Origin: an uncultured Gemmatimonadota bacterium
GTDB taxonomy: Bacteria > Blakebacterota > Blakebacteria > Blakebacterales > Blakebacteraceae
Reading direction: 5' to 3'
NCBI GenBank assembly: GCA_964576115.1
Contig: CAZNUA010000019.1
Span: 1 to 63,550, forward strand
Length of the DNA: 63,550 nt
This document shows positions 1-63,550 of this stretch, piece by piece. Below the pieces are notes generated by a model. That model ran no database searches and was not told the DNA's origin. It worked only from the letters and a program-made list of their open reading frames with translations. Position 1 is the first letter of the stretch; each line of letters opens with the position of its first letter. Both the position numbers and the translations under genes were made by a program.

Positions 1-842
1 TCGGCGGTGGCTTCGATATCCTCTTCGCTCGGCACCCCGACCCAGACCAGGCTGGCCCTGCGACACTTCGAGGTGATGGCGTCGAAATCTTCGCACGTCT
101 CGTAATCGTCGTAGCAGATGCTGGAGAGGTTGTTGTCCATCTGCATCAGATCGGATTCGCGGGTGCAGGCCATACAGCCGAGACAGCCGACGGTGCAGAC
201 CTTCGAGACGTCCTTGCCCATGTCGTGGTTCGAACAGGCCACCACCAGCATCTCGGAACGCTTGAAGGGCACCATGGTGATGATGTTGCGCGGGCAGGCC
301 AGCGAACACGCCTTGCAGCCCACGCAGGCTTCATAGTCAACGGTCGAGAGGCCGTCTACGACATGGATGGCGTCGTAGTCGCAGGCCCGCTCGCAGTCGC
401 CCAGACCGAGACAGCCGTAGGTGCAGCCCTGGTAGCCGGCCACCAGGTTGGCCGCCGTGCAGGTCATCTCGCCGGTATAGTCCATCTTCTCGAGTCGATC
501 GTCCCAGTGAGCGGCACAGTGCACCACCGCCTTGTAGGGCCAGGTCTCGGTGATCTGAACCCCGATGATCTCGGCGATCTTCTGCGCGCAGGCCGCTCCC
601 CCCGGACCGCAGAGGTCTACCTCGGGCTCTTCGCCCGAAGCCACCGCCTCGGCATAGGCCCCGCACCCCACGTAACCGCAGCCCCCGCAGTTGGCGCCGG
701 GAAGGGCGGCCTGGATCGCCTCGACCTTCGGATCGACCTCGACGTGGAAAACGCGGTTGGCCCAGCCCAGAACCCAGCCCATACCGACCGCCAGCAGAGC
801 CAGGATCACAGCGGCCAGAATCAGTGTGACAGTGGTGACCAC
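1..842 (-). CDS. rnfB: Rnf complex subunit B (ferredoxin-like Fe-S protein), 3' end truncated by the window edge
   Basis: Not in the ORF track because it runs off the edge. Manual translation from GTG at 842 gives an N-terminal TM followed by 'FHVEVDPKVEAIQAALPGANCGGCGYVGC...YAEAV', 'CTYGCLGLGDCERAC' and 'CVGCKACSLACP'. Lies directly downstream of rnfA. Confidence 0.93.
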   Translation of the reverse strand, partial: MVTTVTLILAAVILALLAVGMGWVLGWANRVFHVEVDPKVEAIQAALPGANCGGCGYVGCGAYAEAVASGEEPEVDLCGPGGAACAQKIAEIIGVQITETWPYKAVVHCAAHWDDRLEKMDYTGEMTCTAANLVAGYQGCTYGCLGLGDCERACDYDAIHVVDGLSTVDYEACVGCKACSLACPRNIITMVPFKRSEMLVVACSNHDMGKDVSKVCTVGCLGCMACTRESDLMQMDNNLSSICYDDYETCEDFDAITSKCRRASLVWVGVPSEEDIEATA

Positions 843-855
843 GTTCGAATCCCCC

Positions 856-1554
856 CTACCTTCCGATGAGAGCGGCCAGGGCCTGCTCCACGCCCCGGTC
901 GACACCGGTGAAGCCCATGAACGCCATGGCCATGATACCGGCCACGATCAGCGCGATACCCGCCCCTTTGAGCGCGGCGGGCACGTCGGCCAGATCGAGT
1001 TCCTCGCGGATACCCGCCATGAGCGAGATGGCGATGGTGAAGCCGATCCCGCCGCCGATGGCGAGCGCGAGCGCCTCGTGCAGGCCCCAGAGCCGGGTGG
1101 GATCCTGCAGGTGTTTCATGATCTCGAGACAGGCGAAGAGGATGGCGCAGTTGGTCGTGATCAGAGGCAGAAACACCCCGAAGGACGTGTAGAGTTTCGG
1201 CTGGAACTTGCGCACGTACATCTCGACGAACTGGACCGAGGAGGCGATCACGAAGATGTACATGATGTAGCTGAGAACCGAGAGGTCCACGGTGGCTCCC
1301 TCGGCCCCGCCCATCACCTGCCAGACCCAGACCGGCAGGGGCGCTCCGGGCCGCAGGATATAGTACGTGAACGCCCAGCTCAGGATCGAGGCGATGGTGA
1401 TCACAAAGGTGACCGCCAGCCCCATGCCGAAGGCGGTCTCGATCTTGCGGGAGACGCCCAGGAAGGGGCAGATCCCCACGAAATAGTGCAGCACGAAGTT
1501 GTTGATCAGGGCCGCGCCGATGAAGATCAGGATGAGCGAGCTGACAGTTTCCAT
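856..1554 (-). CDS. rnfA: Rnf complex subunit A
   Basis: Motifs '[18 protein letters not shown]', '[12 protein letters not shown]', 'MAGIREEL'; operon context. Confidence 0.95.
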
Positions 1555-1564
1555 GCTATCCCCC

Positions 1565-2188
1565 CTAACCTGTCTGCGCCCGGCTCGAGCGGCGCTTGCC
1601 GAACCATTCGGCGCCGCCCAGCAGCAACCCCAGGGTCAGAAAGGCACCGGGAGGCAGGACCATTATGCCCCAGGCCGGCCAGCCGGTCCCGAGGACGTTG
1701 ATCCCGAACCAGGTGCCCGAGCCCAGGATCTCGCGTACGGTGGCGATACTGGCCAGGGCCAGCGCGAAGCCCAGGCTCATGCCCACGGCGTCGGCCACAG
1801 CCGTGCCCAGGCTCTGCTTCGAGGCGCAGATCTCGGCCCGCGAGATGATCAGGCAGTTGACGATGATGAGCGGCACGTAGGGCCCGAGCTGCTTGCTCAT
1901 GTCGTACATATAGGCGGCCAGGAACCGGTCGGCGATCGTCACGAAGGTCGCGATCGTCAGGGTGAAGACCAGGATGCGCAGATGCGGTTTCAAAAGGCCG
2001 CGGATGAGGCTGACGATGATGTTCGACATGATCAGCACGAACGCCGTCGCGCCGGCCATGGTGATGGCCGGTTTCATGCCGTTGGTCACGGCCAGGGTCG
2101 GACACATCCCGAGCAGCTGGCGATAGACCGGGTTCTCGGGCAGGATGCCGTTGAGGAACCGTTCGGCTGCGGTGGGTTGATCAGACAT
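1565..2188 (-). CDS. rnfE: Rnf complex subunit E
   Basis: Motifs '[18 protein letters not shown]', '[10 protein letters not shown]', 'VREILGSGT', 'LPPGAF'. Confidence 0.95.
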
Positions 2189-2190
2189 CG

Positions 2191-2817
2191 TTACTCCGGT
2201 GCATGTGAACCGCTGTGGGTGGCGAGTACGTCACGCAGGTTGGCGACCGCGGTATTGACGATGGTGGTCACGCTCTCCGAAGATATGGTGGCGCCGGTCA
2301 GGGCCAGAATCTGGTTCGCCTCGACCGGCTCGGTCTTGACCACTTCGAGCGGCGGCTGAGCCGGACGTCCGGCAAAGCGGGACTGGAAATCTTCGCCCCG
2401 GATGAAATCGCCCAGACCGGGGGTTTCCTTCTGGGCCAGGACGTACATGCCGGTAATGGTCTCCAGCCCGGCGTCCTGGCCGATCAGGACCTCGATCACG
2501 TCCGCAAAACCCTGTCCCCGGGCCGGGAGGACCCAGCCGAGGTGCTCGCCGGTGACCGAGAAAGCCTTGTAGACCCGCACGTCGCGGCCGTCGGCGCCCT
2601 CGACGACGAGTTCCTCGGTCCGGTCGGTCGCGGCTCCGGGAACCAGGGTCGGGATCACACTGTAGGTCTCGTTCCGCTTGTTCTCGGCGATCTTCGGTCC
2701 CAGGGTGGTCTGCACGAAGGCCAGGGCGCCTCCGAAACAGAAGGCCAGCACGATCACCAGCCACGCCTGGCCGATGTAGCTCTTCTTCTCCGGCATGTTC
2801 TCAGGAATGTCACTCAT
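2191..2817 (-). CDS. rnfG: Rnf complex subunit G (FMN-binding)
   Basis: N-terminal TM, 'ETPGLG', covalent FMN motif 'TGATISS'. Confidence 0.93.
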   Translation of the reverse strand: MSDIPENMPEKKSYIGQAWLVIVLAFCFGGALAFVQTTLGPKIAENKRNETYSVIPTLVPGAATDRTEELVVEGADGRDVRVYKAFSVTGEHLGWVLPARGQGFADVIEVLIGQDAGLETITGMYVLAQKETPGLGDFIRGEDFQSRFAGRPAQPPLEVVKTEPVEANQILALTGATISSESVTTIVNTAVANLRDVLATHSGSHAPE

Positions 2818-2821
2818 TGCG

Positions 2822-3865
2822 TTACGCTTTCTCGGGCACCGGGCCGCCGACCGGCCGCGGGATCGTCCACTGGTTGATGAGCGGAACCGACGCGTTCATC
2901 AGCAGAACAGCGAACATGACTCCCTCGGGGTAGCCGCTGAAGACGCGGATGAGCACGACGAAGAAGCCGATGCCGATCCCGAACCAGATCTTGCCCTTGG
3001 GCGAAAGGGGGCTGGAAACGGGATCGGTGGCGATGAAGAAAGCGCCGAAGAGAAGCGCCCCGGTGAAGAGGTGGTGCAGAACGGTCAGCTCGGTCAGACC
3101 GATCAGATTGGCCAGACCGCTGAAGACGATGACCGAGCCCACCACGCTGGCCGGGATCTCCCACGACGCCGAACGCCGCCAGCAGAGGTAGAGCCCCCCC
3201 ACCAGACAGGCCAGGGCGCTGGTCTCACCGAGCGAGCCGTTGTGGGAGCCCACGAAAAGGGGCCAGAGAGCGGGGAGTTGGGTCAGTTCCCCGGCCGCTT
3301 CCTTGGCCGCGGTCAGCGGTGTGGCCTGGCTGACGGCCTGAACCGCCGCTCCTGCCTGCACGTAGGCCCCCGCTCCCAGCTCGCGGGCGAAGCTGAGCAT
3401 GACGAAAGCCCGGCCGACCATGGCGGGATTGAAGATGTTGTTACCGAGTCCGCCGAAGACGGATTTGCCCAGTCCGATGGCGATCATCGAGCCGATGACG
3501 GGGATGTACCACGGTGCGCTCCAGGGAATGGAGAGGCCGAGAATCACCCCGGTCACGACAGCCGAGAGGTCGGCGATCGGATTGGGCTGGCCCCGCATGC
3601 GGGTAAAGAGCGACTCGGCCACGAGCGCGGTCATGACGCAGAGGCCGACCTGGATGACGGTGTACCAGCCGAAAACCAGCAGTGAGGCCAGCAGCACCGG
3701 GACCAGGCCGATGATCACATCCCGCATCATCCCCCGGGTAGTGACCGAGGTGTCGGAAAGGTGCGGCGAGGGCGCGACGATGTTCCCGCGGATGATCTCG
3801 GCGGTCACCCCGTCGGTCTCTTCGGCGTCCTGTCCGGTCGGGTTCTGGTTGTCCTGTTCCGCCAT
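2822..3865 (-). CDS. rnfD: Rnf complex subunit D
   Basis: 'SPHL', 'KSVFGGLGNNIFNPAMVGRA', 'SQATPL', 'GSLGETS', 'FFIATDPVSSP', 'YPEGVMFAVLLMN'. Start moved to ATG 3865 to avoid overlapping rnfC. Confidence 0.95.
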   Translation of the reverse strand: MAEQDNQNPTGQDAEETDGVTAEIIRGNIVAPSPHLSDTSVTTRGMMRDVIIGLVPVLLASLLVFGWYTVIQVGLCVMTALVAESLFTRMRGQPNPIADLSAVVTGVILGLSIPWSAPWYIPVIGSMIAIGLGKSVFGGLGNNIFNPAMVGRAFVMLSFARELGAGAYVQAGAAVQAVSQATPLTAAKEAAGELTQLPALWPLFVGSHNGSLGETSALACLVGGLYLCWRRSASWEIPASVVGSVIVFSGLANLIGLTELTVLHHLFTGALLFGAFFIATDPVSSPLSPKGKIWFGIGIGFFVVLIRVFSGYPEGVMFAVLLMNASVPLINQWTIPRPVGGPVPEKA

Positions 3866-3897
3866 GCGATTCCGGTTCTCAGGGTTGCGAAGCGTCT

Positions 3898-5247
3898 CTA
3901 CGATTTGCTCAACATGATCTTGCCGACCCGTATGAGCTGGACGAGCGGGATACTGGCCGGACAGACATAGGCGCAGCAGCCGCACTCGACACAGGCCTGC
4001 AGGTGATAGCGGCGCGCGACCTCTTCGTTTCCGGCCCGGGCCGCCAGGGCGATCTTGGTCGGCACCAGATGCAGCGGGCAGGCATCGACGCAGCGTCCGC
4101 AGCGCACGCAGGTGGTCTCAGCCGCCCGGCGCACGTCGTCGCGGGTCAGCACCGTCACCCCGCTGGTACCCTTGGTGATCGGCGCTTCGAGGCTGCCGGC
4201 CGTGAAACCCATCATCGGTCCGCCGGCCACGACCCGGGCGGCGTCATCGGTCATGCCGCCGCAGTATTCGATCAGTTCACCGTAACTGGTGCCGATCGGA
4301 ACCAGCAGGTTCTTCGGTTCCCTGATCCCGGCCCCGGTGACGGTCACCACCCGGTGGGTCAGCGGCGAGCCGCGCAGGACGGCGCGCGCCACGGCCGCGA
4401 TCGTCCCGACATTGTGGACCACCACCCCGACGTGGAGCGGCAGCCCCAGGGTCGGAACCTCGCGGCCGACCAGCGCGGTCGAGAGCTGTCGTTCGGCTCC
4501 CTGCGGGTATTTGGTCTTCAGAGTCCGGACCTGGATGCCGGTGCCTTCGGCGGCCGCTTCGAGGGCCGCCACGGCCTGCGGCTTGTTGTCTTCGATGCCG
4601 ATGATGACCTCACGGGCACCGGTGGCGTGGCGGGCCAGCAGGGCCCCGGTGACGATGGCACCCGGTGCTTCGAGCATGATCCGGTAGTCGGCGGTGAGGT
4701 AGGGCTCGCACTCGCATCCGTTGATGAGCAGGTATTCGATCGGCGTTTCTTCGTTGCGCTGCAGTTTCACGTGCGAGGGGAAGGCGGCGCCTCCCAACCC
4801 GACGATCCCGGCCTCGAGGGCGGCTTTCGAGATCTCTTCAGGGGCAAAGCGCTCGAGGTCCCCGGTCGGCCACTCGCCGCCGAAGATGTCGTCGTACAGG
4901 GCCCGGCCCTCGAGCGACTGTTCCGCTGCGGCTTTGATGGGAATGACCCTGACGTGACGTCCGTTCGGCAGGGTGGCCTTTTTTTCTTTGGCGACCTTGC
5001 CGTCGATCGAAGCGTGAACGGGTGAAGAGATGAACCCGGTCGCCTCGCCGATCCGATCCCCCAGCTTGACCTCCTGCTTGTTTTCCACGACCGGCTCGCA
5101 TGGGGATCCCAGATGCTGCAACAGGGGGATGAGGACCTCGGCCGGGGTCGGGAAAACCTCGATCGGCATGGCCTCGGCGAGCTGCTTTTCTTCGGGGGGG
5201 TGAACCCCCCTGGCGAAGGTTGCCTTACCCTCGGTGGCTGTGCTCAC
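3898..5247 (-). CDS. rnfC: Rnf complex subunit C (NADH/FMN/Fe-S)
   Basis: 'GIVGLGGAAFPSHVK', 'INGCECEPYLTAD', 'GGPMMG', two ferredoxin motifs (CVRCGRCVDACP, CVECGCCAYVCP). Confidence 0.96.
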   Translation of the reverse strand: MSTATEGKATFARGVHPPEEKQLAEAMPIEVFPTPAEVLIPLLQHLGSPCEPVVENKQEVKLGDRIGEATGFISSPVHASIDGKVAKEKKATLPNGRHVRVIPIKAAAEQSLEGRALYDDIFGGEWPTGDLERFAPEEISKAALEAGIVGLGGAAFPSHVKLQRNEETPIEYLLINGCECEPYLTADYRIMLEAPGAIVTGALLARHATGAREVIIGIEDNKPQAVAALEAAAEGTGIQVRTLKTKYPQGAERQLSTALVGREVPTLGLPLHVGVVVHNVGTIAAVARAVLRGSPLTHRVVTVTGAGIREPKNLLVPIGTSYGELIEYCGGMTDDAARVVAGGPMMGFTAGSLEAPITKGTSGVTVLTRDDVRRAAETTCVRCGRCVDACPLHLVPTKIALAARAGNEEVARRYHLQACVECGCCAYVCPASIPLVQLIRVGKIMLSKS

Positions 5248-5393
5248 GGCAGGATGTTCCCTTGTCTGGATCGGTAGTGTGTTCAGCTCGAAAACATAGG
5301 TCTTCAGACGGGGCGGAACAAACGGATAATGAGGTCTGAAATACCGGTATTATGGTGCCCGATCGGATCTGTCGGAGGACGCCTCGAAACCCC

Positions 5394-6056
5394 TTACCAG
5401 GTCGGGATTTCATCCTCTTCGCGACCGGTCGCACTCGCCCCCTCTCCCAGTTCGGCGGCCTCGTCGGGCCCGGCTCCGGCGGTCTCGCCGGACCGTTTCG
5501 AGAACAGCGAACTCAAGATCCAGAAAGCAATCAGAATGATGAAATAGATGGTGCCCCCCGCCCCCTCGCCCTGCTCGGGAGCCACGATCTGCCAGACGAT
5601 GACGAAAACCGCAAAGAGGATGAGGAGCAGGGTCTTCACCAGCCCGCGGGACGGGCTCTGTCCGGTCGGTTGGGGACCGGCTGAGGATTCGGAACCCGCC
5701 GGGATCGCGGTCTCGGCGGTCCCGGCCCGGTCGGCAGCCGGGGCCGAGGCCTGCTGTTCCTCGAAAGCCTTCCGGAGTTCGGCGAAGAGACTCCCCGGCT
5801 GCGCTTCGGTCTCGACGGCTTCGGGGGACCGCAGCGTGGGAGCGGCACCCGTGGCAGCGGCGGTCGATGAGCCCGATTCCGTCGGGCTGGAGGTACTCCC
5901 GGTTTCGGCCCACGTTTCGATCTGCCGGCGCAGTTTCTCCCCGGTGAGCCAGAGCGGCAGGGGACTTTTTTCCGATTTTTCGAGCAGGCGGTGGCAGACG
6001 GTGCAGTAGCTGGTGTTGTCGTGGAGTTTGCTACCGCAATAGGAACACCAGGGCAT
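5394..6056 (-). CDS. Zinc-ribbon domain membrane protein, hypothetical
   Basis: N-terminal CxxC-x10-CxxC (CSYC...CTVC), Ala/Ser/Glu-rich linker, two C-terminal hydrophobic helices; GGAGG RBS upstream. Confidence 0.7.
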   Translation of the reverse strand: MPWCSYCGSKLHDNTSYCTVCHRLLEKSEKSPLPLWLTGEKLRRQIETWAETGSTSSPTESGSSTAAATGAAPTLRSPEAVETEAQPGSLFAELRKAFEEQQASAPAADRAGTAETAIPAGSESSAGPQPTGQSPSRGLVKTLLLILFAVFVIVWQIVAPEQGEGAGGTIYFIILIAFWILSSLFSKRSGETAGAGPDEAAELGEGASATGREEDEIPTW

Positions 6057-6175
6057 GCCTTCCTCCCTCGCTCGAACCGCGACCCGAACGGCGACCGCCT
6101 CACCTTCGAGTCTGCACCTTTCCGGTCAATGGTGCAAGCCCGGCCCGTCATGTCATCCGACGCCGGGAAATCGGA

Positions 6176-7396
6176 TCAGGGATAGATGAGTCCCTCCACG
6201 GCCGGGACGATGCGGTAGACGGTCGGCAGCCGTTCTTCTGTTTCCTCGTCGGTGACGAAGGTCAGATAGTGACCGTGACTCACACGGCCGGATGAGGCCG
6301 GCAGGTAACACTGCCCCAGATACTCCCCCTCGGGACTCACGACCAGACAGGTTGTCCCCAGACCCCGCTCCCGAGCGTCGAAATCATGGTACCGGACCAG
6401 CCAGTGCCAGCCCGCTTCATCGACCTGCGAGTCGTTCCAGAACGCCTTGTTCTCGGGCAAGGTCAGATCGAGACGGCTCTCCCTGATGTGGGGTGGAGCA
6501 CCGACGAGCCGCTCTTCCTCCAGGGCCCGGACATTGGCTTCATCCTGCCGGGTGACCGGCCGGACCGGCAATTCCAGGCGGATCCGCCGGAGGAGCCGGC
6601 CGCTGAAATCGTACCAGGCGATGACCGGCTCATCGCCGTTGCAGAGCATGCAACCCAGCCCCGGCCGGACGCAGACCTGGGGCTGGGGAGCATAGTACAT
6701 GGCCGCACTGCGCCGACCTCCATCCTTGATGGCAATGGAAATCCCGTGGGGAGTCTCGATCGCGGCGATTTCGTCGCGGTCGCTGTTCAGGATCGACACC
6801 CGCTCCCAGACCGAGGCGAACTCATCGCCCCGCTCCTCCATCCTCAGCACCTGGAGGAGGGTTCCGTCATCGGGCCCGAAATACAGGCCCGAGAACATGA
6901 CCGGTCGCCGCGGAAGCGAGGTCATATCGATCAGGGTGCCGTCGGTACGAAAACGGGTTACCCGCCAGCCCCGGGGATCGCAGAGATGGATCACATCGCC
7001 CTGCAGGTACTGGAGCTCCAGGCTCTGGAACTCACCCGGCCCGCCGCCCTCCCGGCCGAAAGACCGCAGGTAGCGACCCGCGGGATCGAAGACGGCCACC
7101 CGGCCGTTGCCTGTATCTGCGACATAGAAATACCCGGCCTCGTCACGGATGAACTCGCCCGGCCGGAAGAGAAGGGACTCCTCGTTCTCTGGATCGGAAG
7201 ACAGGGTGAGTACTTTCTCGAAGGTGAACAGGGGCGCTTCGAACTTCGCGCCGCCGGTTGTCAGGGCGGTCGGCACCCCCGCTTCCTCGATGATCGAGAA
7301 CTCATACCGCGGATTCTGCTGCGCGTCGGCGCTCGAGACAGCAAAACCGAGACCGATGACAATCAGCAGGACGTACTTCACGCGGCTTTCTGACAT
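6176..7396 (-). CDS. Secreted 6-bladed beta-propeller (NHL-repeat-like) protein
   Basis: Signal peptide; NHL-like 'GYFYVADTGNGRVAVFDPAGRYLRSFGREGGGPGEF'; paralog of 55817-57094. Confidence 0.85.
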   Translation of the reverse strand: MSESRVKYVLLIVIGLGFAVSSADAQQNPRYEFSIIEEAGVPTALTTGGAKFEAPLFTFEKVLTLSSDPENEESLLFRPGEFIRDEAGYFYVADTGNGRVAVFDPAGRYLRSFGREGGGPGEFQSLELQYLQGDVIHLCDPRGWRVTRFRTDGTLIDMTSLPRRPVMFSGLYFGPDDGTLLQVLRMEERGDEFASVWERVSILNSDRDEIAAIETPHGISIAIKDGGRRSAAMYYAPQPQVCVRPGLGCMLCNGDEPVIAWYDFSGRLLRRIRLELPVRPVTRQDEANVRALEEERLVGAPPHIRESRLDLTLPENKAFWNDSQVDEAGWHWLVRYHDFDARERGLGTTCLVVSPEGEYLGQCYLPASSGRVSHGHYLTFVTDEETEERLPTVYRIVPAVEGLIYP

Positions 7397-7541
7397 CGTT
7401 CTATCTCCAGAATCGGGGGCGGTTGTCGCGATAACGATCCGGAATATGCAACTCCCACCATATCACTTTTCACACCCCCCTGAAAACCAGATGTCTGAGC
7501 CCCGCCTTTCGGAAAGGAACCGGATACGATAGGCTGTTTTC

Positions 7542-8453
7542 ATGGATCAATCCCCTCAGGAATCCGGACGCGACCGATATCCATTCCCCTGGTGGGGCTG
7601 GCTCGGTCTGGCGATCATGGCGGCGGGGGGACTGGGGGCCCTGCTGACCGACTGGCGGCCGCTCGAGTTCTATTTCACCCCCTGGATGTGGAGCGGCTAT
7701 CTGCTGTCCGTCGACGCCCTGGTCCGGCGGCTGCGGGGGACCTCGTGGCTCTCCCCTCACCCCGGCCGGTTCCTGCTCCTGCTCCCGCTGAGTCTGGCAC
7801 TCTGGCTCATTTTCGAAGCCTATAACCTGCACCTGCAGAACTGGGCCTATGTCGGCCTGCCCGATTCGCTGCCGCTGCGGCTGCTGGGCTATGGCTGGTC
7901 GTTCGTCACCATCTGGCCGGCCCTCTTTCTGACCGCCGACCTGCTCGAAGCCTTCGGTCTCAGAGTGACCGGCTCGCCACTCATCATGACCCCCCGCCGG
8001 TTGCGCCTCTGGACTCTGGCCGGCGCGCTGATGGCCGCCGTACCCCTGCTGCTGCCCGCCCGGATCGCAGCCTACACCTTCGCCATCGTCTGGGTGGCTT
8101 TCGTCCCCCTGATCGAGCCCTTTCTTCTCGATCGAGCACCGGTCGACACCCTGCTCGCCCGGGCCCGGCGCGGGGAGTGGACCCGCTGGGTCAGCCTGGG
8201 GACGGGGGGACTGCTCTGCGGCCTGATCTGGGAGAGCTGGAACATGGTCGCAGAGGCGCGCTGGATCTACATCTTCCCGATGTTCCAGAACTGGAAGATC
8301 TTCGAGATGCCCGCCCCCGGCTTTCTGGGTTTCATCCCCTTCGCCTGGGAGGCGGCCTCTCTCTATGCTCTCTCGCTCGCCATCCTGGTCCGGATTCACC
8401 CCCGGCTGCGCTCGACGGCCCTCCTGCCGCTTGCCGGCCCGGCCGGGGAGTGA
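7542..8453 (+). CDS. Multi-pass integral membrane protein, hypothetical
   Basis: 303-aa Trp-rich hydrophobic ORF with two similar halves (WLIFEAYN..NWAY / LIWESWN..RWIY). Confidence 0.75.
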   Translation: MDQSPQESGRDRYPFPWWGWLGLAIMAAGGLGALLTDWRPLEFYFTPWMWSGYLLSVDALVRRLRGTSWLSPHPGRFLLLLPLSLALWLIFEAYNLHLQNWAYVGLPDSLPLRLLGYGWSFVTIWPALFLTADLLEAFGLRVTGSPLIMTPRRLRLWTLAGALMAAVPLLLPARIAAYTFAIVWVAFVPLIEPFLLDRAPVDTLLARARRGEWTRWVSLGTGGLLCGLIWESWNMVAEARWIYIFPMFQNWKIFEMPAPGFLGFIPFAWEAASLYALSLAILVRIHPRLRSTALLPLAGPAGE

Positions 8454-8471
8454 ACCGCGGGCGGCGGGACG

Positions 8472-9020
8472 TCAGAGACTGCGCAGGGCGACGAGGATAT
8501 TGCCTTCCAGCAACTGCTGGTTGTAGCGGTTCACCGTCCCGACCATGAGCAGAACCCGGTTGTTGCGGGCCACGATCGCATTCTTCGGCAGATCGTCGAC
8601 GCCGTACTGCTCGAAACTCTGGCGGTCTTCGAGCATGACCACCGGCCACTCATAGCCACCTTCGGCGAAGATCGCGCCGACATCGGTCGTATCCCCCTCG
8701 GCGGGAAAACAGACCGTGATGACCTTCAGGCCCGCCTCGGCGTGCCGCTCCACGATCGGTTTGATCAGAGCCAGCTGATCGGTGTCGTGCTTTTCGGCCG
8801 GATCCAGAAACATGATCAGAAGGGCCGAGCCCTCCTGTTCGCGCAAGGCGATTTCCTCCCCCGCGGTGGTCTGCCAGGTCAGATCGGGCAGACGGTTGCC
8901 GGCCAGAAACGAACCTTCGCCCTGCTGGACCGTCGGCGGGTAGCCGGCGGAAACAAGCAGTATGCCGCCGAGGGTGAGGGGAAGAAGTATCCGTGTGGTG
9001 AGAGTGCAGAAGGAGCTCAT
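8472..9020 (-). CDS. Exported redoxin/TlpA-like thioredoxin-fold protein lacking CxxC
   Basis: ATG 9020 preceded by AAAGGAGG; signal/TM; 'LPDLTWQTTAGEEIALREQEGSALLIMF', 'GLKVITV', 'YGVDDLPKNAIVARNNRV' follow the AhpC-TSA/TlpA pattern. Confidence 0.7.
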   Translation of the reverse strand: MSSFCTLTTRILLPLTLGGILLVSAGYPPTVQQGEGSFLAGNRLPDLTWQTTAGEEIALREQEGSALLIMFLDPAEKHDTDQLALIKPIVERHAEAGLKVITVCFPAEGDTTDVGAIFAEGGYEWPVVMLEDRQSFEQYGVDDLPKNAIVARNNRVLLMVGTVNRYNQQLLEGNILVALRSL

Positions 9021-9126
9021 CAGCAACCTCCTTTCGATGTGATCTGACTCCCTGCCGGATCTGCTCCGCAGTCCCTGTGTATCAGGCGTTTCAGGTCCAC
9101 GTTCATTCGGTGCTATCCGACCCCTT

Positions 9127-11913
9127 TCAGGGCAGACGCACGCTTTCTGCGGCTCCCAGGAATATGCCGTTGAAGAGCAATCCGAAGGCGCCGTGTGTCT
9201 GAGCCCGGTAGGTGATGTCCGACGCAAAAGCATAGAGTTTTCCCTGCCCCTGCGCGGCCTCGAAAAAAATCGTCCCGCCCTCGAGCCGTTCCTGTCCCCA
9301 GGCCCAACCGCTGCGCAGCGGGGCGTCACGGTCGAACCACCCGATCCGGCGCACCCCGCGTGCCGCCGCTCCGGCTCGCAGGCGGAAAACCGTATCCCGG
9401 CTGAAGAGGAAGTCGAGCCGGTCGGGCAGACCGTGCACCAGGGGGCTGCCCGGTTCGAGCCGGACCGAAAGGAGCGAACCGGGGATGAAGAACTCGTCCA
9501 TTCCCAGCCGCTCCCCGTCGACGGGATCGACCAGGTGGTTGCCGACCGGCAGGCCGGCATGTTCGGCCAGGACCGCGCTGGAACCCAGCGCTATCACCGT
9601 TCCGCCGGCCCGGATAAACTCGAGCAGGCGTGGCACGGTTTCGGTGACCGTGACCGAACCGGTCCGGTCGCGGTACTCCTCGGGCACCTCGGGTTGTCCC
9701 GACCCGGCACCGCTCCTCATACCGCTGTAGCCACCCCGTCCGCCGCGATCGGTGCCCGGAATGGCGCCGTCGGGGAAGACGAGAACATCGAAGTCAGCCG
9801 TCAGGTCGCCCCGGTCGAGTCGCTGGGGGAAGACCAGATCGAAGTCGAATTCGAAGCGCTCGAGCAGATAGCGGTCCCACCCCGAAGTCATCGAACCGCC
9901 GTAGCGGTCCCAGAGGCCGATGCGGGGCCGGCGCAGCTCGAAGGCCGGGCCGGCGGGAATCCGGTCAGCGCCGGTGAAACTCACTCCCGTCTCCTGCGCA
10001 CAGATTTCGACGATCTCTGCGACCCCGGCCCCGGCCGGAATCCAGTAGGTGCCCGCCGGCCAGTCGCGATCCGCAACCCTGACCGGAGCCCTCAGCCAGA
10101 AGACCTCGTGACCGGCTCCCAGCAGCCGGTTCAAGGCGATTGCGGAGGCGGTGACGCGGTGGTCGAGCAGAAAGCCGGCCGCTCCGTCAGCGGCCTTGAC
10201 CTGCCCCTCCGGAGGCGGAACCGGCCCCTCGAGCAGTTCGAAGGGACCGTCGAAAGCTTCGAGAATGCGGTCGAAGGTCACGCCCATCTGGAAAGCCAGG
10301 GTCCAGCCGGCACTGTCGTACGGGGGCACCGGCGGCCCGCCGGGGTAGGCGAAATCGTCGGGGTGATTCTGCGGCTCGAACATATCGAGCACATGCGGCC
10401 GGAAAGCCTGGGCGGTGAGGACGACATAGGACCCGGCCGGGTAGGTCCGGTCCGACACGGTAAAATCGGCCGTGGCCCGCTGTACTTCCACCCCGCCCTT
10501 CATGAGCACGTTGACAAAGGTGGTGGCCCGCGGAACATCGACCTGATCGGCGGGCAGAATGTACCCGCGGGGATCGCGGTCTTCGGGCCTCCGCAGGCCG
10601 GCCAGGTAGTCCTCCCGGTCGCCCCGTCCCCGCTCGAGCCGCTCGCGCTCGGCCTCGATTCGGTCGGGGATGACGGTCCAGGAATCGCGGCTCCCTTTTT
10701 CGATCTGGTTACTGCCCATCCGCCAGATGTTGTACAGCAGCTGGTCGCGATGGCGCGAGGCATAGTCGAGTACGGCGAAATCGGCCGTCATCGAATACTC
10801 GATCGACTGGCGCTGGTGCCAGGGACCGGGCTCGACCGGCAGGGGCAGGTCGGTGCTCGCGATCTGCCGCTCGGGCCGATAAGGAATCTCCATCGGCGTG
10901 GGATGGCCGATGATCTCGGTCAGCAGCCCGATCATGTTGTGGTAGTACGGGGTGGTACGCTGGCCGCCGTTCCACCAGATCGAGTACGACGCCCCGGAGC
11001 GCATCGTGCTCCCCCCCTTGCCCTCAGCCACGAAGCGGTGATGCATGGCCGTGCCGACCTGCTCGATACCGGTCAGGACGAGGGGATCGATGTTGTAGTT
11101 GGGAGGATCGCGGAAGGGAGGCGCGAAGAGAACCGTTCCCGACGGCCCGGTCTGATGCGGGTTGTAGACGATCTGGGGATACCACTCGCGGTAGAGCACC
11201 CGATTCATGTTCTCGGTTTCGATCAGGTTGGCCATGTAGGAGTCGCGGTTGTTGTCGTGCCCGACGTAATGGTGATAGAGCACCGGCAGGCCGCCCGTGC
11301 TGCGCTCCTCGGGGTTCTCGGCCCGCATGTACCAGTTCGAGACCAGGTCCATTCCATCGGGATTGGCGTGGGCGGCCAGCAGGATGACGTCATCCAGAAT
11401 GCGCCTGGTTTCGGCATCATCCCCGCTCACCATCCGGTAGACCAGCTCGACGAGCTGCTGGGCTCCGACCACCTCGGTGGCGTGCAGACCGCCGTCGATC
11501 CACACCACCGCCCGTCCCTCGGCAGCCAGTTCGCGGGCGGTGTTCTCGTCGATCCCGTGAGCCCGGGCCAGCCGCCCGGCGATCGAACGGTAGTGCTCGA
11601 GCCGCCGGTGGTTGTCGGCAGAGGTGATGATCGCCATCAGCTGATCGCGTCCCAGGGAGGTCTTTCCGATCGAGGTCAGCACCATCCGGTCCGATTCCCG
11701 GTCCAGCGTCCGCCAGTAATCGGCAAGCTGTTGATAGGTCAGCAGAACGTAGTCGGCTCCCACCTCGCAGCCGAACTGCTCTTCGGGAGTCGTGACGCGG
11801 GTACCGCCGCAGGCGGCAGTGAGCAGGAGCAGGACCGGGAGTGCGGCGAGGCCGGCAGAGAAGCGGAACCGGGCGGGAACGGGAAGGGGCCGGTGCATGA
11901 GGAAAACCTCCAC
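9127..11913 (-). CDS. M14-family zinc carboxypeptidase-like lipoprotein
   Basis: Lipobox-like 'LTAAC', HxxE zinc motif 'GGLHATE', 'NPDG', 'GHDNNRD'; exact start uncertain. Confidence 0.85.
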   Translation of the reverse strand: MEVFLMHRPLPVPARFRFSAGLAALPVLLLLTAACGGTRVTTPEEQFGCEVGADYVLLTYQQLADYWRTLDRESDRMVLTSIGKTSLGRDQLMAIITSADNHRRLEHYRSIAGRLARAHGIDENTARELAAEGRAVVWIDGGLHATEVVGAQQLVELVYRMVSGDDAETRRILDDVILLAAHANPDGMDLVSNWYMRAENPEERSTGGLPVLYHHYVGHDNNRDSYMANLIETENMNRVLYREWYPQIVYNPHQTGPSGTVLFAPPFRDPPNYNIDPLVLTGIEQVGTAMHHRFVAEGKGGSTMRSGASYSIWWNGGQRTTPYYHNMIGLLTEIIGHPTPMEIPYRPERQIASTDLPLPVEPGPWHQRQSIEYSMTADFAVLDYASRHRDQLLYNIWRMGSNQIEKGSRDSWTVIPDRIEAERERLERGRGDREDYLAGLRRPEDRDPRGYILPADQVDVPRATTFVNVLMKGGVEVQRATADFTVSDRTYPAGSYVVLTAQAFRPHVLDMFEPQNHPDDFAYPGGPPVPPYDSAGWTLAFQMGVTFDRILEAFDGPFELLEGPVPPPEGQVKAADGAAGFLLDHRVTASAIALNRLLGAGHEVFWLRAPVRVADRDWPAGTYWIPAGAGVAEIVEICAQETGVSFTGADRIPAGPAFELRRPRIGLWDRYGGSMTSGWDRYLLERFEFDFDLVFPQRLDRGDLTADFDVLVFPDGAIPGTDRGGRGGYSGMRSGAGSGQPEVPEEYRDRTGSVTVTETVPRLLEFIRAGGTVIALGSSAVLAEHAGLPVGNHLVDPVDGERLGMDEFFIPGSLLSVRLEPGSPLVHGLPDRLDFLFSRDTVFRLRAGAAARGVRRIGWFDRDAPLRSGWAWGQERLEGGTIFFEAAQGQGKLYAFASDITYRAQTHGAFGLLFNGIFLGAAESVRLP

Positions 11914-11940
11914 GGAAGCGGGGAGACCGCGGCCAGATGA

Positions 11941-12150
11941 CCTTTCTCTATCAGGAATACTCCCGGCGGGTTCGATACTTCAAGCCATGCGTCGGNNNNN
12001 NNNNNNNNNNNNNNNNNNNNNNNNNNNNNNNNNNNNNNNNNNNNNNNNNNNNNNNNNNNNNNNNNNNNNNNNNNNNNNNNNNNNNNNNNNNNNNNCCTTT
12101 CTCTATCAGGAATACTCCCGGCGGGTTCGATACTTCAAGCCATGCGTCGG
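11941..12150. other. Scaffold gap (100 N, 11996-12095) flanked by an identical 55-bp duplication
   Basis: 11941-11995 is identical to 12096-12150, as expected from an assembler k-mer overlap. Confidence 0.9.
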
Positions 12151-12163
12151 TGTCGGCACCTAC

Positions 12164-12192
12164 GAAAAAGCCGCCCTCGCGGGGCGGCTTCC
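12164..12192 (-). terminator. Intrinsic terminator after rpsU
   Basis: Minus strand reads GGAAGCCGCCCCGCGAGGGCGGCTTTTTC: GC-rich hairpin plus U-tract just after the rpsU stop. Confidence 0.8.
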
Positions 12193-12219
12193 GGGACGGT
12201 TCCCGATGACAGCGGGGGT

Positions 12220-12414
12220 TCAGTCCCGGCCGTTGGCGCGGCGGCGCTGCTTGCGCTTCTGGCTCAGCTTGCGCTGGTGCTTGCGCTCGGAGGGCTTGAG
12301 GTGGTAGCGCTTGCGCTTCAGGTCCGTCGTTATCCCCTCCTTCTTCACCTGTTTCTGGAAGCGTTTGAGGGTTTTTTCGAAGGACTCGTTGTCACGGACC
12401 TGAACGTACGCCAA
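12220..12414 (-). CDS. rpsU: 30S ribosomal protein S21
   Basis: 'AYVQVRDNESFEKTLKRFQKQVKKEGI...KPSERK'; TTG start at 12414 after an AGAGGAG RBS. Confidence 0.9.
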   Translation of the reverse strand: MAYVQVRDNESFEKTLKRFQKQVKKEGITTDLKRKRYHLKPSERKHQRKLSQKRKQRRRANGRD

Positions 12415-12566
12415 GGGACTCAACTCCTCTCCTGATGCGGATTTATCGCAAGAACCATCGTCTTATCAGCGTTGCTAGATAAGCTAATTCATTGCTTCCG
12501 TCAAAGGAATAATGGTCGACGATCCACGCTCACAGCCTCCCTGCGAACGTCGGGGACAGGCCGGGC

Positions 12567-14402
12567 TCACTCCCACTCGATCGTCGAGGGGGGTTTGTGG
12601 GTAATGTCGTAAAAGAGGGCCGAGACCCCGTCCAGGGCGGTTATGGCGGCCGTCATTTCTTCGACCACCTCCCAGGGCAGGTCGGCGAACCGGGCCGTCA
12701 TGGCCTCCTGGCTCATGACCGGCCGCAGAACCACGCTCTCGCCGCCCCCCGGCCCGATCAGGGGAAGCAGAACGGTGATCAGCTGCCAGGCGCTGCGCTC
12801 GAGGCCGGCTGTGCGCAGGATCTCCATGGCGATTGCGTCGACTTCGCGCAGGACGTCGAGCCGTTCCCGGGTCACGGTGGCCGCCACCAGATCGAGGTCG
12901 GCCGGGTCGGCGGCACTCAGGGTGTAGACGATCCGATTGACCTCCTCCACGGCGTTGGTGATGCGGGTCGATGTCTCCTCGAGCAGGCGCCACTCCCGCT
13001 CCCCCCCGCTCAGAGCAGCCGGATGGGCGTAGGTCCGGAAATCACCCTGCACCCCGACGCTGCGTAGCGGCAGAACCGCCGCGCGGTAGCCGTTTTCGGC
13101 CGCCAGAACCTCGGCCCGGGTCTGCGCTGAGGCGAGCCGCTCGGCCTCGTCGGCGGGCAGCGGGGCGCCGTCATGGCAGAGCAGGCGCACTCCCAGGCCG
13201 GGGCCGGGAAAAGGATGCCGCCAGACCAGGGCATCGGGCAGTCCCAGAGCCAGACCCGCCTCCCGGACCTCGTCTTTGTAGAGGTGAGCCAGAGGTTCGA
13301 CGACCTTGCCCTGAGCGAGCAGGACCTCGATCTCCTCGACCCGGTTGTGGTGGGTTTTGATCGTGGCGGCGTGACGGGTTCCTCCAGTTTCGATCGTATC
13401 GGGATAGATCGTCCCCTGAGCCAGGAGCCAGCCCCGGTCGAGATCGAATTCATCGAGGTGCTCGCCGGCCACTTCGACAAAGGTACGGCCGATGATCTGC
13501 CGTTTGATCTCCGGATCGGTCTCTCCGGCCAGGGCCGACAGGAACCGTTCGGAGGCATCGACGCATTCCAGATTGTGATAGCCCTGTTCGGCAAAGACCC
13601 GTTCCACCTCGGCTGACTCGTTCTTGCGCATCAGGCCGTTGTCGATATGGATGCCGTGCACCCTTTCCGCTCCCAGGGCGCTGTTGAGCAGGGCGAAGCA
13701 GACAGTGGAATCGACCCCGCCGGACACGAGCAGGAGAACCCGGTCATCCCCCACCCGCTCGATCAGCTCGGTCCGGATTCCATCGATGTAGTCGCCCACA
13801 TCCCATTCCCGGGCGACATCGCAGAGGTCGACGAAGCTTTCGAGCATCGCCATTCCGTTCGGCGTGTGGGTAACCTCGGGGTGGAACTGCAGTCCGTAGT
13901 AATGGCGCACGCGGTCGCCCATGGCGGCGACGGGGCAATCCTCGGTGCTGGCCAGGACCTCGAACCCGGGCGGCAGCTGGACGATCTGGTCGCCGTGACT
14001 CATCCAGACCTGTTCGCGTTCGGCGGCTCCGCGCAGAGGCCCCTCGCGGCGGCGTACCAGCAGGTCGGCCGTGCCGTACTCCTTGACCGAGCCGCGGGCA
14101 ACGGTGCCGCCCGTCTGCTGAGCCATCAGATGATGGCCGTAGCAGAGACCGAGAAGGGGAACCCCGAGTTCGAATATCTCGCTGTTGAAAGGCGGCCGCT
14201 CGTCATCGTAGACACTGCTCGGGCCGCCGGAGAAAATGAGGCCCCGCGCGAGCGCCAGTTCTTCGACCGGTGCATCGGGAGGCAGTATCTCGGAATACAC
14301 CCCCAGCCGCCTGATCCGGTTGGCAATGAGGTGGGCGTACTGGCCGCCGAAGTCGAGGACGGCGATGAATTCCCGCTCCGGGGCCGGGCCGGGTGGGGTC
14401 AC
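12567..14402 (-). CDS. guaA: GMP synthase (glutamine-hydrolysing), long form
   Basis: 'LDFGGQY', 'SGGPSSVY', 'LCYG', 'QFHPEVTHT', 'SGGVDS', 'QGTIYPD', 'IKTHHN', 'HPFPGPGL', 'KPPSTIEWE'. GTG start overlaps the nadB stop (GTGA). Confidence 0.95.
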   Translation of the reverse strand: MTPPGPAPEREFIAVLDFGGQYAHLIANRIRRLGVYSEILPPDAPVEELALARGLIFSGGPSSVYDDERPPFNSEIFELGVPLLGLCYGHHLMAQQTGGTVARGSVKEYGTADLLVRRREGPLRGAAEREQVWMSHGDQIVQLPPGFEVLASTEDCPVAAMGDRVRHYYGLQFHPEVTHTPNGMAMLESFVDLCDVAREWDVGDYIDGIRTELIERVGDDRVLLLVSGGVDSTVCFALLNSALGAERVHGIHIDNGLMRKNESAEVERVFAEQGYHNLECVDASERFLSALAGETDPEIKRQIIGRTFVEVAGEHLDEFDLDRGWLLAQGTIYPDTIETGGTRHAATIKTHHNRVEEIEVLLAQGKVVEPLAHLYKDEVREAGLALGLPDALVWRHPFPGPGLGVRLLCHDGAPLPADEAERLASAQTRAEVLAAENGYRAAVLPLRSVGVQGDFRTYAHPAALSGGEREWRLLEETSTRITNAVEEVNRIVYTLSAADPADLDLVAATVTRERLDVLREVDAIAMEILRTAGLERSAWQLITVLLPLIGPGGGESVVLRPVMSQEAMTARFADLPWEVVEEMTAAITALDGVSALFYDITHKPPSTIEWE

Positions 14403-16057
14403 GGGGTGATATCCTTCCACTGCAGGGTTGTCAGGGTGTCGCGCTCATCCAGCTCGGGGTCGGCCTCGGGATAGTCGGTGACGTTATGCAGGCCCCGGCT
14501 CTCGGGCCGCGACAGGGCCGAACGGGTGATCAGCAGGGCTACCTGGGCCAGGTTGCGCAGTTCGAGCAGCTCGCCGGTGACCCGCGTCCAGCGATAGTAG
14601 TTTTCGATCTCGCGGGCGATCAGTGTCAGCCGGCGCGCGGCGCGTTCGAGACGGCCGACCGAACGCACGATACCCACATAGTCCCACATGATATTGCGGA
14701 TTCCGTCCCGGTCGTGGCTCGTCATGACCCGTTCGCGCTGCTCGTGGGTGCCCTCGACGTCCCAGGGAGGCACGTCGGGCACGTCCAGATCGCCGGCGGC
14801 GAACACCTCGCGTCCCCGCCGAGCCGCCAGCTCGGCGAACACGAGCCCCTCGAGCAGGCTGTTGCTGGCCAGCCGGTTGGCGCCGTGTACGCCGGTGCAG
14901 GCCACTTCGCCGATGGCGAAGAGCCGGCCGAGATCGGTCTGGCCGGCCAGATCGGTCGGCAGTCCGCCGCACATGTAGTGGGCGGCCGGCACGACCGGGA
15001 TCGGTTCGGTGGCGGGATCGATCCCCAGCTCCCGGCAGGTCTTCACGATATTCGGGAAGCGCTCTTCGATCGCGGCCGGGGTGCGCCTGGAGAGATCGAG
15101 CAGAACATGGGAGTTCCCGCTCTCCTTCAGGCGACGGTCGATCGCCCGGGCGACGATATCACGGGGAGCCAGATCGCGCAGTTCGTGCTCGCTCTCCATG
15201 AAGGCCCGTCCCTCGTGATCGCGCAGGATGGCCCCGAAGCCCCGCACGGCTTCGCTGATGAGAAAAGCCGGATCGCCGGTGCCGTAGAGCGAGGTGGGAT
15301 GAAACTGCATGAACTCCAGGTTGGCCAGACGCGAACCGGCCCGGGCGGCCATGGCCAACCCGTCGCCGGTGGCGATATCGGGATTGGTGGTGTGCCGGTA
15401 GACCTGTCCGCAGCCGCCGGTAGCGAGGAAGGTGAGCCGGGCCGGATAGGGTTCGACCTCCCCCGAGGCGGTGTCGAGTACGTACGCGCCATAGACCGTC
15501 TGATGCTCTCCGACCCGCCGGAGGCCGAGAAAGTGCTCGGTGATCAAGTCGACCCCGATGTGATTTTCGAACATGAGCACGTTGGGATGAGAGGTCACGG
15601 CCTCGACCAGGGCCCGTTCCACTTCCTGACCGGTCAGATCGTGCACGTGCACGATTCGCGAGTGGGTGTGCCCCCCCTCGCGCCCCAGACGCAGGGGCGA
15701 ACCGCCGTCGGGGGCCTCGCCCGCCCCCTCGTCGACCAGGGGGGTCTCGGTCCGGTTGAAATCCACCCCCAGATCGAGCAGTTCGCCGATCAGGCGCGGG
15801 GCCTCCCGGACCATGACCCGGACCGCCTCGGGTCGGCAGAGACCGGCCCCGGCTTTGAGGGTGTCGGCGATATGGGACTCGAAATCGTCGAGCGGGCTCA
15901 GGACCGCCGCGATTCCTCCCTGGGCATAGTTGGTGGCCGAGGTCCGGTCCTCTTTCTTGGTGACCACGGCGACCCGGCCGGCGTCGGCGAGTTTGAGAGC
16001 GGTGGTGAGCCCGGCTATGCCGCTGCCCAGGACCAGGAAGTCGAAGGGTTCGGTCAT
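14399..16057 (-). CDS. nadB: L-aspartate oxidase
   Basis: 'GSGIAGL', 'TNYAQGGIA', 'REGGHTHSRIVH', 'FMQFHPT', 'AAHYMCGG', 'HGANRLASNSLLE', 'ESRGLH'. Confidence 0.95.
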   Translation of the reverse strand: MTEPFDFLVLGSGIAGLTTALKLADAGRVAVVTKKEDRTSATNYAQGGIAAVLSPLDDFESHIADTLKAGAGLCRPEAVRVMVREAPRLIGELLDLGVDFNRTETPLVDEGAGEAPDGGSPLRLGREGGHTHSRIVHVHDLTGQEVERALVEAVTSHPNVLMFENHIGVDLITEHFLGLRRVGEHQTVYGAYVLDTASGEVEPYPARLTFLATGGCGQVYRHTTNPDIATGDGLAMAARAGSRLANLEFMQFHPTSLYGTGDPAFLISEAVRGFGAILRDHEGRAFMESEHELRDLAPRDIVARAIDRRLKESGNSHVLLDLSRRTPAAIEERFPNIVKTCRELGIDPATEPIPVVPAAHYMCGGLPTDLAGQTDLGRLFAIGEVACTGVHGANRLASNSLLEGLVFAELAARRGREVFAAGDLDVPDVPPWDVEGTHEQRERVMTSHDRDGIRNIMWDYVGIVRSVGRLERAARRLTLIAREIENYYRWTRVTGELLELRNLAQVALLITRSALSRPESRGLHNVTDYPEADPELDERDTLTTLQWKDITP

Positions 16058-17175
16058 GTCAGGGCTCCCGCGATCAGGTCGATGGTGCGGGGCTCGAAGC
16101 CGGCTTCGGCCACCCAGAGTTCCTCGGCGATGCCCAGCCCCGCCGGCACCAGCTTGGTTTCGTCCTTGGCGGTGGTCACGATCACTTCCCCTCCAGCCAC
16201 GTGGCGGCGCTCCCTGATCAGATCGATATCGGTTCCGGAGTAGGCATGATGATCACCGAAGCGGAGATGATCAACCACCTGCGCGCCCCGTCCCGCGATC
16301 TCGTTTTCGAAGGCTCCGGGATTGGCGATTCCCGACACGAGCAGGACCGGACGATCCGCGAGCCAGGAGGTGGGTTCGATCGTTCCCCCGCCGCCCGGCC
16401 GCAGTCCCTCGATACGTATCACCCCGCTGACGACCTCGGCCCCTCGGCCCAGAGCGTGCAGCAGGCGGGCGAGCCGGGGGGGGATGGGCAGGACGGCTTC
16501 GCTTCCCCGGTGGACGAGAATGAAGAGATCGGCTTCGCGCAGGGCCGAAAGGGGTTCGCGCAAACGACCGGCCGGCAGAGTCCAGCCGTTCCCGAAGGGA
16601 TCGGCGGCATCGAGCAGAACGATATCGGCGTCGCGTTCCAGTCGCCGGTGCTGGTAGCCGTCGTCGAGCAGGACGATTTCGGAGCGGTAGCGATCGCGCG
16701 CCAGCCGCACTCCCAGAGTCCGGTCGCGACTGACGATCACCGGTACCGGCACGGCCCGGGCGATCATCACCGGTTCGTCGCCGGCCTGGGTCACCGTGAC
16801 CAGGGGACCCGAACCGTCGCTCACCAGCAGCGGCCCCGATCCCCGTCCCACCGCCCGGTAGCCGCGGGAGACGACCGCCACCCGGACATCGCGTTCGCGC
16901 AGGGCGCGGGCCAGCCCGATCACCAGTGGCGTCTTGCCGGTGCCCCCGACGGTGATGTTTCCGATCGAGACGACCGTGAGACCGGTGACGCGTCGCCGGC
17001 GCATCAAGCCGGTGCGGCCGATCTCGCGCCAGCCCCAGGTCAGACCGGCATAGAAGGCGGCGGCGGGGACGAGCAGACAGTACGCGACAGCTTCGAGCAG
17101 GGTCAGCCGGCGCGGCCGGTGACCCGACCAGATGACCCGCAGGCCGGCTTCGACACGGGAGCGCAGACCGGTCAC
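16054..17175 (-). CDS. lpxK: Tetraacyldisaccharide 4'-kinase
   Basis: 'SIGNITVGGTGKTP', 'SRGY', 'GDEP', 'LDDGYQH', 'LPAGRLREP', 'DHHAY', 'TTAKD'. Start GTG 17175 overlaps the waaA stop. Confidence 0.93.
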   Translation of the reverse strand: MTGLRSRVEAGLRVIWSGHRPRRLTLLEAVAYCLLVPAAAFYAGLTWGWREIGRTGLMRRRRVTGLTVVSIGNITVGGTGKTPLVIGLARALRERDVRVAVVSRGYRAVGRGSGPLLVSDGSGPLVTVTQAGDEPVMIARAVPVPVIVSRDRTLGVRLARDRYRSEIVLLDDGYQHRRLERDADIVLLDAADPFGNGWTLPAGRLREPLSALREADLFILVHRGSEAVLPIPPRLARLLHALGRGAEVVSGVIRIEGLRPGGGGTIEPTSWLADRPVLLVSGIANPGAFENEIAGRGAQVVDHLRFGDHHAYSGTDIDLIRERRHVAGGEVIVTTAKDETKLVPAGLGIAEELWVAEAGFEPRTIDLIAGALT

Positions 17176-18560
17176 GGTTCCTCTCCGGCCTCGGCGGCGA
17201 CAATACTGCCGCGATCGGGCCGGCCCCGGCGCTCGGAGGCGTGCTGCAGACCCAGCAGGCGCCGGTAGCGTTCCACGATATCCGAACGCGTACCCCGCCC
17301 GGCCGCCACCGCTTCCCGGGCCGCCTCGCCGATGTCCCGCCGCAGGGCGGGATCGGCCAGCAGATCGGCCAGTTGCGCGCCGAGTTCCCCGGCCGACGCG
17401 ACCCGACGGCCGCCGCCTGCGCCGAGCAGCAGCTCGTCGGCTCCGGCGGTTTCGCCGGTATACGGGCCGAAGAGAACCGGGACGGCATAGAGCGCGGGCT
17501 CGAGCAGGTTGTGCCCGCCGGTCGGGACCAGACTGCCCCCCACGAAAGCCGTATCGGAGGCGGCATAGATGCTCTCGAGTTCGCCGATGGTATCGAGCAG
17601 AAGCACCCGGGCCGGGCCGGGTCCGCTCCCCGACGGCAGTGTCGAGCGCCGGACCGCGTCGTACCCGGCACCGGCAATCAGACTCTCGACCTCGGCGGCC
17701 CGATGCGGGTAGCGGGGAGCGAGAACGAGGAGCAGATCGGGATGTTCGTTGAAGACCGGGCGGCAGGCTTCGAGAACGATCTCTTCTTCTCCCTGACGGG
17801 TGCTCCCGGCGGTGAAGATCGGCCGTTCGAGCGGCAGACCGAGGCGGGCGCGGCGGGCGGGGACCGGTTCGTCCTCGATCCTGGCCAGCGGTTCCGATTT
17901 CAGATCCCCGGTCACCGCCACCCGGTTCCGGTCGGCACCCAGCGCCACGAAGCGCTCGGCATCGGCGGCCGATTTCACGCAGACCAGATCGAGTCGGGCC
18001 AGAACCCGGCTCATAGCGGCCCGCAGCCACAGGTAACGCCGGAAGCCCCTGACCGAGAGACGGCCGTTGACGACCACCAGACGGGTGCCGTACGCAGCGG
18101 TCTGCAGGATCAGGTTGGGCCACAGTTCGGTCTCGGCGATCACCAGAACCTGCGGGTGCAGGCGCCGGATGGCCCGCCGGACGATGACAGGAGAATCGAG
18201 CGGCAGGTAGAGCAGAAAAACGCTTTCCCCCAGCAGCTGCCGGGCGCGTTCCCGGCCGGTGCTGGTAACGGTCGTCACCACCACCGGCAGGTCGGGGGTC
18301 AGGGCGGCGATGCGGGGCAGAATACGCGCCAGCACCCCAATCTCACCCACACTGGCGGCGTGCAGCCAGATCGTCCCGGCCCGGTCGGCCGCCTCGCGCA
18401 CGCGGCGGGGAATGAATCCGTACCGGCTCGGCGTCCCTCCCCCGCTCCGGGCGTCGACAACGAGCCAGAAGGGGAGCATCAGCACCGCAGCGAGGGTACC
18501 TGCCAGACCGTAGAGTGCGGTCAGCAGGACCTCCGGGATTTTCCTCAGGGCGGAACGCAT
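17172..18560 (-). CDS. waaA: Kdo transferase
   Basis: 'IWLHAASVGE', 'PLDSP', 'ETELWPNL', 'NGRLS', 'GGSLVPTGGHNLLEPA'. Confidence 0.95.
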   Translation of the reverse strand: MRSALRKIPEVLLTALYGLAGTLAAVLMLPFWLVVDARSGGGTPSRYGFIPRRVREAADRAGTIWLHAASVGEIGVLARILPRIAALTPDLPVVVTTVTSTGRERARQLLGESVFLLYLPLDSPVIVRRAIRRLHPQVLVIAETELWPNLILQTAAYGTRLVVVNGRLSVRGFRRYLWLRAAMSRVLARLDLVCVKSAADAERFVALGADRNRVAVTGDLKSEPLARIEDEPVPARRARLGLPLERPIFTAGSTRQGEEEIVLEACRPVFNEHPDLLLVLAPRYPHRAAEVESLIAGAGYDAVRRSTLPSGSGPGPARVLLLDTIGELESIYAASDTAFVGGSLVPTGGHNLLEPALYAVPVLFGPYTGETAGADELLLGAGGGRRVASAGELGAQLADLLADPALRRDIGEAAREAVAAGRGTRSDIVERYRRLLGLQHASERRGRPDRGSIVAAEAGEEP

Positions 18561-19786
18561 TACCCCGCTCCCCCCGCAGAGGACGTCTCCATGAGCTCTT
18601 CAGCCAGTTCGGCGGTGCGGGCGGCCGCTCCCGGGGGACCGAGCCGTTCGGCCAGGCGTTCGAGCCCGGCCGTGACCTCGTCGCGTGCGCTCCCCTCGGC
18701 CAGCAGCGGTTCGAGGTGTGCCGCGACGACCTGACCGGTAACCCGGTCCTGGAGCAGTTCGGGGACCAGCCGGCGGCCGAGAACGAGGTTGACCAGCCCG
18801 ATGTGCGGCACCCGCACGCGACGCCGCCCGATCCACCACGAGAGAGGATTGAGACGGTAGACAATAACCATCGGGCAGCCCAGAAGACCGGCTTCGAGAG
18901 TAGCGGTTCCCGAGGCCACGACGGCTCCCCGGGCCGCGGCCAGAACGTCGGCGGTGCGATTGCGGACCAGATGGATACCGTCGGCGGCGGTGAAGCCTCC
19001 CGGTGACGGCACCGCCGGAGCGAGAGCGAGCGGACCGGCGGCGAGCTGTTCGGCGTAGATCTCCCGCTCCACTCCCGGTGCGGCGCAGATGACCGGGATC
19101 AGCTCGGGCCTCTCACGGCGCAGCTCGGCCACGGCACAGGCCATGGCGGGCAGTAGACGGCTGATCTCCTGCCGACGGCTGCCTGGCAGGAGCGCAACCA
19201 GGGGGGCTTCGGCGGGCAGGAGCATCTCGCGACGCAGAGTCGCGGCACCGACCCGCGGGAGGGCGGCATCGAGCAAGGGGTGTCCGACAAAGACGGCCCG
19301 GGGCTCGACTCCGTACTCATCCCCGGTGCGGGCGTAGAAGTCCGGCTCGAAAGGCAGCACACAGGCAATCAGATCGGTTACCCGGGCCAGGTCGACGACG
19401 CGCTCTTCGTGCCAGGCCCAGACCTGGGGTGAGACGTAGTAGAGAACCGGCAGATCGAGTTCGCGGGCGAAGCTCGCCAGGCGCAGGTTGAAGGCGGGGT
19501 AATCCACCAGCACCAGCAGATCGGGGCGCTCGGTGAGCAGGTGCCGTTTCATGTCGCGCAGAACCCGGCGCAGATAGGGCAGGTGACGCACCACTTCGGC
19601 GAAGCCCATGAAAGCCAGCTCGTCGCTGTGATGCAGTAACCGCACCCCGGCTTCCTGCAGAGCTGCTCCCCCGATACCGCTCCACCGTACGCCCGGCCGG
19701 CGCCGGGTCAGTTCGGTCACCAGTCCGGCTCCGTGCCGGTCGCCCGAGGCTTCTCCGGCGACAATGACGGCGTGCTCCGACCCCAT
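18560..19786 (-). CDS. lpxB: Lipid-A-disaccharide synthase
   Basis: 'AGEASGD', 'DYPAFN', 'SPQVWAW', 'GHPL', 'LPGSRRQE', 'SGTATLE'. Confidence 0.95.
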   Translation of the reverse strand: MGSEHAVIVAGEASGDRHGAGLVTELTRRRPGVRWSGIGGAALQEAGVRLLHHSDELAFMGFAEVVRHLPYLRRVLRDMKRHLLTERPDLLVLVDYPAFNLRLASFARELDLPVLYYVSPQVWAWHEERVVDLARVTDLIACVLPFEPDFYARTGDEYGVEPRAVFVGHPLLDAALPRVGAATLRREMLLPAEAPLVALLPGSRRQEISRLLPAMACAVAELRRERPELIPVICAAPGVEREIYAEQLAAGPLALAPAVPSPGGFTAADGIHLVRNRTADVLAAARGAVVASGTATLEAGLLGCPMVIVYRLNPLSWWIGRRRVRVPHIGLVNLVLGRRLVPELLQDRVTGQVVAAHLEPLLAEGSARDEVTAGLERLAERLGPPGAAARTAELAEELMETSSAGGAG

Positions 19787-19787
19787 T

Positions 19788-20810
19788 TCAGCCGGCTTCG
19801 ATCAGGCGGGTGATCTCTTCGGCGAGCTCGAGAGCGGCGACCGCCTCGGCCGCACTCACCCCGGCCGGTCCCGTCGACCCGGCGCCGTCGCGCCGGGCCA
19901 GAACGGCACGCAGAAAAGCATCGATCTCGACCGCCAGAGCATCCCGCCCGCCCCGCTCCTCTGCCCGGGTGATGGTGCGGTCCTCGAGGGTGAGAACGGG
20001 ATCCTCGCCGGGGCCGGGGGGCTCGTCAGCCGGGCGCAGCCGGATCGTTTCGCGCACGCCGCTCTGCAGATCGAGGGAAAGATAAGTCCGGGGCTGGAAG
20101 ATGCGCAGTTTGCGCATCGCGCCGAGCGATATCCGGCTGGCCGTGACGTTCGCCACGCAGCCGCCGGGAAAGGTCAGGCGGGCGTTGGCGATGTCTGGCC
20201 CGGGAGTGATGACTCCCACCCCCGAGGCGGCGATGTCGGCCGGGGACTCCCCCACCAGGTGGAGGATCAGATCCAGGTCGTGCACCATGAGATCGAGAAC
20301 CACCCCGACATCGGTACCGCGCGGATTCCAGGGCGCCAGTCGGTGGGTCTCGATGAATCCGGGGGCCAGGTCGGCGGTTTCGAGCCCCTCGAGCGCCGGA
20401 TTGAAGCGTTCGACGTGTCCGACCTGCAGAATCCGTTCGGCGGCCGTGGCCAGTTCGGCCAGCCGGTGCGCCCCGGCGGCGGTGTCGGCCAGCGGCTTCT
20501 CGACCAGCAGGTCGCATCCGGCCTCGAGAGCGGTGCGGGCCACGTCGACGTGGTCGGCGGTCGGGACCGCGACCGAAACCGCTTCGCTCGCGGCCAGGCA
20601 CGCCTCGAGCGTGTCCGCCTCGGTGACCGGCACCGCGGTGGTTCCAGCCCGTTCCCGGGCCCGGGCCCGGGCAGCGGGATCGCGGTCGTAGAGACAGATC
20701 CCCTCGACCGCCGGATGTTCGAGGTACTTGTCTAGATGGTAGGAGCCCAGGTGCCCGAGGCCGACCACACCGATCCCGAGCCGTCCGGAACGGTGCGGTT
20801 CGGAACTCAC
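19788..20810 (-). CDS. Gfo/Idh/MocA NAD-dependent oxidoreductase (GnnA-like)
   Basis: 'GVVGLGHLG', 'LVEKP', 'QVGHVERFNPA', 'DLMVHDLD', 'ASRIS'; sits between lpxA and lpxB. Confidence 0.85.
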   Translation of the reverse strand: MSSEPHRSGRLGIGVVGLGHLGSYHLDKYLEHPAVEGICLYDRDPAARARARERAGTTAVPVTEADTLEACLAASEAVSVAVPTADHVDVARTALEAGCDLLVEKPLADTAAGAHRLAELATAAERILQVGHVERFNPALEGLETADLAPGFIETHRLAPWNPRGTDVGVVLDLMVHDLDLILHLVGESPADIAASGVGVITPGPDIANARLTFPGGCVANVTASRISLGAMRKLRIFQPRTYLSLDLQSGVRETIRLRPADEPPGPGEDPVLTLEDRTITRAEERGGRDALAVEIDAFLRAVLARRDGAGSTGPAGVSAAEAVAALELAEEITRLIEAG

Positions 20811-21589
20811 CCGATGATCCCCCGTTCCGAGTTCTCGATGAAGTCCAGCAGGTGACGCACTTCGGGCAGATCGGGCAGCTCGTCCCGCACCCGGGCGATC
20901 CCGTCGGAAAAGCGCAGGCCCGAACGGAAGAGAAGGCGGTAGGCGCGCTTGAGGACGGTGATGGTTTCTGCCTCGAATCCCCGCCGGCTGAGACCGATGC
21001 TATTGATGCTGCGGGGCTTGAGCGGCTCGCCGGCGGCCAGGATGTAGGGAGGCACGTCCTGTACGATCCGGAAGCCTCCGCCGATCATGGCGTGGTCGCC
21101 GATGTGCACGAACTGATGGACCGGAGTGCTGCCGCCGATAATCACCCAGTCGCCCATGATGACGTGGCCGCCGATCTGCACGGAATTGGCGATCACGCAG
21201 TGGTCTCCCAGAACGCAGTCGTGGGCGACGTGGACGTAATCCATGAGCAGGCAGTCGGCCCCGACGACCGTCTTCCAGCTTGACGCCGAACCGCGGTGCA
21301 GGGTGCAGAACTCGCGAATGACGGTCCGTGGTCCCACTTCGAGAGTGGTATCCTCGCCGGCGTACTTCAGGTCCTGGCAGATATTCCCCACTGCCGCGCC
21401 GGTGAAGACTTCGACCTCCTCGGCCAGGGTGGTCCGCCGGGCGATATGCGCGTGCGGTCCGATCCTGACCCGGTCGCCCAGCACGGTCTCGGCCTCGATG
21501 ACGGCGAAGGGACCGATCGTCACACCGGCGCCGAGCTCGGCGCCTTCATCCACCACGGCGGTGGGATGAATCACGGTCGCCTCGCTCAT
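20807..21589 (-). CDS. lpxA: UDP-N-acetylglucosamine acyltransferase
   Basis: 'IHPTAVV', hexapeptide repeats, 'QDLKY', 'HVAHDC', 'VHQF', 'QDVPPY', 'SERG'. Confidence 0.96.
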
Positions 21590-23010
21590 GCCGGTTCTTC
21601 GTCCGCGTCGGGTCGTGGCTGGATGGTGGCCATGAACTCCCCTTCGGCGGCCAGCTGGCCGTCGACATAGGCCCGGCCCAGCAGTTTGACGGTCCGCGAT
21701 TTGATGCGCAGCACTTCGGCTTCGAGACGGAGCTGATCCCCGGGCATCACCGGCCGGCGGAAGCGCACCTTGTCGATGCCCATGAACAGAACCAGGACCT
21801 CTTCGGGATTGGGGATCTCCTGCAACAGCAGGATCCCCCCCGCCTGGGCCATGGCTTCAACGATCAGCACGCCCGGCATGACCGGCGCCTCGGGAAAGTG
21901 GCCGGTGAAGAAAGGCTCGTTGATGGTCACGTTCTTGAGACCCACCACCCTCTCGCGCGGCACCAGTTCGACGATGCGGTCGACCAGCAGGAAGGGATAG
22001 CGGTGGGGCAGGATGCGGTTGATGGCGTTGATATCGAGCAGGCCCCGGGTGGAGGGGCCCACCTGGTACTTGAGCTCGATCTCCTTGCGCTCCTGGAACT
22101 GCCGCAGCTTGCGAACCACCTCGACGTTGGCCGCGTGTCCCGATCGGCCGGCCAGGACGTGGGCCTTCAGGGGCATGCCGAGCAGGGCGAAGTCCCCGAT
22201 CAGGTCGAGAGCCTTGTGACGGACCGGTTCGTTGTAGTATCGCAGGTCACCGCCGACGATGACCTCTCCCATCCGGCGGGGAGCATCGGCGGGAATGTCG
22301 AAGGTGTTCTGGAGGGTGGCGAATTCCTCATCCTCGATGTCGTGGTCGATGATGACCACGGCGTTGTCGATCGCACCTCCCTTGATCAATCCCCGCTCGG
22401 CCAGTTCCTCGACTTCGCTCAGAAAGCAGAAGGTCCGCGCCGAGGCGTACTCGGTGGCGAACTCCTCTTCCAGATCGTAGAGGGTTGTGTACTGGGTGCC
22501 GAGGGCGGGGTTCGGGTAATCGACCAGGAAAGTGATCCGGAAGCGGTCGGAGGGAATGACGTTGAGGTCCACCCGCCGCTCGGGTTCGGAGTAGATGATC
22601 GTCTCGTCCACCTCGAGGTAGCGCCGGGGGGCTTCCTGTTCCTTCTTGCCCGCCTCCTGCAGGACTTCGACGAAGGGCATCGAGGAACCGTCGATGACGG
22701 GGGGTTCGGGGCCCTCCAGCTCGACGTAGCAGTTGTCGATGCACAGCCCGGCCAGGGCGGCCAGCACGTGCTCGACGGTATGCACCTGGGCGCCGTTGGC
22801 GCCGATGGTTGTGCCCCGGTCGATATCGATGACGTTGTCGATATCGGCCTTGATCTCCGGTTTCCCCTCCAGGTCGGAGCGGATGAAGATGATGCCGACA
22901 TCGGGGGGTGCGGGCCGGAAAGTCACGCTGGCCTTCTCCCCGGTATGGAGTCCGATGCCGGTCAGGGTCGCAGGTTTGGCGACCGTGGCCTGAAGTGCTT
23001 GCAGGGTCAT
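21586..23010 (-). CDS. lpxC: Bifunctional LpxC deacetylase / FabZ 3-hydroxyacyl-ACP dehydratase fusion
   Basis: LpxC 'GIGLHTG', 'TVEHVLAAL', '[10 protein letters not shown]', 'SGHAAN' followed in frame by FabZ '[11 protein letters not shown]', '[20 protein letters not shown]'. Confidence 0.96.
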
Positions 23011-23053
23011 TGGTACTCCCCGTTCGGTGCCTGAAGGCGGCGGTTGCCGGCGT

Positions 23054-24079
23054 TTACTCGGGCCGGTCTTCCAGATCGGCCAGGCGCCGTTCCAGATCCC
23101 GGATCCGGCGGCGCAGTTCGGGCAGGCGGTTCAGGGCGGCCAGCATCCCGAAGGCCTCCCGGTGCGGGCGGGCGGGGTAGCCGAAGACATAGGTGCCCGC
23201 CGGAACATCTTTGTCAACGCCCGATTGGGCCCCGATCACAGCCCCGTCGTGCACGGTGATGTGACCCGAAAAACCCGCCTGGCCGCCGACCTGCACACCC
23301 GAACCGATCGTTGTGGAACCCGCCAGCCCGGCCTGGGCGGCCAGGGCCGTATCCGGTCCGATGGTACAATTGTGGGCGACCATGACAAGATTATCAATTT
23401 TGGTCCCCCGACCTATACGGGTTTCACCGAAGGTGGCCCGGTCGATGGTGGAGCCGGCCCCGACCAGGACGTCGTCCTCGAGCACGGCGATCCCGCGGTG
23501 AGGGATCTTCTTCCAGACACCGTCGATGCGGGCGTGACCGAAACCGTCGGAGCCCACCACGGCGTTGGCGAGCAGTTCGACCCGGTCGCCGAGCCGGCAG
23601 CGGCGATAGACGACCGACCCCGGGTGCAGCCGGCACTCGGAGCCGAGCACGGCGTCGTGACCGATGAAAACCCGGGCACCGATGATCGAACCGGTGCCGA
23701 TCACGACCCCTTTCTCGATGACGGTCAGGGGGCCAACCGCGACCCCTTCCCCCAGTTCGGCGCCGGGGTCGACCACGGCCAGGGGGTGCACTCCTGGTGG
23801 CGGCGTTTCTTCGGGCGGGTAGAGGGCATCGAGAACGATCGCCAGGGCGGCATAGGGATCGGCGACGCGGATCAGGGGGCGATTGCAGTCGGCAGTGAGG
23901 TCTTCGGCAACCAGGACCGCTCCGGCGGAGGTCGTGGTCAGCCGGTCGGCATAGCGGGCTGAATGCAGAAAGGACAGATCGCCGGGGCCCGCCCCCTCGA
24001 GGGGCGCGACGGCCTCCAGTTCGGCATCCTCACCCTCCAGCCGCCCGCCCACCAGGCGGGCGAGTTCGCTGGCGAGCAT
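23054..24079 (-). CDS. lpxD: UDP-3-O-acylglucosamine N-acyltransferase
   Basis: 'GSDGFG', 'IDRATFGET', '[12 protein letters not shown]', 'GGQAG', 'GYPA'. Confidence 0.95.
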
Positions 24080-24085
24080 CCGGAC

Positions 24086-24646
24086 TTACCGCCGGGCGGG
24101 GCTGTCGTCCCCCGCGTTCATCAGTTCGATGACCCGGGGCGTCAGGTCGTGGACCGGACTGGCGTAAACGATTCCGCCAGAGGCGGCATCGAAAATGTAA
24201 TCCCAGCCCTCGTCGGTGCCGACCTCTTCGAGAACCTCGTTGACGCGGGCGATGATCGGCGCCATCAGCTCCTGGTTGCGCTGATAGGCCTGCCCTTCCT
24301 GGCCCCAGATCCGGTCGATGAACTGTTGATACTCGGTGTACTTCTGCTGCAGCTGGGCGGTGAGCTGGGTCCGCCGTTCCTGGCTCATGGCCATGCTCTG
24401 CCGCTCGAGCTCGTTGTTGAGCTGTTCGACCTCTGACTGCAGAGCCGTCGCCTGGCGCTCCCAGACCTGATTCTCGGTATTGAAGGTTGCCTGGGCTTCC
24501 TGGGTGCCGGGATAGGCACCGATCACCGCCTGGGAGTCGATGAACCCGAGCCTCGGCCCTTCGTCCTGCGGGAGCAGAGTCGCTCCGGCCAGAAGGGCGA
24601 AGAGAAAACCCCCGAAAACGCCCGCTGTGACTGACTTGTGCATCAT
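24086..24646 (-). CDS. skp: OmpH/Skp periplasmic chaperone
   Basis: GAGGAGG RBS, signal peptide, 'LGFIDSQ', coiled coil, 'WDYIFD...IVYA...DLT'; lies between bamA and lpxD. Confidence 0.9.
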   Translation of the reverse strand: MMHKSVTAGVFGGFLFALLAGATLLPQDEGPRLGFIDSQAVIGAYPGTQEAQATFNTENQVWERQATALQSEVEQLNNELERQSMAMSQERRTQLTAQLQQKYTEYQQFIDRIWGQEGQAYQRNQELMAPIIARVNEVLEEVGTDEGWDYIFDAASGGIVYASPVHDLTPRVIELMNAGDDSPARR

Positions 24647-24704
24647 CTGCCTCCTCGTCGGACGGCACTGTCGGCTTCCGGCTTTGCATCCGGGCCGAGG
24701 TCCG

Positions 24705-27113
24705 CTAGTAGAACTGGGCTCCGAACTGGAAGTGCGGGATCCACCGGCCCTTGCGCCGCCCGTTCTCAAAGTGATCGAAGCCGTAGGCGAAGTCAAATCC
24801 GATGAGGCCCACCATGGGGGTGAACATCCGCAGGCCGAAGCCGACCGAACGGCGCAGATCGAAGGGGTCGGTATCGTTCAGATCGAGCCAGGCGTTCCCC
24901 GCATCGGCGAAGACCAGGCCGTAGATCATCTGCTCGGGAGCCAGGGGGAAAGTGTACTCCATGGTGAAGATCAGCAGGGACTGCCCGCCGATCTCCAGCC
25001 CGTCCTGATCGAGCGGACCCACCCGGCGGTTCTCGTAGCCCCTGATCTGGCCGTCGAAACTGGTTCCGCCGGGCAGGTATTTCTCGTTGAAGGGAATGAA
25101 ACCGCCCTGCCCGTAGCCCCGGTACGGCTCGACCAGCCCGGCCCGGAGCTTCAAAGCCATGATTACATTGGCCCAGGTCGGGAAGTAAAAAGACTGGTTG
25201 AGATCCCATTTCAGGTACTGCTCGTCTCCCCCCAGCGGTCCGCCGGAGATCTCGGTCCGCAGGGTGTTGACCGAGCCCCGGGTGGGGAACTCGGGCCGGT
25301 CGCGGGAATCGCGGTAGATGGTGAAGGACAGGGACGAGTTGCGGATCGGCCAGTCCCACTGGCGCAGGTCGTAGGCCGGGCTGGGATTGTATTTGGGATC
25401 GAAGTCGTAGAAGTTGGTGTCCTCGAGGCGGTAACCGAAGTTGATCCGGAAGTAGTCGTCGGGCCAGCGCAGGCGTCGTCCCAGCTGGGCCGTAAAACCC
25501 TCGCGGCGCTGCTTGTAGTAGATGTTGTAGAAGTACTCGCTACGATAGACGCTGGCGCCCACCAGGGTGGGCGTGTTGAAGAGCCACGGTTCGGTGAAGC
25601 CGACCAGGATGGTGCGCCGGATCCGCCCGAAGTCCCAGTTGAACTGCAGCTCCTGGCCGTTCCCGAAGAGATTGGGCAGTTGCAGCCCGATGTTGCCCAC
25701 GATGCCGTCCCGCTCGCTGTAGCCCGCGCCCATGATGGCCTGTCCCGTGGGACGTTCGGCGACCTTGATGGTCACGTCGAGGTTCCCCTCGGCGTTGGGC
25801 TGGGGGGGTGGATCGAGCTCGACGTTGGAGAAATAGTTCAGCGCCATGACCTCGCGCATCGAGCGCTGGAAAAGGGAACTGGAGAAACGGTTACCCGGTT
25901 TGAGGAGCACCTCGCGCCGGATCACGTGTTCCTTGGTGCGGGTGTTGCCGGTGATGAAGATGTGGGCCACGTTGGCCGGCTCGCCCTCGGTGAAATACGC
26001 GGTGATGTTGACGATCCGGTTATCGGGTCCGGTATAGCTCGGGATGGGGTTGTAATTGGCGTAGACGTAGCCCTCTTCCATGTAGAGGGTCTGGATATTT
26101 ATCAGGCTCTGGACGATCTCGGTTTCGTTGTATGGTCCCCCCTCGGTGACCGTGATGGCGTTCTCGAGATCACGCTCGTCGAAGAACTCGTATCCCTTCT
26201 CGATGCCCTCGATCGTGAAGGTGCCCAGGGTGTACTGCTCCCCCTCATCAACCGTGAAGTAGAGAGTCATGTTGCGGCCGCTCTCGTCATACCCCAGGCT
26301 GTCGGTCACGACCCGGGCGTCGAGGTGGCCCGCTTCGGCATAGCGGTCGGCGATGTTGTCTTTGTCCTCTTCGATGGTCCGCTGGTTGTATTCCCCGCGG
26401 CTGAAGAAGAGAAAACCGGTCCCGGTTGTCATGGCGGCCCGGATCTGACGGTCGCTCAGAATCTCGTTGCCGTAGACCTCGATCGCCCTGATACCCACCT
26501 TGGGCCCCTCGTCGACCCGCACGATCAGGTTCGAGGCGGTGGAATCGCCGGCGACATCGAGCGTCTCGAACTCCACCTCGGCCCGCAAGTAGCCCTCGTT
26601 GCGGTACTTGCCCAGGATCCGCTCCCGGGCCAGCGAGATGTTGTCGGGTCCCAGCCACATGCTCTCGTTGATGCGGCCGGCATTCATCAGATCGGTCCGC
26701 TTCAGCTTGTCGTTGCCGCGGAAGGTGACCGTGCCCAGGCGGGGTTTCTCTTCCACCTCGATGATCACGACTATCCGGTCGGGTCCGAGCTCCTCGCCCC
26801 AGATCCGGATGTCGGAGAAGGCATCGATCAGCCAGAGCTGGCTGATCGCCCGGCTGATGACCTCGCCGAACTCGGTCGAGAGGTAGCTCTGACCCTCCAC
26901 GATCGCCGAGCTGAGCGTGATCAGTTCGTCCTGCACGGCGACGTTGCCCTCGACCCTGAGCTCGGACACCGTGACCGTCTGTGGCGATCCCACCCCCTGG
27001 GCGAAGATCGGACGGGCCCGGGGGGTAAAGAGAACCGCGGCCAGGGCCGTTACGATTATCAGGGCGGATCGGGGACCGATCCGGTACGATATGCGTTCAA
27101 TGGAGTTCTTCAT
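24705..27113 (-). CDS. bamA: Outer membrane protein assembly factor BamA
   Basis: POTRA repeats, 'GNTRTKEHVIRRE', 'FTEPW', 'IRGY', C-terminal 'FQFGAQFY'. Confidence 0.95.
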   Translation of the reverse strand: MKNSIERISYRIGPRSALIIVTALAAVLFTPRARPIFAQGVGSPQTVTVSELRVEGNVAVQDELITLSSAIVEGQSYLSTEFGEVISRAISQLWLIDAFSDIRIWGEELGPDRIVVIIEVEEKPRLGTVTFRGNDKLKRTDLMNAGRINESMWLGPDNISLARERILGKYRNEGYLRAEVEFETLDVAGDSTASNLIVRVDEGPKVGIRAIEVYGNEILSDRQIRAAMTTGTGFLFFSRGEYNQRTIEEDKDNIADRYAEAGHLDARVVTDSLGYDESGRNMTLYFTVDEGEQYTLGTFTIEGIEKGYEFFDERDLENAITVTEGGPYNETEIVQSLINIQTLYMEEGYVYANYNPIPSYTGPDNRIVNITAYFTEGEPANVAHIFITGNTRTKEHVIRREVLLKPGNRFSSSLFQRSMREVMALNYFSNVELDPPPQPNAEGNLDVTIKVAERPTGQAIMGAGYSERDGIVGNIGLQLPNLFGNGQELQFNWDFGRIRRTILVGFTEPWLFNTPTLVGASVYRSEYFYNIYYKQRREGFTAQLGRRLRWPDDYFRINFGYRLEDTNFYDFDPKYNPSPAYDLRQWDWPIRNSSLSFTIYRDSRDRPEFPTRGSVNTLRTEISGGPLGGDEQYLKWDLNQSFYFPTWANVIMALKLRAGLVEPYRGYGQGGFIPFNEKYLPGGTSFDGQIRGYENRRVGPLDQDGLEIGGQSLLIFTMEYTFPLAPEQMIYGLVFADAGNAWLDLNDTDPFDLRRSVGFGLRMFTPMVGLIGFDFAYGFDHFENGRRKGRWIPHFQFGAQFY

Positions 27114-29733
27114 GCGTCAATGGCTTGCTAAAATAGGCGGGCCCGTCCCGCCTGTACAGGGTTATACCCGCGGGAACCGTTCCGGTTCGCACTCACGTGG
27201 CGACGGTTTTCCCGGGGCTGCCATCTGCCTTCTCCTTGCAATCGGGTTCGGATTTTCGACGGTTACGGCCCAGTCGGCGTCCACCGGCATCATTCAGGGG
27301 ACCGTTGTCGCCGATTCGACCGGGGCGCCGCTGGTGGCGGTCAATGTCAGCCTGGCGGGCACACCCTACGGGACAATGACCAATGCCGAGGGGTTCTACC
27401 TGCTCCGCAACGTCCCGGCCGGCGAGCACACCGTCGTCTTCCGCTATGTCGGATACCAGGAGGTACGGATGACCGGGGTGCGCGTACTGCCGGCCCTGCG
27501 CACCACGGTCGACGTACGCATGATCGAGGCTCCCATCACCATGGATCCGGTCGTGGTCACCGCCGAGCGTCCCCTGATCCAGCAGGATGTCACCGGCACC
27601 ATGCACCGGGTGGCCTCGATCGAAATCGAACGCCTGCCGGTCGATACCTACCAGGATATCCTCGACCTGCAGCCCGGAGTCGTCTCGGGCGGTCACATCC
27701 GGGGGGGGCGCACCGGCGAGACCCTCTACCTGCTGGACGGCGTGCCGATCCAGGATCCCTCCACTGGAGTGGCCGCGGCCGGCCTGCCCAAATCGGCCAT
27801 CACCGAATTGAACATTCACACCGGGGGGTTCGACGCCGAGTACGGCAACGCCCTCTCGGGAGTGGTTCACATCGTCACCCGGCGCGGCACCGCCACGCCG
27901 CAGGGGATGGTCCGCTACGATCGGGACGACCTCGACGGTCTGTACGAAGGGACCGAGCACTCCCGCCGCTCCCAGGCCGAAATCATGCTCGGAGGGCCTC
28001 TGAGTCGCGACACGGCCTACTATTTTCTGGCCGCCGACCGGATGGCCTCGGGTACCCGCTGGTGGCAGGATCTGGAACACACCGGACTCGGGCAGCCGTG
28101 GTCGGAGCAGACCAATCTCTTCGGACGGATAGACCTGTACGCCAGCCAGACCCTGCGTCTGGCTCTGCAGGGTCTGTACAGCCACGACCGGCACCAGACC
28201 TACGAATGGCGCTGGCGCTTCAATCTCGACGGCCTGCCCGTCGAGTGGCGCACCAGCGGCCGGGCGGCGCTGACCTTGAACCACATGCTCAGCCCCGCCG
28301 TGTTCTATGACCTGCAGCTCTCCTTCTTCCGTATCACCCGGGGAGTCAACGAAGGACAGCGCAGCTCCGTCGCCGCGGGCGAACTCTGGCACTATGACGA
28401 CTGGTTGCAGTACGTGGCTCCCGGCGGCGGCGAGCGTCTCTGGTGGTATCGGGGCAATCAGGGAATTCTCACCGGCCGGGGCGCGGTCACCGCCCAGCTC
28501 GGCCGTCACCGCCTGCGAGCCGGGTTCGAATCCTCGCTCTACCGGCTGGAATCCGATCTGCTCAAACTCGAGCCGCAGATGACCCTCTACGGTCTGCCCC
28601 TGCCCGGTGAGACTCCGCTCGATTACAGCCACACCTACACCTACTGGCCGCGTACCGGGGGACTGTTCGTGCAGGACACCTACGAGAGCGGCGACGGTCT
28701 GGTCGTGAAATTCGGCCTGCGCTGGGACCGTCTCGATCCCCGGGCCGAGCGACCGGTGGTGGAGTGGGTGCCGGCCGGCGGGGAGGAGTTCGAGCAGCAG
28801 ATTTCGACCTGGGTACCGGCCGAACCGAAAGCCCAGCTCAGCCCCCGGGTGGGGCTGGCCTACCCCCTGCCCGGCCCGACCTGGTTCCTCTTCAACTACG
28901 GCGAATTTTTCCAGGTCCCCCTCTTCGACCAGCTGTACAGCGGCTTGAACCTCGACCTGACCCGCGGCCTGCGGGTCCTGATCGGCAATCCCGATCTCAA
29001 GCACGAACGAACCCGCTCCTACGAGTTCGCCCTGCGCCGCCAGCTGGATGAGAACAGCGTCGGATCGGCGACTTATTTCTTCAAGGAATCCTCGAATCTG
29101 ATCGACACCAAAACCTTCCTGGCCGCCAACTCCCGATCTCTCGAAGACGGTTTCACCCAGTATGTGAATCTGCCCCTGGCCCGCTCCTCGGGGTTGGAGC
29201 TGACCTACGAACGACGCCCGGTGCGCGGTTTCGGCCTGCGGGCTTCCTACACCTTCATGATCGCCCGGGGACACGCCGACACCGGTGAGAGCGGTTTGCG
29301 CTACCTCGAGTGGGGTTTCGAGCCCTCCCGGCGGATGCACTATCTCTCCTGGGATCAGCGTCATACTCTGACAGCGGAGCTGATGGGCCGGATCGGGGAC
29401 ATCTTTCTCGACCTGGTGGGCCGCTTCAACACCGCCCGCCCTTACACCTACGCCCCTTCGGCGAGCGGCGTGCTGCCGGAGGGTACCGACCTCGTGCCCA
29501 ACAACGAACGGATGCGCGACGTCTTCAGTCTCGACGCCCGCTTGAGCCGTGAGATCGTCCTCGGGCCCGGGGGACGGATGAGCCTGCTCCTGTTCTGCGA
29601 TGTGCGCAACCTCACCGACCGGCGCAATGTGCTCTGGATATCGAGCGACGGTCGGATCGGGGGCGAGCTTGGCGATCCGGGTGCCTGGACGATCGGGCGG
29701 CGCACCCGGATCGGGTTGGAGGTGCGCTGGTGA
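27112..29733 (+). CDS. TonB-dependent receptor with N-terminal carboxypeptidase-regulatory-like domain
   Basis: 'GIIQGTV...GAPL..VNV...T..EG.Y', plug 'HIRGGR..E..Y.LDGVPI', 'GGFDAEYGNALSGVV.IVT', 'GNPDLK.ERT..YE', C-terminal aromatic residue. ATG 27112 has a GGAG RBS; start uncertain. Confidence 0.9.
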   Translation: MRQWLAKIGGPVPPVQGYTRGNRSGSHSRGDGFPGAAICLLLAIGFGFSTVTAQSASTGIIQGTVVADSTGAPLVAVNVSLAGTPYGTMTNAEGFYLLRNVPAGEHTVVFRYVGYQEVRMTGVRVLPALRTTVDVRMIEAPITMDPVVVTAERPLIQQDVTGTMHRVASIEIERLPVDTYQDILDLQPGVVSGGHIRGGRTGETLYLLDGVPIQDPSTGVAAAGLPKSAITELNIHTGGFDAEYGNALSGVVHIVTRRGTATPQGMVRYDRDDLDGLYEGTEHSRRSQAEIMLGGPLSRDTAYYFLAADRMASGTRWWQDLEHTGLGQPWSEQTNLFGRIDLYASQTLRLALQGLYSHDRHQTYEWRWRFNLDGLPVEWRTSGRAALTLNHMLSPAVFYDLQLSFFRITRGVNEGQRSSVAAGELWHYDDWLQYVAPGGGERLWWYRGNQGILTGRGAVTAQLGRHRLRAGFESSLYRLESDLLKLEPQMTLYGLPLPGETPLDYSHTYTYWPRTGGLFVQDTYESGDGLVVKFGLRWDRLDPRAERPVVEWVPAGGEEFEQQISTWVPAEPKAQLSPRVGLAYPLPGPTWFLFNYGEFFQVPLFDQLYSGLNLDLTRGLRVLIGNPDLKHERTRSYEFALRRQLDENSVGSATYFFKESSNLIDTKTFLAANSRSLEDGFTQYVNLPLARSSGLELTYERRPVRGFGLRASYTFMIARGHADTGESGLRYLEWGFEPSRRMHYLSWDQRHTLTAELMGRIGDIFLDLVGRFNTARPYTYAPSASGVLPEGTDLVPNNERMRDVFSLDARLSREIVLGPGGRMSLLLFCDVRNLTDRRNVLWISSDGRIGGELGDPGAWTIGRRTRIGLEVRW

Positions 29734-30269
29734 GCCGGCCGGCGGGTCCGCTCCGCGCCGTGCGGATCTTCTCCCTGGCCGGTCTGGGAGCGCTCCTGCT
29801 CCTTTTCTCCGGGGGTTGCGAGGAGAGTCTGCCCCCTTACGAACCCCCCGATATTCCCCTCGCGGCCCGGATCATGGTCAATGAAAGCATCGAAGCATCC
29901 GAATTGAGCACGGTCGACAACGGCTTCACCATTCGCGTTGAACACACCGGTGGGTATCTGAATGAATTCACCCTGCAGGCTCCATACACGATCGAATCTT
30001 CCATCACGGTCAGCCTGGTCAGCGCCCCTTCCCGCAACATCACCGTGACCATTCGCAAGTCATTCACCGATAACCTCAGGCTCGGCTATTGGGTCTTCCT
30101 GCTCGGGAATATTCCGGCCGTCGATTCCGACGGTAACCGCTGGAACTGGCCTGAGAATGAAGAAGAGGTCGTGCTCCAGCTGCAGGGCAAGGTCAGAATC
30201 GAAAACACCGATCACGATCTGGAGCTCAACACCCACAGAGCGGAAACAATACTGATATACGAGCACTAA
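29730..30269 (+). CDS. Hypothetical lipoprotein
   Basis: Lipobox-like 'LLLLFSGGC'; GTGA overlap with the TonB receptor stop. Confidence 0.7.
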   Translation: MSRPAGPLRAVRIFSLAGLGALLLLFSGGCEESLPPYEPPDIPLAARIMVNESIEASELSTVDNGFTIRVEHTGGYLNEFTLQAPYTIESSITVSLVSAPSRNITVTIRKSFTDNLRLGYWVFLLGNIPAVDSDGNRWNWPENEEEVVLQLQGKVRIENTDHDLELNTHRAETILIYEH

Positions 30270-30772
30270 TAGTCTATAATATCCCTCATTCATTCTAATT
30301 ACTGCTCGTTCACTATCTGCACATCTGATCATTTCCAGTATTATTTATTACACCTTTATTATATTTATTGTAAATATTATGATATATTATAATACGTAAT
30401 CGTCTGTAATAGCTTCATATAATAACATATGCTTTCATAATGCCTTAATACAGTTTATCCCAATTTAAAATATATTAATACAGTCATTAATGTTATTGCA
30501 CAATTTTATATACTTCAGTAACAACCATGATTCCCAATTGATTATGTAGAATCTCATATTACCATCAACGGATGCTATCACATGTCTATGTATTAATAGA
30601 AATAGTATATTATTGCATTGTACCTTATCAATATAATTAGATGACATATAATCTATATATGGTAATTATTGTTCATAACATATCTATTATAATTAATAAT
30701 GTTCTTATATAATTATAAAACAGCTCTAACGTCCTCTGTTGTGTCTTATTGCATATATATGGCCATAAATGA
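30270..30772. other. AT-rich non-coding island
   Basis: Three 60-nt lines counted by hand gave 13-20% GC against about 65% for the window; no convincing ORF; between convergent genes. Confidence 0.9.
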
Positions 30773-32140
30773 TTATCGTCCGCTTTGCCTGATCCATTTG
30801 ATGATCTCGGGCAGATTCGGCCGCTTGCCGTACATCAGCGAGCCGATCCGGAAGAGCCGGGCCCCGATTTTGACGGCAAACCAGGTGAAGATGAGCATGA
30901 CCACGAAACTGACCGGGATCTCCCACCCGGGGACCATCCCCGAGGGCAGGCGCATCATCATCGTCACCGGGGTGGTGAGAGGAATGTAGGTCAGCACCCG
31001 GGCCACGGTTCCGTTCGGCTCGGCCAGGATGACCATCATGAGCAGGAATGGAGCGATGATCGGAATGGTGAACCAGGTCGAGAGCTGCTGGCTTTCCCTC
31101 TGGGTGTTGCCCAGACTCCCCGCCCCGGCCATGAGGGTCGAGATCATGAAATACCCGATCAGGAAGTATCCCAGGCAATAGAGGAAGAGATCGACCGGAA
31201 CGGTGAAATCGGGGATGGCATTGGAACCGGCCAGGAAGAAGAGCAGTCCCAGACCCAGGCCGAGCCAGACGGTGACCTGGATCAGACCGCAGGCGCCCAG
31301 GCCGAGCACCTTGCCCAGCATCAGGTCGTCGGTCGTGACCGAGGACAGAAGCAGCTCCATGACCCGGTTCTCCTTCTCCTCGGCCACTCCCTGCAGCAGA
31401 AAACCGCCCCCCATCATGATCGACATCAGCAGCAGGAGGCTGAAGCCATAGGGCAGAGCGAACTTTCTGATCTCCGAGGCGACCCCCGATTCCTCGAACT
31501 CGGCGCTGGTGGTCGAGATCTCGTAGGTGCGCAGGTTCATGGGGTGCAGGATCCGGTCGCGGATGAGCGGCTGCAGGTCCTCTCCTTCGAGCAGGCTCAA
31601 CACCAGGGCGGTCCGCAACAGCCGTTCGGCGGGTCCCTGCCCGTCATCGTCATCCATGAAGCTCTTCGACTGGCTGAAGCTCCAGACCCGGCCGCTGTCC
31701 AGATAATCTTCGGCGATCATGATGGCCCCGTCCAGGTCTCCCCGCCGGGTGGCTTCGCGGGCCGAGTCGGCGTCGGCCATGGCCATCAGGCTCGTCGCAC
31801 CGCGGAAGCCGCTGATCAGATCGAGTGAGAGTTCGCGGGTGGTGGGCGTCAGGGCACCGAGGCGTTCCTGCATGGCTGTCAGGGCTTCGGAGTTCAGAAC
31901 GCTGTCGCGGGCGGCTTCGTCGGCGAGCTGGTGCAGGATGTCGTAGTCGAGCACCCCGCTCGAATCCACGACCGCATAAACTCGCGGTTTGACCTTCATG
32001 GCCGTACGGGCGGTGATGAGACCGACCCCGCCGAAAATGAGTCCGAAGAGGATCGGCATACCGAAGATGGTCAGCAGGTAGGCGGGGCGGCGGATGGTGA
32101 CCGAGAGTTCGTGACGGGCGACCAGCAGGGCGTTCTTCAT
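30773..32140 (-). CDS. ABC-2 type exporter permease (NatB/YhaP-like)
   Basis: 'VAEEKENRVMELLLSS', 'LMLGKVLG', several TMs; coupled to the ATPase gene. Confidence 0.9.
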   Translation of the reverse strand: MKNALLVARHELSVTIRRPAYLLTIFGMPILFGLIFGGVGLITARTAMKVKPRVYAVVDSSGVLDYDILHQLADEAARDSVLNSEALTAMQERLGALTPTTRELSLDLISGFRGATSLMAMADADSAREATRRGDLDGAIMIAEDYLDSGRVWSFSQSKSFMDDDDGQGPAERLLRTALVLSLLEGEDLQPLIRDRILHPMNLRTYEISTTSAEFEESGVASEIRKFALPYGFSLLLLMSIMMGGGFLLQGVAEEKENRVMELLLSSVTTDDLMLGKVLGLGACGLIQVTVWLGLGLGLLFFLAGSNAIPDFTVPVDLFLYCLGYFLIGYFMISTLMAGAGSLGNTQRESQQLSTWFTIPIIAPFLLMMVILAEPNGTVARVLTYIPLTTPVTMMMRLPSGMVPGWEIPVSFVVMLIFTWFAVKIGARLFRIGSLMYGKRPNLPEIIKWIRQSGR

Positions 32141-33057
32141 GAGGCCACCTCCTCTCCCACCGGCTCGCGGGCGAGCTTGACGAAGATGTCCTCCAGGGGG
32201 GTCTCGGCCAGCTCGTAATGTTCGACCGGCTGACCGCGCTCGAGCAGGAGCCGGATGAAGCCCTTCGGTTCCTGCCCCTCTTCGAGCCAGACTTTCTGCA
32301 GCCGGCCGGGAGCGGCATTGGCATCGACCCGCATCACTCCGGGCAGACCGCCGGCGGCGACCTCCTCGTTGACCATGACGGCGTTATCGGCGTGCTGGCG
32401 CATGATCTCCTCGAGGCTGTCATAAAGCACCCTCCGACCGTGGCTGATCATGAAGACCCGATCGGCCAGGGCCTCGACCTGGGCCATCTGGTGAGTGGAG
32501 AGGATGACGGTCTTGCGGGCTGAGCGCAGTTCGGCGATGAAGTCCTTGACCATGCGGACGTTGACCGGATCGAGGCCGCTGAAGGGCTCGTCGAGGATGA
32601 TCAGGTCGGGGTCGTGCAGCAGGGTCAGGGCGATCTGGGCCTTCTGCTGCATGCCCTTGCTCAGCTCCTCGACTTTCTTCTTCTCCCATTCGGCCAGCTC
32701 CACCCGACCGAGCCACTCGTGAGCCCGCTGCCGGGCGTCCTCTTTCTCCAGCCCGTGCAGGCGGCCGAAGTAGGCCACCACCTCGGTCAGCTTCTGCTTG
32801 CGGTACAGACCGCGCTCCTCGGGCAGGTAACCGATGCGGTGCTTGAGTACGGGGCTGATCGGCTCACCATCGAAGGTGATGCTGCCGGCATCGGGCTTGA
32901 TGATGTCCATCAGCATCCGGATCAGGGTGGTTTTCCCGGCGCCGTTGGGACCGAGCAGGGCGAAGACCTCTCCACCGCGGGCTTCGAGGCTGACCCCGTC
33001 CACGGCCGTGGTCCTGCCGAAGCTCTTGGTGATGTTTTCGACTGCGACTCTGATCAT
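32137..33057 (-). CDS. ABC exporter ATP-binding protein (YhaQ-like)
   Basis: Walker A 'GPNGAGKTT', 'GYLPEERGLY', 'LSKGMQQK', 'ILDEPFSGLDP'. Confidence 0.93.
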   Translation of the reverse strand: MIRVAVENITKSFGRTTAVDGVSLEARGGEVFALLGPNGAGKTTLIRMLMDIIKPDAGSITFDGEPISPVLKHRIGYLPEERGLYRKQKLTEVVAYFGRLHGLEKEDARQRAHEWLGRVELAEWEKKKVEELSKGMQQKAQIALTLLHDPDLIILDEPFSGLDPVNVRMVKDFIAELRSARKTVILSTHQMAQVEALADRVFMISHGRRVLYDSLEEIMRQHADNAVMVNEEVAAGGLPGVMRVDANAAPGRLQKVWLEEGQEPKGFIRLLLERGQPVEHYELAETPLEDIFVKLAREPVGEEVAS

Positions 33058-33269
33058 CCTCTGCGGCTCGTTTCTCTGGAGTGAGGGTGCTCCTCCGGCC
33101 GAAGCGGGAAAGCACGACAGGGCTCACCGGATTGCATTACCGGAGTATACGGAATCCGGGATCCCTTCCTTCAAGTTATTATGTATTTTGAAGTCGAGGA
33201 GCCGGCAGGCCATTCCGGCCGGCCCCTCGCGACACCCTCTTTCCCGACCCTGATACAGGAGCTGTCACC

Positions 33270-34475
33270 GTGACGAGCGAACCCCGCACCCCGGACGAAT
33301 TCATCGCCCTCGAAGACGAGTACGGCGCGCATAATTACCATCCCCTCGATGTCATCATCACGCGGGCCGAAGGGGTCTGGGTGTGGGATACCGAGGGCCG
33401 GAAGTATCTCGATTTCCTGGCCGCCTACTCGGCTGTGAATCAGGGACACTGCCATCCGAAGATCCGGGCCGCGGCCGAGGAACAGATGCGCCAGGTCACC
33501 CTCACCAGCCGGGCTTTCCGCAACGACCGCCTGCCCCTGCTCTACCGCAAGCTGCACGAGATGACCGGCATGGATGTGGCCCTGCCGATGAACACCGGCG
33601 CCGAGGCGGTCGAAACGGCCCTCAAGGCAGCCCGCAAGTGGGGCGAAAAGGTCAAGGGGATCGCGGCCGGAGAACAGGAGATCGTTGTCTGCCGCGACAA
33701 TTTCCATGGCCGGACCATCACGATCATCTCGGCCTCGAGCGAGGCCCAGTATCGTGACGGGTTCGGACCCTACACACCCGGTTTCGTAATCGTCGAGTAC
33801 GGTGACTCCGAGGCCATCGCGGCCGCCGTGACCCCGAACACCTGCGCCGTGATGATCGAACCGATCCAGGGAGAAGCGGGGATCCGGATCCCTCCCGAGG
33901 GCTACCTCGAGGCGGTCGAGTCCGTCTGCCGGGAAAACAACGCCCTCTTCATCCTCGACGAGATCCAGTCGGGGCTGGGGCGGACCGGCAAGCTCTTCGC
34001 CTACCAGCACGAGAACGTCTCCCCCGACGGTCTGATCGTCGGCAAGGCTCTCTCGGGAGGCTACTACCCCGTTGCCGCTTTTCTGGCCAGGCGCGAGATC
34101 ATGGACGTTTTCACCCCCGGCGACCACGGCAGCACCTTCGGCGGCAATCCCCTGGGCAGCGCCATCGCCATGGCCGCTCTGGAGGTCATCGAGGAGGAGA
34201 ATCTGGCCGATCGAAGCGCCGAACTCGGAGCCTGGTTCCTCGACCGGCTGCGCACGATCGAGAATCCCCACATCGTCGAGATTCGCGGTCGCGGACTGTG
34301 GATCGGACTCGAGCTGGACGAACCCGCCCGCCCCTACTGTGAAGCCCTGCAGGAGGAGGGCCTGCTCTGCAAGGAAACCCACGAGAACGTCATCCGGTTC
34401 GCACCCCCGCTGGTGATCACGCAGGACGAACTGGCCTGGGCTTTCGAACGAATCGAAAAAGTACTGGGCGGCTGA
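33270..34475 (+). CDS. rocD: Ornithine--oxo-acid aminotransferase
   Basis: 'GAHNYHPL', 'AYSAVNQGHCHP', 'LTSRAF', 'EPIQGEAG', 'DEIQSGLGRTG', 'GKALSGG', 'HGSTFGGNPL'. Confidence 0.95.
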   Translation: MTSEPRTPDEFIALEDEYGAHNYHPLDVIITRAEGVWVWDTEGRKYLDFLAAYSAVNQGHCHPKIRAAAEEQMRQVTLTSRAFRNDRLPLLYRKLHEMTGMDVALPMNTGAEAVETALKAARKWGEKVKGIAAGEQEIVVCRDNFHGRTITIISASSEAQYRDGFGPYTPGFVIVEYGDSEAIAAAVTPNTCAVMIEPIQGEAGIRIPPEGYLEAVESVCRENNALFILDEIQSGLGRTGKLFAYQHENVSPDGLIVGKALSGGYYPVAAFLARREIMDVFTPGDHGSTFGGNPLGSAIAMAALEVIEEENLADRSAELGAWFLDRLRTIENPHIVEIRGRGLWIGLELDEPARPYCEALQEEGLLCKETHENVIRFAPPLVITQDELAWAFERIEKVLGG

Positions 34476-34523
34476 AAGAACCGGACCGGCGCGCCGGCTC
34501 CTGAGCGACGGGGCCTGTCCCCC

Positions 34524-34943
34524 CTACGACCGGGACTCCGGTTGCTGTGGCCCGGGCGGCGATGCCGGCGGAGCCTCCTCGGGAGCCCGATGGGGATCGA
34601 GGCGCAGACGCTTGCTCAGGACAGCGTGGACGATCAGGGCGATCCCGACGATCACCAGTATGGTCGGGAAGAAGGGGAAGAACTGCAGATCCTGGCCGAA
34701 GAGATCGAGCAGGCCGACCACAACGACGGTCACGCCGAGGATGAGGCCTTCGGTATCGCGCCGGGTGGGGATGAGCTTGCGCACGACGCTCATGGCCACG
34801 AAAACGAGCCCGAAAGGGACGAGGAAGTGCCAGGGCCGCTGCGCCCCGGGGATGAGAAAGACAATCGCCAGGACGACGAGGGCCACGCCCCAGCTGATAA
34901 TGTCGAGTCGCTCATCCAGAGCCCTGTGCTCGGCGTCGGTCAT
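34524..34943 (-). CDS. Small four-TM membrane protein, hypothetical
   Basis: ATG 34943 with GGAGG RBS; four hydrophobic segments; downstream of the PadR gene. Confidence 0.65.
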   Translation of the reverse strand: MTDAEHRALDERLDIISWGVALVVLAIVFLIPGAQRPWHFLVPFGLVFVAMSVVRKLIPTRRDTEGLILGVTVVVVGLLDLFGQDLQFFPFFPTILVIVGIALIVHAVLSKRLRLDPHRAPEEAPPASPPGPQQPESRS

Positions 34944-35044
34944 GGGATCCTCCACCACTTTCGCAGGCCACCCGTCCGGAACGCCCGGCCGCGGCCGGCT
35001 CCTGCGGGGATACGGTCCGACACTACCACCCGGAACCGATCGTG

Positions 35045-35383
35045 TTAAGTGGATTCGGGTTCCAGAACCTGACCGACCGCTCCAACGAAACTCTTCCACT
35101 GCGCCATCTGCCCGGCCAGATGCTCCCGCCCGGCTTTGGTCAGACGGTAGAACTTGGCCCGGCGATGATGCTCGGTCTGTCCCCATTCGGAGTTGATCCA
35201 CCCCTTGCTCTCCATGCGATACAGGGCCGGATAGAGAGAGCCCTCCTCGATCGCCAGGGCGTCGTCGGTCCGTTCCTCAATCCGCCGGGCGATGGCGTAG
35301 CCGTGTAACGATCCCGCGGTCAGGATCTGGAGAATGAGCATATCGAGAGTGCCCTTGAGCAGTTCGGTTTTTTCGGCGGCCAT
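35045..35383 (-). CDS. PadR-family transcriptional regulator
   Basis: 'LLKGTLDMLIL...HGYAIARRIE...EEGSLYPALYRME..GWI..EWG.TE..RRAKFY.LT..GR'. Confidence 0.93.
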   Translation of the reverse strand: MAAEKTELLKGTLDMLILQILTAGSLHGYAIARRIEERTDDALAIEEGSLYPALYRMESKGWINSEWGQTEHHRRAKFYRLTKAGREHLAGQMAQWKSFVGAVGQVLEPEST

Positions 35384-35395
35384 ACCTTTCTCCCC

Positions 35396-35414
35396 TGTCT
35401 AGAACCTCTAGGCA
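35396..35414. promoter_or_regulatory. Inverted repeat TGTCTAGA-ACC-TCTAGGCA, probable PadR operator
   Basis: Palindrome with one mismatch, 12 nt upstream of the PadR start codon. Confidence 0.55.
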
Positions 35415-35472
35415 TAGTACACCCGACGGTACGATCCCGCCAGATCCGGATGATCGGCGTCCGGAGGGGGGT

Positions 35473-36282
35473 TCAGGGCTCCTGGGTGTAGTCGAGCTCG
35501 GAACCGAGCAGGGAGTGCGGAATCAGGTAAATGACCAGGGTCAGGATCGAGGCCGCGAGCACCGGAGTGCGGGCCGGCCGGTTCGTGAGAACGGCGCGGA
35601 GCGCCCAGGCCCAGACGATCACGCTGATCAGGGTCTTGTTGTCGGTCAGATCCCAGCCCAGGGGAATGCCGGTCCACAGTTCGCCGAAGGCGTAGTGCTG
35701 CATGATCGGACCGAAGATCATACCGCCGGCAACGAGGATGGCGAAGGTCCAGATCGTCAGCCGTTTGACGTTGCCGCGCCGCAGCAGGGCCTCGATACCG
35801 GTCCGGGTGCTGAAGAGCATGGCGGTGAACATGAGCAGGACATGGATCAGGAGAACGGTCGGGGGGACCGCCCCCTTGAAACGGGTGGTCACATAACCGT
35901 CGGCGGGTACGGTGACGGTTTCGTCCCCGGCGGTGAGGATGATCCGGTAGTCGAGCTTGCCGGCCGGCGGCTGGTGGGGCAAAGCACCCTGGAGTTCGTC
36001 CGCCTCGCGGACCAGGGGGATCTCCCGCCACTGCTCCCCGGTATCGTGACGGCGCCAGAGGAGAGTGCCGGCGATCTCACCGGTGGGAACGGTCAGGACG
36101 ACCGGCTGGTCCCCCTCACCGTCGAAGGTGCGGTCGAGACGGAAGTTCAGCTCCCGGCCGGCCAGCCCGGTCGTGCCGCTGTACTCCCAGGTCGGTCCGG
36201 TCAGCCGCTGGTAGACAGCCGAACTCAGCGTGATGACCAGGGCGATCGCCCAGAGCAGGAACGTCCGCACCCCACCCTTCAT
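35473..36282 (-). CDS. Membrane protein, hypothetical (N-terminal TM, soluble domain, C-terminal TMs)
   Basis: 269-aa ORF starting 1 nt after the clpC stop; alternating hydrophobic and soluble architecture. Confidence 0.75.
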   Translation of the reverse strand: MKGGVRTFLLWAIALVITLSSAVYQRLTGPTWEYSGTTGLAGRELNFRLDRTFDGEGDQPVVLTVPTGEIAGTLLWRRHDTGEQWREIPLVREADELQGALPHQPPAGKLDYRIILTAGDETVTVPADGYVTTRFKGAVPPTVLLIHVLLMFTAMLFSTRTGIEALLRRGNVKRLTIWTFAILVAGGMIFGPIMQHYAFGELWTGIPLGWDLTDNKTLISVIVWAWALRAVLTNRPARTPVLAASILTLVIYLIPHSLLGSELDYTQEP

Positions 36283-36283
36283 C

Positions 36284-38758
36284 TCAGGCGTCGCTGCCGC
36301 CGTTGCCGCTGCCGGTGGGCAGCGGCGCTTCAGCCGCCCGGCTGGCCGTGAAAACGAGATCGTCCCCCTTGCGGCTGACCTTGATCTCCTGCCCCTCTTC
36401 GATCGTGCCGCGGATGATCTCCTCGCTCAGGGGATCCTCGAGCAGTTTCTGGATCGTGCGGCGCAGGGGCCGCGCGCCGTAGGCGGGATCGAAGCCCTTT
36501 TCCGCGATCAACTCCTTGGCCGGGCCGGTCAGGGTCAGGCGCAGCTTGCGCTCGCCCATGCGGTTCTCGAGCTCGAGCAGCATCAGCTCGATGATCTGGT
36601 CGATCTCTTCGCGTCCCAGCTTGTGGAAGACCACCACTTCGTCGAGGCGGTTCATGAACTCGGGGTTGAAGATCTTCTTGGTCTCCTCGACCACCTTCTC
36701 CTTGAGTTTCTCGTAGTTGACATTCGGATCTTCGGGCTGGAAGCCGAGCCCGCGGCCCTTCTCCAGATCCCTCGTACCGATGTTGGAGGTCATGATCAGG
36801 ATGGTGTTGCGGAAGTTTACCTTGCGGCCCAGCCCGTCGGTGAGGTGACCGTCGTCGAGCACCTGCAGCAGGATGTTGAAGACTTCCGGGTGGGCCTTCT
36901 CGATCTCGTCGAGCAGGATGACCGAATAGGGTTTGCGGCGTACCTTTTCTGTGATCTGCCCGCCCTCTTCATAGCCCACGTAGCCCGGCGGCGAACCGAT
37001 CAAACGCGAGACGCTGAATTTCTCCATGTACTCGCTCATGTCGACCCGCACCAGCGCCTCTTCGTCGTCGAAGAGGAAGGCCGCCAGGGCCCGGGCGGTC
37101 TCGGTCTTGCCGACCCCGGTCGGGCCCAGGAAGACGAAACTCCCGATGGGCCGGTTGGGATCCTTCAGGCCGGCCCGGGTGCGCTGGATGGCCCGCGAGA
37201 CGGCCCGGATGGCTTCTGTCTGACCGATGACCCGCTTGCCGAGCTCGGCCTCCATGTTGAGCAGCTTCTCCGATTCGGTACGGGCCAGACGGAAGAGCGG
37301 AATGCCGGTCATGCCCGAGACGACTTCAGCCACGTCGTTCTCGGTCACGTAGACCTTGGTCTTCTGGATCGAGGCTTCCCAGTCGCGTTTGGCGTCTTCG
37401 AGTTCCTCGCGGGTCCTCCGCTCGCGGTCGCGCAGTTCGGCCGCCGATTCGAACTCCTGGTTCTTGACCGCCCCCTCCTTGGCCTCGCGCACGTCCTTCA
37501 GGCGCTCTTCGACCTCCCTGATCTCGGGCGGGAAAGTGTACTTCTTCAGGTGCACCCGGCTCCCGGTCTCGTCGATCACATCGATGGCCTTGTCGGGTAG
37601 AAAGCGGTCGGAAATGTAACGGTCGGCCAGTTGCACGGCGATGTCGATGGCCTCGTCTGTGATGATGACCTGATGGTGCTCCTCATACCGCGAGCGCAGG
37701 CCCTTGAGGATGTCGACTGTTTCCTCGGGCGTGGGGGGATCGACCATGACGGTCTGGAAGCGCCGCTCCAGGGCCCCGTCCTTTTCGATCGTCTTGCGGT
37801 ACTCGTCCAGGGTGGTGGCCCCGATGCACTGCAGCTCGCCGCGCGAAAGAGCCGGCTTGAACATGTTGCTGGCGTCCAGCGTGCCCTCGGCCGAACCGGC
37901 CCCGACGATGGTATGCAACTCGTCGATGAAGATGATGATGTTTTTCGATGCCCGCAGTTCGGCCATGACCGTCTTCAGACGCTCCTCGAACTGGCCCCGG
38001 AACTTGGTGCCGGCCACCAGCGAACCCATGTCGATCGAAATGACCCGCTTGTCTTCGAGCACCTTGGGCACCGAGCGATCGATGATCTTCTGGGCCAGGC
38101 CCTCCACAATGGCTGTCTTGCCCACTCCCGGCTCCCCGATCAGGGCCGGGTTGTTTTTCTTGCGGCGGCTCAGGATCTGGGCGATCCGCTCGATCTCGCC
38201 CTCCCGACCGATGGTCGGATCCAGCTCGCCCCGCTCGGCCAGCTGGGTCAGGTCGCGGCCGAAATGATCGAGGAAGGGGGTCTTCGACTTGCCCGGTTTG
38301 ATGTCGAGTCTCTCCGAGCCCTCCTCGCTACCCACCTTCATGATCTCGTCTTTGATCATCTTGTAGTTCACGCCGAAGGCGGAGAGGATCTGCGAGGCGG
38401 AACCGTCCTTGTCCTTGACCAGAGCCAGCAGAAGGTGTTCGGTGCCGACGAATTTGCTCTTCAGGGCCCGGGCCTCATAGGCGGCGATCTCGAGCACCTG
38501 CTTGGCGCGCGGCGTGAAGGGTACCTGGCCGATGGTCATCGAACCGCCCACGGTGGCGGTGGCGTCCTCGATCGACTGCCGCACCTCGTCGAGGTCGAGG
38601 CCGAGGTTCTCGAGCACGTTTACGGCTACACCTTCGCCGTCACGGATGATGCCGAGCAGGAAATGCTCGGTGCCGATATAGTCGTGTCCGAGCCGGGCGG
38701 ATTCCTCCCTGGCCAGCTGCATGACGCGTTTCACGCGGTCGGTGAACATGTCATTCAT
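36284..38758 (-). CDS. clpC: ATP-dependent Clp protease ATP-binding subunit ClpC
   Basis: Two Clp-N repeats (GTEH), NBD1 'GEPGVGKT', short UVR M-domain, NBD2 'GPTGVGKTE', ClpP-docking 'LGF' loop. Confidence 0.96.
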
Positions 38759-38777
38759 TCGTCATCACTCCCCCCCG

Positions 38778-39854
38778 TCACGCCAGACTGCTCCGGACCA
38801 GGTCGGCCCGCAGAACATCGCGCTCGCTCGGATTGAGAACCCGACCCTCGCGTCGCTCCAGATGAGCGGGTTGGACGAGGATCGTTAGTACGTCTAACTT
38901 CTCTTTTTCGACGTCCGACACAAGCCCCATGTTCACGCCAAAGCGGACGGCACTGAGCAGGTTCATCCCCTCCCGCAGGGCCAGGATACGCGCGCTCCTC
39001 AGGGTGGCCAGAGCCCGGTGGACCTTGTCCTCGACCTGCAGGCGCGCCTCGCGGGTCAGCGTGTCGCGGGCCTCGAGCTCGTATTCCACCAGCTTGCGAC
39101 CGGCGCTGAAGAGGGTGTTGATGATGTCCTCTTCCGACCGCCCCAGGGTGAGCTGATTGGCGATACGGAAGAGGTTGCCGAAAACGGCCGAACCCTCTCC
39201 GAAAACGCCCCTGACTTCCATCCCGTACCGGGTGATACGTCGCAGAACGTCCTCGGCCTCGTCGGTCAGCACCAGTGCCGGCAGGTGGGCCAGAATACTG
39301 GCGCGCAGACCTGTCCCCGCTGCGGTGGGGCTGACCGTAAGGTAACCGAAATCGGGGCTGAATGCGAACGGGAGTGTGTCACCGAGGGCATCGTCGACAG
39401 CGTCGATCCGTTCCCAGGCCAGGCCCGGCTCGAAACCCGACATGGTGCAGGCCAGGCGCAGGTGGTCGCCCTCGTTCAGACCCGCCACCAGCGCTTCGTC
39501 GGCGCTGAAAGCCACCCCGGCGGGGTGCCCGCTCTCGGCCAGTCCCACCCCGATCATAAACCGCTCCACCAGCAGGCGGCGGTCGCTCCAGACCAGATCC
39601 TCGAGCGCCGCCCGGGCCCGGACGGCGAAAGCCTCACTGCGGTCCAGGGCTTCGGCCATACGGCCGCGGTTTTCGCGATTGGCGGTCTCATCGGCCCGGT
39701 GCGGGAACACCGTCGCCCGCAGGTTGCGGGCCAGGCGGACCCGGGTGGAGAGAATGACTCCCTCGCCGGGATCATCTCCCGAAGCCGGGGCGAGGAGCCA
39801 GCCGGGAGGCCGGGTGCTCAGCTCCTGCAGGGTATTCTCGAAACCGGCCCCCAT
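38778..39854 (-). CDS. mcsB: McsB-family protein arginine kinase homolog with altered active-site motifs
   Basis: 'STRVRLARNL', 'NEGDHLR', 'GYLTVSPTAAGTGLRAS..HLPAL', 'RGVFGEGS', 'NQLTLG.SEE', 'QPAHL'; between mcsA and clpC. Confidence 0.9.
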   Translation of the reverse strand: MGAGFENTLQELSTRPPGWLLAPASGDDPGEGVILSTRVRLARNLRATVFPHRADETANRENRGRMAEALDRSEAFAVRARAALEDLVWSDRRLLVERFMIGVGLAESGHPAGVAFSADEALVAGLNEGDHLRLACTMSGFEPGLAWERIDAVDDALGDTLPFAFSPDFGYLTVSPTAAGTGLRASILAHLPALVLTDEAEDVLRRITRYGMEVRGVFGEGSAVFGNLFRIANQLTLGRSEEDIINTLFSAGRKLVEYELEARDTLTREARLQVEDKVHRALATLRSARILALREGMNLLSAVRFGVNMGLVSDVEKEKLDVLTILVQPAHLERREGRVLNPSERDVLRADLVRSSLA

Positions 39855-39855
39855 C

Positions 39856-40398
39856 TCACTCCGCTCCCTCACCCGTTCCGGCGGTCGGGCCCGGATCGTC
39901 GAGCCGGCGGAGTCGGTCGCGCAGCTCGGCGGCCTCTTCGAAGGCCTCGCTGCGCACGGCTTCCTCGAGCGCGGAACGCAGCAGGGCGGGATCCTCCTCC
40001 GCAGGCAGGGCGTGCGCTCCGGTGTAGGTCTTGCCCAGATGTTCTTCGGAACCGTGAACCCGCCGCAGAATCTCGCGCAGGGGTTCAGCGAAGGACGCAT
40101 AGCAGGTCGGACAGCCCAGGAGCCCCGACTCCCGGAACTCGCGGAAGGTCCAGCCGCAGCGGGGGCAGGCGACCGCATCGAGGGGGTGACCGCCCTCGGG
40201 CACCTGGTTCTCTTCGGTGATCTGCTCGAGGATGTCGCGGAAGATCAGATCGACGTGCAGGGGATTCTTGAGGACCGGTGTGGGTACGCCCCGCTTTTCG
40301 ACACACCCCTGGCAGAGATGGAGCACCTCTTTCCTGCCCTCCCTGACCTCGGTGTAGATGACGGTGGCGACACGCTGGCCGCAATCCTGGCAGAGCAT
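39856..40398 (-). CDS. mcsA: McsA (zinc-finger plus UVR domain) kinase activator
   Basis: Four CxxC motifs, 'HGSEEHLGK', C-terminal UVR 'EAFEEAAELRD'. Confidence 0.9.
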   Translation of the reverse strand: MLCQDCGQRVATVIYTEVREGRKEVLHLCQGCVEKRGVPTPVLKNPLHVDLIFRDILEQITEENQVPEGGHPLDAVACPRCGWTFREFRESGLLGCPTCYASFAEPLREILRRVHGSEEHLGKTYTGAHALPAEEDPALLRSALEEAVRSEAFEEAAELRDRLRRLDDPGPTAGTGEGAE

Positions 40399-40423
40399 CG
40401 GGTATTTCACCCCCGTGGCGTGA

Positions 40424-41150
<727 letters not shown>

Positions 41151-41158
<8 letters not shown>

Positions 41159-42401
41159 CACGGATCGCCTCCACGGGTACGAGCGAGGCCGCCCGGCGAG
41201 CCGGGTAGAGGCTGGCGGCGTAGCAGATGAGCAGGCTCACGGCCGTGATGAGCAGGAAGTCAAGCAGGCGCATGTCGATCGGTACGGCACTGATGAAATA
41301 CACATCGGGCGGAATCGAGATCAGCCGGAAGGTCTGCTGAGCCCAGCAGAAACCGTACCCCAGCACCAGACCGAGCACGGTCCCGATGACCCCCACGATC
41401 ATTCCCTGGGTGACGAAAACCCGCTGCATGGCCGCCCGGGTGGCGCCCATCGCCTTGAGGATGCCGATATCCTTCTTTTTCTCCAGGACCACCATGATCA
41501 GGGTCGAGACGATATTGAAAGCCGCCACCATGATGATCAGCCCCAGAATGATGAACATTGCCCACTTCTCGATGCTCATCCAGGCGAAGAGGTTCTTGTT
41601 CTGATCGATCCAGCTGATGATCCAGTAGGGATACTGCAGTTTGCTCTCGAGGCGTTTCTTGATCGTCCCGGCCCGCCACATGTCATCGAGCCGGATCGAG
41701 AGGCCGGTGACCCGGTCGCCCATGCCCAGCAGATCCTGGGCGGCCCCCAGACCCAGGTAGACATAGGCGATATCGTACTCGTAGAGCCCCGTCTTGAAGA
41801 CCCCGGTGATCTTGACATTGCGCATCCGGACCGAGGGCATCATCGGCAGCGTGCCGCCGGTGCTCTCCATCTCGGGAATGACGATCGCCACCCCCTCCTG
41901 CCCTACCCCGCCGATCTGCTGGCTGAGATCGTAGCCGGCGATCATGCCGTACAGATTGACCCGCCCCTTCGTGAAGATGCCGAAATCGATCGCCCCGTAG
42001 TGGATCTTGTCGGCCAGCCGGTAGACGGCATCGGCCGTGGCCGGATCGATGCCGCGGATGACGGCGGTGGTGCGCTGGGCGCCCTGGATCAGACCTTCGG
42101 CTTCGATGAAGGGGGTCACCCCGATCACCCCTTCCACGGCGGCGATGGTATCCATCAGTGCGGGCCACGCTTCGCCCGCCACACCGCGGTTGTGAAAGGT
42201 AACGATCCGCAGGTGGGCGTCGGTGTCGAGGATCTTCTGCCGGACCTCGGTCTCGAGGCCGTTCATGGTGCTCAGCACGATCGCCAGGGCGGCCACCCCG
42301 ATCGCCACGCCGCCGACCGAAAAATAGGTGATGATCGAGATGAACCGGGTGCGGCGGCGCGAGCGCAGGTACCGGCCGGCTATGAAGCTCTCGTATCGCA
42401 C
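41151..42401 (-). CDS. lolC: Lipoprotein-releasing ABC transporter permease (LolC/E)
   Basis: 'FISII...GVAIGVAAL..VLS.MNG', 'VAAFNIVSTL...EKKKDIGILKAMGA', 'YPARRAA...P.EAIR.E'. Confidence 0.9.
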
Positions 42402-42414
42402 GCGCTCGCCTTTC

Positions 42415-44088
42415 TCAGGTTACGGCCCCCGGGTCCTGCCCGGCGTCGGGGTCGTCCCGATTCTCCGGAGCCCCGGATTCGTCCGCAGCGGCGGCTCCCG
42501 ATCCGCCCTCTCCCCCCTCGGGACGCATGACGGGGAAGAGGATCACGTCGCGGATCGAGGGGGTGCCGGTCAGGAGCATGACCACCCGATCGATCCCCAC
42601 CCCGAGCCCGCCGGTCGGGGGCATACCGAACTCCAGAGCCCGCACGAAGTCGGCGTCGAACCGCTGGGCTTCCTCGTCCCCGAGTTCGAGCAGGGCCAGC
42701 TGCGAGCGGAAACGCTCCCGCTGGTCGTCGGGATCGTTCAGCTCGCTGAAAGCGTTGGCAAACTCCATCCCGGCGATCACCAGCTCGAACCGCTCGGTCA
42801 GACCCGGCCTGCCTCTGTGACGCTTGGCCAGGGGACTGAGTTCCAGCGGGTGGTCGATCACGAAGACCGGCTGCAGCAGATGGGGCTCGGCCCAGTGGCC
42901 GAAGGCTGCGTCCAGCAGTGCGGCCCGCCCCAGAGCGTTCTCGACCTCGGCCCCGTCGGCCGTGAGCGAGGCCCGCAGCTCATCGTCATTCATCTCGAGG
43001 ACCGCCGGACCGCCGTGGTCGCCGATCAGGTCGGGCCATGTCCGCCGCGGCCACGGCGGGCTCAGATCGATCTCGACTCCCTCGAAGGTGACGGTGGCTT
43101 CGCCCTCGAGAACGGTGTCGATCCAGTGGCTGAACATCGCTTCGACCAGGGTCATGATGTCGCCGTAATCGGCAAACGCCTGGTAGAGTTCGAGCATCGT
43201 GAACTCGGGATTGTGGCGCTTGTCGAGACCCTCGTTGCGGAAGATCCGGCCGATTTCGTAGACCTTCTCCAGCCCCCCCACGATCAACCGCTTGTGGTGC
43301 AGTTCGATCGCAATGCGCAGGTACATCTCGATGTCCAGCGCGTTGTGCAGGGTGGTGAAGGGACGGGCGCTGGCCCCGCCGTGCAGGGTCTGCAGGATCG
43401 GTGTTTCGACCTCGAGAAACCCGCGGTCGTCGAGAAAAGCGCGCAGTTCGGTGACGATCCGGGCCCGCCGGCGGAAGACCTCGCGCACCCCGGGATTGAC
43501 GAAGAGATCGACGTAGCGCTGGCGGTAGCGCAGTTCCTTGTCGGCGAAGGCGTAGTGGGTCGTTTCCTCGCCCGTGTCGGGATCGGTCGTCGTCTTCGGG
43601 GTGGGAATCGGCCGTAGCGACTTGGCCAGCACCGCCAGGCTCTCCACGGCCAGGGTCCTTTCACCGGTGCGGGTGACCATGAGAGTGCCCTCGACTCCGA
43701 TCCAGTCCCCCAGATCGAGCAGCTCGCCGACCGCCCAGGCCTGATCCCCGACCGTGTCCTTTTTCACATACAGCTGCAGACTGCCGGTGGCGTCGAGCAG
43801 ATCGGTGAAGAAAGTCTTGCCGTGCCGGCGCATGGTCATGAGCCGGCCCGCCAGGCGCAGGCGGGGAGGATCCTCCCCCTCCCCGGCCGGGCCACAGAGA
43901 TCGTCCCACTGCGTCAGCACTTCGCCGACACTGTGGGTCCGCTCCCAACGGTAGGGCCACGGTTCGATCCCCAGGGCGGCGAGTTCCTGCAGGTGCTGCC
44001 GCCGGGCGGCGACGTACTGGTCCTCCTCGGCTGCCCGGTCGCCGCCCGGGGTCGGTGACGGTTCCCGCTCTCGGTTGGATTCGGTCAC
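42415..44088 (-). CDS. lysS: Lysine--tRNA ligase (class II)
   Basis: 'RYRQRYVDL', 'GGASARPF.T.HNAL', 'FRNEG', 'HNPEFTMLE', 'ANAFSELNDP', 'GMPPTGGLG.GIDR'. Confidence 0.97.
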   Translation of the reverse strand: MTESNREREPSPTPGGDRAAEEDQYVAARRQHLQELAALGIEPWPYRWERTHSVGEVLTQWDDLCGPAGEGEDPPRLRLAGRLMTMRRHGKTFFTDLLDATGSLQLYVKKDTVGDQAWAVGELLDLGDWIGVEGTLMVTRTGERTLAVESLAVLAKSLRPIPTPKTTTDPDTGEETTHYAFADKELRYRQRYVDLFVNPGVREVFRRRARIVTELRAFLDDRGFLEVETPILQTLHGGASARPFTTLHNALDIEMYLRIAIELHHKRLIVGGLEKVYEIGRIFRNEGLDKRHNPEFTMLELYQAFADYGDIMTLVEAMFSHWIDTVLEGEATVTFEGVEIDLSPPWPRRTWPDLIGDHGGPAVLEMNDDELRASLTADGAEVENALGRAALLDAAFGHWAEPHLLQPVFVIDHPLELSPLAKRHRGRPGLTERFELVIAGMEFANAFSELNDPDDQRERFRSQLALLELGDEEAQRFDADFVRALEFGMPPTGGLGVGIDRVVMLLTGTPSIRDVILFPVMRPEGGEGGSGAAAADESGAPENRDDPDAGQDPGAVT

Positions 44089-44182
44089 ATCAGCTCCCCG
44101 TTCGGGCTTCGATCATGTCAGCTTCCCCTCACTCGCGGTGGTCCGGCCCGCCTGCGGAGCTGCGGTCTGCGCCGACCGCCTC

Positions 44183-44836
44183 TCAAATCAATATATCGGG
44201 TCGCCGCCGCACCACCTCGGTGATTCCCGCATTGTGCAGATCGCTGCGCACCACCCGCCACCGCCGGTCGAAACGCAGAAAGGAAAGCAGCAGCAGGATG
44301 GTACCCTGATGACTGACGACCAGTCGCTCGCGGCTGACCGGAGATCCTTCTCCGGCCGGGGGACGCCACTGCAGCAGTGCCCGCCAGGCCCGCACCACCC
44401 GTCCCCGGGCCGCATAGACGGTTTCCTCGATATCGTAGAGGGGCAGGAACTGCCGCGCCATACTCCGCAGGAACCACGACCGCAGGGGCCGCGGATCGCG
44501 ATGCTTGTACAGCGGTTCATGGGCGGTCGGCACGAACTCGCGGAAACCCGCCATCGAGACGATCGGCAGACCGAGTCCCTCGGCCAGGATATCGGCGCTC
44601 GCGATCGCCCGGGGCAGCGTGGAAGCATGCACCGCGGCCAGGTTGTGATCGGCGAAGAACTCGACCAGAGCCGCAATCTGGCGATGTCCCTCCCCGGTCA
44701 TCTCGCGATCGTCCGAACCCAGCACGATGCGGTTGTACTCGGCCAGGGTCAGCAGGCGCCGGCGGCTGTACATGTTGTCTCGGGTCTGCCCGTGGCGTAC
44801 GACCCAGACCCGATCGACCAGTCCGGCACTGCGCAT
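44183..44836 (-). CDS. Histidine phosphatase (phosphoglycerate mutase-like) family protein
   Basis: 'VVRHGQT', 'STLPRA', 'FRE', 'VVSHQG', 'NAGIT'. Confidence 0.8.
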   Translation of the reverse strand: MRSAGLVDRVWVVRHGQTRDNMYSRRRLLTLAEYNRIVLGSDDREMTGEGHRQIAALVEFFADHNLAAVHASTLPRAIASADILAEGLGLPIVSMAGFREFVPTAHEPLYKHRDPRPLRSWFLRSMARQFLPLYDIEETVYAARGRVVRAWRALLQWRPPAGEGSPVSRERLVVSHQGTILLLLSFLRFDRRWRVVRSDLHNAGITEVVRRRPDILI

Positions 44837-44852
44837 GCCGCGCGAGGGCTCC

Positions 44853-45954
44853 TTACTCTTCCTTGGTCCAGGTCAGAAAACCTTCGATGAAGGCCCCGAG
44901 ATCCCCGTCGAGTACGGCCTGGACGTTGGAGGTTTCCACCCCGGTGCGATGATCTTTGACCATCGTATAGGGGTGCAGCACGTACGAGCGGATCTGGCTG
45001 CCCCACTCGATTTTCTTCTTTTTCGCCTCCAGCTTGTTCTGCCGCTCCCGCTGCTTCTCGAGTTCGAGCTGGTACAGTCGCGAGCGCAGGATCCGCATGG
45101 CCATGTCGCGGTTGCGGTGCTGGGACCGTTCGGCCTGGGACTGGGCCACGATCCCGGTCGGCAGGTGGGTGATCCGGACCGCGCTCGAAGTTTTGTTCAC
45201 GTGCTGTCCCCCCGCTCCGCTGGCCCGGTAGGTATCGATCCGCAGGTCACCCTCGTCGATCTCGATTGCGATGTCGTCATCGACCGCGGGGGTGACGAAA
45301 ACGCTCGCAAAGCTGGTATGGCGGCGCGAGGAAGCGTCGTAGGGGCTGATCCGCACCAGGCGGTGTACCCCCGACTCGGATTTGAGATACCCGTAGGCGT
45401 ACTGACCCTCGATATCGAGGGTGACATCCTTGACGCCCGCTTCCTCACCGGGCTGGAAATCGAGGACGGTCTGGGCATAGCCGGCCTGCTCGATATAGCG
45501 GGTGTACATGCGGTACAGCATCTCGGCCCAGTCCTGCGACTCGGTTCCGCCGGCGCCGGGATGGATGGTCAGAATCGCACCCAGCCGGTCTTCGGACCGG
45601 GAGAGGGTGCTGGCCAGTTCGAGCCGGTCCACTTCCCGGCCCAGGTGCTCGACCCCACGGCCGAGCTCGGCCTCGAGCCCCTCGTCGCTCTCCTCGGCGA
45701 GCAGTTCCTCCATCGCCTCCAGATCGCCCAGGCTCTTTTCGGCCGCCCGCCACGGTTCGATGACGCTCTTGGCCTGCTTGACGGCCTCGATGGCTATCTG
45801 GGCCGATTCCCGGTCATCCCAGAAACCGGGCTCCGCCATCCGTTTTTCGAGCCGGGTCAGTTCTTCTTCGTGATGAGCGACCTCAAAGAAACCTCCCGAG
45901 TTCGACGATCCGGGAGCGGAGGTCTTCCAGGCGGTCGGCGTATATCGTAGGCAT
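44853..45954 (-). CDS. prfB: Peptide chain release factor 2, expressed through a programmed +1 frameshift
   Basis: ATG 45954 plus 23 codons to CTT TGA, then a +1 shift joins the long ORF with 'GAGGTESQDW', 'HRLVRISPY', 'GAGGQHVN', 'WGSQIRSY'. Confidence 0.96.
45882..45897 (-). other. RF2 programmed +1 frameshift site
   Basis: Minus strand GGGAGG TTT CTT TGA G: internal SD, 3-nt spacer, slippery CTT-TGA. Confidence 0.93.
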
Positions 45955-45959
45955 GTTCT

Positions 45960-46508
45960 TCAGTCATCCCTCCGGCGGTCGAACACTGGCCGCAGGCGTG
46001 CATAGGTGGCGGTGAGGTCCTCGGAGAGCACCTTGGTGTCCCCCAGAACCGGCATGAAATTTGTATCCCCGACCCAGCGGGGAACCACATGCAGGTGCAG
46101 GTGGTCGACGATCCCGGCTCCCGCCGCCCGGCCCAGGTTGAAGCCCAGGTTGAATCCCTGGGCCCGCAGGGCTTCGCCCAGGATTTCTGTACAGATCCCG
46201 GCCACCCGCATGATCTCGGCCAGGGCGACGTCGTCCAGATCGCCGATCTGGGCCTGATGATCGTAGGGCACGACCATCAGGTGGCCGGTGTTGTAGGGGT
46301 AGAGATTCATGAGGACGTAGGTCAGCTCGAAACGGGCGACGATCAGCTTCTCCTCGTCGGTGCGCCCGGTGTCGCCGGGGATGGTGCAGAGAACGCACTC
46401 CTCGGGCTCGGGGGCACTGATGTAGGCATAGCGCCACGGCGCCCAGAGCCGTTCGGGCCCGACCCCGACCGGACGCGTCCCCGGTTCCGCCGACTCGCTC
46501 TGGCTCAT
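45960..46508 (-). CDS. HIT-family hydrolase (Ap4A phosphorylase-like)
   Basis: 'LWAPWR', CxxC 'CVLC', 'NLYPYNTGHLMVVPY', 'GFNLGFNLGRAAGAG', 'HLHLHVVPRW.GDTNF'. Confidence 0.9.
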   Translation of the reverse strand: MSQSESAEPGTRPVGVGPERLWAPWRYAYISAPEPEECVLCTIPGDTGRTDEEKLIVARFELTYVLMNLYPYNTGHLMVVPYDHQAQIGDLDDVALAEIMRVAGICTEILGEALRAQGFNLGFNLGRAAGAGIVDHLHLHVVPRWVGDTNFMPVLGDTKVLSEDLTATYARLRPVFDRRRDD

Positions 46509-46517
46509 GATCCCGTC

Positions 46518-46636
46518 CGTTCCGTACTGCGGGCGTTCCCGAACCCCGTACCATCCCGCACCGCTGATGATCCCGATCCGCAGGCGATCCCGAGCCGCGG
46601 TCGATCCCGAGCCGCAGTCAATCCCGGTCCTCCTGC
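46518..46636. repeat. Degenerate 17-bp tandem repeat, about 7 units
   Basis: TCCCG recurs at 46537, 46554, 46571, 46588, 46605 and 46622 (exact 17-nt period); consensus about GATCCCGANCCGCNGNC. Confidence 0.85.
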
Positions 46637-46784
46637 AGCACCGAATATAGGGACTGGTACCGACCCGGTCCACCACCCACCGGCCGGGATCGGATGCCGG
46701 CCGGAAACCGGGTTCGCACGCAGGCCCGGAAATACTTCAAGTGTTACTTTACTATATTCATTTATTTCACTTCCTATATGCTTC

Positions 46785-49523
46785 TTACATCCTATTTCCA
46801 TTCTCCCTTTCCGTCTCCCCTTGCGGTGCTTTCCAGAAATCGGAAAGGGCCGGTGTCCCGGCCGCAACCGGACCAGTATAGAGAGCGGCATTGAAGAGCA
46901 CCCGGAAGCTGCCGAAAGGCTGACCTCGCCAGTGGGGCCGGAAACCGATCAGAATCACATGCCCCTCGCCGTGGACCGCATCCAGGGCGGCGGCCCGCCC
47001 CTGCAGGTGTTCCTCGCCCAGCAGGTAACCCGAGAGCAGGGGCGAGCCCTCCTCGGCATAGACCGCCAGGGCCCGGCCGCGGAAGTCTTCCGTGACGCTG
47101 AAGACCGGACTTCGGCCGATGAAAACCGGAGCCTCTTCGGGCATGCCCGCCATGACCGGGTGACTGGGATCGGTGCGGATCTCGACGATCGAGCTGCCCA
47201 GGAACAGCTCGTCGCGATCCACCCCCCGGGTCACGTCGGTCACCGGCAGGGCCAGTTCGTCCAGGGCGAAAGCGCACGAGGCATTGATGCAGACCAGGGT
47301 GCCCCCTTCGCGCACGAAGCGATCGATCGCCCGCACTCCCGCCGCCTCGATCCCACCGGTATAGCGGGCCGGCATCGTCCCGGTGGCCTGCCCCTCGATG
47401 ATCGAGGAGGAACGCTGGTCGGCCAGGATGAGCACGTCGAAACGCCGGTGCAGTTCGCCGGTCCTGATCTCGGCCGGCCGCACCCGCTCGAATTCGAAGC
47501 CGTACATCTCGAGCAGCCAGCGGGTCCAGCCCTCATCGCTCGATCCGCTCCAGGGGGCGTAGAGACCGATCCGGGGCCGGGTGACGGCCCCGGAAGCCGT
47601 GCGGCGCCGCTCGCCCCCCAGATGCAGGGTAATCTCGAGACCGCCCAGGTTGCGCAACGGCACCAGGTAGCGCCCCGCGCTGCCCGCCTCCCCCCCCTGC
47701 CCCGGCGCACCCGGCTCGTAGAACACCCGCCCGCCGGATCTGGACCAGACCGCGTTGATGGCCCGGAAGGCGTTATTGTGGGCCGGATCGAGAGCCAGGT
47801 AATCCCCCGTACCCTCGAGCCGGTCCATGACCGGCACGATCCCGGCCGCCACCGGGTGGGTATCGAAACCGGCGTCGGGGGGAGTGTCGAAAGGTGCTCC
47901 CTCGCCGGTATCCGATACCGGCGTCCCATCGACCGGCCGCAGGGCCGCACGCAGCTCGGCTCCCACCGGTTCGGTGGCCGCGATCACCCGCACCCCCATC
48001 TGCAGCGGCAGGGTCCACCCCGACACATCGTAGGGCTGATCCATCGGGCCGTCGGGAAAGGGCCGGATGTCGGGATACTCCTGCACCTCGAAGAGCTGGC
48101 GCACGAAGTTGGCGAATGGCTGCTCCATCGGAATGACCCAGGTACCGGCCGGATGTCGCAGCCCCTGGAAGGTGACTTCGCGGCTCAACTGGTGGATCTC
48201 GATGCCGTTGAAGGCCAGCCGGCGCAGCAGCTCCACCGGAGCCGCCGGATCGCGCTGATCCTGCGGGATGAAGTAGGCGAAGGGCGGTTCTTCCCCGTAG
48301 CGGGCGATAATATCGCGCCCGGCCTGGTAGCGGTTGTAGAGCAGATCGAAACGATACTTGGCGGCCACGTCGAGAACCGCCATCGAGACCGTGTGCATGT
48401 AGGCTACGGCGTCGCCCAGGCGCCACCATCCCCCCTGCCAGGGGCTGGGATAGAGAGATTCGGGGCGCAGGTCCCGCATCTGTTCGGGGAAATCGCGCAC
48501 GGTGTAGAAATGCGGCGTGGCATAGCGGTACAGCCCGGTCTCGGTCAGGAAAGAGACCACGTTGTGGAAGGAGTTGGCGTGATCCATGAAGCCGGGGTAC
48601 CAGTCGTCGAAGCCGGTCCCCATGTGGGTGGCGCCGCGCTGACCGCGCTCTTCGAGCGCCTGCGACATGGCCATGCCGACCAGGTTGACGGTACGCCACA
48701 TCAGGGGATGCACGTGGGGACTGATCGGCTCGGCGAAGGGGGGGATCCAGATCCTGGTCGGGAAGGGTGCGGTCTGGTGATGGTTGTAGAGGATCTGCGG
48801 CTCCCAGGAGCGCAGCACCCGGGTGATGGCGCGCGATTCGATCATGTTGATCATGTAACCGTCGCGGTTGTTGTCGTGCCCCACGTACTCCTGATACAGG
48901 CGGGGCATGCCCGAGACCTCATAGGGCGTGCCCAGGTTCGACTCATACCACTCGGCCAGCCAGTTCATGCCGTCGGGATTCAGGGTCGGCCAGAGGATGA
49001 AGATGACGTTATCGAGGATGGCGGCGATCTCGGGATCGGCATCGCCGGTGACCAGATCGTAGGCCAGCTGCAGGGTGTGCTGGTGCCCGGCGCACTCGCT
49101 CGAGTGCATGCCGCCGTCAATGTGCACGATCGCCCGGCCCTCTTCGGCCAGCCGGCGGGCCTCGTTGTCGGTCAGCCCCTCGGGATGGGCCAGGCGCAGG
49201 CTGATCTCGCGGTAGCGCTCCACCTCGCGCAGGTTCTCGGCCGAGGAGATGAGTGCGATCACCATCGGCAGACCGTTGGTGGTCGTGCCCACCTCGCGCA
49301 GCTCGAGCCGGTCGGTGGCGGCATCGAGTCGGCGCAGGTACTCGAGCGCAGAGTCGAAACCGGCCAGACAGAAATCGGCTCCCGGGCGGAAGCCCAGAAC
49401 CGACTCGGGGCTCGGCACGGGCCCCTGAGCCCGGACCGGGATGACCGGCAGAGCTGGAAGGGTTGCGAGAGCTGTGAGAACCAGCAGCAGGCACATGACG
49501 GCGGGGCGACGGAGCGGTCTCAT
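46785..49523 (-). CDS. Secreted M14-family zinc carboxypeptidase-like protein
   Basis: Signal peptide, 'GGMHSSE', 'NPDG', 'GHDNNRD'; paralog of 9127-11913. Confidence 0.87.
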   Translation of the reverse strand: MRPLRRPAVMCLLLVLTALATLPALPVIPVRAQGPVPSPESVLGFRPGADFCLAGFDSALEYLRRLDAATDRLELREVGTTTNGLPMVIALISSAENLREVERYREISLRLAHPEGLTDNEARRLAEEGRAIVHIDGGMHSSECAGHQHTLQLAYDLVTGDADPEIAAILDNVIFILWPTLNPDGMNWLAEWYESNLGTPYEVSGMPRLYQEYVGHDNNRDGYMINMIESRAITRVLRSWEPQILYNHHQTAPFPTRIWIPPFAEPISPHVHPLMWRTVNLVGMAMSQALEERGQRGATHMGTGFDDWYPGFMDHANSFHNVVSFLTETGLYRYATPHFYTVRDFPEQMRDLRPESLYPSPWQGGWWRLGDAVAYMHTVSMAVLDVAAKYRFDLLYNRYQAGRDIIARYGEEPPFAYFIPQDQRDPAAPVELLRRLAFNGIEIHQLSREVTFQGLRHPAGTWVIPMEQPFANFVRQLFEVQEYPDIRPFPDGPMDQPYDVSGWTLPLQMGVRVIAATEPVGAELRAALRPVDGTPVSDTGEGAPFDTPPDAGFDTHPVAAGIVPVMDRLEGTGDYLALDPAHNNAFRAINAVWSRSGGRVFYEPGAPGQGGEAGSAGRYLVPLRNLGGLEITLHLGGERRRTASGAVTRPRIGLYAPWSGSSDEGWTRWLLEMYGFEFERVRPAEIRTGELHRRFDVLILADQRSSSIIEGQATGTMPARYTGGIEAAGVRAIDRFVREGGTLVCINASCAFALDELALPVTDVTRGVDRDELFLGSSIVEIRTDPSHPVMAGMPEEAPVFIGRSPVFSVTEDFRGRALAVYAEEGSPLLSGYLLGEEHLQGRAAALDAVHGEGHVILIGFRPHWRGQPFGSFRVLFNAALYTGPVAAGTPALSDFWKAPQGETERENGNRM

Positions 49524-49646
49524 CTTCCTCTTCCTCTCAAAGGGCGGTACGTTGTACCGGACAGGTCTCAGTGCGGATTATCTGCACGAACGGGCTGCAG
49601 TGCAACGTACAGCTGAAACCGCCCGACCGTCACAGAAGGAGGGATC

Positions 49647-50270
49647 ATGTCCCGTTCCGGACGCTTTCACCTGCGCGCCTTCATCTCGATCTACCTGGTC
49701 GCGAGCGGGCTCGTCCTCGCTCTGACCGGGGTCGTCTGTTACATCAAACCGTCGGGCCGCGTGGCGAGCTGGATCGACTGGAGCTTTCTTGGTCTGGACA
49801 AGGGTGCCTGGGAAGCACTGCACACCGTCTTTGCCTTTCTCTTCGCCGCGGCCGCCGTGATTCACGTCATTCTGAACTGGAAAGCCTTCTGGAACTATAT
49901 CCGCAGTCGGGTCGAGCGGGGTCTCGACCGCCGGCTCGAACTCGCCCTGGCAACCGGCCTCACCCTCATCGTGCTCGGGCTCACCCTGGGCGGGATCTTC
50001 CCCTGCGGCACCTTCATGCGGCTGGGCGAAGCTGCCAGCGACGGCTGGGGCCGAGGGGATGCCACCCCACCGATCGCCCGGGTGGAACGCTACTCCCTGG
50101 CCACCTTCTGCCGCCTGCTCGAACTGGACCTGGATACCGCGATCGCCGAACTGCGCTCAGCCGGTCTGACCGGTGTTGATCCCGAGGTGACCGTGCGCGA
50201 CCTGGCGGCGGCCAACACCATCGCTCCACAGCGGATCGGCCGAATCCTCGACGTTGAAATCGTCCACTGA
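49647..50270 (+). CDS. DUF4405-like membrane protein
   Basis: 'LTGVVCYIKP.GRVA.W..W.FLGL.K..WEALH......H..LNW', three TMs and a helical C-terminal domain; AGGAGG RBS. Confidence 0.75.
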   Translation: MSRSGRFHLRAFISIYLVASGLVLALTGVVCYIKPSGRVASWIDWSFLGLDKGAWEALHTVFAFLFAAAAVIHVILNWKAFWNYIRSRVERGLDRRLELALATGLTLIVLGLTLGGIFPCGTFMRLGEAASDGWGRGDATPPIARVERYSLATFCRLLELDLDTAIAELRSAGLTGVDPEVTVRDLAAANTIAPQRIGRILDVEIVH

Positions 50271-50346
50271 AGGCCATAGCATATACACAGGACAATACCG
50301 CCCGGGCCCCGGTCCGATCCCGCCCCTGACAGGAGATGACAGCATC

Positions 50347-51462
50347 ATGACCCGATCGCATTCCGTGAAGTTCCTCGCCCCCCTGCTGGCCCTGCTCCTG
50401 GCCCTGCCCGTCGCCGCCCAACAGGGTCGGCAGCAACAGCAGGAAGAGACCAAGACCTTCACCGATATCCATGTCTGGGACCACACGCCGGTCAAGGATC
50501 AGGGCGGCACCAGCACTTGCTGGTGTTTCTCGGCCATCTCTTTCCTCGAATCCGAACTCCTGCGCCTGGGTCAGGACGAATACGATCTGTCGGAGATGTT
50601 CGTGGTCAATCATGTCTACAGGAATAAAGCCAACTACTACATCCGGATGCACGGCGAGAACAATTTCGCCGCGGGCGCCCTGGGGCACGATGTCTTCCAC
50701 ACCATCCGCGACCACGGTATCGTCCGCAACGAGGACTATCCCGGCCTCTGGGAGTACGAGACAGGTCACAACCATTCAGAGCTGCATCGTGTCCTGAGCG
50801 GTATCGTGAACGGCGTGCTGGCCGGCCGCGGCCCGACCCCGAAGTGGGAAACCGGCTTTCTGGCCGCCCTCGATGCCTACCTGGGTGAGAAGCCCGATGA
50901 GATCCGGGTCGGCCGCCGCACCGTGACCCCGAAGCAGTTCGCCGACGAGATCCTCGAGCTGGACGTCAGCCCCTACGTCGAGATCACCTCTTTCTCCCAC
51001 ATGCCCTTTTACGAGACCGGCTGCCTGCTCGTGCCCGACAACTGGGTCCGGGACGACAACACCTGGAACCTGCCGGTCGACGATGTCATGCGCATTCTCG
51101 AGAATTCGCTCATGAACGGCTACACCGCCGTTTACGGCGGTGACGTGAGCGAGCGCGGTTTCAACCAGGATCGGGGCTGGGCCGACTGGCGCGAAGGCGA
51201 GGAGATCACCCAGGCCGACCGCCAGCAGACCTGGGACAACTGGACCACGAGCGATGATCACGGCATGCACGTCGTCGGCATCGCCCGCGACGAGGAAGGC
51301 ACGACCTACTACCGGGTGAAGAATTCCTGGGGTTCCGAAGAAGGCCCCTACGGCGGTCACATCTACATGTCGGAGAATTACATCCGGGCCAAGTTCGACC
51401 TGATCACGGTCCACATCGACACTATCCCCGACGACATCAAGGCGAAGATGACGTTCCGATAG
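50347..51462 (+). CDS. Secreted C1-family cysteine aminopeptidase (aminopeptidase C-like)
   Basis: Signal peptide; 'VKDQGGTSTCWCFS' (catalytic Cys), 'DDHGMHVVG' (His), 'VKNSWG' (Asn). Confidence 0.9.
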   Translation: MTRSHSVKFLAPLLALLLALPVAAQQGRQQQQEETKTFTDIHVWDHTPVKDQGGTSTCWCFSAISFLESELLRLGQDEYDLSEMFVVNHVYRNKANYYIRMHGENNFAAGALGHDVFHTIRDHGIVRNEDYPGLWEYETGHNHSELHRVLSGIVNGVLAGRGPTPKWETGFLAALDAYLGEKPDEIRVGRRTVTPKQFADEILELDVSPYVEITSFSHMPFYETGCLLVPDNWVRDDNTWNLPVDDVMRILENSLMNGYTAVYGGDVSERGFNQDRGWADWREGEEITQADRQQTWDNWTTSDDHGMHVVGIARDEEGTTYYRVKNSWGSEEGPYGGHIYMSENYIRAKFDLITVHIDTIPDDIKAKMTFR

Positions 51463-51555
51463 CCATCGCGGGCGGGCACTGCCGCCCCCGCCGGATCGTT
51501 CGAACGGCTCAAAACCGGATCGAGAACCGGCTCCAACCCGAATCACTCCGTCATA

Positions 51556-51588
51556 CCCCTGCCGACCGTCTGGCCGGCAGGGGCTTTT
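51556..51588 (+). terminator. Intrinsic terminator after the C1 peptidase gene
   Basis: CCCCTGCCG-(10 nt)-CGGCAGGGG followed by CTTTT. Confidence 0.65.
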
Positions 51589-51826
51589 CCTGCTGCCCTG
51601 GTCGGTGTTGAAGATCTCCGGTGTTCCATAACGTGACAGCGCCTCCTGCAGAGCCTCGACAGAAGTCCGGGTACAACAACAGGGTGTTGTTTGAGAGCCG
51701 CCAGGCCAGAACAGCGCGTGTGGACCAGTCCACGATCGCTACGAGGCACAGAAAACCCCGTTTCAGATTACTCCTTTCGGAAAAAGTTCGTAGTGTCTTA
51801 ATGTGCCAGCATTTGAAGGAGGTGTC

Positions 51827-52630
51827 GTGAGACTCCTGAGTCGACGAACTGTAAGATGGGTTGCTTGGATTTTCTGCGTCTTGGTCGTTCTATTTGGCCT
51901 GTACTTGTCTGTCTTGTTTTTCCCCTATCCGCTGTTTCCTCATCATGTGGAGGCTGCCGGTTTCAGTGTCTACTCCGACCATGAGATTTCGGAGAGCTTC
52001 AAGCTCATCCTCGATGATGCACAGCGTCGGGTCGAAGCAATGCCATTATACAGAGCTGAAGCAATGCCCAGGATTTTTGTATGTTGCTCGCAGCGTCGCT
52101 TTGAATTCTTCGTCAAGCTTGCCGGAAAACGCCATGCAGGCCAAGGACTTCTTGTCTCGATGGCTGGAAACGCCTTCTTTTCCGAGCAAGGTATCGAAGC
52201 TGTTGCGCACCGCAATCAGACTCGCCCCGCTAACTCGAGACTCGAAGGATCATGGTCAGCAGCAATTGCCCATGAAGTAGCACACCATCTGGTATTCACT
52301 GAGGTTGGTTTACGCGGGACGAGGCGCATTCCTGTGTGGAAGTCCGAAGGCTACGCCGACTACACGGCGAATATCACCAAGCTCGGATTGGATCCAGGTA
52401 GCAAGATCCTCGATCGAATCAGACTGCTCATCGACGAAAACTCACGGCAGGGACCAACTGGAGAGATCGATCGCCGCCATTTCCGCTGGCAGGTGATGGT
52501 GGAATTCCTATGCGAGGTTAAAGGGCTAGACTTGCCAGGACTCCTGGCCATGAATGTGACAGAGTCAGACACCTGGACCGAACTTCTCGCCTGGCAGCGT
52601 CGAAACCATCGCCCTATGGAGATCCACTAG
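51827..52630 (+). CDS. Membrane-anchored gluzincin-like (HExxH) hypothetical metallopeptidase
   Basis: AAGGAGG RBS with GTG 51827; N-terminal TM; 'AHEVAHH' plus downstream 'W..EGYADY'; GC visibly lower than the flanks. Confidence 0.7.
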   Translation: MRLLSRRTVRWVAWIFCVLVVLFGLYLSVLFFPYPLFPHHVEAAGFSVYSDHEISESFKLILDDAQRRVEAMPLYRAEAMPRIFVCCSQRRFEFFVKLAGKRHAGQGLLVSMAGNAFFSEQGIEAVAHRNQTRPANSRLEGSWSAAIAHEVAHHLVFTEVGLRGTRRIPVWKSEGYADYTANITKLGLDPGSKILDRIRLLIDENSRQGPTGEIDRRHFRWQVMVEFLCEVKGLDLPGLLAMNVTESDTWTELLAWQRRNHRPMEIH

Positions 52631-52679
52631 CGGAGAATTACATCAATGATATCGCCTCGGTCCGAATGCGAGATCTTGC

Positions 52680-52860
52680 CTAACCCTCGCTTGCAGCCGT
52701 CATAACATTTCCTGTCACGGTGCCTGCGTGTGACGGCCAGGTGGTATCTCCGAAATATTCGCCCTCCGAGTTGAAAATGCGAAAGACATCGGGGACAGAG
52801 GAGGCAATGTGTTCCCCATTCAACGTGTGCGGGAGAATACCGACGCCAAAACCGCTCAGG
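52680..52860 (-). pseudogene. Possible remnant of a beta-propeller gene (C-terminal fragment)
   Basis: 'VFRIFNSEGEYFGDTTWP..AGTV' resembles 'CLVVSPEGEYLGQCYLP..SGRV' and 'YLVLSPQGEYLGITRPP' in the two intact paralogs; boundaries approximate. Confidence 0.45.
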
Positions 52861-52955
52861 CAGTTGTCAGCGGCGGTGGACTCTGTCATCCTTGCGCCCG
52901 AATACCGCACCGCTGCAACTGACGTACAGGATCCTCGACCCACAACAGGGACAAC

Positions 52956-53750
52956 ATGACACATGTGATTCCGGTCGGTCTCCTTGTCTTCGCCGTGGCT
53001 GTCGTCATGACCATGGTCGGCAAAGGAGGAGGCAATTTCTATGTCGTGATCCTGGCCCTGGCGGCTGTTCCCATGCACGAGGCTGCGACCGCCGGGCAGT
53101 TCATTCTCTTCTCCGCGTCTGTCACGGCCATGGCGGTATTCCAGAAACACGACACCATATCCTGGAAGCTGGCCCTTCTGATCGGAACCTGCACAGCGCT
53201 CGCCGCCCTCGGGGGGGGATATTTCTCTCATGCTTTCAGCGGCTTGACCCTGAAGCTGGTCTTCGCCGGCATGCTGGTGCTGGCCGGTATTGCAGTGTTG
53301 ATCCCGACAGCGGACAATCCCTCTACTCGTGAGCAGACACGTTGGGGAATCATTCCCATCACATCGGGCGGCGGAACCTACCAGATCAACATGTGGATTA
53401 CCGTGCCGGTCACACTCGCCACGGGTTTCGGGGCCGGAATGGTCGGCGTTTCGGGGGGCTCTTTCCTGGTCCCCTTGATGATCCTGGCGTGCAGGGTACC
53501 GATGCACACCGCTGTCGGAACGGCCTCGGCATTGATAGCGGCAACTGCCTTCATGGGTTTTGTCGGACATGCCGCCCGGGGGGATTTCAACCCGTCCTGG
53601 GCTGTTCCCCTGGCATGTATCGCGATTGTCGGAGGATTATTGGGTGGAAGATTCGCGTTGAAGACAAAGCCCGTACGCCTGAAACAGCTGTTTGCTCTGA
53701 CCAATTGGCTGGCAGCTCTGCTCATGCTCGCCAACGCTCTGCTTTCATAA
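52956..53750 (+). CDS. Sulfite exporter TauE/SafE family protein
   Basis: 'MVGKGGG', 'GMVGVSGGSFLVP', 'PMHTAVGTAS', about 8 TMs. Confidence 0.88.
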   Translation: MTHVIPVGLLVFAVAVVMTMVGKGGGNFYVVILALAAVPMHEAATAGQFILFSASVTAMAVFQKHDTISWKLALLIGTCTALAALGGGYFSHAFSGLTLKLVFAGMLVLAGIAVLIPTADNPSTREQTRWGIIPITSGGGTYQINMWITVPVTLATGFGAGMVGVSGGSFLVPLMILACRVPMHTAVGTASALIAATAFMGFVGHAARGDFNPSWAVPLACIAIVGGLLGGRFALKTKPVRLKQLFALTNWLAALLMLANALLS

Positions 53751-53762
53751 GGAGATCCCGCC

Positions 53763-55802
53763 ATGATCCGTCGCATCGCCTTCTCTGCGGCACGCGCTCT
53801 CGCGCTCGCAACCGTGCTGGTTTCGAGCCTGCCCGCCGGTGATGTCACCGCCCAGATCACCCAACTGCGCGAGGGACGCACCGTGGCGGGTACACTCGCC
53901 GCCGGCGATACGATCCGGTACGCGATCGAGGCCGGCGACGACTATTTCCTCTACGGCGAAGTGAATCAGATCTCGGTCGATGTCGTGGTGCGGATCCTCG
54001 ATGCCGAAGGCAATCAGATCGGGCGTTACGACACCCCTACCCGGGGCGGGGAGAAATTTACCAGACGCCTGGGAGAGGCCGGGATCTACACGATCGAGGT
54101 ACTCCCCTGTGAGGATGAAACGGGCGAGTACGAGATCATCCTCCACCGCCTGGAACCGATCGCGACCGATCCGAAAAAACTCACCGACCAGTTCATGGCC
54201 CCGTATGACGACGAGGACTCCCCGGGGGCTGCGATCCAGGTCTGGCGGGATGGCCGAACCCTGTATTCAAAGGCCTACGGCATGGCGAACCTGGCCTACG
54301 GGATCCCCTTCAGAACCGACACCCGGACCAACATCGGCTCCACCTCGAAGCAGTTCACGGCCTTCGCGATCATGCTCCAGGTCGAACGCGGCCTGCTCTC
54401 GCTCGACGACGACATCCGCAAGCACATTCCCGAAATGCCCGAATTCGAGGATACCATCACTGTCCGGCACCTGATCACCCATACCTCGGGTCTGCGGGAA
54501 TTTCTGAACCTGCTCCTCATGACGGGACGGCGGCTCGATCACGGGGACTGGATCGACCGCTCCGAAGTGATCGCCATCGTCCAGCGGCAGCCGGCCCTGC
54601 AGAACTCTCCCGGCGCGGAGTGGAACTACAACAACACCGCCTTCGGACTGGCGGCCCTCATCGTCGAACGCACCTCGGGACAGGATTTTCATGTCTTCAT
54701 GGCAGAGAACGTCTTCGGGCCGCTCGGGATGACCCGCACCATGGTCCGCCCCACTCCCGAACACATCATCCCCGGTATGTCCGAAGGCTACACGCCCGGA
54801 TCGGACGGCTTTCGCCAGATCGGAGATCTGGGCGGCGCGGTGGGAGCCGGCGGCATCTACTCCACGGTCGAGGATCTGCAGACCTGGGTGCAGAACTTCG
54901 CGGAACCGCGCGTGGGGACGAGAGAGATCTTCGATGAGATGATGACCTCGTACGTTCTGACCAACGGCGAGGAAACCGGCTACGGCTATGGGCTCTTCGT
55001 CGACGAACAGGGCGGTCTGCGACGGGTGCATCACGGGGGGGCCGATGTCGCCCACCGATCCATGCTGGTGTACTACCCCGAAATCAACGCCGGTCTGACC
55101 GTCCAGAGCAACCATGCCGGTTTCAACAGCAATGTAGCCTACGAACTCGGCGCGGAGTTTTTCGCCGACGCGATGACAGACGAGGAGGCGGCGGCGGAAA
55201 CAGCTGCGGAAGCGGGAGAAACCGAGGCGGAGTTCGATCCGGAAGCCTACGATCCGGAAGACTTCGACGAATTCGTCGGTCGCTATTCGCTCGACGCCAG
55301 TCCCGACTTCGTCCTCGCCTTCACCCGCGAGGGGGACACCTTCTACACCCAGGGAACCGGACAGTCGCGGGTCGAGATCAGGCCGACCGCAGAGGACACC
55401 TTCGAACTGGTGGGGGTCGAGGCCTCGGTCGTCTTTCAACGCAACGACGAGGGTGAAGTGGACGGGCTCACGCTCAATCAGAACGGTCAGTACCACGCCA
55501 CCCGTCTGGCCGACGATGAAGCCGCCGCCCGGGAACCGACGGTCGAGGAACTGGCCGACTATGCGGGCCGCTACTTCAGCACCGAGCTCGAGACCTTCTA
55601 TGTCATCGCGCTGGAGGAGGAAAGACTCGTCCTGCACCATCGGCGCCTGGATGAGGCGACCCTGACGGCGGGAGCCGAGGACACCTTTTCAGGCGGGGGA
55701 TTCACCTTCACCTTCGAGCGTGACCGCAACGGTGAGGTGATCGGTTTCTATCTGTCCAACGGCCGGACGCGGGATGTCCGCTTCGAACGGGTGAGGTACT
55801 GA
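53763..55802 (+). CDS. Secreted serine hydrolase (beta-lactamase/AmpC-like) with N-terminal beta-sandwich and C-terminal repeated small domains
   Basis: SxxK 'GSTSKQFTA', 'LITHTSGL', YxN 'WNYNN', 'HGG'; two C-terminal 'F/Y.GRY' repeats. Confidence 0.88.
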   Translation: MIRRIAFSAARALALATVLVSSLPAGDVTAQITQLREGRTVAGTLAAGDTIRYAIEAGDDYFLYGEVNQISVDVVVRILDAEGNQIGRYDTPTRGGEKFTRRLGEAGIYTIEVLPCEDETGEYEIILHRLEPIATDPKKLTDQFMAPYDDEDSPGAAIQVWRDGRTLYSKAYGMANLAYGIPFRTDTRTNIGSTSKQFTAFAIMLQVERGLLSLDDDIRKHIPEMPEFEDTITVRHLITHTSGLREFLNLLLMTGRRLDHGDWIDRSEVIAIVQRQPALQNSPGAEWNYNNTAFGLAALIVERTSGQDFHVFMAENVFGPLGMTRTMVRPTPEHIIPGMSEGYTPGSDGFRQIGDLGGAVGAGGIYSTVEDLQTWVQNFAEPRVGTREIFDEMMTSYVLTNGEETGYGYGLFVDEQGGLRRVHHGGADVAHRSMLVYYPEINAGLTVQSNHAGFNSNVAYELGAEFFADAMTDEEAAAETAAEAGETEAEFDPEAYDPEDFDEFVGRYSLDASPDFVLAFTREGDTFYTQGTGQSRVEIRPTAEDTFELVGVEASVVFQRNDEGEVDGLTLNQNGQYHATRLADDEAAAREPTVEELADYAGRYFSTELETFYVIALEEERLVLHHRRLDEATLTAGAEDTFSGGGFTFTFERDRNGEVIGFYLSNGRTRDVRFERVRY

Positions 55803-55816
55803 ACCGATATCGGCGG

Positions 55817-57094
55817 TCAGGGATAGACGAGGCCTTCCACGAGAGGCCGCATGGCATAGACCGTGAGCGTGAATTCTCCTGTCTCCGGATCGCTGTAATG
55901 CACCAGCTGTCTTCCCCCGACCACCGTCATGGTCCGGCTCCGGCCCATGGGCGGTCTGGTGATGCCCAGATACTCGCCTTGCGGGGAGAGCACCAGATAG
56001 CCGGCCTCCCGCTCCCGCTCGCGTTGCCCGGGAGGAGAGACCTGCTGGGTCAGAAAGAGATAGCCCCGATCGTCGAAGGTCAGGGCGCTCCACGGCACTT
56101 TCCGTTCCTTGAACCTCGTCGCGTCCCGATAGCCCTCCATGTAGACTCTGCGGTCCAGAGGCTCGTTCGGATTGTCGATGATCCGGTTATACCAATCGAT
56201 GAGAGCCCGGCGATCCGCCTCGGTGACAGCGAGGTCGCCCATTTCGATACGGATACGGCGACGGAGCCGGCCATCGAGACCGAGAATGTCCAGCCGGGGC
56301 TCTTCGGCAGCCATGGCCACGATGCCTTGAAAGGGCACAAAATACGCCCGAGGACGGAGCGAATACGGGTAATCGAGGCGCCAGTTCCTCGTCTGCCGAC
56401 CGATCGTGACCGGGCTGATATACATGTTCATGATCGGCTCGCTCTGCCAGGACCACACCGTATCGCCGGTGGTGTCCAGCCGCACGACACTGCACCAGCT
56501 GCCCCTTTCGCCGACGGTCGTCACCGGCCCGGAATGCCCCGGTGAGGAAAAGTGAAGCCGCCCCCCTTCAGATAACGGGATCAGAGCCGTTATTCCCGCC
56601 AGGGGACTGACGTCCTGATGAAAGCTGACCATATCCACCAGTTCACCGCTGCGTTTGAACCTCATGCCGCGTAACTGAGCCGAATCAAACAGGTAGAGCA
56701 CATCTCCGACCGTACAGAGGAACTGGACCAGTACATATTCTCCGGGCCCTGAGCCTCTGCGGCCGAACCGGTGATGGAACCTGCCCTCCGGGTCGAAGAC
56801 CACGATGTCCTCGTTACCGGCATCGTAGACATAGAACCAGCCCTCGGTGTCCCCGACAAAGAGGGTCGGCTCATACAGCATGGTTTCCCCGGTATCGCCT
56901 GGTTCGAGAGTCAGTTCAGGAACATAGTCGAACAGCTCGCCCTCGTACCGGGGTCCGCCGATCGTCTCGGCAATCGTGATCCCGTTTTCTTCGTATACCT
57001 CAAAGGAATAGTTCGTCTCATCGGGCACAGATGCACAGGCCTGAGATACAATGCAGACCATCGTGCCAATGAAGAGATGATTCAGCCGTTTCAT
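55817..57094 (-). CDS. 6-bladed beta-propeller lipoprotein
   Basis: Lipobox-like 'SQAC'; 'FYVYDAGNEDIVVFDPEGRFHHRFGRRGSGPGEY'; paralog of 6176-7396. Confidence 0.85.
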   Translation of the reverse strand: MKRLNHLFIGTMVCIVSQACASVPDETNYSFEVYEENGITIAETIGGPRYEGELFDYVPELTLEPGDTGETMLYEPTLFVGDTEGWFYVYDAGNEDIVVFDPEGRFHHRFGRRGSGPGEYVLVQFLCTVGDVLYLFDSAQLRGMRFKRSGELVDMVSFHQDVSPLAGITALIPLSEGGRLHFSSPGHSGPVTTVGERGSWCSVVRLDTTGDTVWSWQSEPIMNMYISPVTIGRQTRNWRLDYPYSLRPRAYFVPFQGIVAMAAEEPRLDILGLDGRLRRRIRIEMGDLAVTEADRRALIDWYNRIIDNPNEPLDRRVYMEGYRDATRFKERKVPWSALTFDDRGYLFLTQQVSPPGQREREREAGYLVLSPQGEYLGITRPPMGRSRTMTVVGGRQLVHYSDPETGEFTLTVYAMRPLVEGLVYP

Positions 57095-57145
57095 GTTCCC
57101 TGACCCTCGAATAGCCTCTCGGGCAAGTGTATCGAGTTTACCGCT

Positions 57146-57409
57146 TCAGCGGTAGACCTCCCGGCGCTGGCCGATCTTCACGATCCGGACCCGCCGGTTC
57201 TCATCGTCGACTGCATACACGATGCGGAAGTCCCCCTGCCTGACACGATAGAGATCAGTCCTGCCGGAGAGTTTTTCACATCCGCGGGGCCGGGGAGAAT
57301 CGGCCAGCTGTCCGATCCTCTTTACGATCCGACGGCGGTCGTCTCGGAAACGCAGTTTCTCGAGTTCTCCGGCGGCCGAGGCTTTGATCGTGAGCTCATA
57401 TCTTTCCAC
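57146..57409 (-). CDS. Type II TA toxin, RelE/ParE family
   Basis: 87-aa basic protein 'PRPRGCEKLSG...YRVRQGDFRIVY.VDD....V.IVKIG.RREVYR'. Confidence 0.9.
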   Translation of the reverse strand: MERYELTIKASAAGELEKLRFRDDRRRIVKRIGQLADSPRPRGCEKLSGRTDLYRVRQGDFRIVYAVDDENRRVRIVKIGQRREVYR

Positions 57410-57635
57410 GTCGCCTCAGGTCCCTGACGACCTCGTCGAAATCCAGATCCGGCTCCCCCGCCCGCTTCGCAGCTGCCTCGAGATCCTCGGCGTCCTCGGC
57501 CAGATACTGCTCCACCGCCCGGTTCACGAGGTAGGACATCGATTTCTCCATGACCACGGATTTCAACTTGAGCGCCTGCAGGGTCTCGGCATCCAGATAG
57601 ACAGTCGTCCGCTTTTGTTTGTTTTCTTCGTTCAT
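57396..57635 (-). CDS. Type II TA antitoxin, ribbon-helix-helix (CopG-like)
   Basis: 'KRTTVYLDAETLQALK...SMS.LVN.AV..YLAED.EDL'; acidic C-terminus; overlaps the toxin start. Confidence 0.87.
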   Translation of the reverse strand: MNEENKQKRTTVYLDAETLQALKLKSVVMEKSMSYLVNRAVEQYLAEDAEDLEAAAKRAGEPDLDFDEVVRDLRRRGKI

Positions 57636-57670
57636 GATGACATTATGACATCATGATGTTGTGATGTCCA
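57636..57670 (-). promoter_or_regulatory. Sigma70-type promoter with overlapping palindromic operator for the TA operon
   Basis: Minus strand TGGACA-17 nt-CATAAT-6 nt-ATG; perfect palindrome ACATCATGATGT (57648-57659) in the spacer. Confidence 0.7.
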
Positions 57671-57742
57671 TGCCGAGATCCTGCAGCGCATAGAAGGAAG
57701 GACCTCAGGAGAAAGGACCTTCATCTGTAGCCGGTATGGAGG

Positions 57743-60031
57743 TCAGGGTGCGGGTGGGGGAGGCAGCGTTCGGAAACTCAGACCGTTCGTCTCCTGCTGG
57801 CCGCTGACCAGATCGATGATGGTGACACGCAGTTCATAGGTGCCGTGCTCCAGATGGCTCATGTCGATCTCGAGCCAGGTCTGCAGATCCCGGCGGATAT
57901 CGCTGCCGGTGAATTCGCTCGAAAGCACGGCTTGCCGCCCTCCCCGACCGACCAGACTCCGCAGCCCCTGGTACAATCTTCCCAAAGCAGCCTCGGGAGG
58001 TGCTTCCGCTACCGAGTACTCGACCTGATACCGGGTCGCACCGTAGTCGTCCTGCTGCAGATTGTAGACCTCAAAGTAGATGAAGAGCGGTTGATCCACC
58101 TGCACGATCCGGCCCGGCAGGGGCAGAACTTCGAGATCGCCGCGAATGAAGCGACCGCTGTGCCCCGAACCGACCTCGCGGATCGAAGCAGCGGGGAGGA
58201 TATCGCTCACCATCAGGCGGTTGCCGCTGTAATCGGGCAGGGCAACTTCTTCCCGGGAAGTGGCCCGTTTGCCGGTCTCCGGATCGATGAGCAGCGTGGT
58301 CAGGGTATAGTCACCGGGTTCGACCTCGATCCGGGTGGCATCGATAAAGAGTGGGACGCCGCGAATCTGTACCTGCGGTACGGTCGAGAGCCGCCGCGAT
58401 GGCTCCACCTGCCCGGCCACCGGTTTCCAGCGCACATCGTAGAGCTGCACCTCCACATCGATGGTGGCATAAGCCCCGGTCACACTCCTGAAGGCCCCGA
58501 ACTCATCGGGCATGAGTGCGAAGGCATACTCGAGAGCGGTTTTCCCCTCTTCCCCCCGGAAGGTAACGACGAAATCCATTGGATCGATCGTCTCGATCCG
58601 ATCTTCCTCCTCGCTCATGGTCGGGATAACCCGCTCCATGAGATCCATGACCTGGCGGTGAACAGAAGAGACGATATATCTGCCACTCATCGCGAAATCC
58701 TCAAAGGCGACGATCAAACCGCGATCTTCATATCCCCAGTTTTCGGGCGTGGAACTGGAGGAAATCGCCTGACCGGAGGCATCGCGCACCCGTTGCTGTG
58801 CAAAGGGATTTTCAGGACCCTGGTCAGTCAGGGGGGCGGTGCTCAATAGCGGTGGAGGCAAACCCTGTTCAGTGCCATAGCCCAGTTCTTCGGCCAGGTC
58901 CCGGGCTCTGAGTTTCCAGATTGGGTCGTCCTTGATCAGATCCCAGGCATAGACACGACCGCGTCCCGATTGGATATCCGGCTCGCCGTATCGGACATAT
59001 ACGGCACCCCGGTCATCCCAGGGCCACTCATTGTCTCCGTACATGATCCGGGCGTAAGCGACCCGGATGAAATGCTCCAGGAGACGTTCGTTGACAGCAG
59101 TCTTCGGGTCGGGATTGCGCATCCGCCAGTACTGATTCCAATAGGTTCTGCGCCCCTCACTGTCGAGGCGGGCGAAGTCCTCGGCTTCATCAGGTGTCAG
59201 CACCAGTCCGAGATCGAAGAAGAGGTTGCGTTCCTCTTCCGGGGCCGCCGCAAAGCACCTCTCGAAGGCGGCCATGGCTTCGTTATAGCGTTCAGCTTTC
59301 CAGTGAGCAGCAGCCAGGTACAGATAGGCGGACCAGGCAGACGAGTCACGCGCGACAAGCTCCTCGGCCAGGGTCACAGCCTCATTCCACCGCCCGCTGT
59401 CGATCAACGAGCGCATCAGAGCCGCCCGTGCTTTCTCGTGTCCCGGATTGGCGGCGATCTGCAGCCGGAAAGCTACGATCGCGGCGTCATGGTCCTCCCG
59501 GAAATCCCGCTGAATAATCCCGCAGAGATAGGAGGCATCGGGATGGGAAGGATCCAGTTCGAGCAGATGTTCCAGATCGTGGAGTGCTTCCCGGGAATTG
59601 AACTGACCGATATCGGTCGGGGCCAGCCTCAGGTGAGCCCGGGCCTTCCAGTAGAGAGTTTCGACCCGGTCGGGATCTTTATACAGGGAGGTGCGAAAAC
59701 ACTCGAGAGCCCGATGGGTCCGGTTCGGGATCTCGAGACAGACCCGGCCCAGGCAGGTATGAGCCCGGGCGGAATCCCGGTCCAGCTCGACCGCCCGGGT
59801 GGCACTGGTCAGGGCGGCCTGGGCATCCCCCCGCTGGAGTTGAGCGTAAGCGGAATCGCAGAGAGCACCGACGCGCGCCTCAACAGTCTGCTGAGCAGTC
59901 AGGGGCACACCGGGGAGAATACCTGAGACTGTCAGGAGTACGCTGGCGAGCAGATGGACTGAACTGCACCGGGGATTCCACACCATCCTGCTGGTCCTTT
60001 GCATCCCTCTCACTACACAGGAGCGATTCAC
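57743..60031 (-). CDS. Exported TPR + GWxTD-like domain protein
   Basis: Signal peptide, TPR array, 'YWRMRNPDPKTAVNERLLEH..RVAYAR', 'WPWDDRGAVYVRYGEPD', C-terminal beta domains; start uncertain. Confidence 0.8.
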   Translation of the reverse strand: MNRSCVVRGMQRTSRMVWNPRCSSVHLLASVLLTVSGILPGVPLTAQQTVEARVGALCDSAYAQLQRGDAQAALTSATRAVELDRDSARAHTCLGRVCLEIPNRTHRALECFRTSLYKDPDRVETLYWKARAHLRLAPTDIGQFNSREALHDLEHLLELDPSHPDASYLCGIIQRDFREDHDAAIVAFRLQIAANPGHEKARAALMRSLIDSGRWNEAVTLAEELVARDSSAWSAYLYLAAAHWKAERYNEAMAAFERCFAAAPEEERNLFFDLGLVLTPDEAEDFARLDSEGRRTYWNQYWRMRNPDPKTAVNERLLEHFIRVAYARIMYGDNEWPWDDRGAVYVRYGEPDIQSGRGRVYAWDLIKDDPIWKLRARDLAEELGYGTEQGLPPPLLSTAPLTDQGPENPFAQQRVRDASGQAISSSSTPENWGYEDRGLIVAFEDFAMSGRYIVSSVHRQVMDLMERVIPTMSEEEDRIETIDPMDFVVTFRGEEGKTALEYAFALMPDEFGAFRSVTGAYATIDVEVQLYDVRWKPVAGQVEPSRRLSTVPQVQIRGVPLFIDATRIEVEPGDYTLTTLLIDPETGKRATSREEVALPDYSGNRLMVSDILPAASIREVGSGHSGRFIRGDLEVLPLPGRIVQVDQPLFIYFEVYNLQQDDYGATRYQVEYSVAEAPPEAALGRLYQGLRSLVGRGGRQAVLSSEFTGSDIRRDLQTWLEIDMSHLEHGTYELRVTIIDLVSGQQETNGLSFRTLPPPPAP

Positions 60032-60067
60032 CGGATCCGGCGTTTATCCGATCAATCCGTTGTCCTG

Positions 60068-62305
60068 TCACCCCCCGGCATCAGGTGTCGGCGGCGGGAT
60101 GGTGCGGAAGGTCAGGCTGCTGCTCGCCTGCCGGTTGGTATTCAGGTCGGTGACGGTCACGATCAGATCGAAGATGCCGAGGCCGAGCCGGCTCATGTCA
60201 ATCTCGAGCCAGGTCTCCAGATCGGGCCGGATGCCGAAAGTCTCGGTCTCGCTCGAGAGCACCGCCCGCCGGCCACCCAGCCCGACCAGGTCGAGCAGGC
60301 GCCCGGTGATGCGGGTCAGGGGATCGATCCCTTCATCGGATTCGGCCACCGAGTACTCCACCCGGTAGTGGGTGGCGCCGACACTGTCGCGGGACAGGTT
60401 ATAGACCTCGAAGTAGATGAAGAGCGGTTCGGTCGTGCCGAGGGTTCGCCCGGGCAGGGGAATGACCTCCAGATCCCCCCGCACGAAGCGGGCCGGGCAC
60501 CCCCGCCCCGCCGGAGCGATCCGGGCGGCGGGCAGGATCCCGCTCACCATCAGCTCCGAACCCCGGAAATCAGGCAGGACAACGTTTTCCTCGGCCACCG
60601 AACGGCGCCCGGTCACCGGATCCAGAATATAGGTGCTGAACACGTACTCGCCCGGGGGGGCTTCGAGACGGGTGCCGTGAACGAAGAAGGTGTTCCAGAA
60701 AGCTTCGACGAAGGTGGTGGTGGGCAGGTTCTGCACCGAATCCACCGCCCCGGCGACTGGAATCCACCCCGGGGTCAGCAGCTGCATGCGTACGTCGATG
60801 GTGGCGTATTCGCCGGTAAAGCTCTGGAACAGACCGAAGTCGTCGGGGGTCAGGCCGATGGCGTACTCCAGGACGGTACGGTTTTCCTCGCCGCGAAAGG
60901 CGGCGGCGATCTGCAGGGGGCTGAAGGTGTCGATCTTCTCTTCTTCGACGCTGAGGACGGGCAGTCCCACCTCCAGACGCTCGGTCAGGTAGCGGCTGTC
61001 GTTCAGGTAGCGCTGCCCCATGACGGGGCGGGTGAAACTGAGCTGAAAGCCCTGATCGAGGTAATACCAGGTTTCAGGTGTGCCCTCGCCGTAGACCCGG
61101 CCGATGGCCTGCTGAGCCGGAAACTGCTCGGGGCTGTAAACCGGTGGTGACATCCCCAGGCGCCGGTAGAGTTCTTTCTTGTTCTCGAAATATTCGTAGT
61201 CGGACTCGATCAGGTCGCTCGGATAGGGCCGCCCCGGACCGGTCCGCACGTCGGGCTCGCCGTAACGCACGTAGGCTTCGCCGCGGGCGTCCCACGGCCA
61301 CTCGTCGCGACCGAACTCGATCCTGGCGTAGGCAATGCGGATCCAGTGTTCGAGCAAACGCTCGTTGGCGGCAGTCTGCGGATCGGGATCGCGGATCTCC
61401 CAATAGCGGCGATGGTACTCCTCGCGTCCCGCCGGGCTCAGGGCCGACCATTCCTCGATCCCGGCCGTACTCAGAACCAGGCCCAGATCGAAGTAGAGCG
61501 AGCGCTCCTGGTCGGGTAGATGCGGGAAACAGCTCTCGAAAGCCGCACAGGCCTCATCGGTCCGGCCGTCTTTCCAGTACGCCCCGGCCAGCCAGGGGTA
61601 GGCCTCATAGCGCTCCGGATCGCGGGCGATGATGTCTTCGGCAATCGCGATCGCGCTGTCCCAGTCCCCCACCCCCATATCGAGCATCAGCAGAGACAGG
61701 CGGGCATTCATATGGGCGGGATAGACATCGACCTGGTTGCGCCAGGCTTGCCGGCCGGCCTCGAGATCTTCGAAGCTGTCGAGCTGAACGGTCCCGATCC
61801 GGTACCAGGCGTCTTCGTGAAGGGGATCGAGATCGAGCACACGGTTCAGATCGCGCAGGGCGGCCCGGGCGTTCCCCGTACTGGTCTCTGTCTGTGCCAT
61901 ATGAATGTGGGCCAGCGCTTTCCAGTAGAAGATCTCGGGATCGGTGCGGTCCCGGAGCGCGGCCCGCCGCAGGTACTCCAGGGCACGGCTGCCTCCGGCG
62001 GGCAGACCGAGCAGGGCCCGCCCCATACCGAGCAGGAGCTGCGGATCGCGGGGAGAGCGGCGCAGGGCGTCCTGGAAATATTCCCGGGCAGCCTCGTGAT
62101 CGCCCGCATCGAGCAGGGCGAAACCCTCAGCGGCGCGACCGGGCTCCTGGTCCTGTGACCGGTTCCACCCCGCCGCCGCTGCCGGCGGCAAGAACACCCA
62201 TCCGAGTCCGAAGGTGATAACGAATACGACCGCCAGTCCGACCCCCGTGCAGCCGGTCCGGCCGTATTTCTGTCGACAGGTTTGTTGTCTGATAGCCGGG
62301 TTCAT
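60068..62305 (-). CDS. Exported TPR + GWxTD-like domain protein (tandem paralog)
   Basis: Same architecture; 'YWEIRDPDPQTAANERLLEH..RIAYAR', 'WPWDARGEAYVRYGEPD'. Confidence 0.8.
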   Translation of the reverse strand: MNPAIRQQTCRQKYGRTGCTGVGLAVVFVITFGLGWVFLPPAAAAGWNRSQDQEPGRAAEGFALLDAGDHEAAREYFQDALRRSPRDPQLLLGMGRALLGLPAGGSRALEYLRRAALRDRTDPEIFYWKALAHIHMAQTETSTGNARAALRDLNRVLDLDPLHEDAWYRIGTVQLDSFEDLEAGRQAWRNQVDVYPAHMNARLSLLMLDMGVGDWDSAIAIAEDIIARDPERYEAYPWLAGAYWKDGRTDEACAAFESCFPHLPDQERSLYFDLGLVLSTAGIEEWSALSPAGREEYHRRYWEIRDPDPQTAANERLLEHWIRIAYARIEFGRDEWPWDARGEAYVRYGEPDVRTGPGRPYPSDLIESDYEYFENKKELYRRLGMSPPVYSPEQFPAQQAIGRVYGEGTPETWYYLDQGFQLSFTRPVMGQRYLNDSRYLTERLEVGLPVLSVEEEKIDTFSPLQIAAAFRGEENRTVLEYAIGLTPDDFGLFQSFTGEYATIDVRMQLLTPGWIPVAGAVDSVQNLPTTTFVEAFWNTFFVHGTRLEAPPGEYVFSTYILDPVTGRRSVAEENVVLPDFRGSELMVSGILPAARIAPAGRGCPARFVRGDLEVIPLPGRTLGTTEPLFIYFEVYNLSRDSVGATHYRVEYSVAESDEGIDPLTRITGRLLDLVGLGGRRAVLSSETETFGIRPDLETWLEIDMSRLGLGIFDLIVTVTDLNTNRQASSSLTFRTIPPPTPDAGG

Positions 62306-62369
62306 TCCTCGGCATCTTCCGTTACGCCTGACAGGTCGTCCGTTCTAAAGAAAGGACGTATGACTCCCG

Positions 62370-63431
62370 TCAGCCGTTCCTTCTGCGACCGAGCATTTCG
62401 GCTGCAATGAGCAGCAGGAGAATGATCGCCGAGACTACTCCCACCAGACCCGGCCCGCTTTCATCCCCCGCCGCGATCCAGCGGGTGATATCGGCCCCGG
62501 TCCATTCATACACCCGGTTGAGCAGATATCCCAGGGCCACGGCACAGCCGGCGATCACAGCCAGATAGACCACCGTCGCCCGCCGACCCCAGTGCCGGGC
62601 GAAGACGGTCACGGTGGCGGCGTTGGTGGCCGGCCCGGCCAGCAGGAACACGAGCGCCGCCCCCGGCGAAAGCCCTTTGAGTACAAGCGCCGCGGCAATC
62701 GGCGTCGAAGCGGTGGCGCAGATGTAAAGCGGGATGCCGACCACGAGCATGAGCAGAAGCTCCAGTCCCTCTCCACCCGGCAGATCAACCAGACTCTCGG
62801 CCGGTACCAGCCAACCGATCACACCGGCGATGAGCACGCCGATGAGCAGGAGCCAGCCGATATCCGCGAGCAGATCTCCGAAAGCATAGACCAGGCCCGA
62901 TCGGAGCCGGGCACCGAGCGCGGGTCGTTCGGTCATGGTTTCGCCGATCTCGCGACCGCAGCCGCAGGTATTGGTCTCCCCTTCACCCTCATCATCCGTC
63001 GCCGGGCCGGAACCCGCTTCGGGTACCCGGTTTATGGCCAGACCGGTCAGAGTGGCCGTCAGGAAGGCGGCCAGGGGACGGAAGAGGGTCATGATCGGAT
63101 CGAGTAGAGCCCAGGTGATGGCGATCGAATCCACCCCCGATTCCGGGGTCGAGACCATGAAAGCCGCCGCCGGCCCGCGTCCCGCCCCCTGATGGCGCAG
63201 ACCGACCGCAGTCGGGAGCACCCCGCAGCTGCAGAGCGGCAGGGGTATGCCGATCAGAGAGGCTTTAATGACCGACCGGGTGTCGTTTCCCCCCAGGTGG
63301 CGGGCCACACTGTCATCATGCACGAAGGCCCGCAGAACGCCGGCGGCCAGAAACCCGAAGAGAACCCAGGGGGCGGCCTCGGTCAGAACCCACCACGATT
63401 GCTCGATTATGCCGCTCAGGAATGCCACCAC
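62370..63431 (-). CDS. SO_0444/ArsP (DUF318)-family metal efflux permease
   Basis: 'GIPLPLCSCGVLP', 'STPESGVDSI', 'GIPLYICATASTPIAA', 'SPGAALVFLLAGPATN'; GGAGGAG RBS. Confidence 0.85.
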   Translation of the reverse strand: MVAFLSGIIEQSWWVLTEAAPWVLFGFLAAGVLRAFVHDDSVARHLGGNDTRSVIKASLIGIPLPLCSCGVLPTAVGLRHQGAGRGPAAAFMVSTPESGVDSIAITWALLDPIMTLFRPLAAFLTATLTGLAINRVPEAGSGPATDDEGEGETNTCGCGREIGETMTERPALGARLRSGLVYAFGDLLADIGWLLLIGVLIAGVIGWLVPAESLVDLPGGEGLELLLMLVVGIPLYICATASTPIAAALVLKGLSPGAALVFLLAGPATNAATVTVFARHWGRRATVVYLAVIAGCAVALGYLLNRVYEWTGADITRWIAAGDESGPGLVGVVSAIILLLLIAAEMLGRRRNG

Positions 63432-63550
63432 ACCACACACCTCCTCCGGATCGCCGGGCACGCCTGATCGCACCCGGGCTGTACCCGGCTCGACACATCA
63501 CGCATAATGTACGGATTCGAGTGGGCCTGAAAAGGAGGGTTCGGTTCCAT

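What the first reader, a model, noticed from the sequence alone, without database searches (positions are those of the whole stretch)
38778..39854. McsB homolog with both signature catalytic motifs altered: candidate arginine pseudokinase in an intact mcsA-mcsB-clpC operon
Seen: the guanidino-kinase 'NEEDH' motif reads NEGDH (AAC GAG GGC GAC CAC, about 39463-39477). The 'CP[TS]N' motif reads SPTA (AGC CCC ACC GCA, about 39321-39332). The ORF is otherwise full length, with the GEGS motif and C-terminal domain present, and mcsA and clpC look intact. Established: in Bacillus/Geobacillus McsB the second Glu of NEEDH (E121) and the CPTN Cys (C167) are required for kinase activity, and Cys-to-Ser is a standard kinase-dead mutation. 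Inference: this lineage may keep McsB as a non-catalytic ClpC adaptor or scaffold, i.e. a pArg-independent variant of Clp proteostasis in a diderm. No ctsR precedes mcsA.
Basis: partly seen in the sequence, partly recalled or inferred. Interest (0 to 1): 0.72.

Follow-up and report, generated by a model that had tools for sequence, protein, structure and literature searches.

The report
McsB homolog with remodelled catalytic pocket
A gene that normally encodes a protein-arginine kinase feeding the ClpC protease has lost three key catalytic residues here but is still kept intact by selection, so it probably acts as a non-catalytic or much weakened partner of ClpC.

Summary
Window 38778-39854 (-) encodes a full-length, confidently folding McsB homolog. 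The second Glu of NEEDH is Gly (G129), the CPTN Cys is Ser (S175) and the CPTN Asn is Ala (A178). GEGS, the phosphate-binding arginines and the C-terminal domain are kept.

This is neither error nor recent decay. Two other database proteins (79% and 73% identical) share NEGDH/SPT[AS], with synonymous codon differences at those residues. dN/dS against the one relative with DNA is 0.21, like the neighbouring genes. Gly at this column occurs in 0 of 373 other family members examined.

The gene is the positional orthologue of a canonical mcsB, in a conserved lysS-lolE-lolD-mcsA-mcsB-clpC block of Gemmatimonadota/Zixibacteria-like diderms. Cys-to-Ser is older. It marks a clade of 15 sampled sequences, most of which keep NEEDH and Asn, so Ser alone does not prove a dead enzyme. 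The NEGDH triad went further, departing at 13 of 74 family-conserved columns against at most 3 in control triads.

Best reading (about 0.5): a selected pseudokinase or strongly attenuated kinase serving as a McsA-bound ClpC adaptor. "pArg-independent proteostasis" is untested, because pArg-reader residues persist and the rest of the genome was not visible.

The parts
38778..39854 (-). mcsB-like gene, 358 aa (P0001): ATP:guanido phosphotransferase catalytic domain plus C-terminal dimerisation domain
   Evidence: PF00217, E 1e-45; McsB PDB chains, E about 2e-66; pLDDT 96.9; TM 0.90-0.92 to 6fh3_A and 6tv6. All NCBIfam McsB equivalog models score below their cut-offs, e.g. 331.6 against 385.
39462..39476 (-). 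NEGDH (residues 127-131). G129 replaces the second Glu of NEEDH (Bs E121; arginine kinase Glu225)
   Evidence: The Gly codon is GGC here and GGG in L001. Gly at this column occurs in 0 of 264 plus 0 of 109 other family members.
39321..39332 (-). SPTA (residues 175-178). S175 replaces the catalytic Cys (Bs C167; arginine kinase Cys271). A178 replaces the Asn (arginine kinase Asn274)
   Evidence: The Ser codon is AGC here and AGT in L001, but TCA or TCC in the SPTN relatives L002-L005.
39189..39200 (-). GEGS (residues 219-222). E220 is retained and corresponds to arginine kinase Glu314. R215, five residues before it, corresponds to Arg309
   Evidence: residue spacing.
38808..38822 (-). R345, D346 and R349: counterparts of the B. 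subtilis McsB pArg receptor site R337, D338, R341; all retained
   Evidence: Alignment; residue roles from PMC8370763; invariant or nearly invariant in A1. The fourth site residue, Bs S285, aligns with L293 and is not kept.
39856..40410 (-). mcsA-like gene. By homology the start is more likely the ATG at 40398 (MLCQDC...). It has two Zn-finger pairs and a UVR coiled coil. Its stop lies one base before the mcsB ATG
   Evidence: At the L2-loop position of Bs R96-F97 it reads L-L.
36284..38758 (-). clpC, 824 aa, starting 19 bases after mcsB
   Evidence: The N-domain is 143-147 of 150 identical to the ClpC of loci L002-L006, and 144 of 144 identical to the L001 fragment, which breaks off at the contig end.
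40424..44088 (-). lolD (40424-41161), lolE/C (41151-42401) and lysS (42415-44088), co-directional with gaps of 13 bases or overlaps. They form the conserved upstream part of the block
   Evidence: The same order is seen in L001, L004 and L006.

Best explanation
This is the positional orthologue of mcsB in a Gemmatimonadota/Zixibacteria-like diderm. Its phospho-acceptor (guanidinium) pocket has been remodelled.

Shown: of the four residues that in arginine kinase hydrogen-bond the guanidinium or the transferred phosphoryl (Glu225, Cys271, Asn274, Glu314), three are replaced (G129, S175, A178). Five more family-invariant columns have also changed. The fold, the phosphate-binding arginines, Glu220, the dimerisation domain, mcsA and clpC are kept. 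The gene evolves under purifying selection.

Inferred: the protein no longer phosphorylates arginine efficiently. It is retained for the kinase-independent part of McsB function. As a McsA-bound, probably still nucleotide-binding dimer, it recognises misfolded or aggregated clients, docks on the ClpC N-domain, and so activates or targets ClpC (with ClpP via the LGF loop). This matches what the B. subtilis C167S mutant can do at reduced efficiency.

The loss came in two steps. Cys-to-Ser occurred at the base of a wider clade, together with loss of the Arg in the McsA L2 loop. Glu-to-Gly, Asn-to-Ala/Ser and the other changes occurred on the long stem of the three-member NEGDH group.
For: Motif changes and their homology.

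Rarity: the second Glu is E in 145 of 148 representatives and the Cys is C in 143 of 148. Gly129 occurs in 0 of 264 and 0 of 109 others.

Not error or decay:
- P0004 (79%) and P0005/L001 (73%) share NEGDH/SPT[AS].
- Codons differ synonymously between window and L001 at G129, S175, P176, T177, A178 and R230.
- NG86 dN/dS is 0.21 (dS 0.88), against mcsA 0.18, lolD 0.21 and lolE 0.19. By part it is 0.24 for the kinase domain, 0.16 for the dimerisation domain and 0.08 for family-conserved columns.

Relaxed or changed constraint specifically at the catalytic site:
- In the NEGDH triad, 9 of 74 family-conserved columns vary and 4 are fixed to a non-consensus residue. These include the 99%-conserved arginines R184 (K in P0005) and R215 (K in P0004), plus M125, Q135, N178 and S232.
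- Control triads of 68-82% identity showed a mean of 0.51 varying columns, a maximum of 3, and none fixed to non-consensus (5000 sampled of 50,754).
- The stem branch is the longest inner branch within the 23-sequence clade that holds these relatives (0.53-0.58 changes per column).

Orthology: the same M14-HIT-prfB-His_Phos_1-lysS-lolE-lolD-mcsA-mcsB-clpC order holds around the canonical NEEDH/CPAN gene of L006, the NDDDH/SPTN gene of L004 and the NEGDH genes.

Fold intact.

Precedent: McsB C167S is kinase-inactive, yet it activates the ClpC ATPase to about 50%, supports disaggregation, binds the ClpC N-domain and localises to aggregates.

Continued McsA partnership: there is a 1-base gap between mcsA and mcsB, mcsA dN/dS is 0.18, and a triad-specific pair exists. 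McsB R53 (= Bs R44) goes with an acidic residue at the McsA position of Bs Q90, which contacts R44 in the crystal structure.
Against: - No assay exists.
- The window protein itself keeps every phosphate-binding Arg (R38, R40, R43, R133, R184, R215), E220, N127, E128, D130, H131 and T177. The family-conserved columns have dN/dS 0.08. That is more conservation than a pure scaffold obviously needs.
- The derived residues G102, G129, S175 and R230 are themselves held fixed. A rough neutral expectation for all four staying unchanged between window and L001 is about 5e-4, from the per-codon values. This fits a new selected configuration as well as a dead one.
- McsA, known as a kinase activator, is retained.
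- The pArg-receptor residues of McsB and the ClpC N-domain pArg-pocket residues are retained. However, the ClpC pockets also stabilise the resting state, and ClpC is 92-95% identical across all these lineages whatever the McsB state.
- Cys-to-Ser in creatine kinase leaves 4% activity.
- dN/dS rests on a single pair of DNA sequences.
- A second, canonical mcsB elsewhere in the genome cannot be excluded.
Confidence: 0.5

Rival explanations
1. It is still a protein arginine kinase, only slower or more tightly McsA-dependent. Ser175 hydrogen-bonds the guanidinium in place of the thiolate. Glu220 and Glu128 carry the remaining polarisation. The Ser form may have been favoured because it cannot be oxidised.
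For: - All phosphate-binding arginines, E220 and D130/H131 are kept in the window protein.
- Family-conserved columns have dN/dS 0.08.
- McsA and the pArg-reader residues are kept.
- The wider Ser clade keeps NEEDH and Asn, which suggests Ser is compatible with function there.
- All 17 sampled departures in the query's clade are to Ser. Ser uses both AGY and TCN codon classes, which argues that Ser itself is selected.
- CK-B C283S has 4% residual activity.
Against: - Three of the four guanidinium or phosphoryl contacts are gone at once.
- Gly129 is unique among 373 other sequences.
- In the sister sequences, two 99%-invariant arginines are Lys, and M125, Q135, N178 and S232 drift.
- B. subtilis C167S alone is reported as kinase-inactive.
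- The McsA L2-loop Arg that contacts E121 in B. subtilis is Leu here.
Confidence: 0.25
2. It is a neofunctionalised ATP-dependent enzyme or reader. The pocket has been enlarged (S102G, M125G, E129G, N178A, S232A) and made more basic (Q230R). It therefore accepts something other than a cationic guanidinium: another acceptor group, or an anionic or phosphorylated ligand.
For: - Most replacements are to smaller residues, plus one new Arg.
- G102, G129, S175 and R230 are fixed in all three members, with synonymous turnover at G129, S175 and R230 (the G102 codon is unchanged).
- The ATP-site residues are kept in the window protein.
- The orphan P0022 (NGTDH/SPAD) carries the same S102G and Q230R and was not placed with the triad.
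Against: - Four of the eight changed columns vary among the three members, which looks like relaxation rather than a new precise site.
- The independence of P0022 is not established: the AU test of a joint clade gives p 0.083.
- I could not map the residues in 3D because no model coordinates are available.
- No candidate ligand is known.
Confidence: 0.12
3. It is a regulatory paralogue-like partner of a second, canonical McsB encoded elsewhere in the genome. It would act for example as a heterodimer partner or as a pArg reader through its retained receptor site.
For: The pArg receptor residues R345, D346 and R349 and the dimerisation domain are conserved (dimerisation-domain dN/dS 0.16). Canonical McsB is common in Gemmatimonadota (109 of 109).
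Against: - The gene occupies the same syntenic slot as the canonical mcsB of L006, so it is the orthologue and not an extra copy.
- No second guanido-kinase domain lies in the 63.5-kb window.
Confidence: 0.08
4. It is a sequencing or assembly error, or a recently inactivated gene on its way to loss.
For: None beyond the unusual motifs.
Against: - Three independent database sequences share the state.
- The reading frame is intact, and the AF2 model is confident.
- dN/dS is 0.21.
- Glu-to-Gly(GGC) and Asn-to-Ala(GCA) each need two base changes.
Confidence: 0.02

Closest known systems
McsB protein arginine kinase of Bacillus subtilis / Geobacillus stearothermophilus (PDB 6TV6, 8WTB, 6FH1-6FH3)
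   Same: - Same two-domain architecture and fold (TM 0.90-0.92, 33-36% identity).
- Same operon partners, mcsA upstream and clpC downstream.
- Phosphate-binding arginines, GEGS Glu and three of the four pArg-receptor residues are conserved.
   Different: - E121 is Gly, C167 is Ser and N170 is Ala, and five more invariant columns have changed.
- The autophosphorylation sites R190 and R194 are Asp (alignment; for their role).
- There is no ctsR.
- The host is a diderm.
- The protein scores below the NCBIfam equivalog cut-offs.
Laboratory mutant McsB C167S of B. subtilis (kinase-inactive adaptor)
   Same: It has Ser at the catalytic Cys. It shows that McsB can bind the ClpC N-domain, find aggregates and support ClpC disaggregation without kinase activity (passages of bioRxiv 10.1101/2022.09.15.508104).
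   Different: That is a single engineered change with reduced fitness (about tenfold lower thermotolerance). Here the change is natural and ancient, comes with further pocket changes, and is maintained by selection.
Ser-type (NEEDH/SPTN) McsB homologs of Zixibacteria/Gemmatimonadota-like MAGs (P0006-P0015, P0017, P0123; L002-L005)
   Same: They are the nearest relatives (49-56% identity), with the same synteny, the same Cys-to-Ser change and the same Leu-Leu McsA L2 loop.
   Different: - They keep the second acidic residue (E or D) and the Asn.
- They use TCN rather than AGY Ser codons.
- One subclade instead has GDGS together with S102D/E and Q230R.
McsAB orthologues of Chlamydia trachomatis and other Gram-negatives
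   Same: mcsAB-like genes occur in a diderm that also has ClpC. Their activity is not characterised (PMC10128030 passages; PMC11046695: activity in Gram-negative homologs 'has never been identified').
   Different: In Chlamydia, mcsAB is separate from clpC. I did not examine their motifs.
Phosphagen kinases (arginine and creatine kinase) and their active-site mutants
   Same: They share the catalytic domain (PF00217). Glu225, Cys271, Glu314 and Asn274 have defined roles (PMC11075012 passages). C283S creatine kinase keeps 4% activity.
   Different: The window protein has no N-terminal small-substrate domain. McsA Z2 takes its place.

Membership tests
McsB protein arginine kinase | ATP:guanido phosphotransferase catalytic domain without the phosphagen-kinase N-domain, plus a C-terminal helical dimerisation domain | tested here: met
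   PF00217 at E 1e-45. Full-length alignment to McsB PDB chains. AF2 pLDDT 96.9 and TM 0.90-0.92 to 6fh3_A and 6tv6.
McsB protein arginine kinase | NEEDH motif with the second Glu (Bs E121; arginine kinase Glu225) | tested here: not met
   The motif reads NEGDH, with G129. The residue is E in 145 of 148 representatives.
McsB protein arginine kinase | Catalytic Cys and Asn of CPTN (Bs C167, N170; arginine kinase Cys271, Asn274) | tested here: not met
   The motif reads SPTA. The Cys is present in 143 of 148 representatives. The Asn is 98-99% conserved.
McsB protein arginine kinase | Second catalytic Glu (GEGS; arginine kinase Glu314) and the phosphate-binding arginines | tested here: met
   E220 and R38, R40, R43, R133, R184 and R215 are present in the window protein. 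In the two sister sequences, R184 or R215 is Lys.
McsB protein arginine kinase | Score above the curated equivalog cut-off of the NCBIfam McsB models | tested here: not met
   NF002194 scores 331.6 against 385. NF053707 scores 307.4 against 500. Three further models are also below cut-off.
McsB protein arginine kinase | pArg receptor site in the dimerisation domain (Bs R337, D338, R341, S285) | tested here: inconclusive
   R345, D346 and R349 are kept. The S285 position is L293, with A292 next to it.
McsB protein arginine kinase | Arginine phosphorylation activity stimulated by McsA | not testable with these tools
   This needs a biochemical assay.
clpC operon of Firmicutes (ctsR-mcsA-mcsB-clpC) | mcsA directly upstream and clpC directly downstream of mcsB | tested here: met
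   The gaps are 1 base and 19 bases. Domain content was checked.
clpC operon of Firmicutes (ctsR-mcsA-mcsB-clpC) | ctsR repressor gene and CtsR operator upstream | tested here: not met
   lolD lies upstream. No CtsR domain is found in the window. The operator pattern occurs at chance level only. The same lolD-mcsA junction is seen in L001, L004 and L006.
Pseudoenzyme (pseudokinase) | Homolog of an active enzyme lacking residues needed for catalysis | tested here: met
   Three of the four acceptor or phosphoryl contacts are replaced.
Pseudoenzyme (pseudokinase) | Maintained by purifying selection, i.e. not a pseudogene | tested here: met
   dN/dS is 0.21-0.23, similar to the neighbouring genes. 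This comes from one sequence pair only.
Pseudoenzyme (pseudokinase) | Demonstrated lack of catalytic activity | not testable with these tools
   This needs an assay. Residual activity is plausible.

The most novel reading that the evidence does not exclude
The remodelled pocket is not a ruin but a new, selected site. It has five invariant residues shrunk, a new Arg230, and G102/G129/S175/R230 held fixed, while the ATP-binding arginines are kept. On this reading the lineage has turned McsB into an ATP-dependent enzyme or sensor with a different acceptor or ligand that still feeds ClpC. That would be a second kind of 'mark' or gate for Clp proteolysis in diderm bacteria. The orphan P0022, with the same S102G/Q230R and loss of Glu and Cys, may be an independent arrival at the same solution.
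Probability: 0.12. Interest if true: 0.8.

Novelty: new variant of a known kind. Interest (0 to 1): 0.5.

Why it matters
McsB is the only known dedicated protein arginine kinase, and pArg is treated as the bacterial counterpart of a degradation tag. According to PMC11046695, almost all knowledge comes from Firmicutes, and the activity of Gram-negative homologs has never been identified.

A natural, selected McsB lineage lacking the acceptor-site residues would show that the adaptor or regulator role of McsB towards ClpC can stand on its own in evolution. So far that role has been separated from the kinase role only by the C167S laboratory mutant.

It would also caution against annotating every PF00217/McsB-like gene as 'protein arginine kinase'. 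The wider Ser-for-Cys clade offers a ready-made series for asking which residues McsB catalysis really needs: canonical, then Ser only, then Ser plus Gly plus Ala.

My searches found no paper describing a McsB pseudokinase. Seven papers hold both words (six listed), and in the two I opened McsB occurs only in references or in passing. None of the 15 listed papers couples McsB with Gemmatimonadota or Zixibacteria.

Tried and rejected
It was never queued because the queue was full, so there is no result of any kind.

2. I entertained the idea that McsA supplies the missing Glu in trans. I dropped it on re-reading the contact list of PMC11046695. McsA R96, not Q90, contacts E121, and R96 is Leu here. 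An acidic residue at the Q90 position is common family-wide (E 25 and D 9 of 69).

3. Recurrence of Cys-to-Ser: the best trees need 3 changes, but the AU test does not reject one Ser clade (p 0.25). Joining P0022 to the NEGDH triad is disfavoured but not rejected (p 0.083).

4. P0022 (NGTDH/SPAD) has no relative closer than 53%, so its conservation cannot be judged.

5. A CtsR operator search and promoter/terminator scans gave nothing above chance. GC content is even across the block, so nothing points to recent transfer.

6. Papers not held: Suskiewicz 2019. Searches for arginine kinase C271S/E225Q and McsB E121A/E121Q/E212A found nothing usable. The quantitative effect of the Glu mutation is therefore recalled, not read.

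7. The search for related loci returned only 6 loci.

8. Unchecked:
- The rest of the source genome (ywlE, ctsR, clpP, a second mcsB) was not visible.
- Model coordinates are not exposed, so the 3D clustering of the eight changed residues was not measured.
- Supplementary figures of PMC11046695 (Fig. S1A, taxonomic spread) were not seen.
Full report
**What is there**

Window 38778-39854 (-) encodes a 358-residue protein (P0001). Pfam places an ATP:guanido phosphotransferase catalytic domain at residues 82-260 (E 1e-45). phmmer against all PDB chains aligns residues 25-357 with the solved McsB protein arginine kinases of B. subtilis (8wtb, 6tv6; E about 2e-66) and G. stearothermophilus (6fh1; 5.6e-65). 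An AlphaFold2 model built on a 103-sequence alignment is very confident (pLDDT 96.9, pTM 0.93). It superposes on 6fh3_A and 6tv6 with TM 0.90-0.92. The protein is therefore a full-length, well-folded McsB homolog.

All five NCBIfam McsB equivalog models match, but below their curated cut-offs (best 331.6 against 385). NCBI names some relatives of this clade only 'ATP--guanido phosphotransferase'.

**The motifs**

In the alignments, NEEDH reads NEGDH (residues 127-131, bases 39462-39476). CPTN reads SPTA (residues 175-178, bases 39321-39332). GEGS is kept (39189-39200).

Counting along the 8wtb chain, and checking against residue names given in PMC11046695 (Q160, R161, T165, S166, C167, P168), G129 corresponds to Bs E121, S175 to C167 and A178 to N170. 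By motif spacing these are Glu225, Cys271 and Asn274 of arginine kinase, and E220 and R215 are Glu314 and Arg309. In arginine kinase, Glu225, Glu314 and Cys271 hydrogen-bond and polarise the guanidinium, and Asn274 binds the transferred phosphoryl (PMC11075012, passages). Three of these four contacts are replaced here.

The phosphate-binding arginines (R38, R40, R43, R133, R184, R215), N127, E128, D130, H131 and T177 are kept. So are the C-terminal domain residues, including R345, D346 and R349, the counterparts of the B. subtilis pArg receptor site R337, D338 and R341. The fourth receptor residue, S285, is not kept (L293). The B. subtilis autophosphorylation sites R190 and R194 are Asp here.

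**Is it more than chance or error?**

Among the best 148 representatives of 50%-identity clusters, out of 4891 hits, the second Glu is E in 145 and the Cys is C in 143. Gly at column 129 occurs in 0 of 264 other sequences I had fetched. It also occurs in 0 of 109 further, mostly Gemmatimonadota-labelled, homologs, which all read NEEDH/CPTN.

The two nearest database proteins share the state: P0004 (79% identity) reads NEGDH/SPTS and P0005 (73%) reads NEGDH/SPTA. P0005 is encoded on L001, a contig of an uncultured Gemmatimonadota MAG. There the codons for G129, S175, P176, T177, A178 and R230 all differ from the window's at synonymous positions. Nei-Gojobori dN/dS between window and L001 is:
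- 0.21 for mcsB (dS 0.88)
- 0.18 for mcsA
- 0.21 for lolD
- 0.19 for lolE
- by part: 0.24 for the kinase domain, 0.16 for the dimerisation domain and 0.08 for family-conserved columns

This excludes sequencing error and recent decay. The estimate rests on one pair, and dS is high.

**Context**

The window comes from a diderm. It carries bamA, lpxD, a fused lpxC-fabZ, lpxA, lpxB, kdtA and lolDE. mcsA ends one base before the mcsB start. clpC starts 19 bases after mcsB. lysS, lolE and lolD precede mcsA with gaps of 13 bases or overlaps.

The same order, M14 peptidase - HIT - prfB - His_Phos_1 - lysS - lolE - lolD - mcsA - mcsB - clpC, is found in L006 (canonical NEEDH/CPAN) and in L004 (from the HIT gene onward; NDDDH/SPTN); the short L001 contig (NEGDH) holds it from His_Phos_1 onward. 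The variant gene is thus the positional orthologue of a canonical mcsB, not an extra copy.

There is no ctsR and no LMW phosphatase in the window, and no CtsR box above chance. mcsA is intact, with four CxxC motifs and a UVR domain, and aligns to B. subtilis McsA at E 5e-24. clpC is intact and has an LGF tripeptide at residue 671. I recall that ClpC carries its ClpP-docking loop at this position.

ClpC is strikingly conserved. It is 92-95% identical over all aligned residues among L002-L006, and 143-147 of 150 N-domain residues are identical, with 144 of 144 in the L001 fragment. McsB is only about 50% identical across the same loci.

**Phylogeny**

In a 47-row and a careful 29-row maximum-likelihood tree, the window protein groups with P0004 and P0005 (100% support). 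The group sits on the longest inner branch of its 23-sequence clade (0.53-0.58 changes per column). It lies inside a 15-row clade (97-98%) in which every member has Ser for the catalytic Cys. That clade in turn lies inside a 23-row clade (100%) that also holds canonical CPTN members.

Cys-to-Ser is therefore older than Glu-to-Gly. Most Ser-clade members keep NEEDH (or NDDDH), the Asn and the arginines. Two more Ser forms, P0018 (SPTD) and the orphan P0022 (NGTDH/SPAD), fall outside the 15-row clade. However, a single origin of Ser is not rejected (AU p 0.25), nor is a joint clade of P0022 with the triad (p 0.083).

The NEGDH genes use AGY Ser codons, while L002-L005 use TCN. These classes are not connected by one base change. 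This points either to separate Cys-to-Ser events or to a codon switch under selection for Ser.

**Signature at the active site**

Of 74 columns conserved in at least 85% of the family, the NEGDH triad varies at 9 and is fixed to a non-consensus residue at 4. The varying columns include M125, Q135, N178, S232 and the 99%-invariant R184 and R215. The four fixed ones are G102, G129, S175 and R230. In 5000 control triads of similar divergence (sampled from 50,754), the mean number of varying columns was 0.51, the maximum was 3, and none was fixed to non-consensus. The controls come largely from one well-sampled clade, so they are not independent.

The pattern cuts two ways. Several formerly invariant catalytic columns now drift, which argues for loss of the ancestral chemistry. 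Four derived residues are held fixed while their codons turn over, which argues that the new configuration is itself under selection. The rough neutral chance of all four staying unchanged in the pair is about 5e-4.

**McsA co-variation**

In the B. subtilis McsA/McsB crystal structure, the three-residue L2 loop of McsA (R96-F97-G98) touches the catalytic loop, and R96 hydrogen-bonds T43 and E121.

In this clade, the McsA partners of the two canonical McsB proteins have Arg at that position. These are L006 (same locus) and P0016/P0286 (paired by equal contig length). All nine partners of Ser-type McsB have Leu or Ile. This may be a single event, and Leu-Leu is common elsewhere in the family.

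Within the NEGDH triad, McsB R53 (= Bs R44) and an acidic residue at the McsA position of Bs Q90 appear together. The two positions are in contact in B. subtilis. I take these as weak signs that McsA and McsB still work as a pair.

**Interpretation**

The best-supported reading is that this lineage keeps McsB for functions that do not need efficient arginine phosphorylation. There is direct precedent. B. subtilis McsB C167S is kinase-inactive, yet it stimulates the ClpC ATPase to about half the wild-type level, supports disaggregation, binds the ClpC N-domain and finds aggregates in vivo, at a fitness cost (bioRxiv 10.1101/2022.09.15.508104, passages).

I put this at about 0.5. The main rival (0.25) is an attenuated but real kinase. 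The ATP-site residues and E220 are kept, McsA is kept, pArg-reader residues persist in the McsB dimerisation domain, and creatine kinase C283S keeps 4% activity (PMC2265766). Retention of the ClpC pArg pockets (counterparts of Bs T7, E32 and E106) does not discriminate. These pockets also stabilise the ClpC resting state (PMC12583610), and ClpC barely changes across lineages with any McsB type.

A neofunctionalised pocket (0.12) and a partner of an unseen canonical paralogue (0.08) remain open. Error or decay is excluded.

**What I could not do**

- No assay was possible.
- No access to the rest of the genome, so ywlE, ctsR, clpP and a second mcsB were not sought.
- DNA was available for only one NEGDH relative.
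- No model coordinates were available for mapping the changed residues.
- The complex prediction never got into the queue.
- Suskiewicz 2019, Fuhrmann 2009 and Trentini 2016 were not readable. Statements about E121 mutants in McsB are recalled only (one search found no held paper).

**Verdict**

This is a real, rare, selected active-site variant of McsB in a diderm lineage. It is best filed as a new variant of a known kind: a candidate pseudokinase or attenuated kinase adaptor of ClpC. It is of moderate interest until an assay decides.

Noticed in passing
window 44183-44836 (-); L001 220-876; L004 4990-5793; L006 4926-5720: A histidine-phosphatase-superfamily gene (His_Phos_1; only weak, below-cut-off NCBIfam hits to ribazole phosphatase or dPGM) is kept between prfB and lysS. 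It lies three genes upstream of mcsA in all four loci, whatever the McsB type. Members of this superfamily can hydrolyse P-N bonds (recalled), so it is an untested candidate for a phosphoarginine or other phosphatase linked to the block.
   Followed up: partly
window 36284-38758 (-) and L001-L006: ClpC is 92-95% identical over all aligned residues, and 143-147 of 150 N-domain residues are identical across L002-L006; the 144-residue L001 fragment matches the window at all 144. McsB is only about 50% identical across the same loci, and third codon positions are only 52-73% identical. This is an unusually strong constraint on the N-domain.
   Followed up: partly
window 39330-39332; L001-L005 mcsB: The Ser that replaces the catalytic Cys is coded AGC or AGT in the NEGDH genes, but TCA or TCC in the SPTN relatives. 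The two codon classes are not one step apart. This suggests independent Cys-to-Ser events or a selected codon switch.
   Followed up: partly
window 40099-40116 (mcsA L2 loop region); P0273-P0287, L003-L006: The McsA L2-loop Arg (Bs R96, which contacts McsB E121 and T43) is Arg in the 2 partners of canonical McsB in this clade. It is Leu or Ile in all 9 partners of Ser-type McsB. Four of the pairs were inferred from equal contig length.
   Followed up: partly
P0008, P0010, P0011, P0013, P0014, P0015 (L002, L005 type): A six-member sub-clade of Ser-type McsB is altered at the GEGS motif: five members have Asp for its Glu (GDGS, GDGG, GDDA) and P0014 keeps the Glu (GEGA). All six also have S102D/E and Q230R. 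This is a second, different remodelling of the same pocket.
   Followed up: no
P0022 (database protein, 364 aa): An orphan homolog reads NGTDH/SPAD/GEGR and carries the same S102G and Q230R as the window's group. It has no relative above 53% identity. It is possibly an independent loss.
   Followed up: partly
window 21586-23010 (-): A single 474-aa ORF carries both LpxC and FabA/FabZ-like domains (a fused lpxC-fabZ). It lies within an lpxD / lpxC-fabZ / lpxA / oxidoreductase / lpxB / kdtA cluster next to bamA (17172-27113).
   Followed up: no
window 57146-57635 (-): An 87-aa ParE-family toxin ORF is overlapped at its start by a 79-aa ORF with no Pfam match. The two are likely a type II toxin-antitoxin pair.
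   Followed up: no
window 9127-11913 (-) and 46785-49523 (-); L006 143-2893: Two large (912-928 aa) proteins have an N-terminal M14 carboxypeptidase domain. The second is part of the conserved block upstream of prfB.
   Followed up: no
window 35473-36282 (-): A 269-aa ORF with no Pfam or NCBIfam match starts directly after clpC, with high GC3. From reading the sequence it looks hydrophobic. It may be the last gene of the same transcription unit.
   Followed up: no
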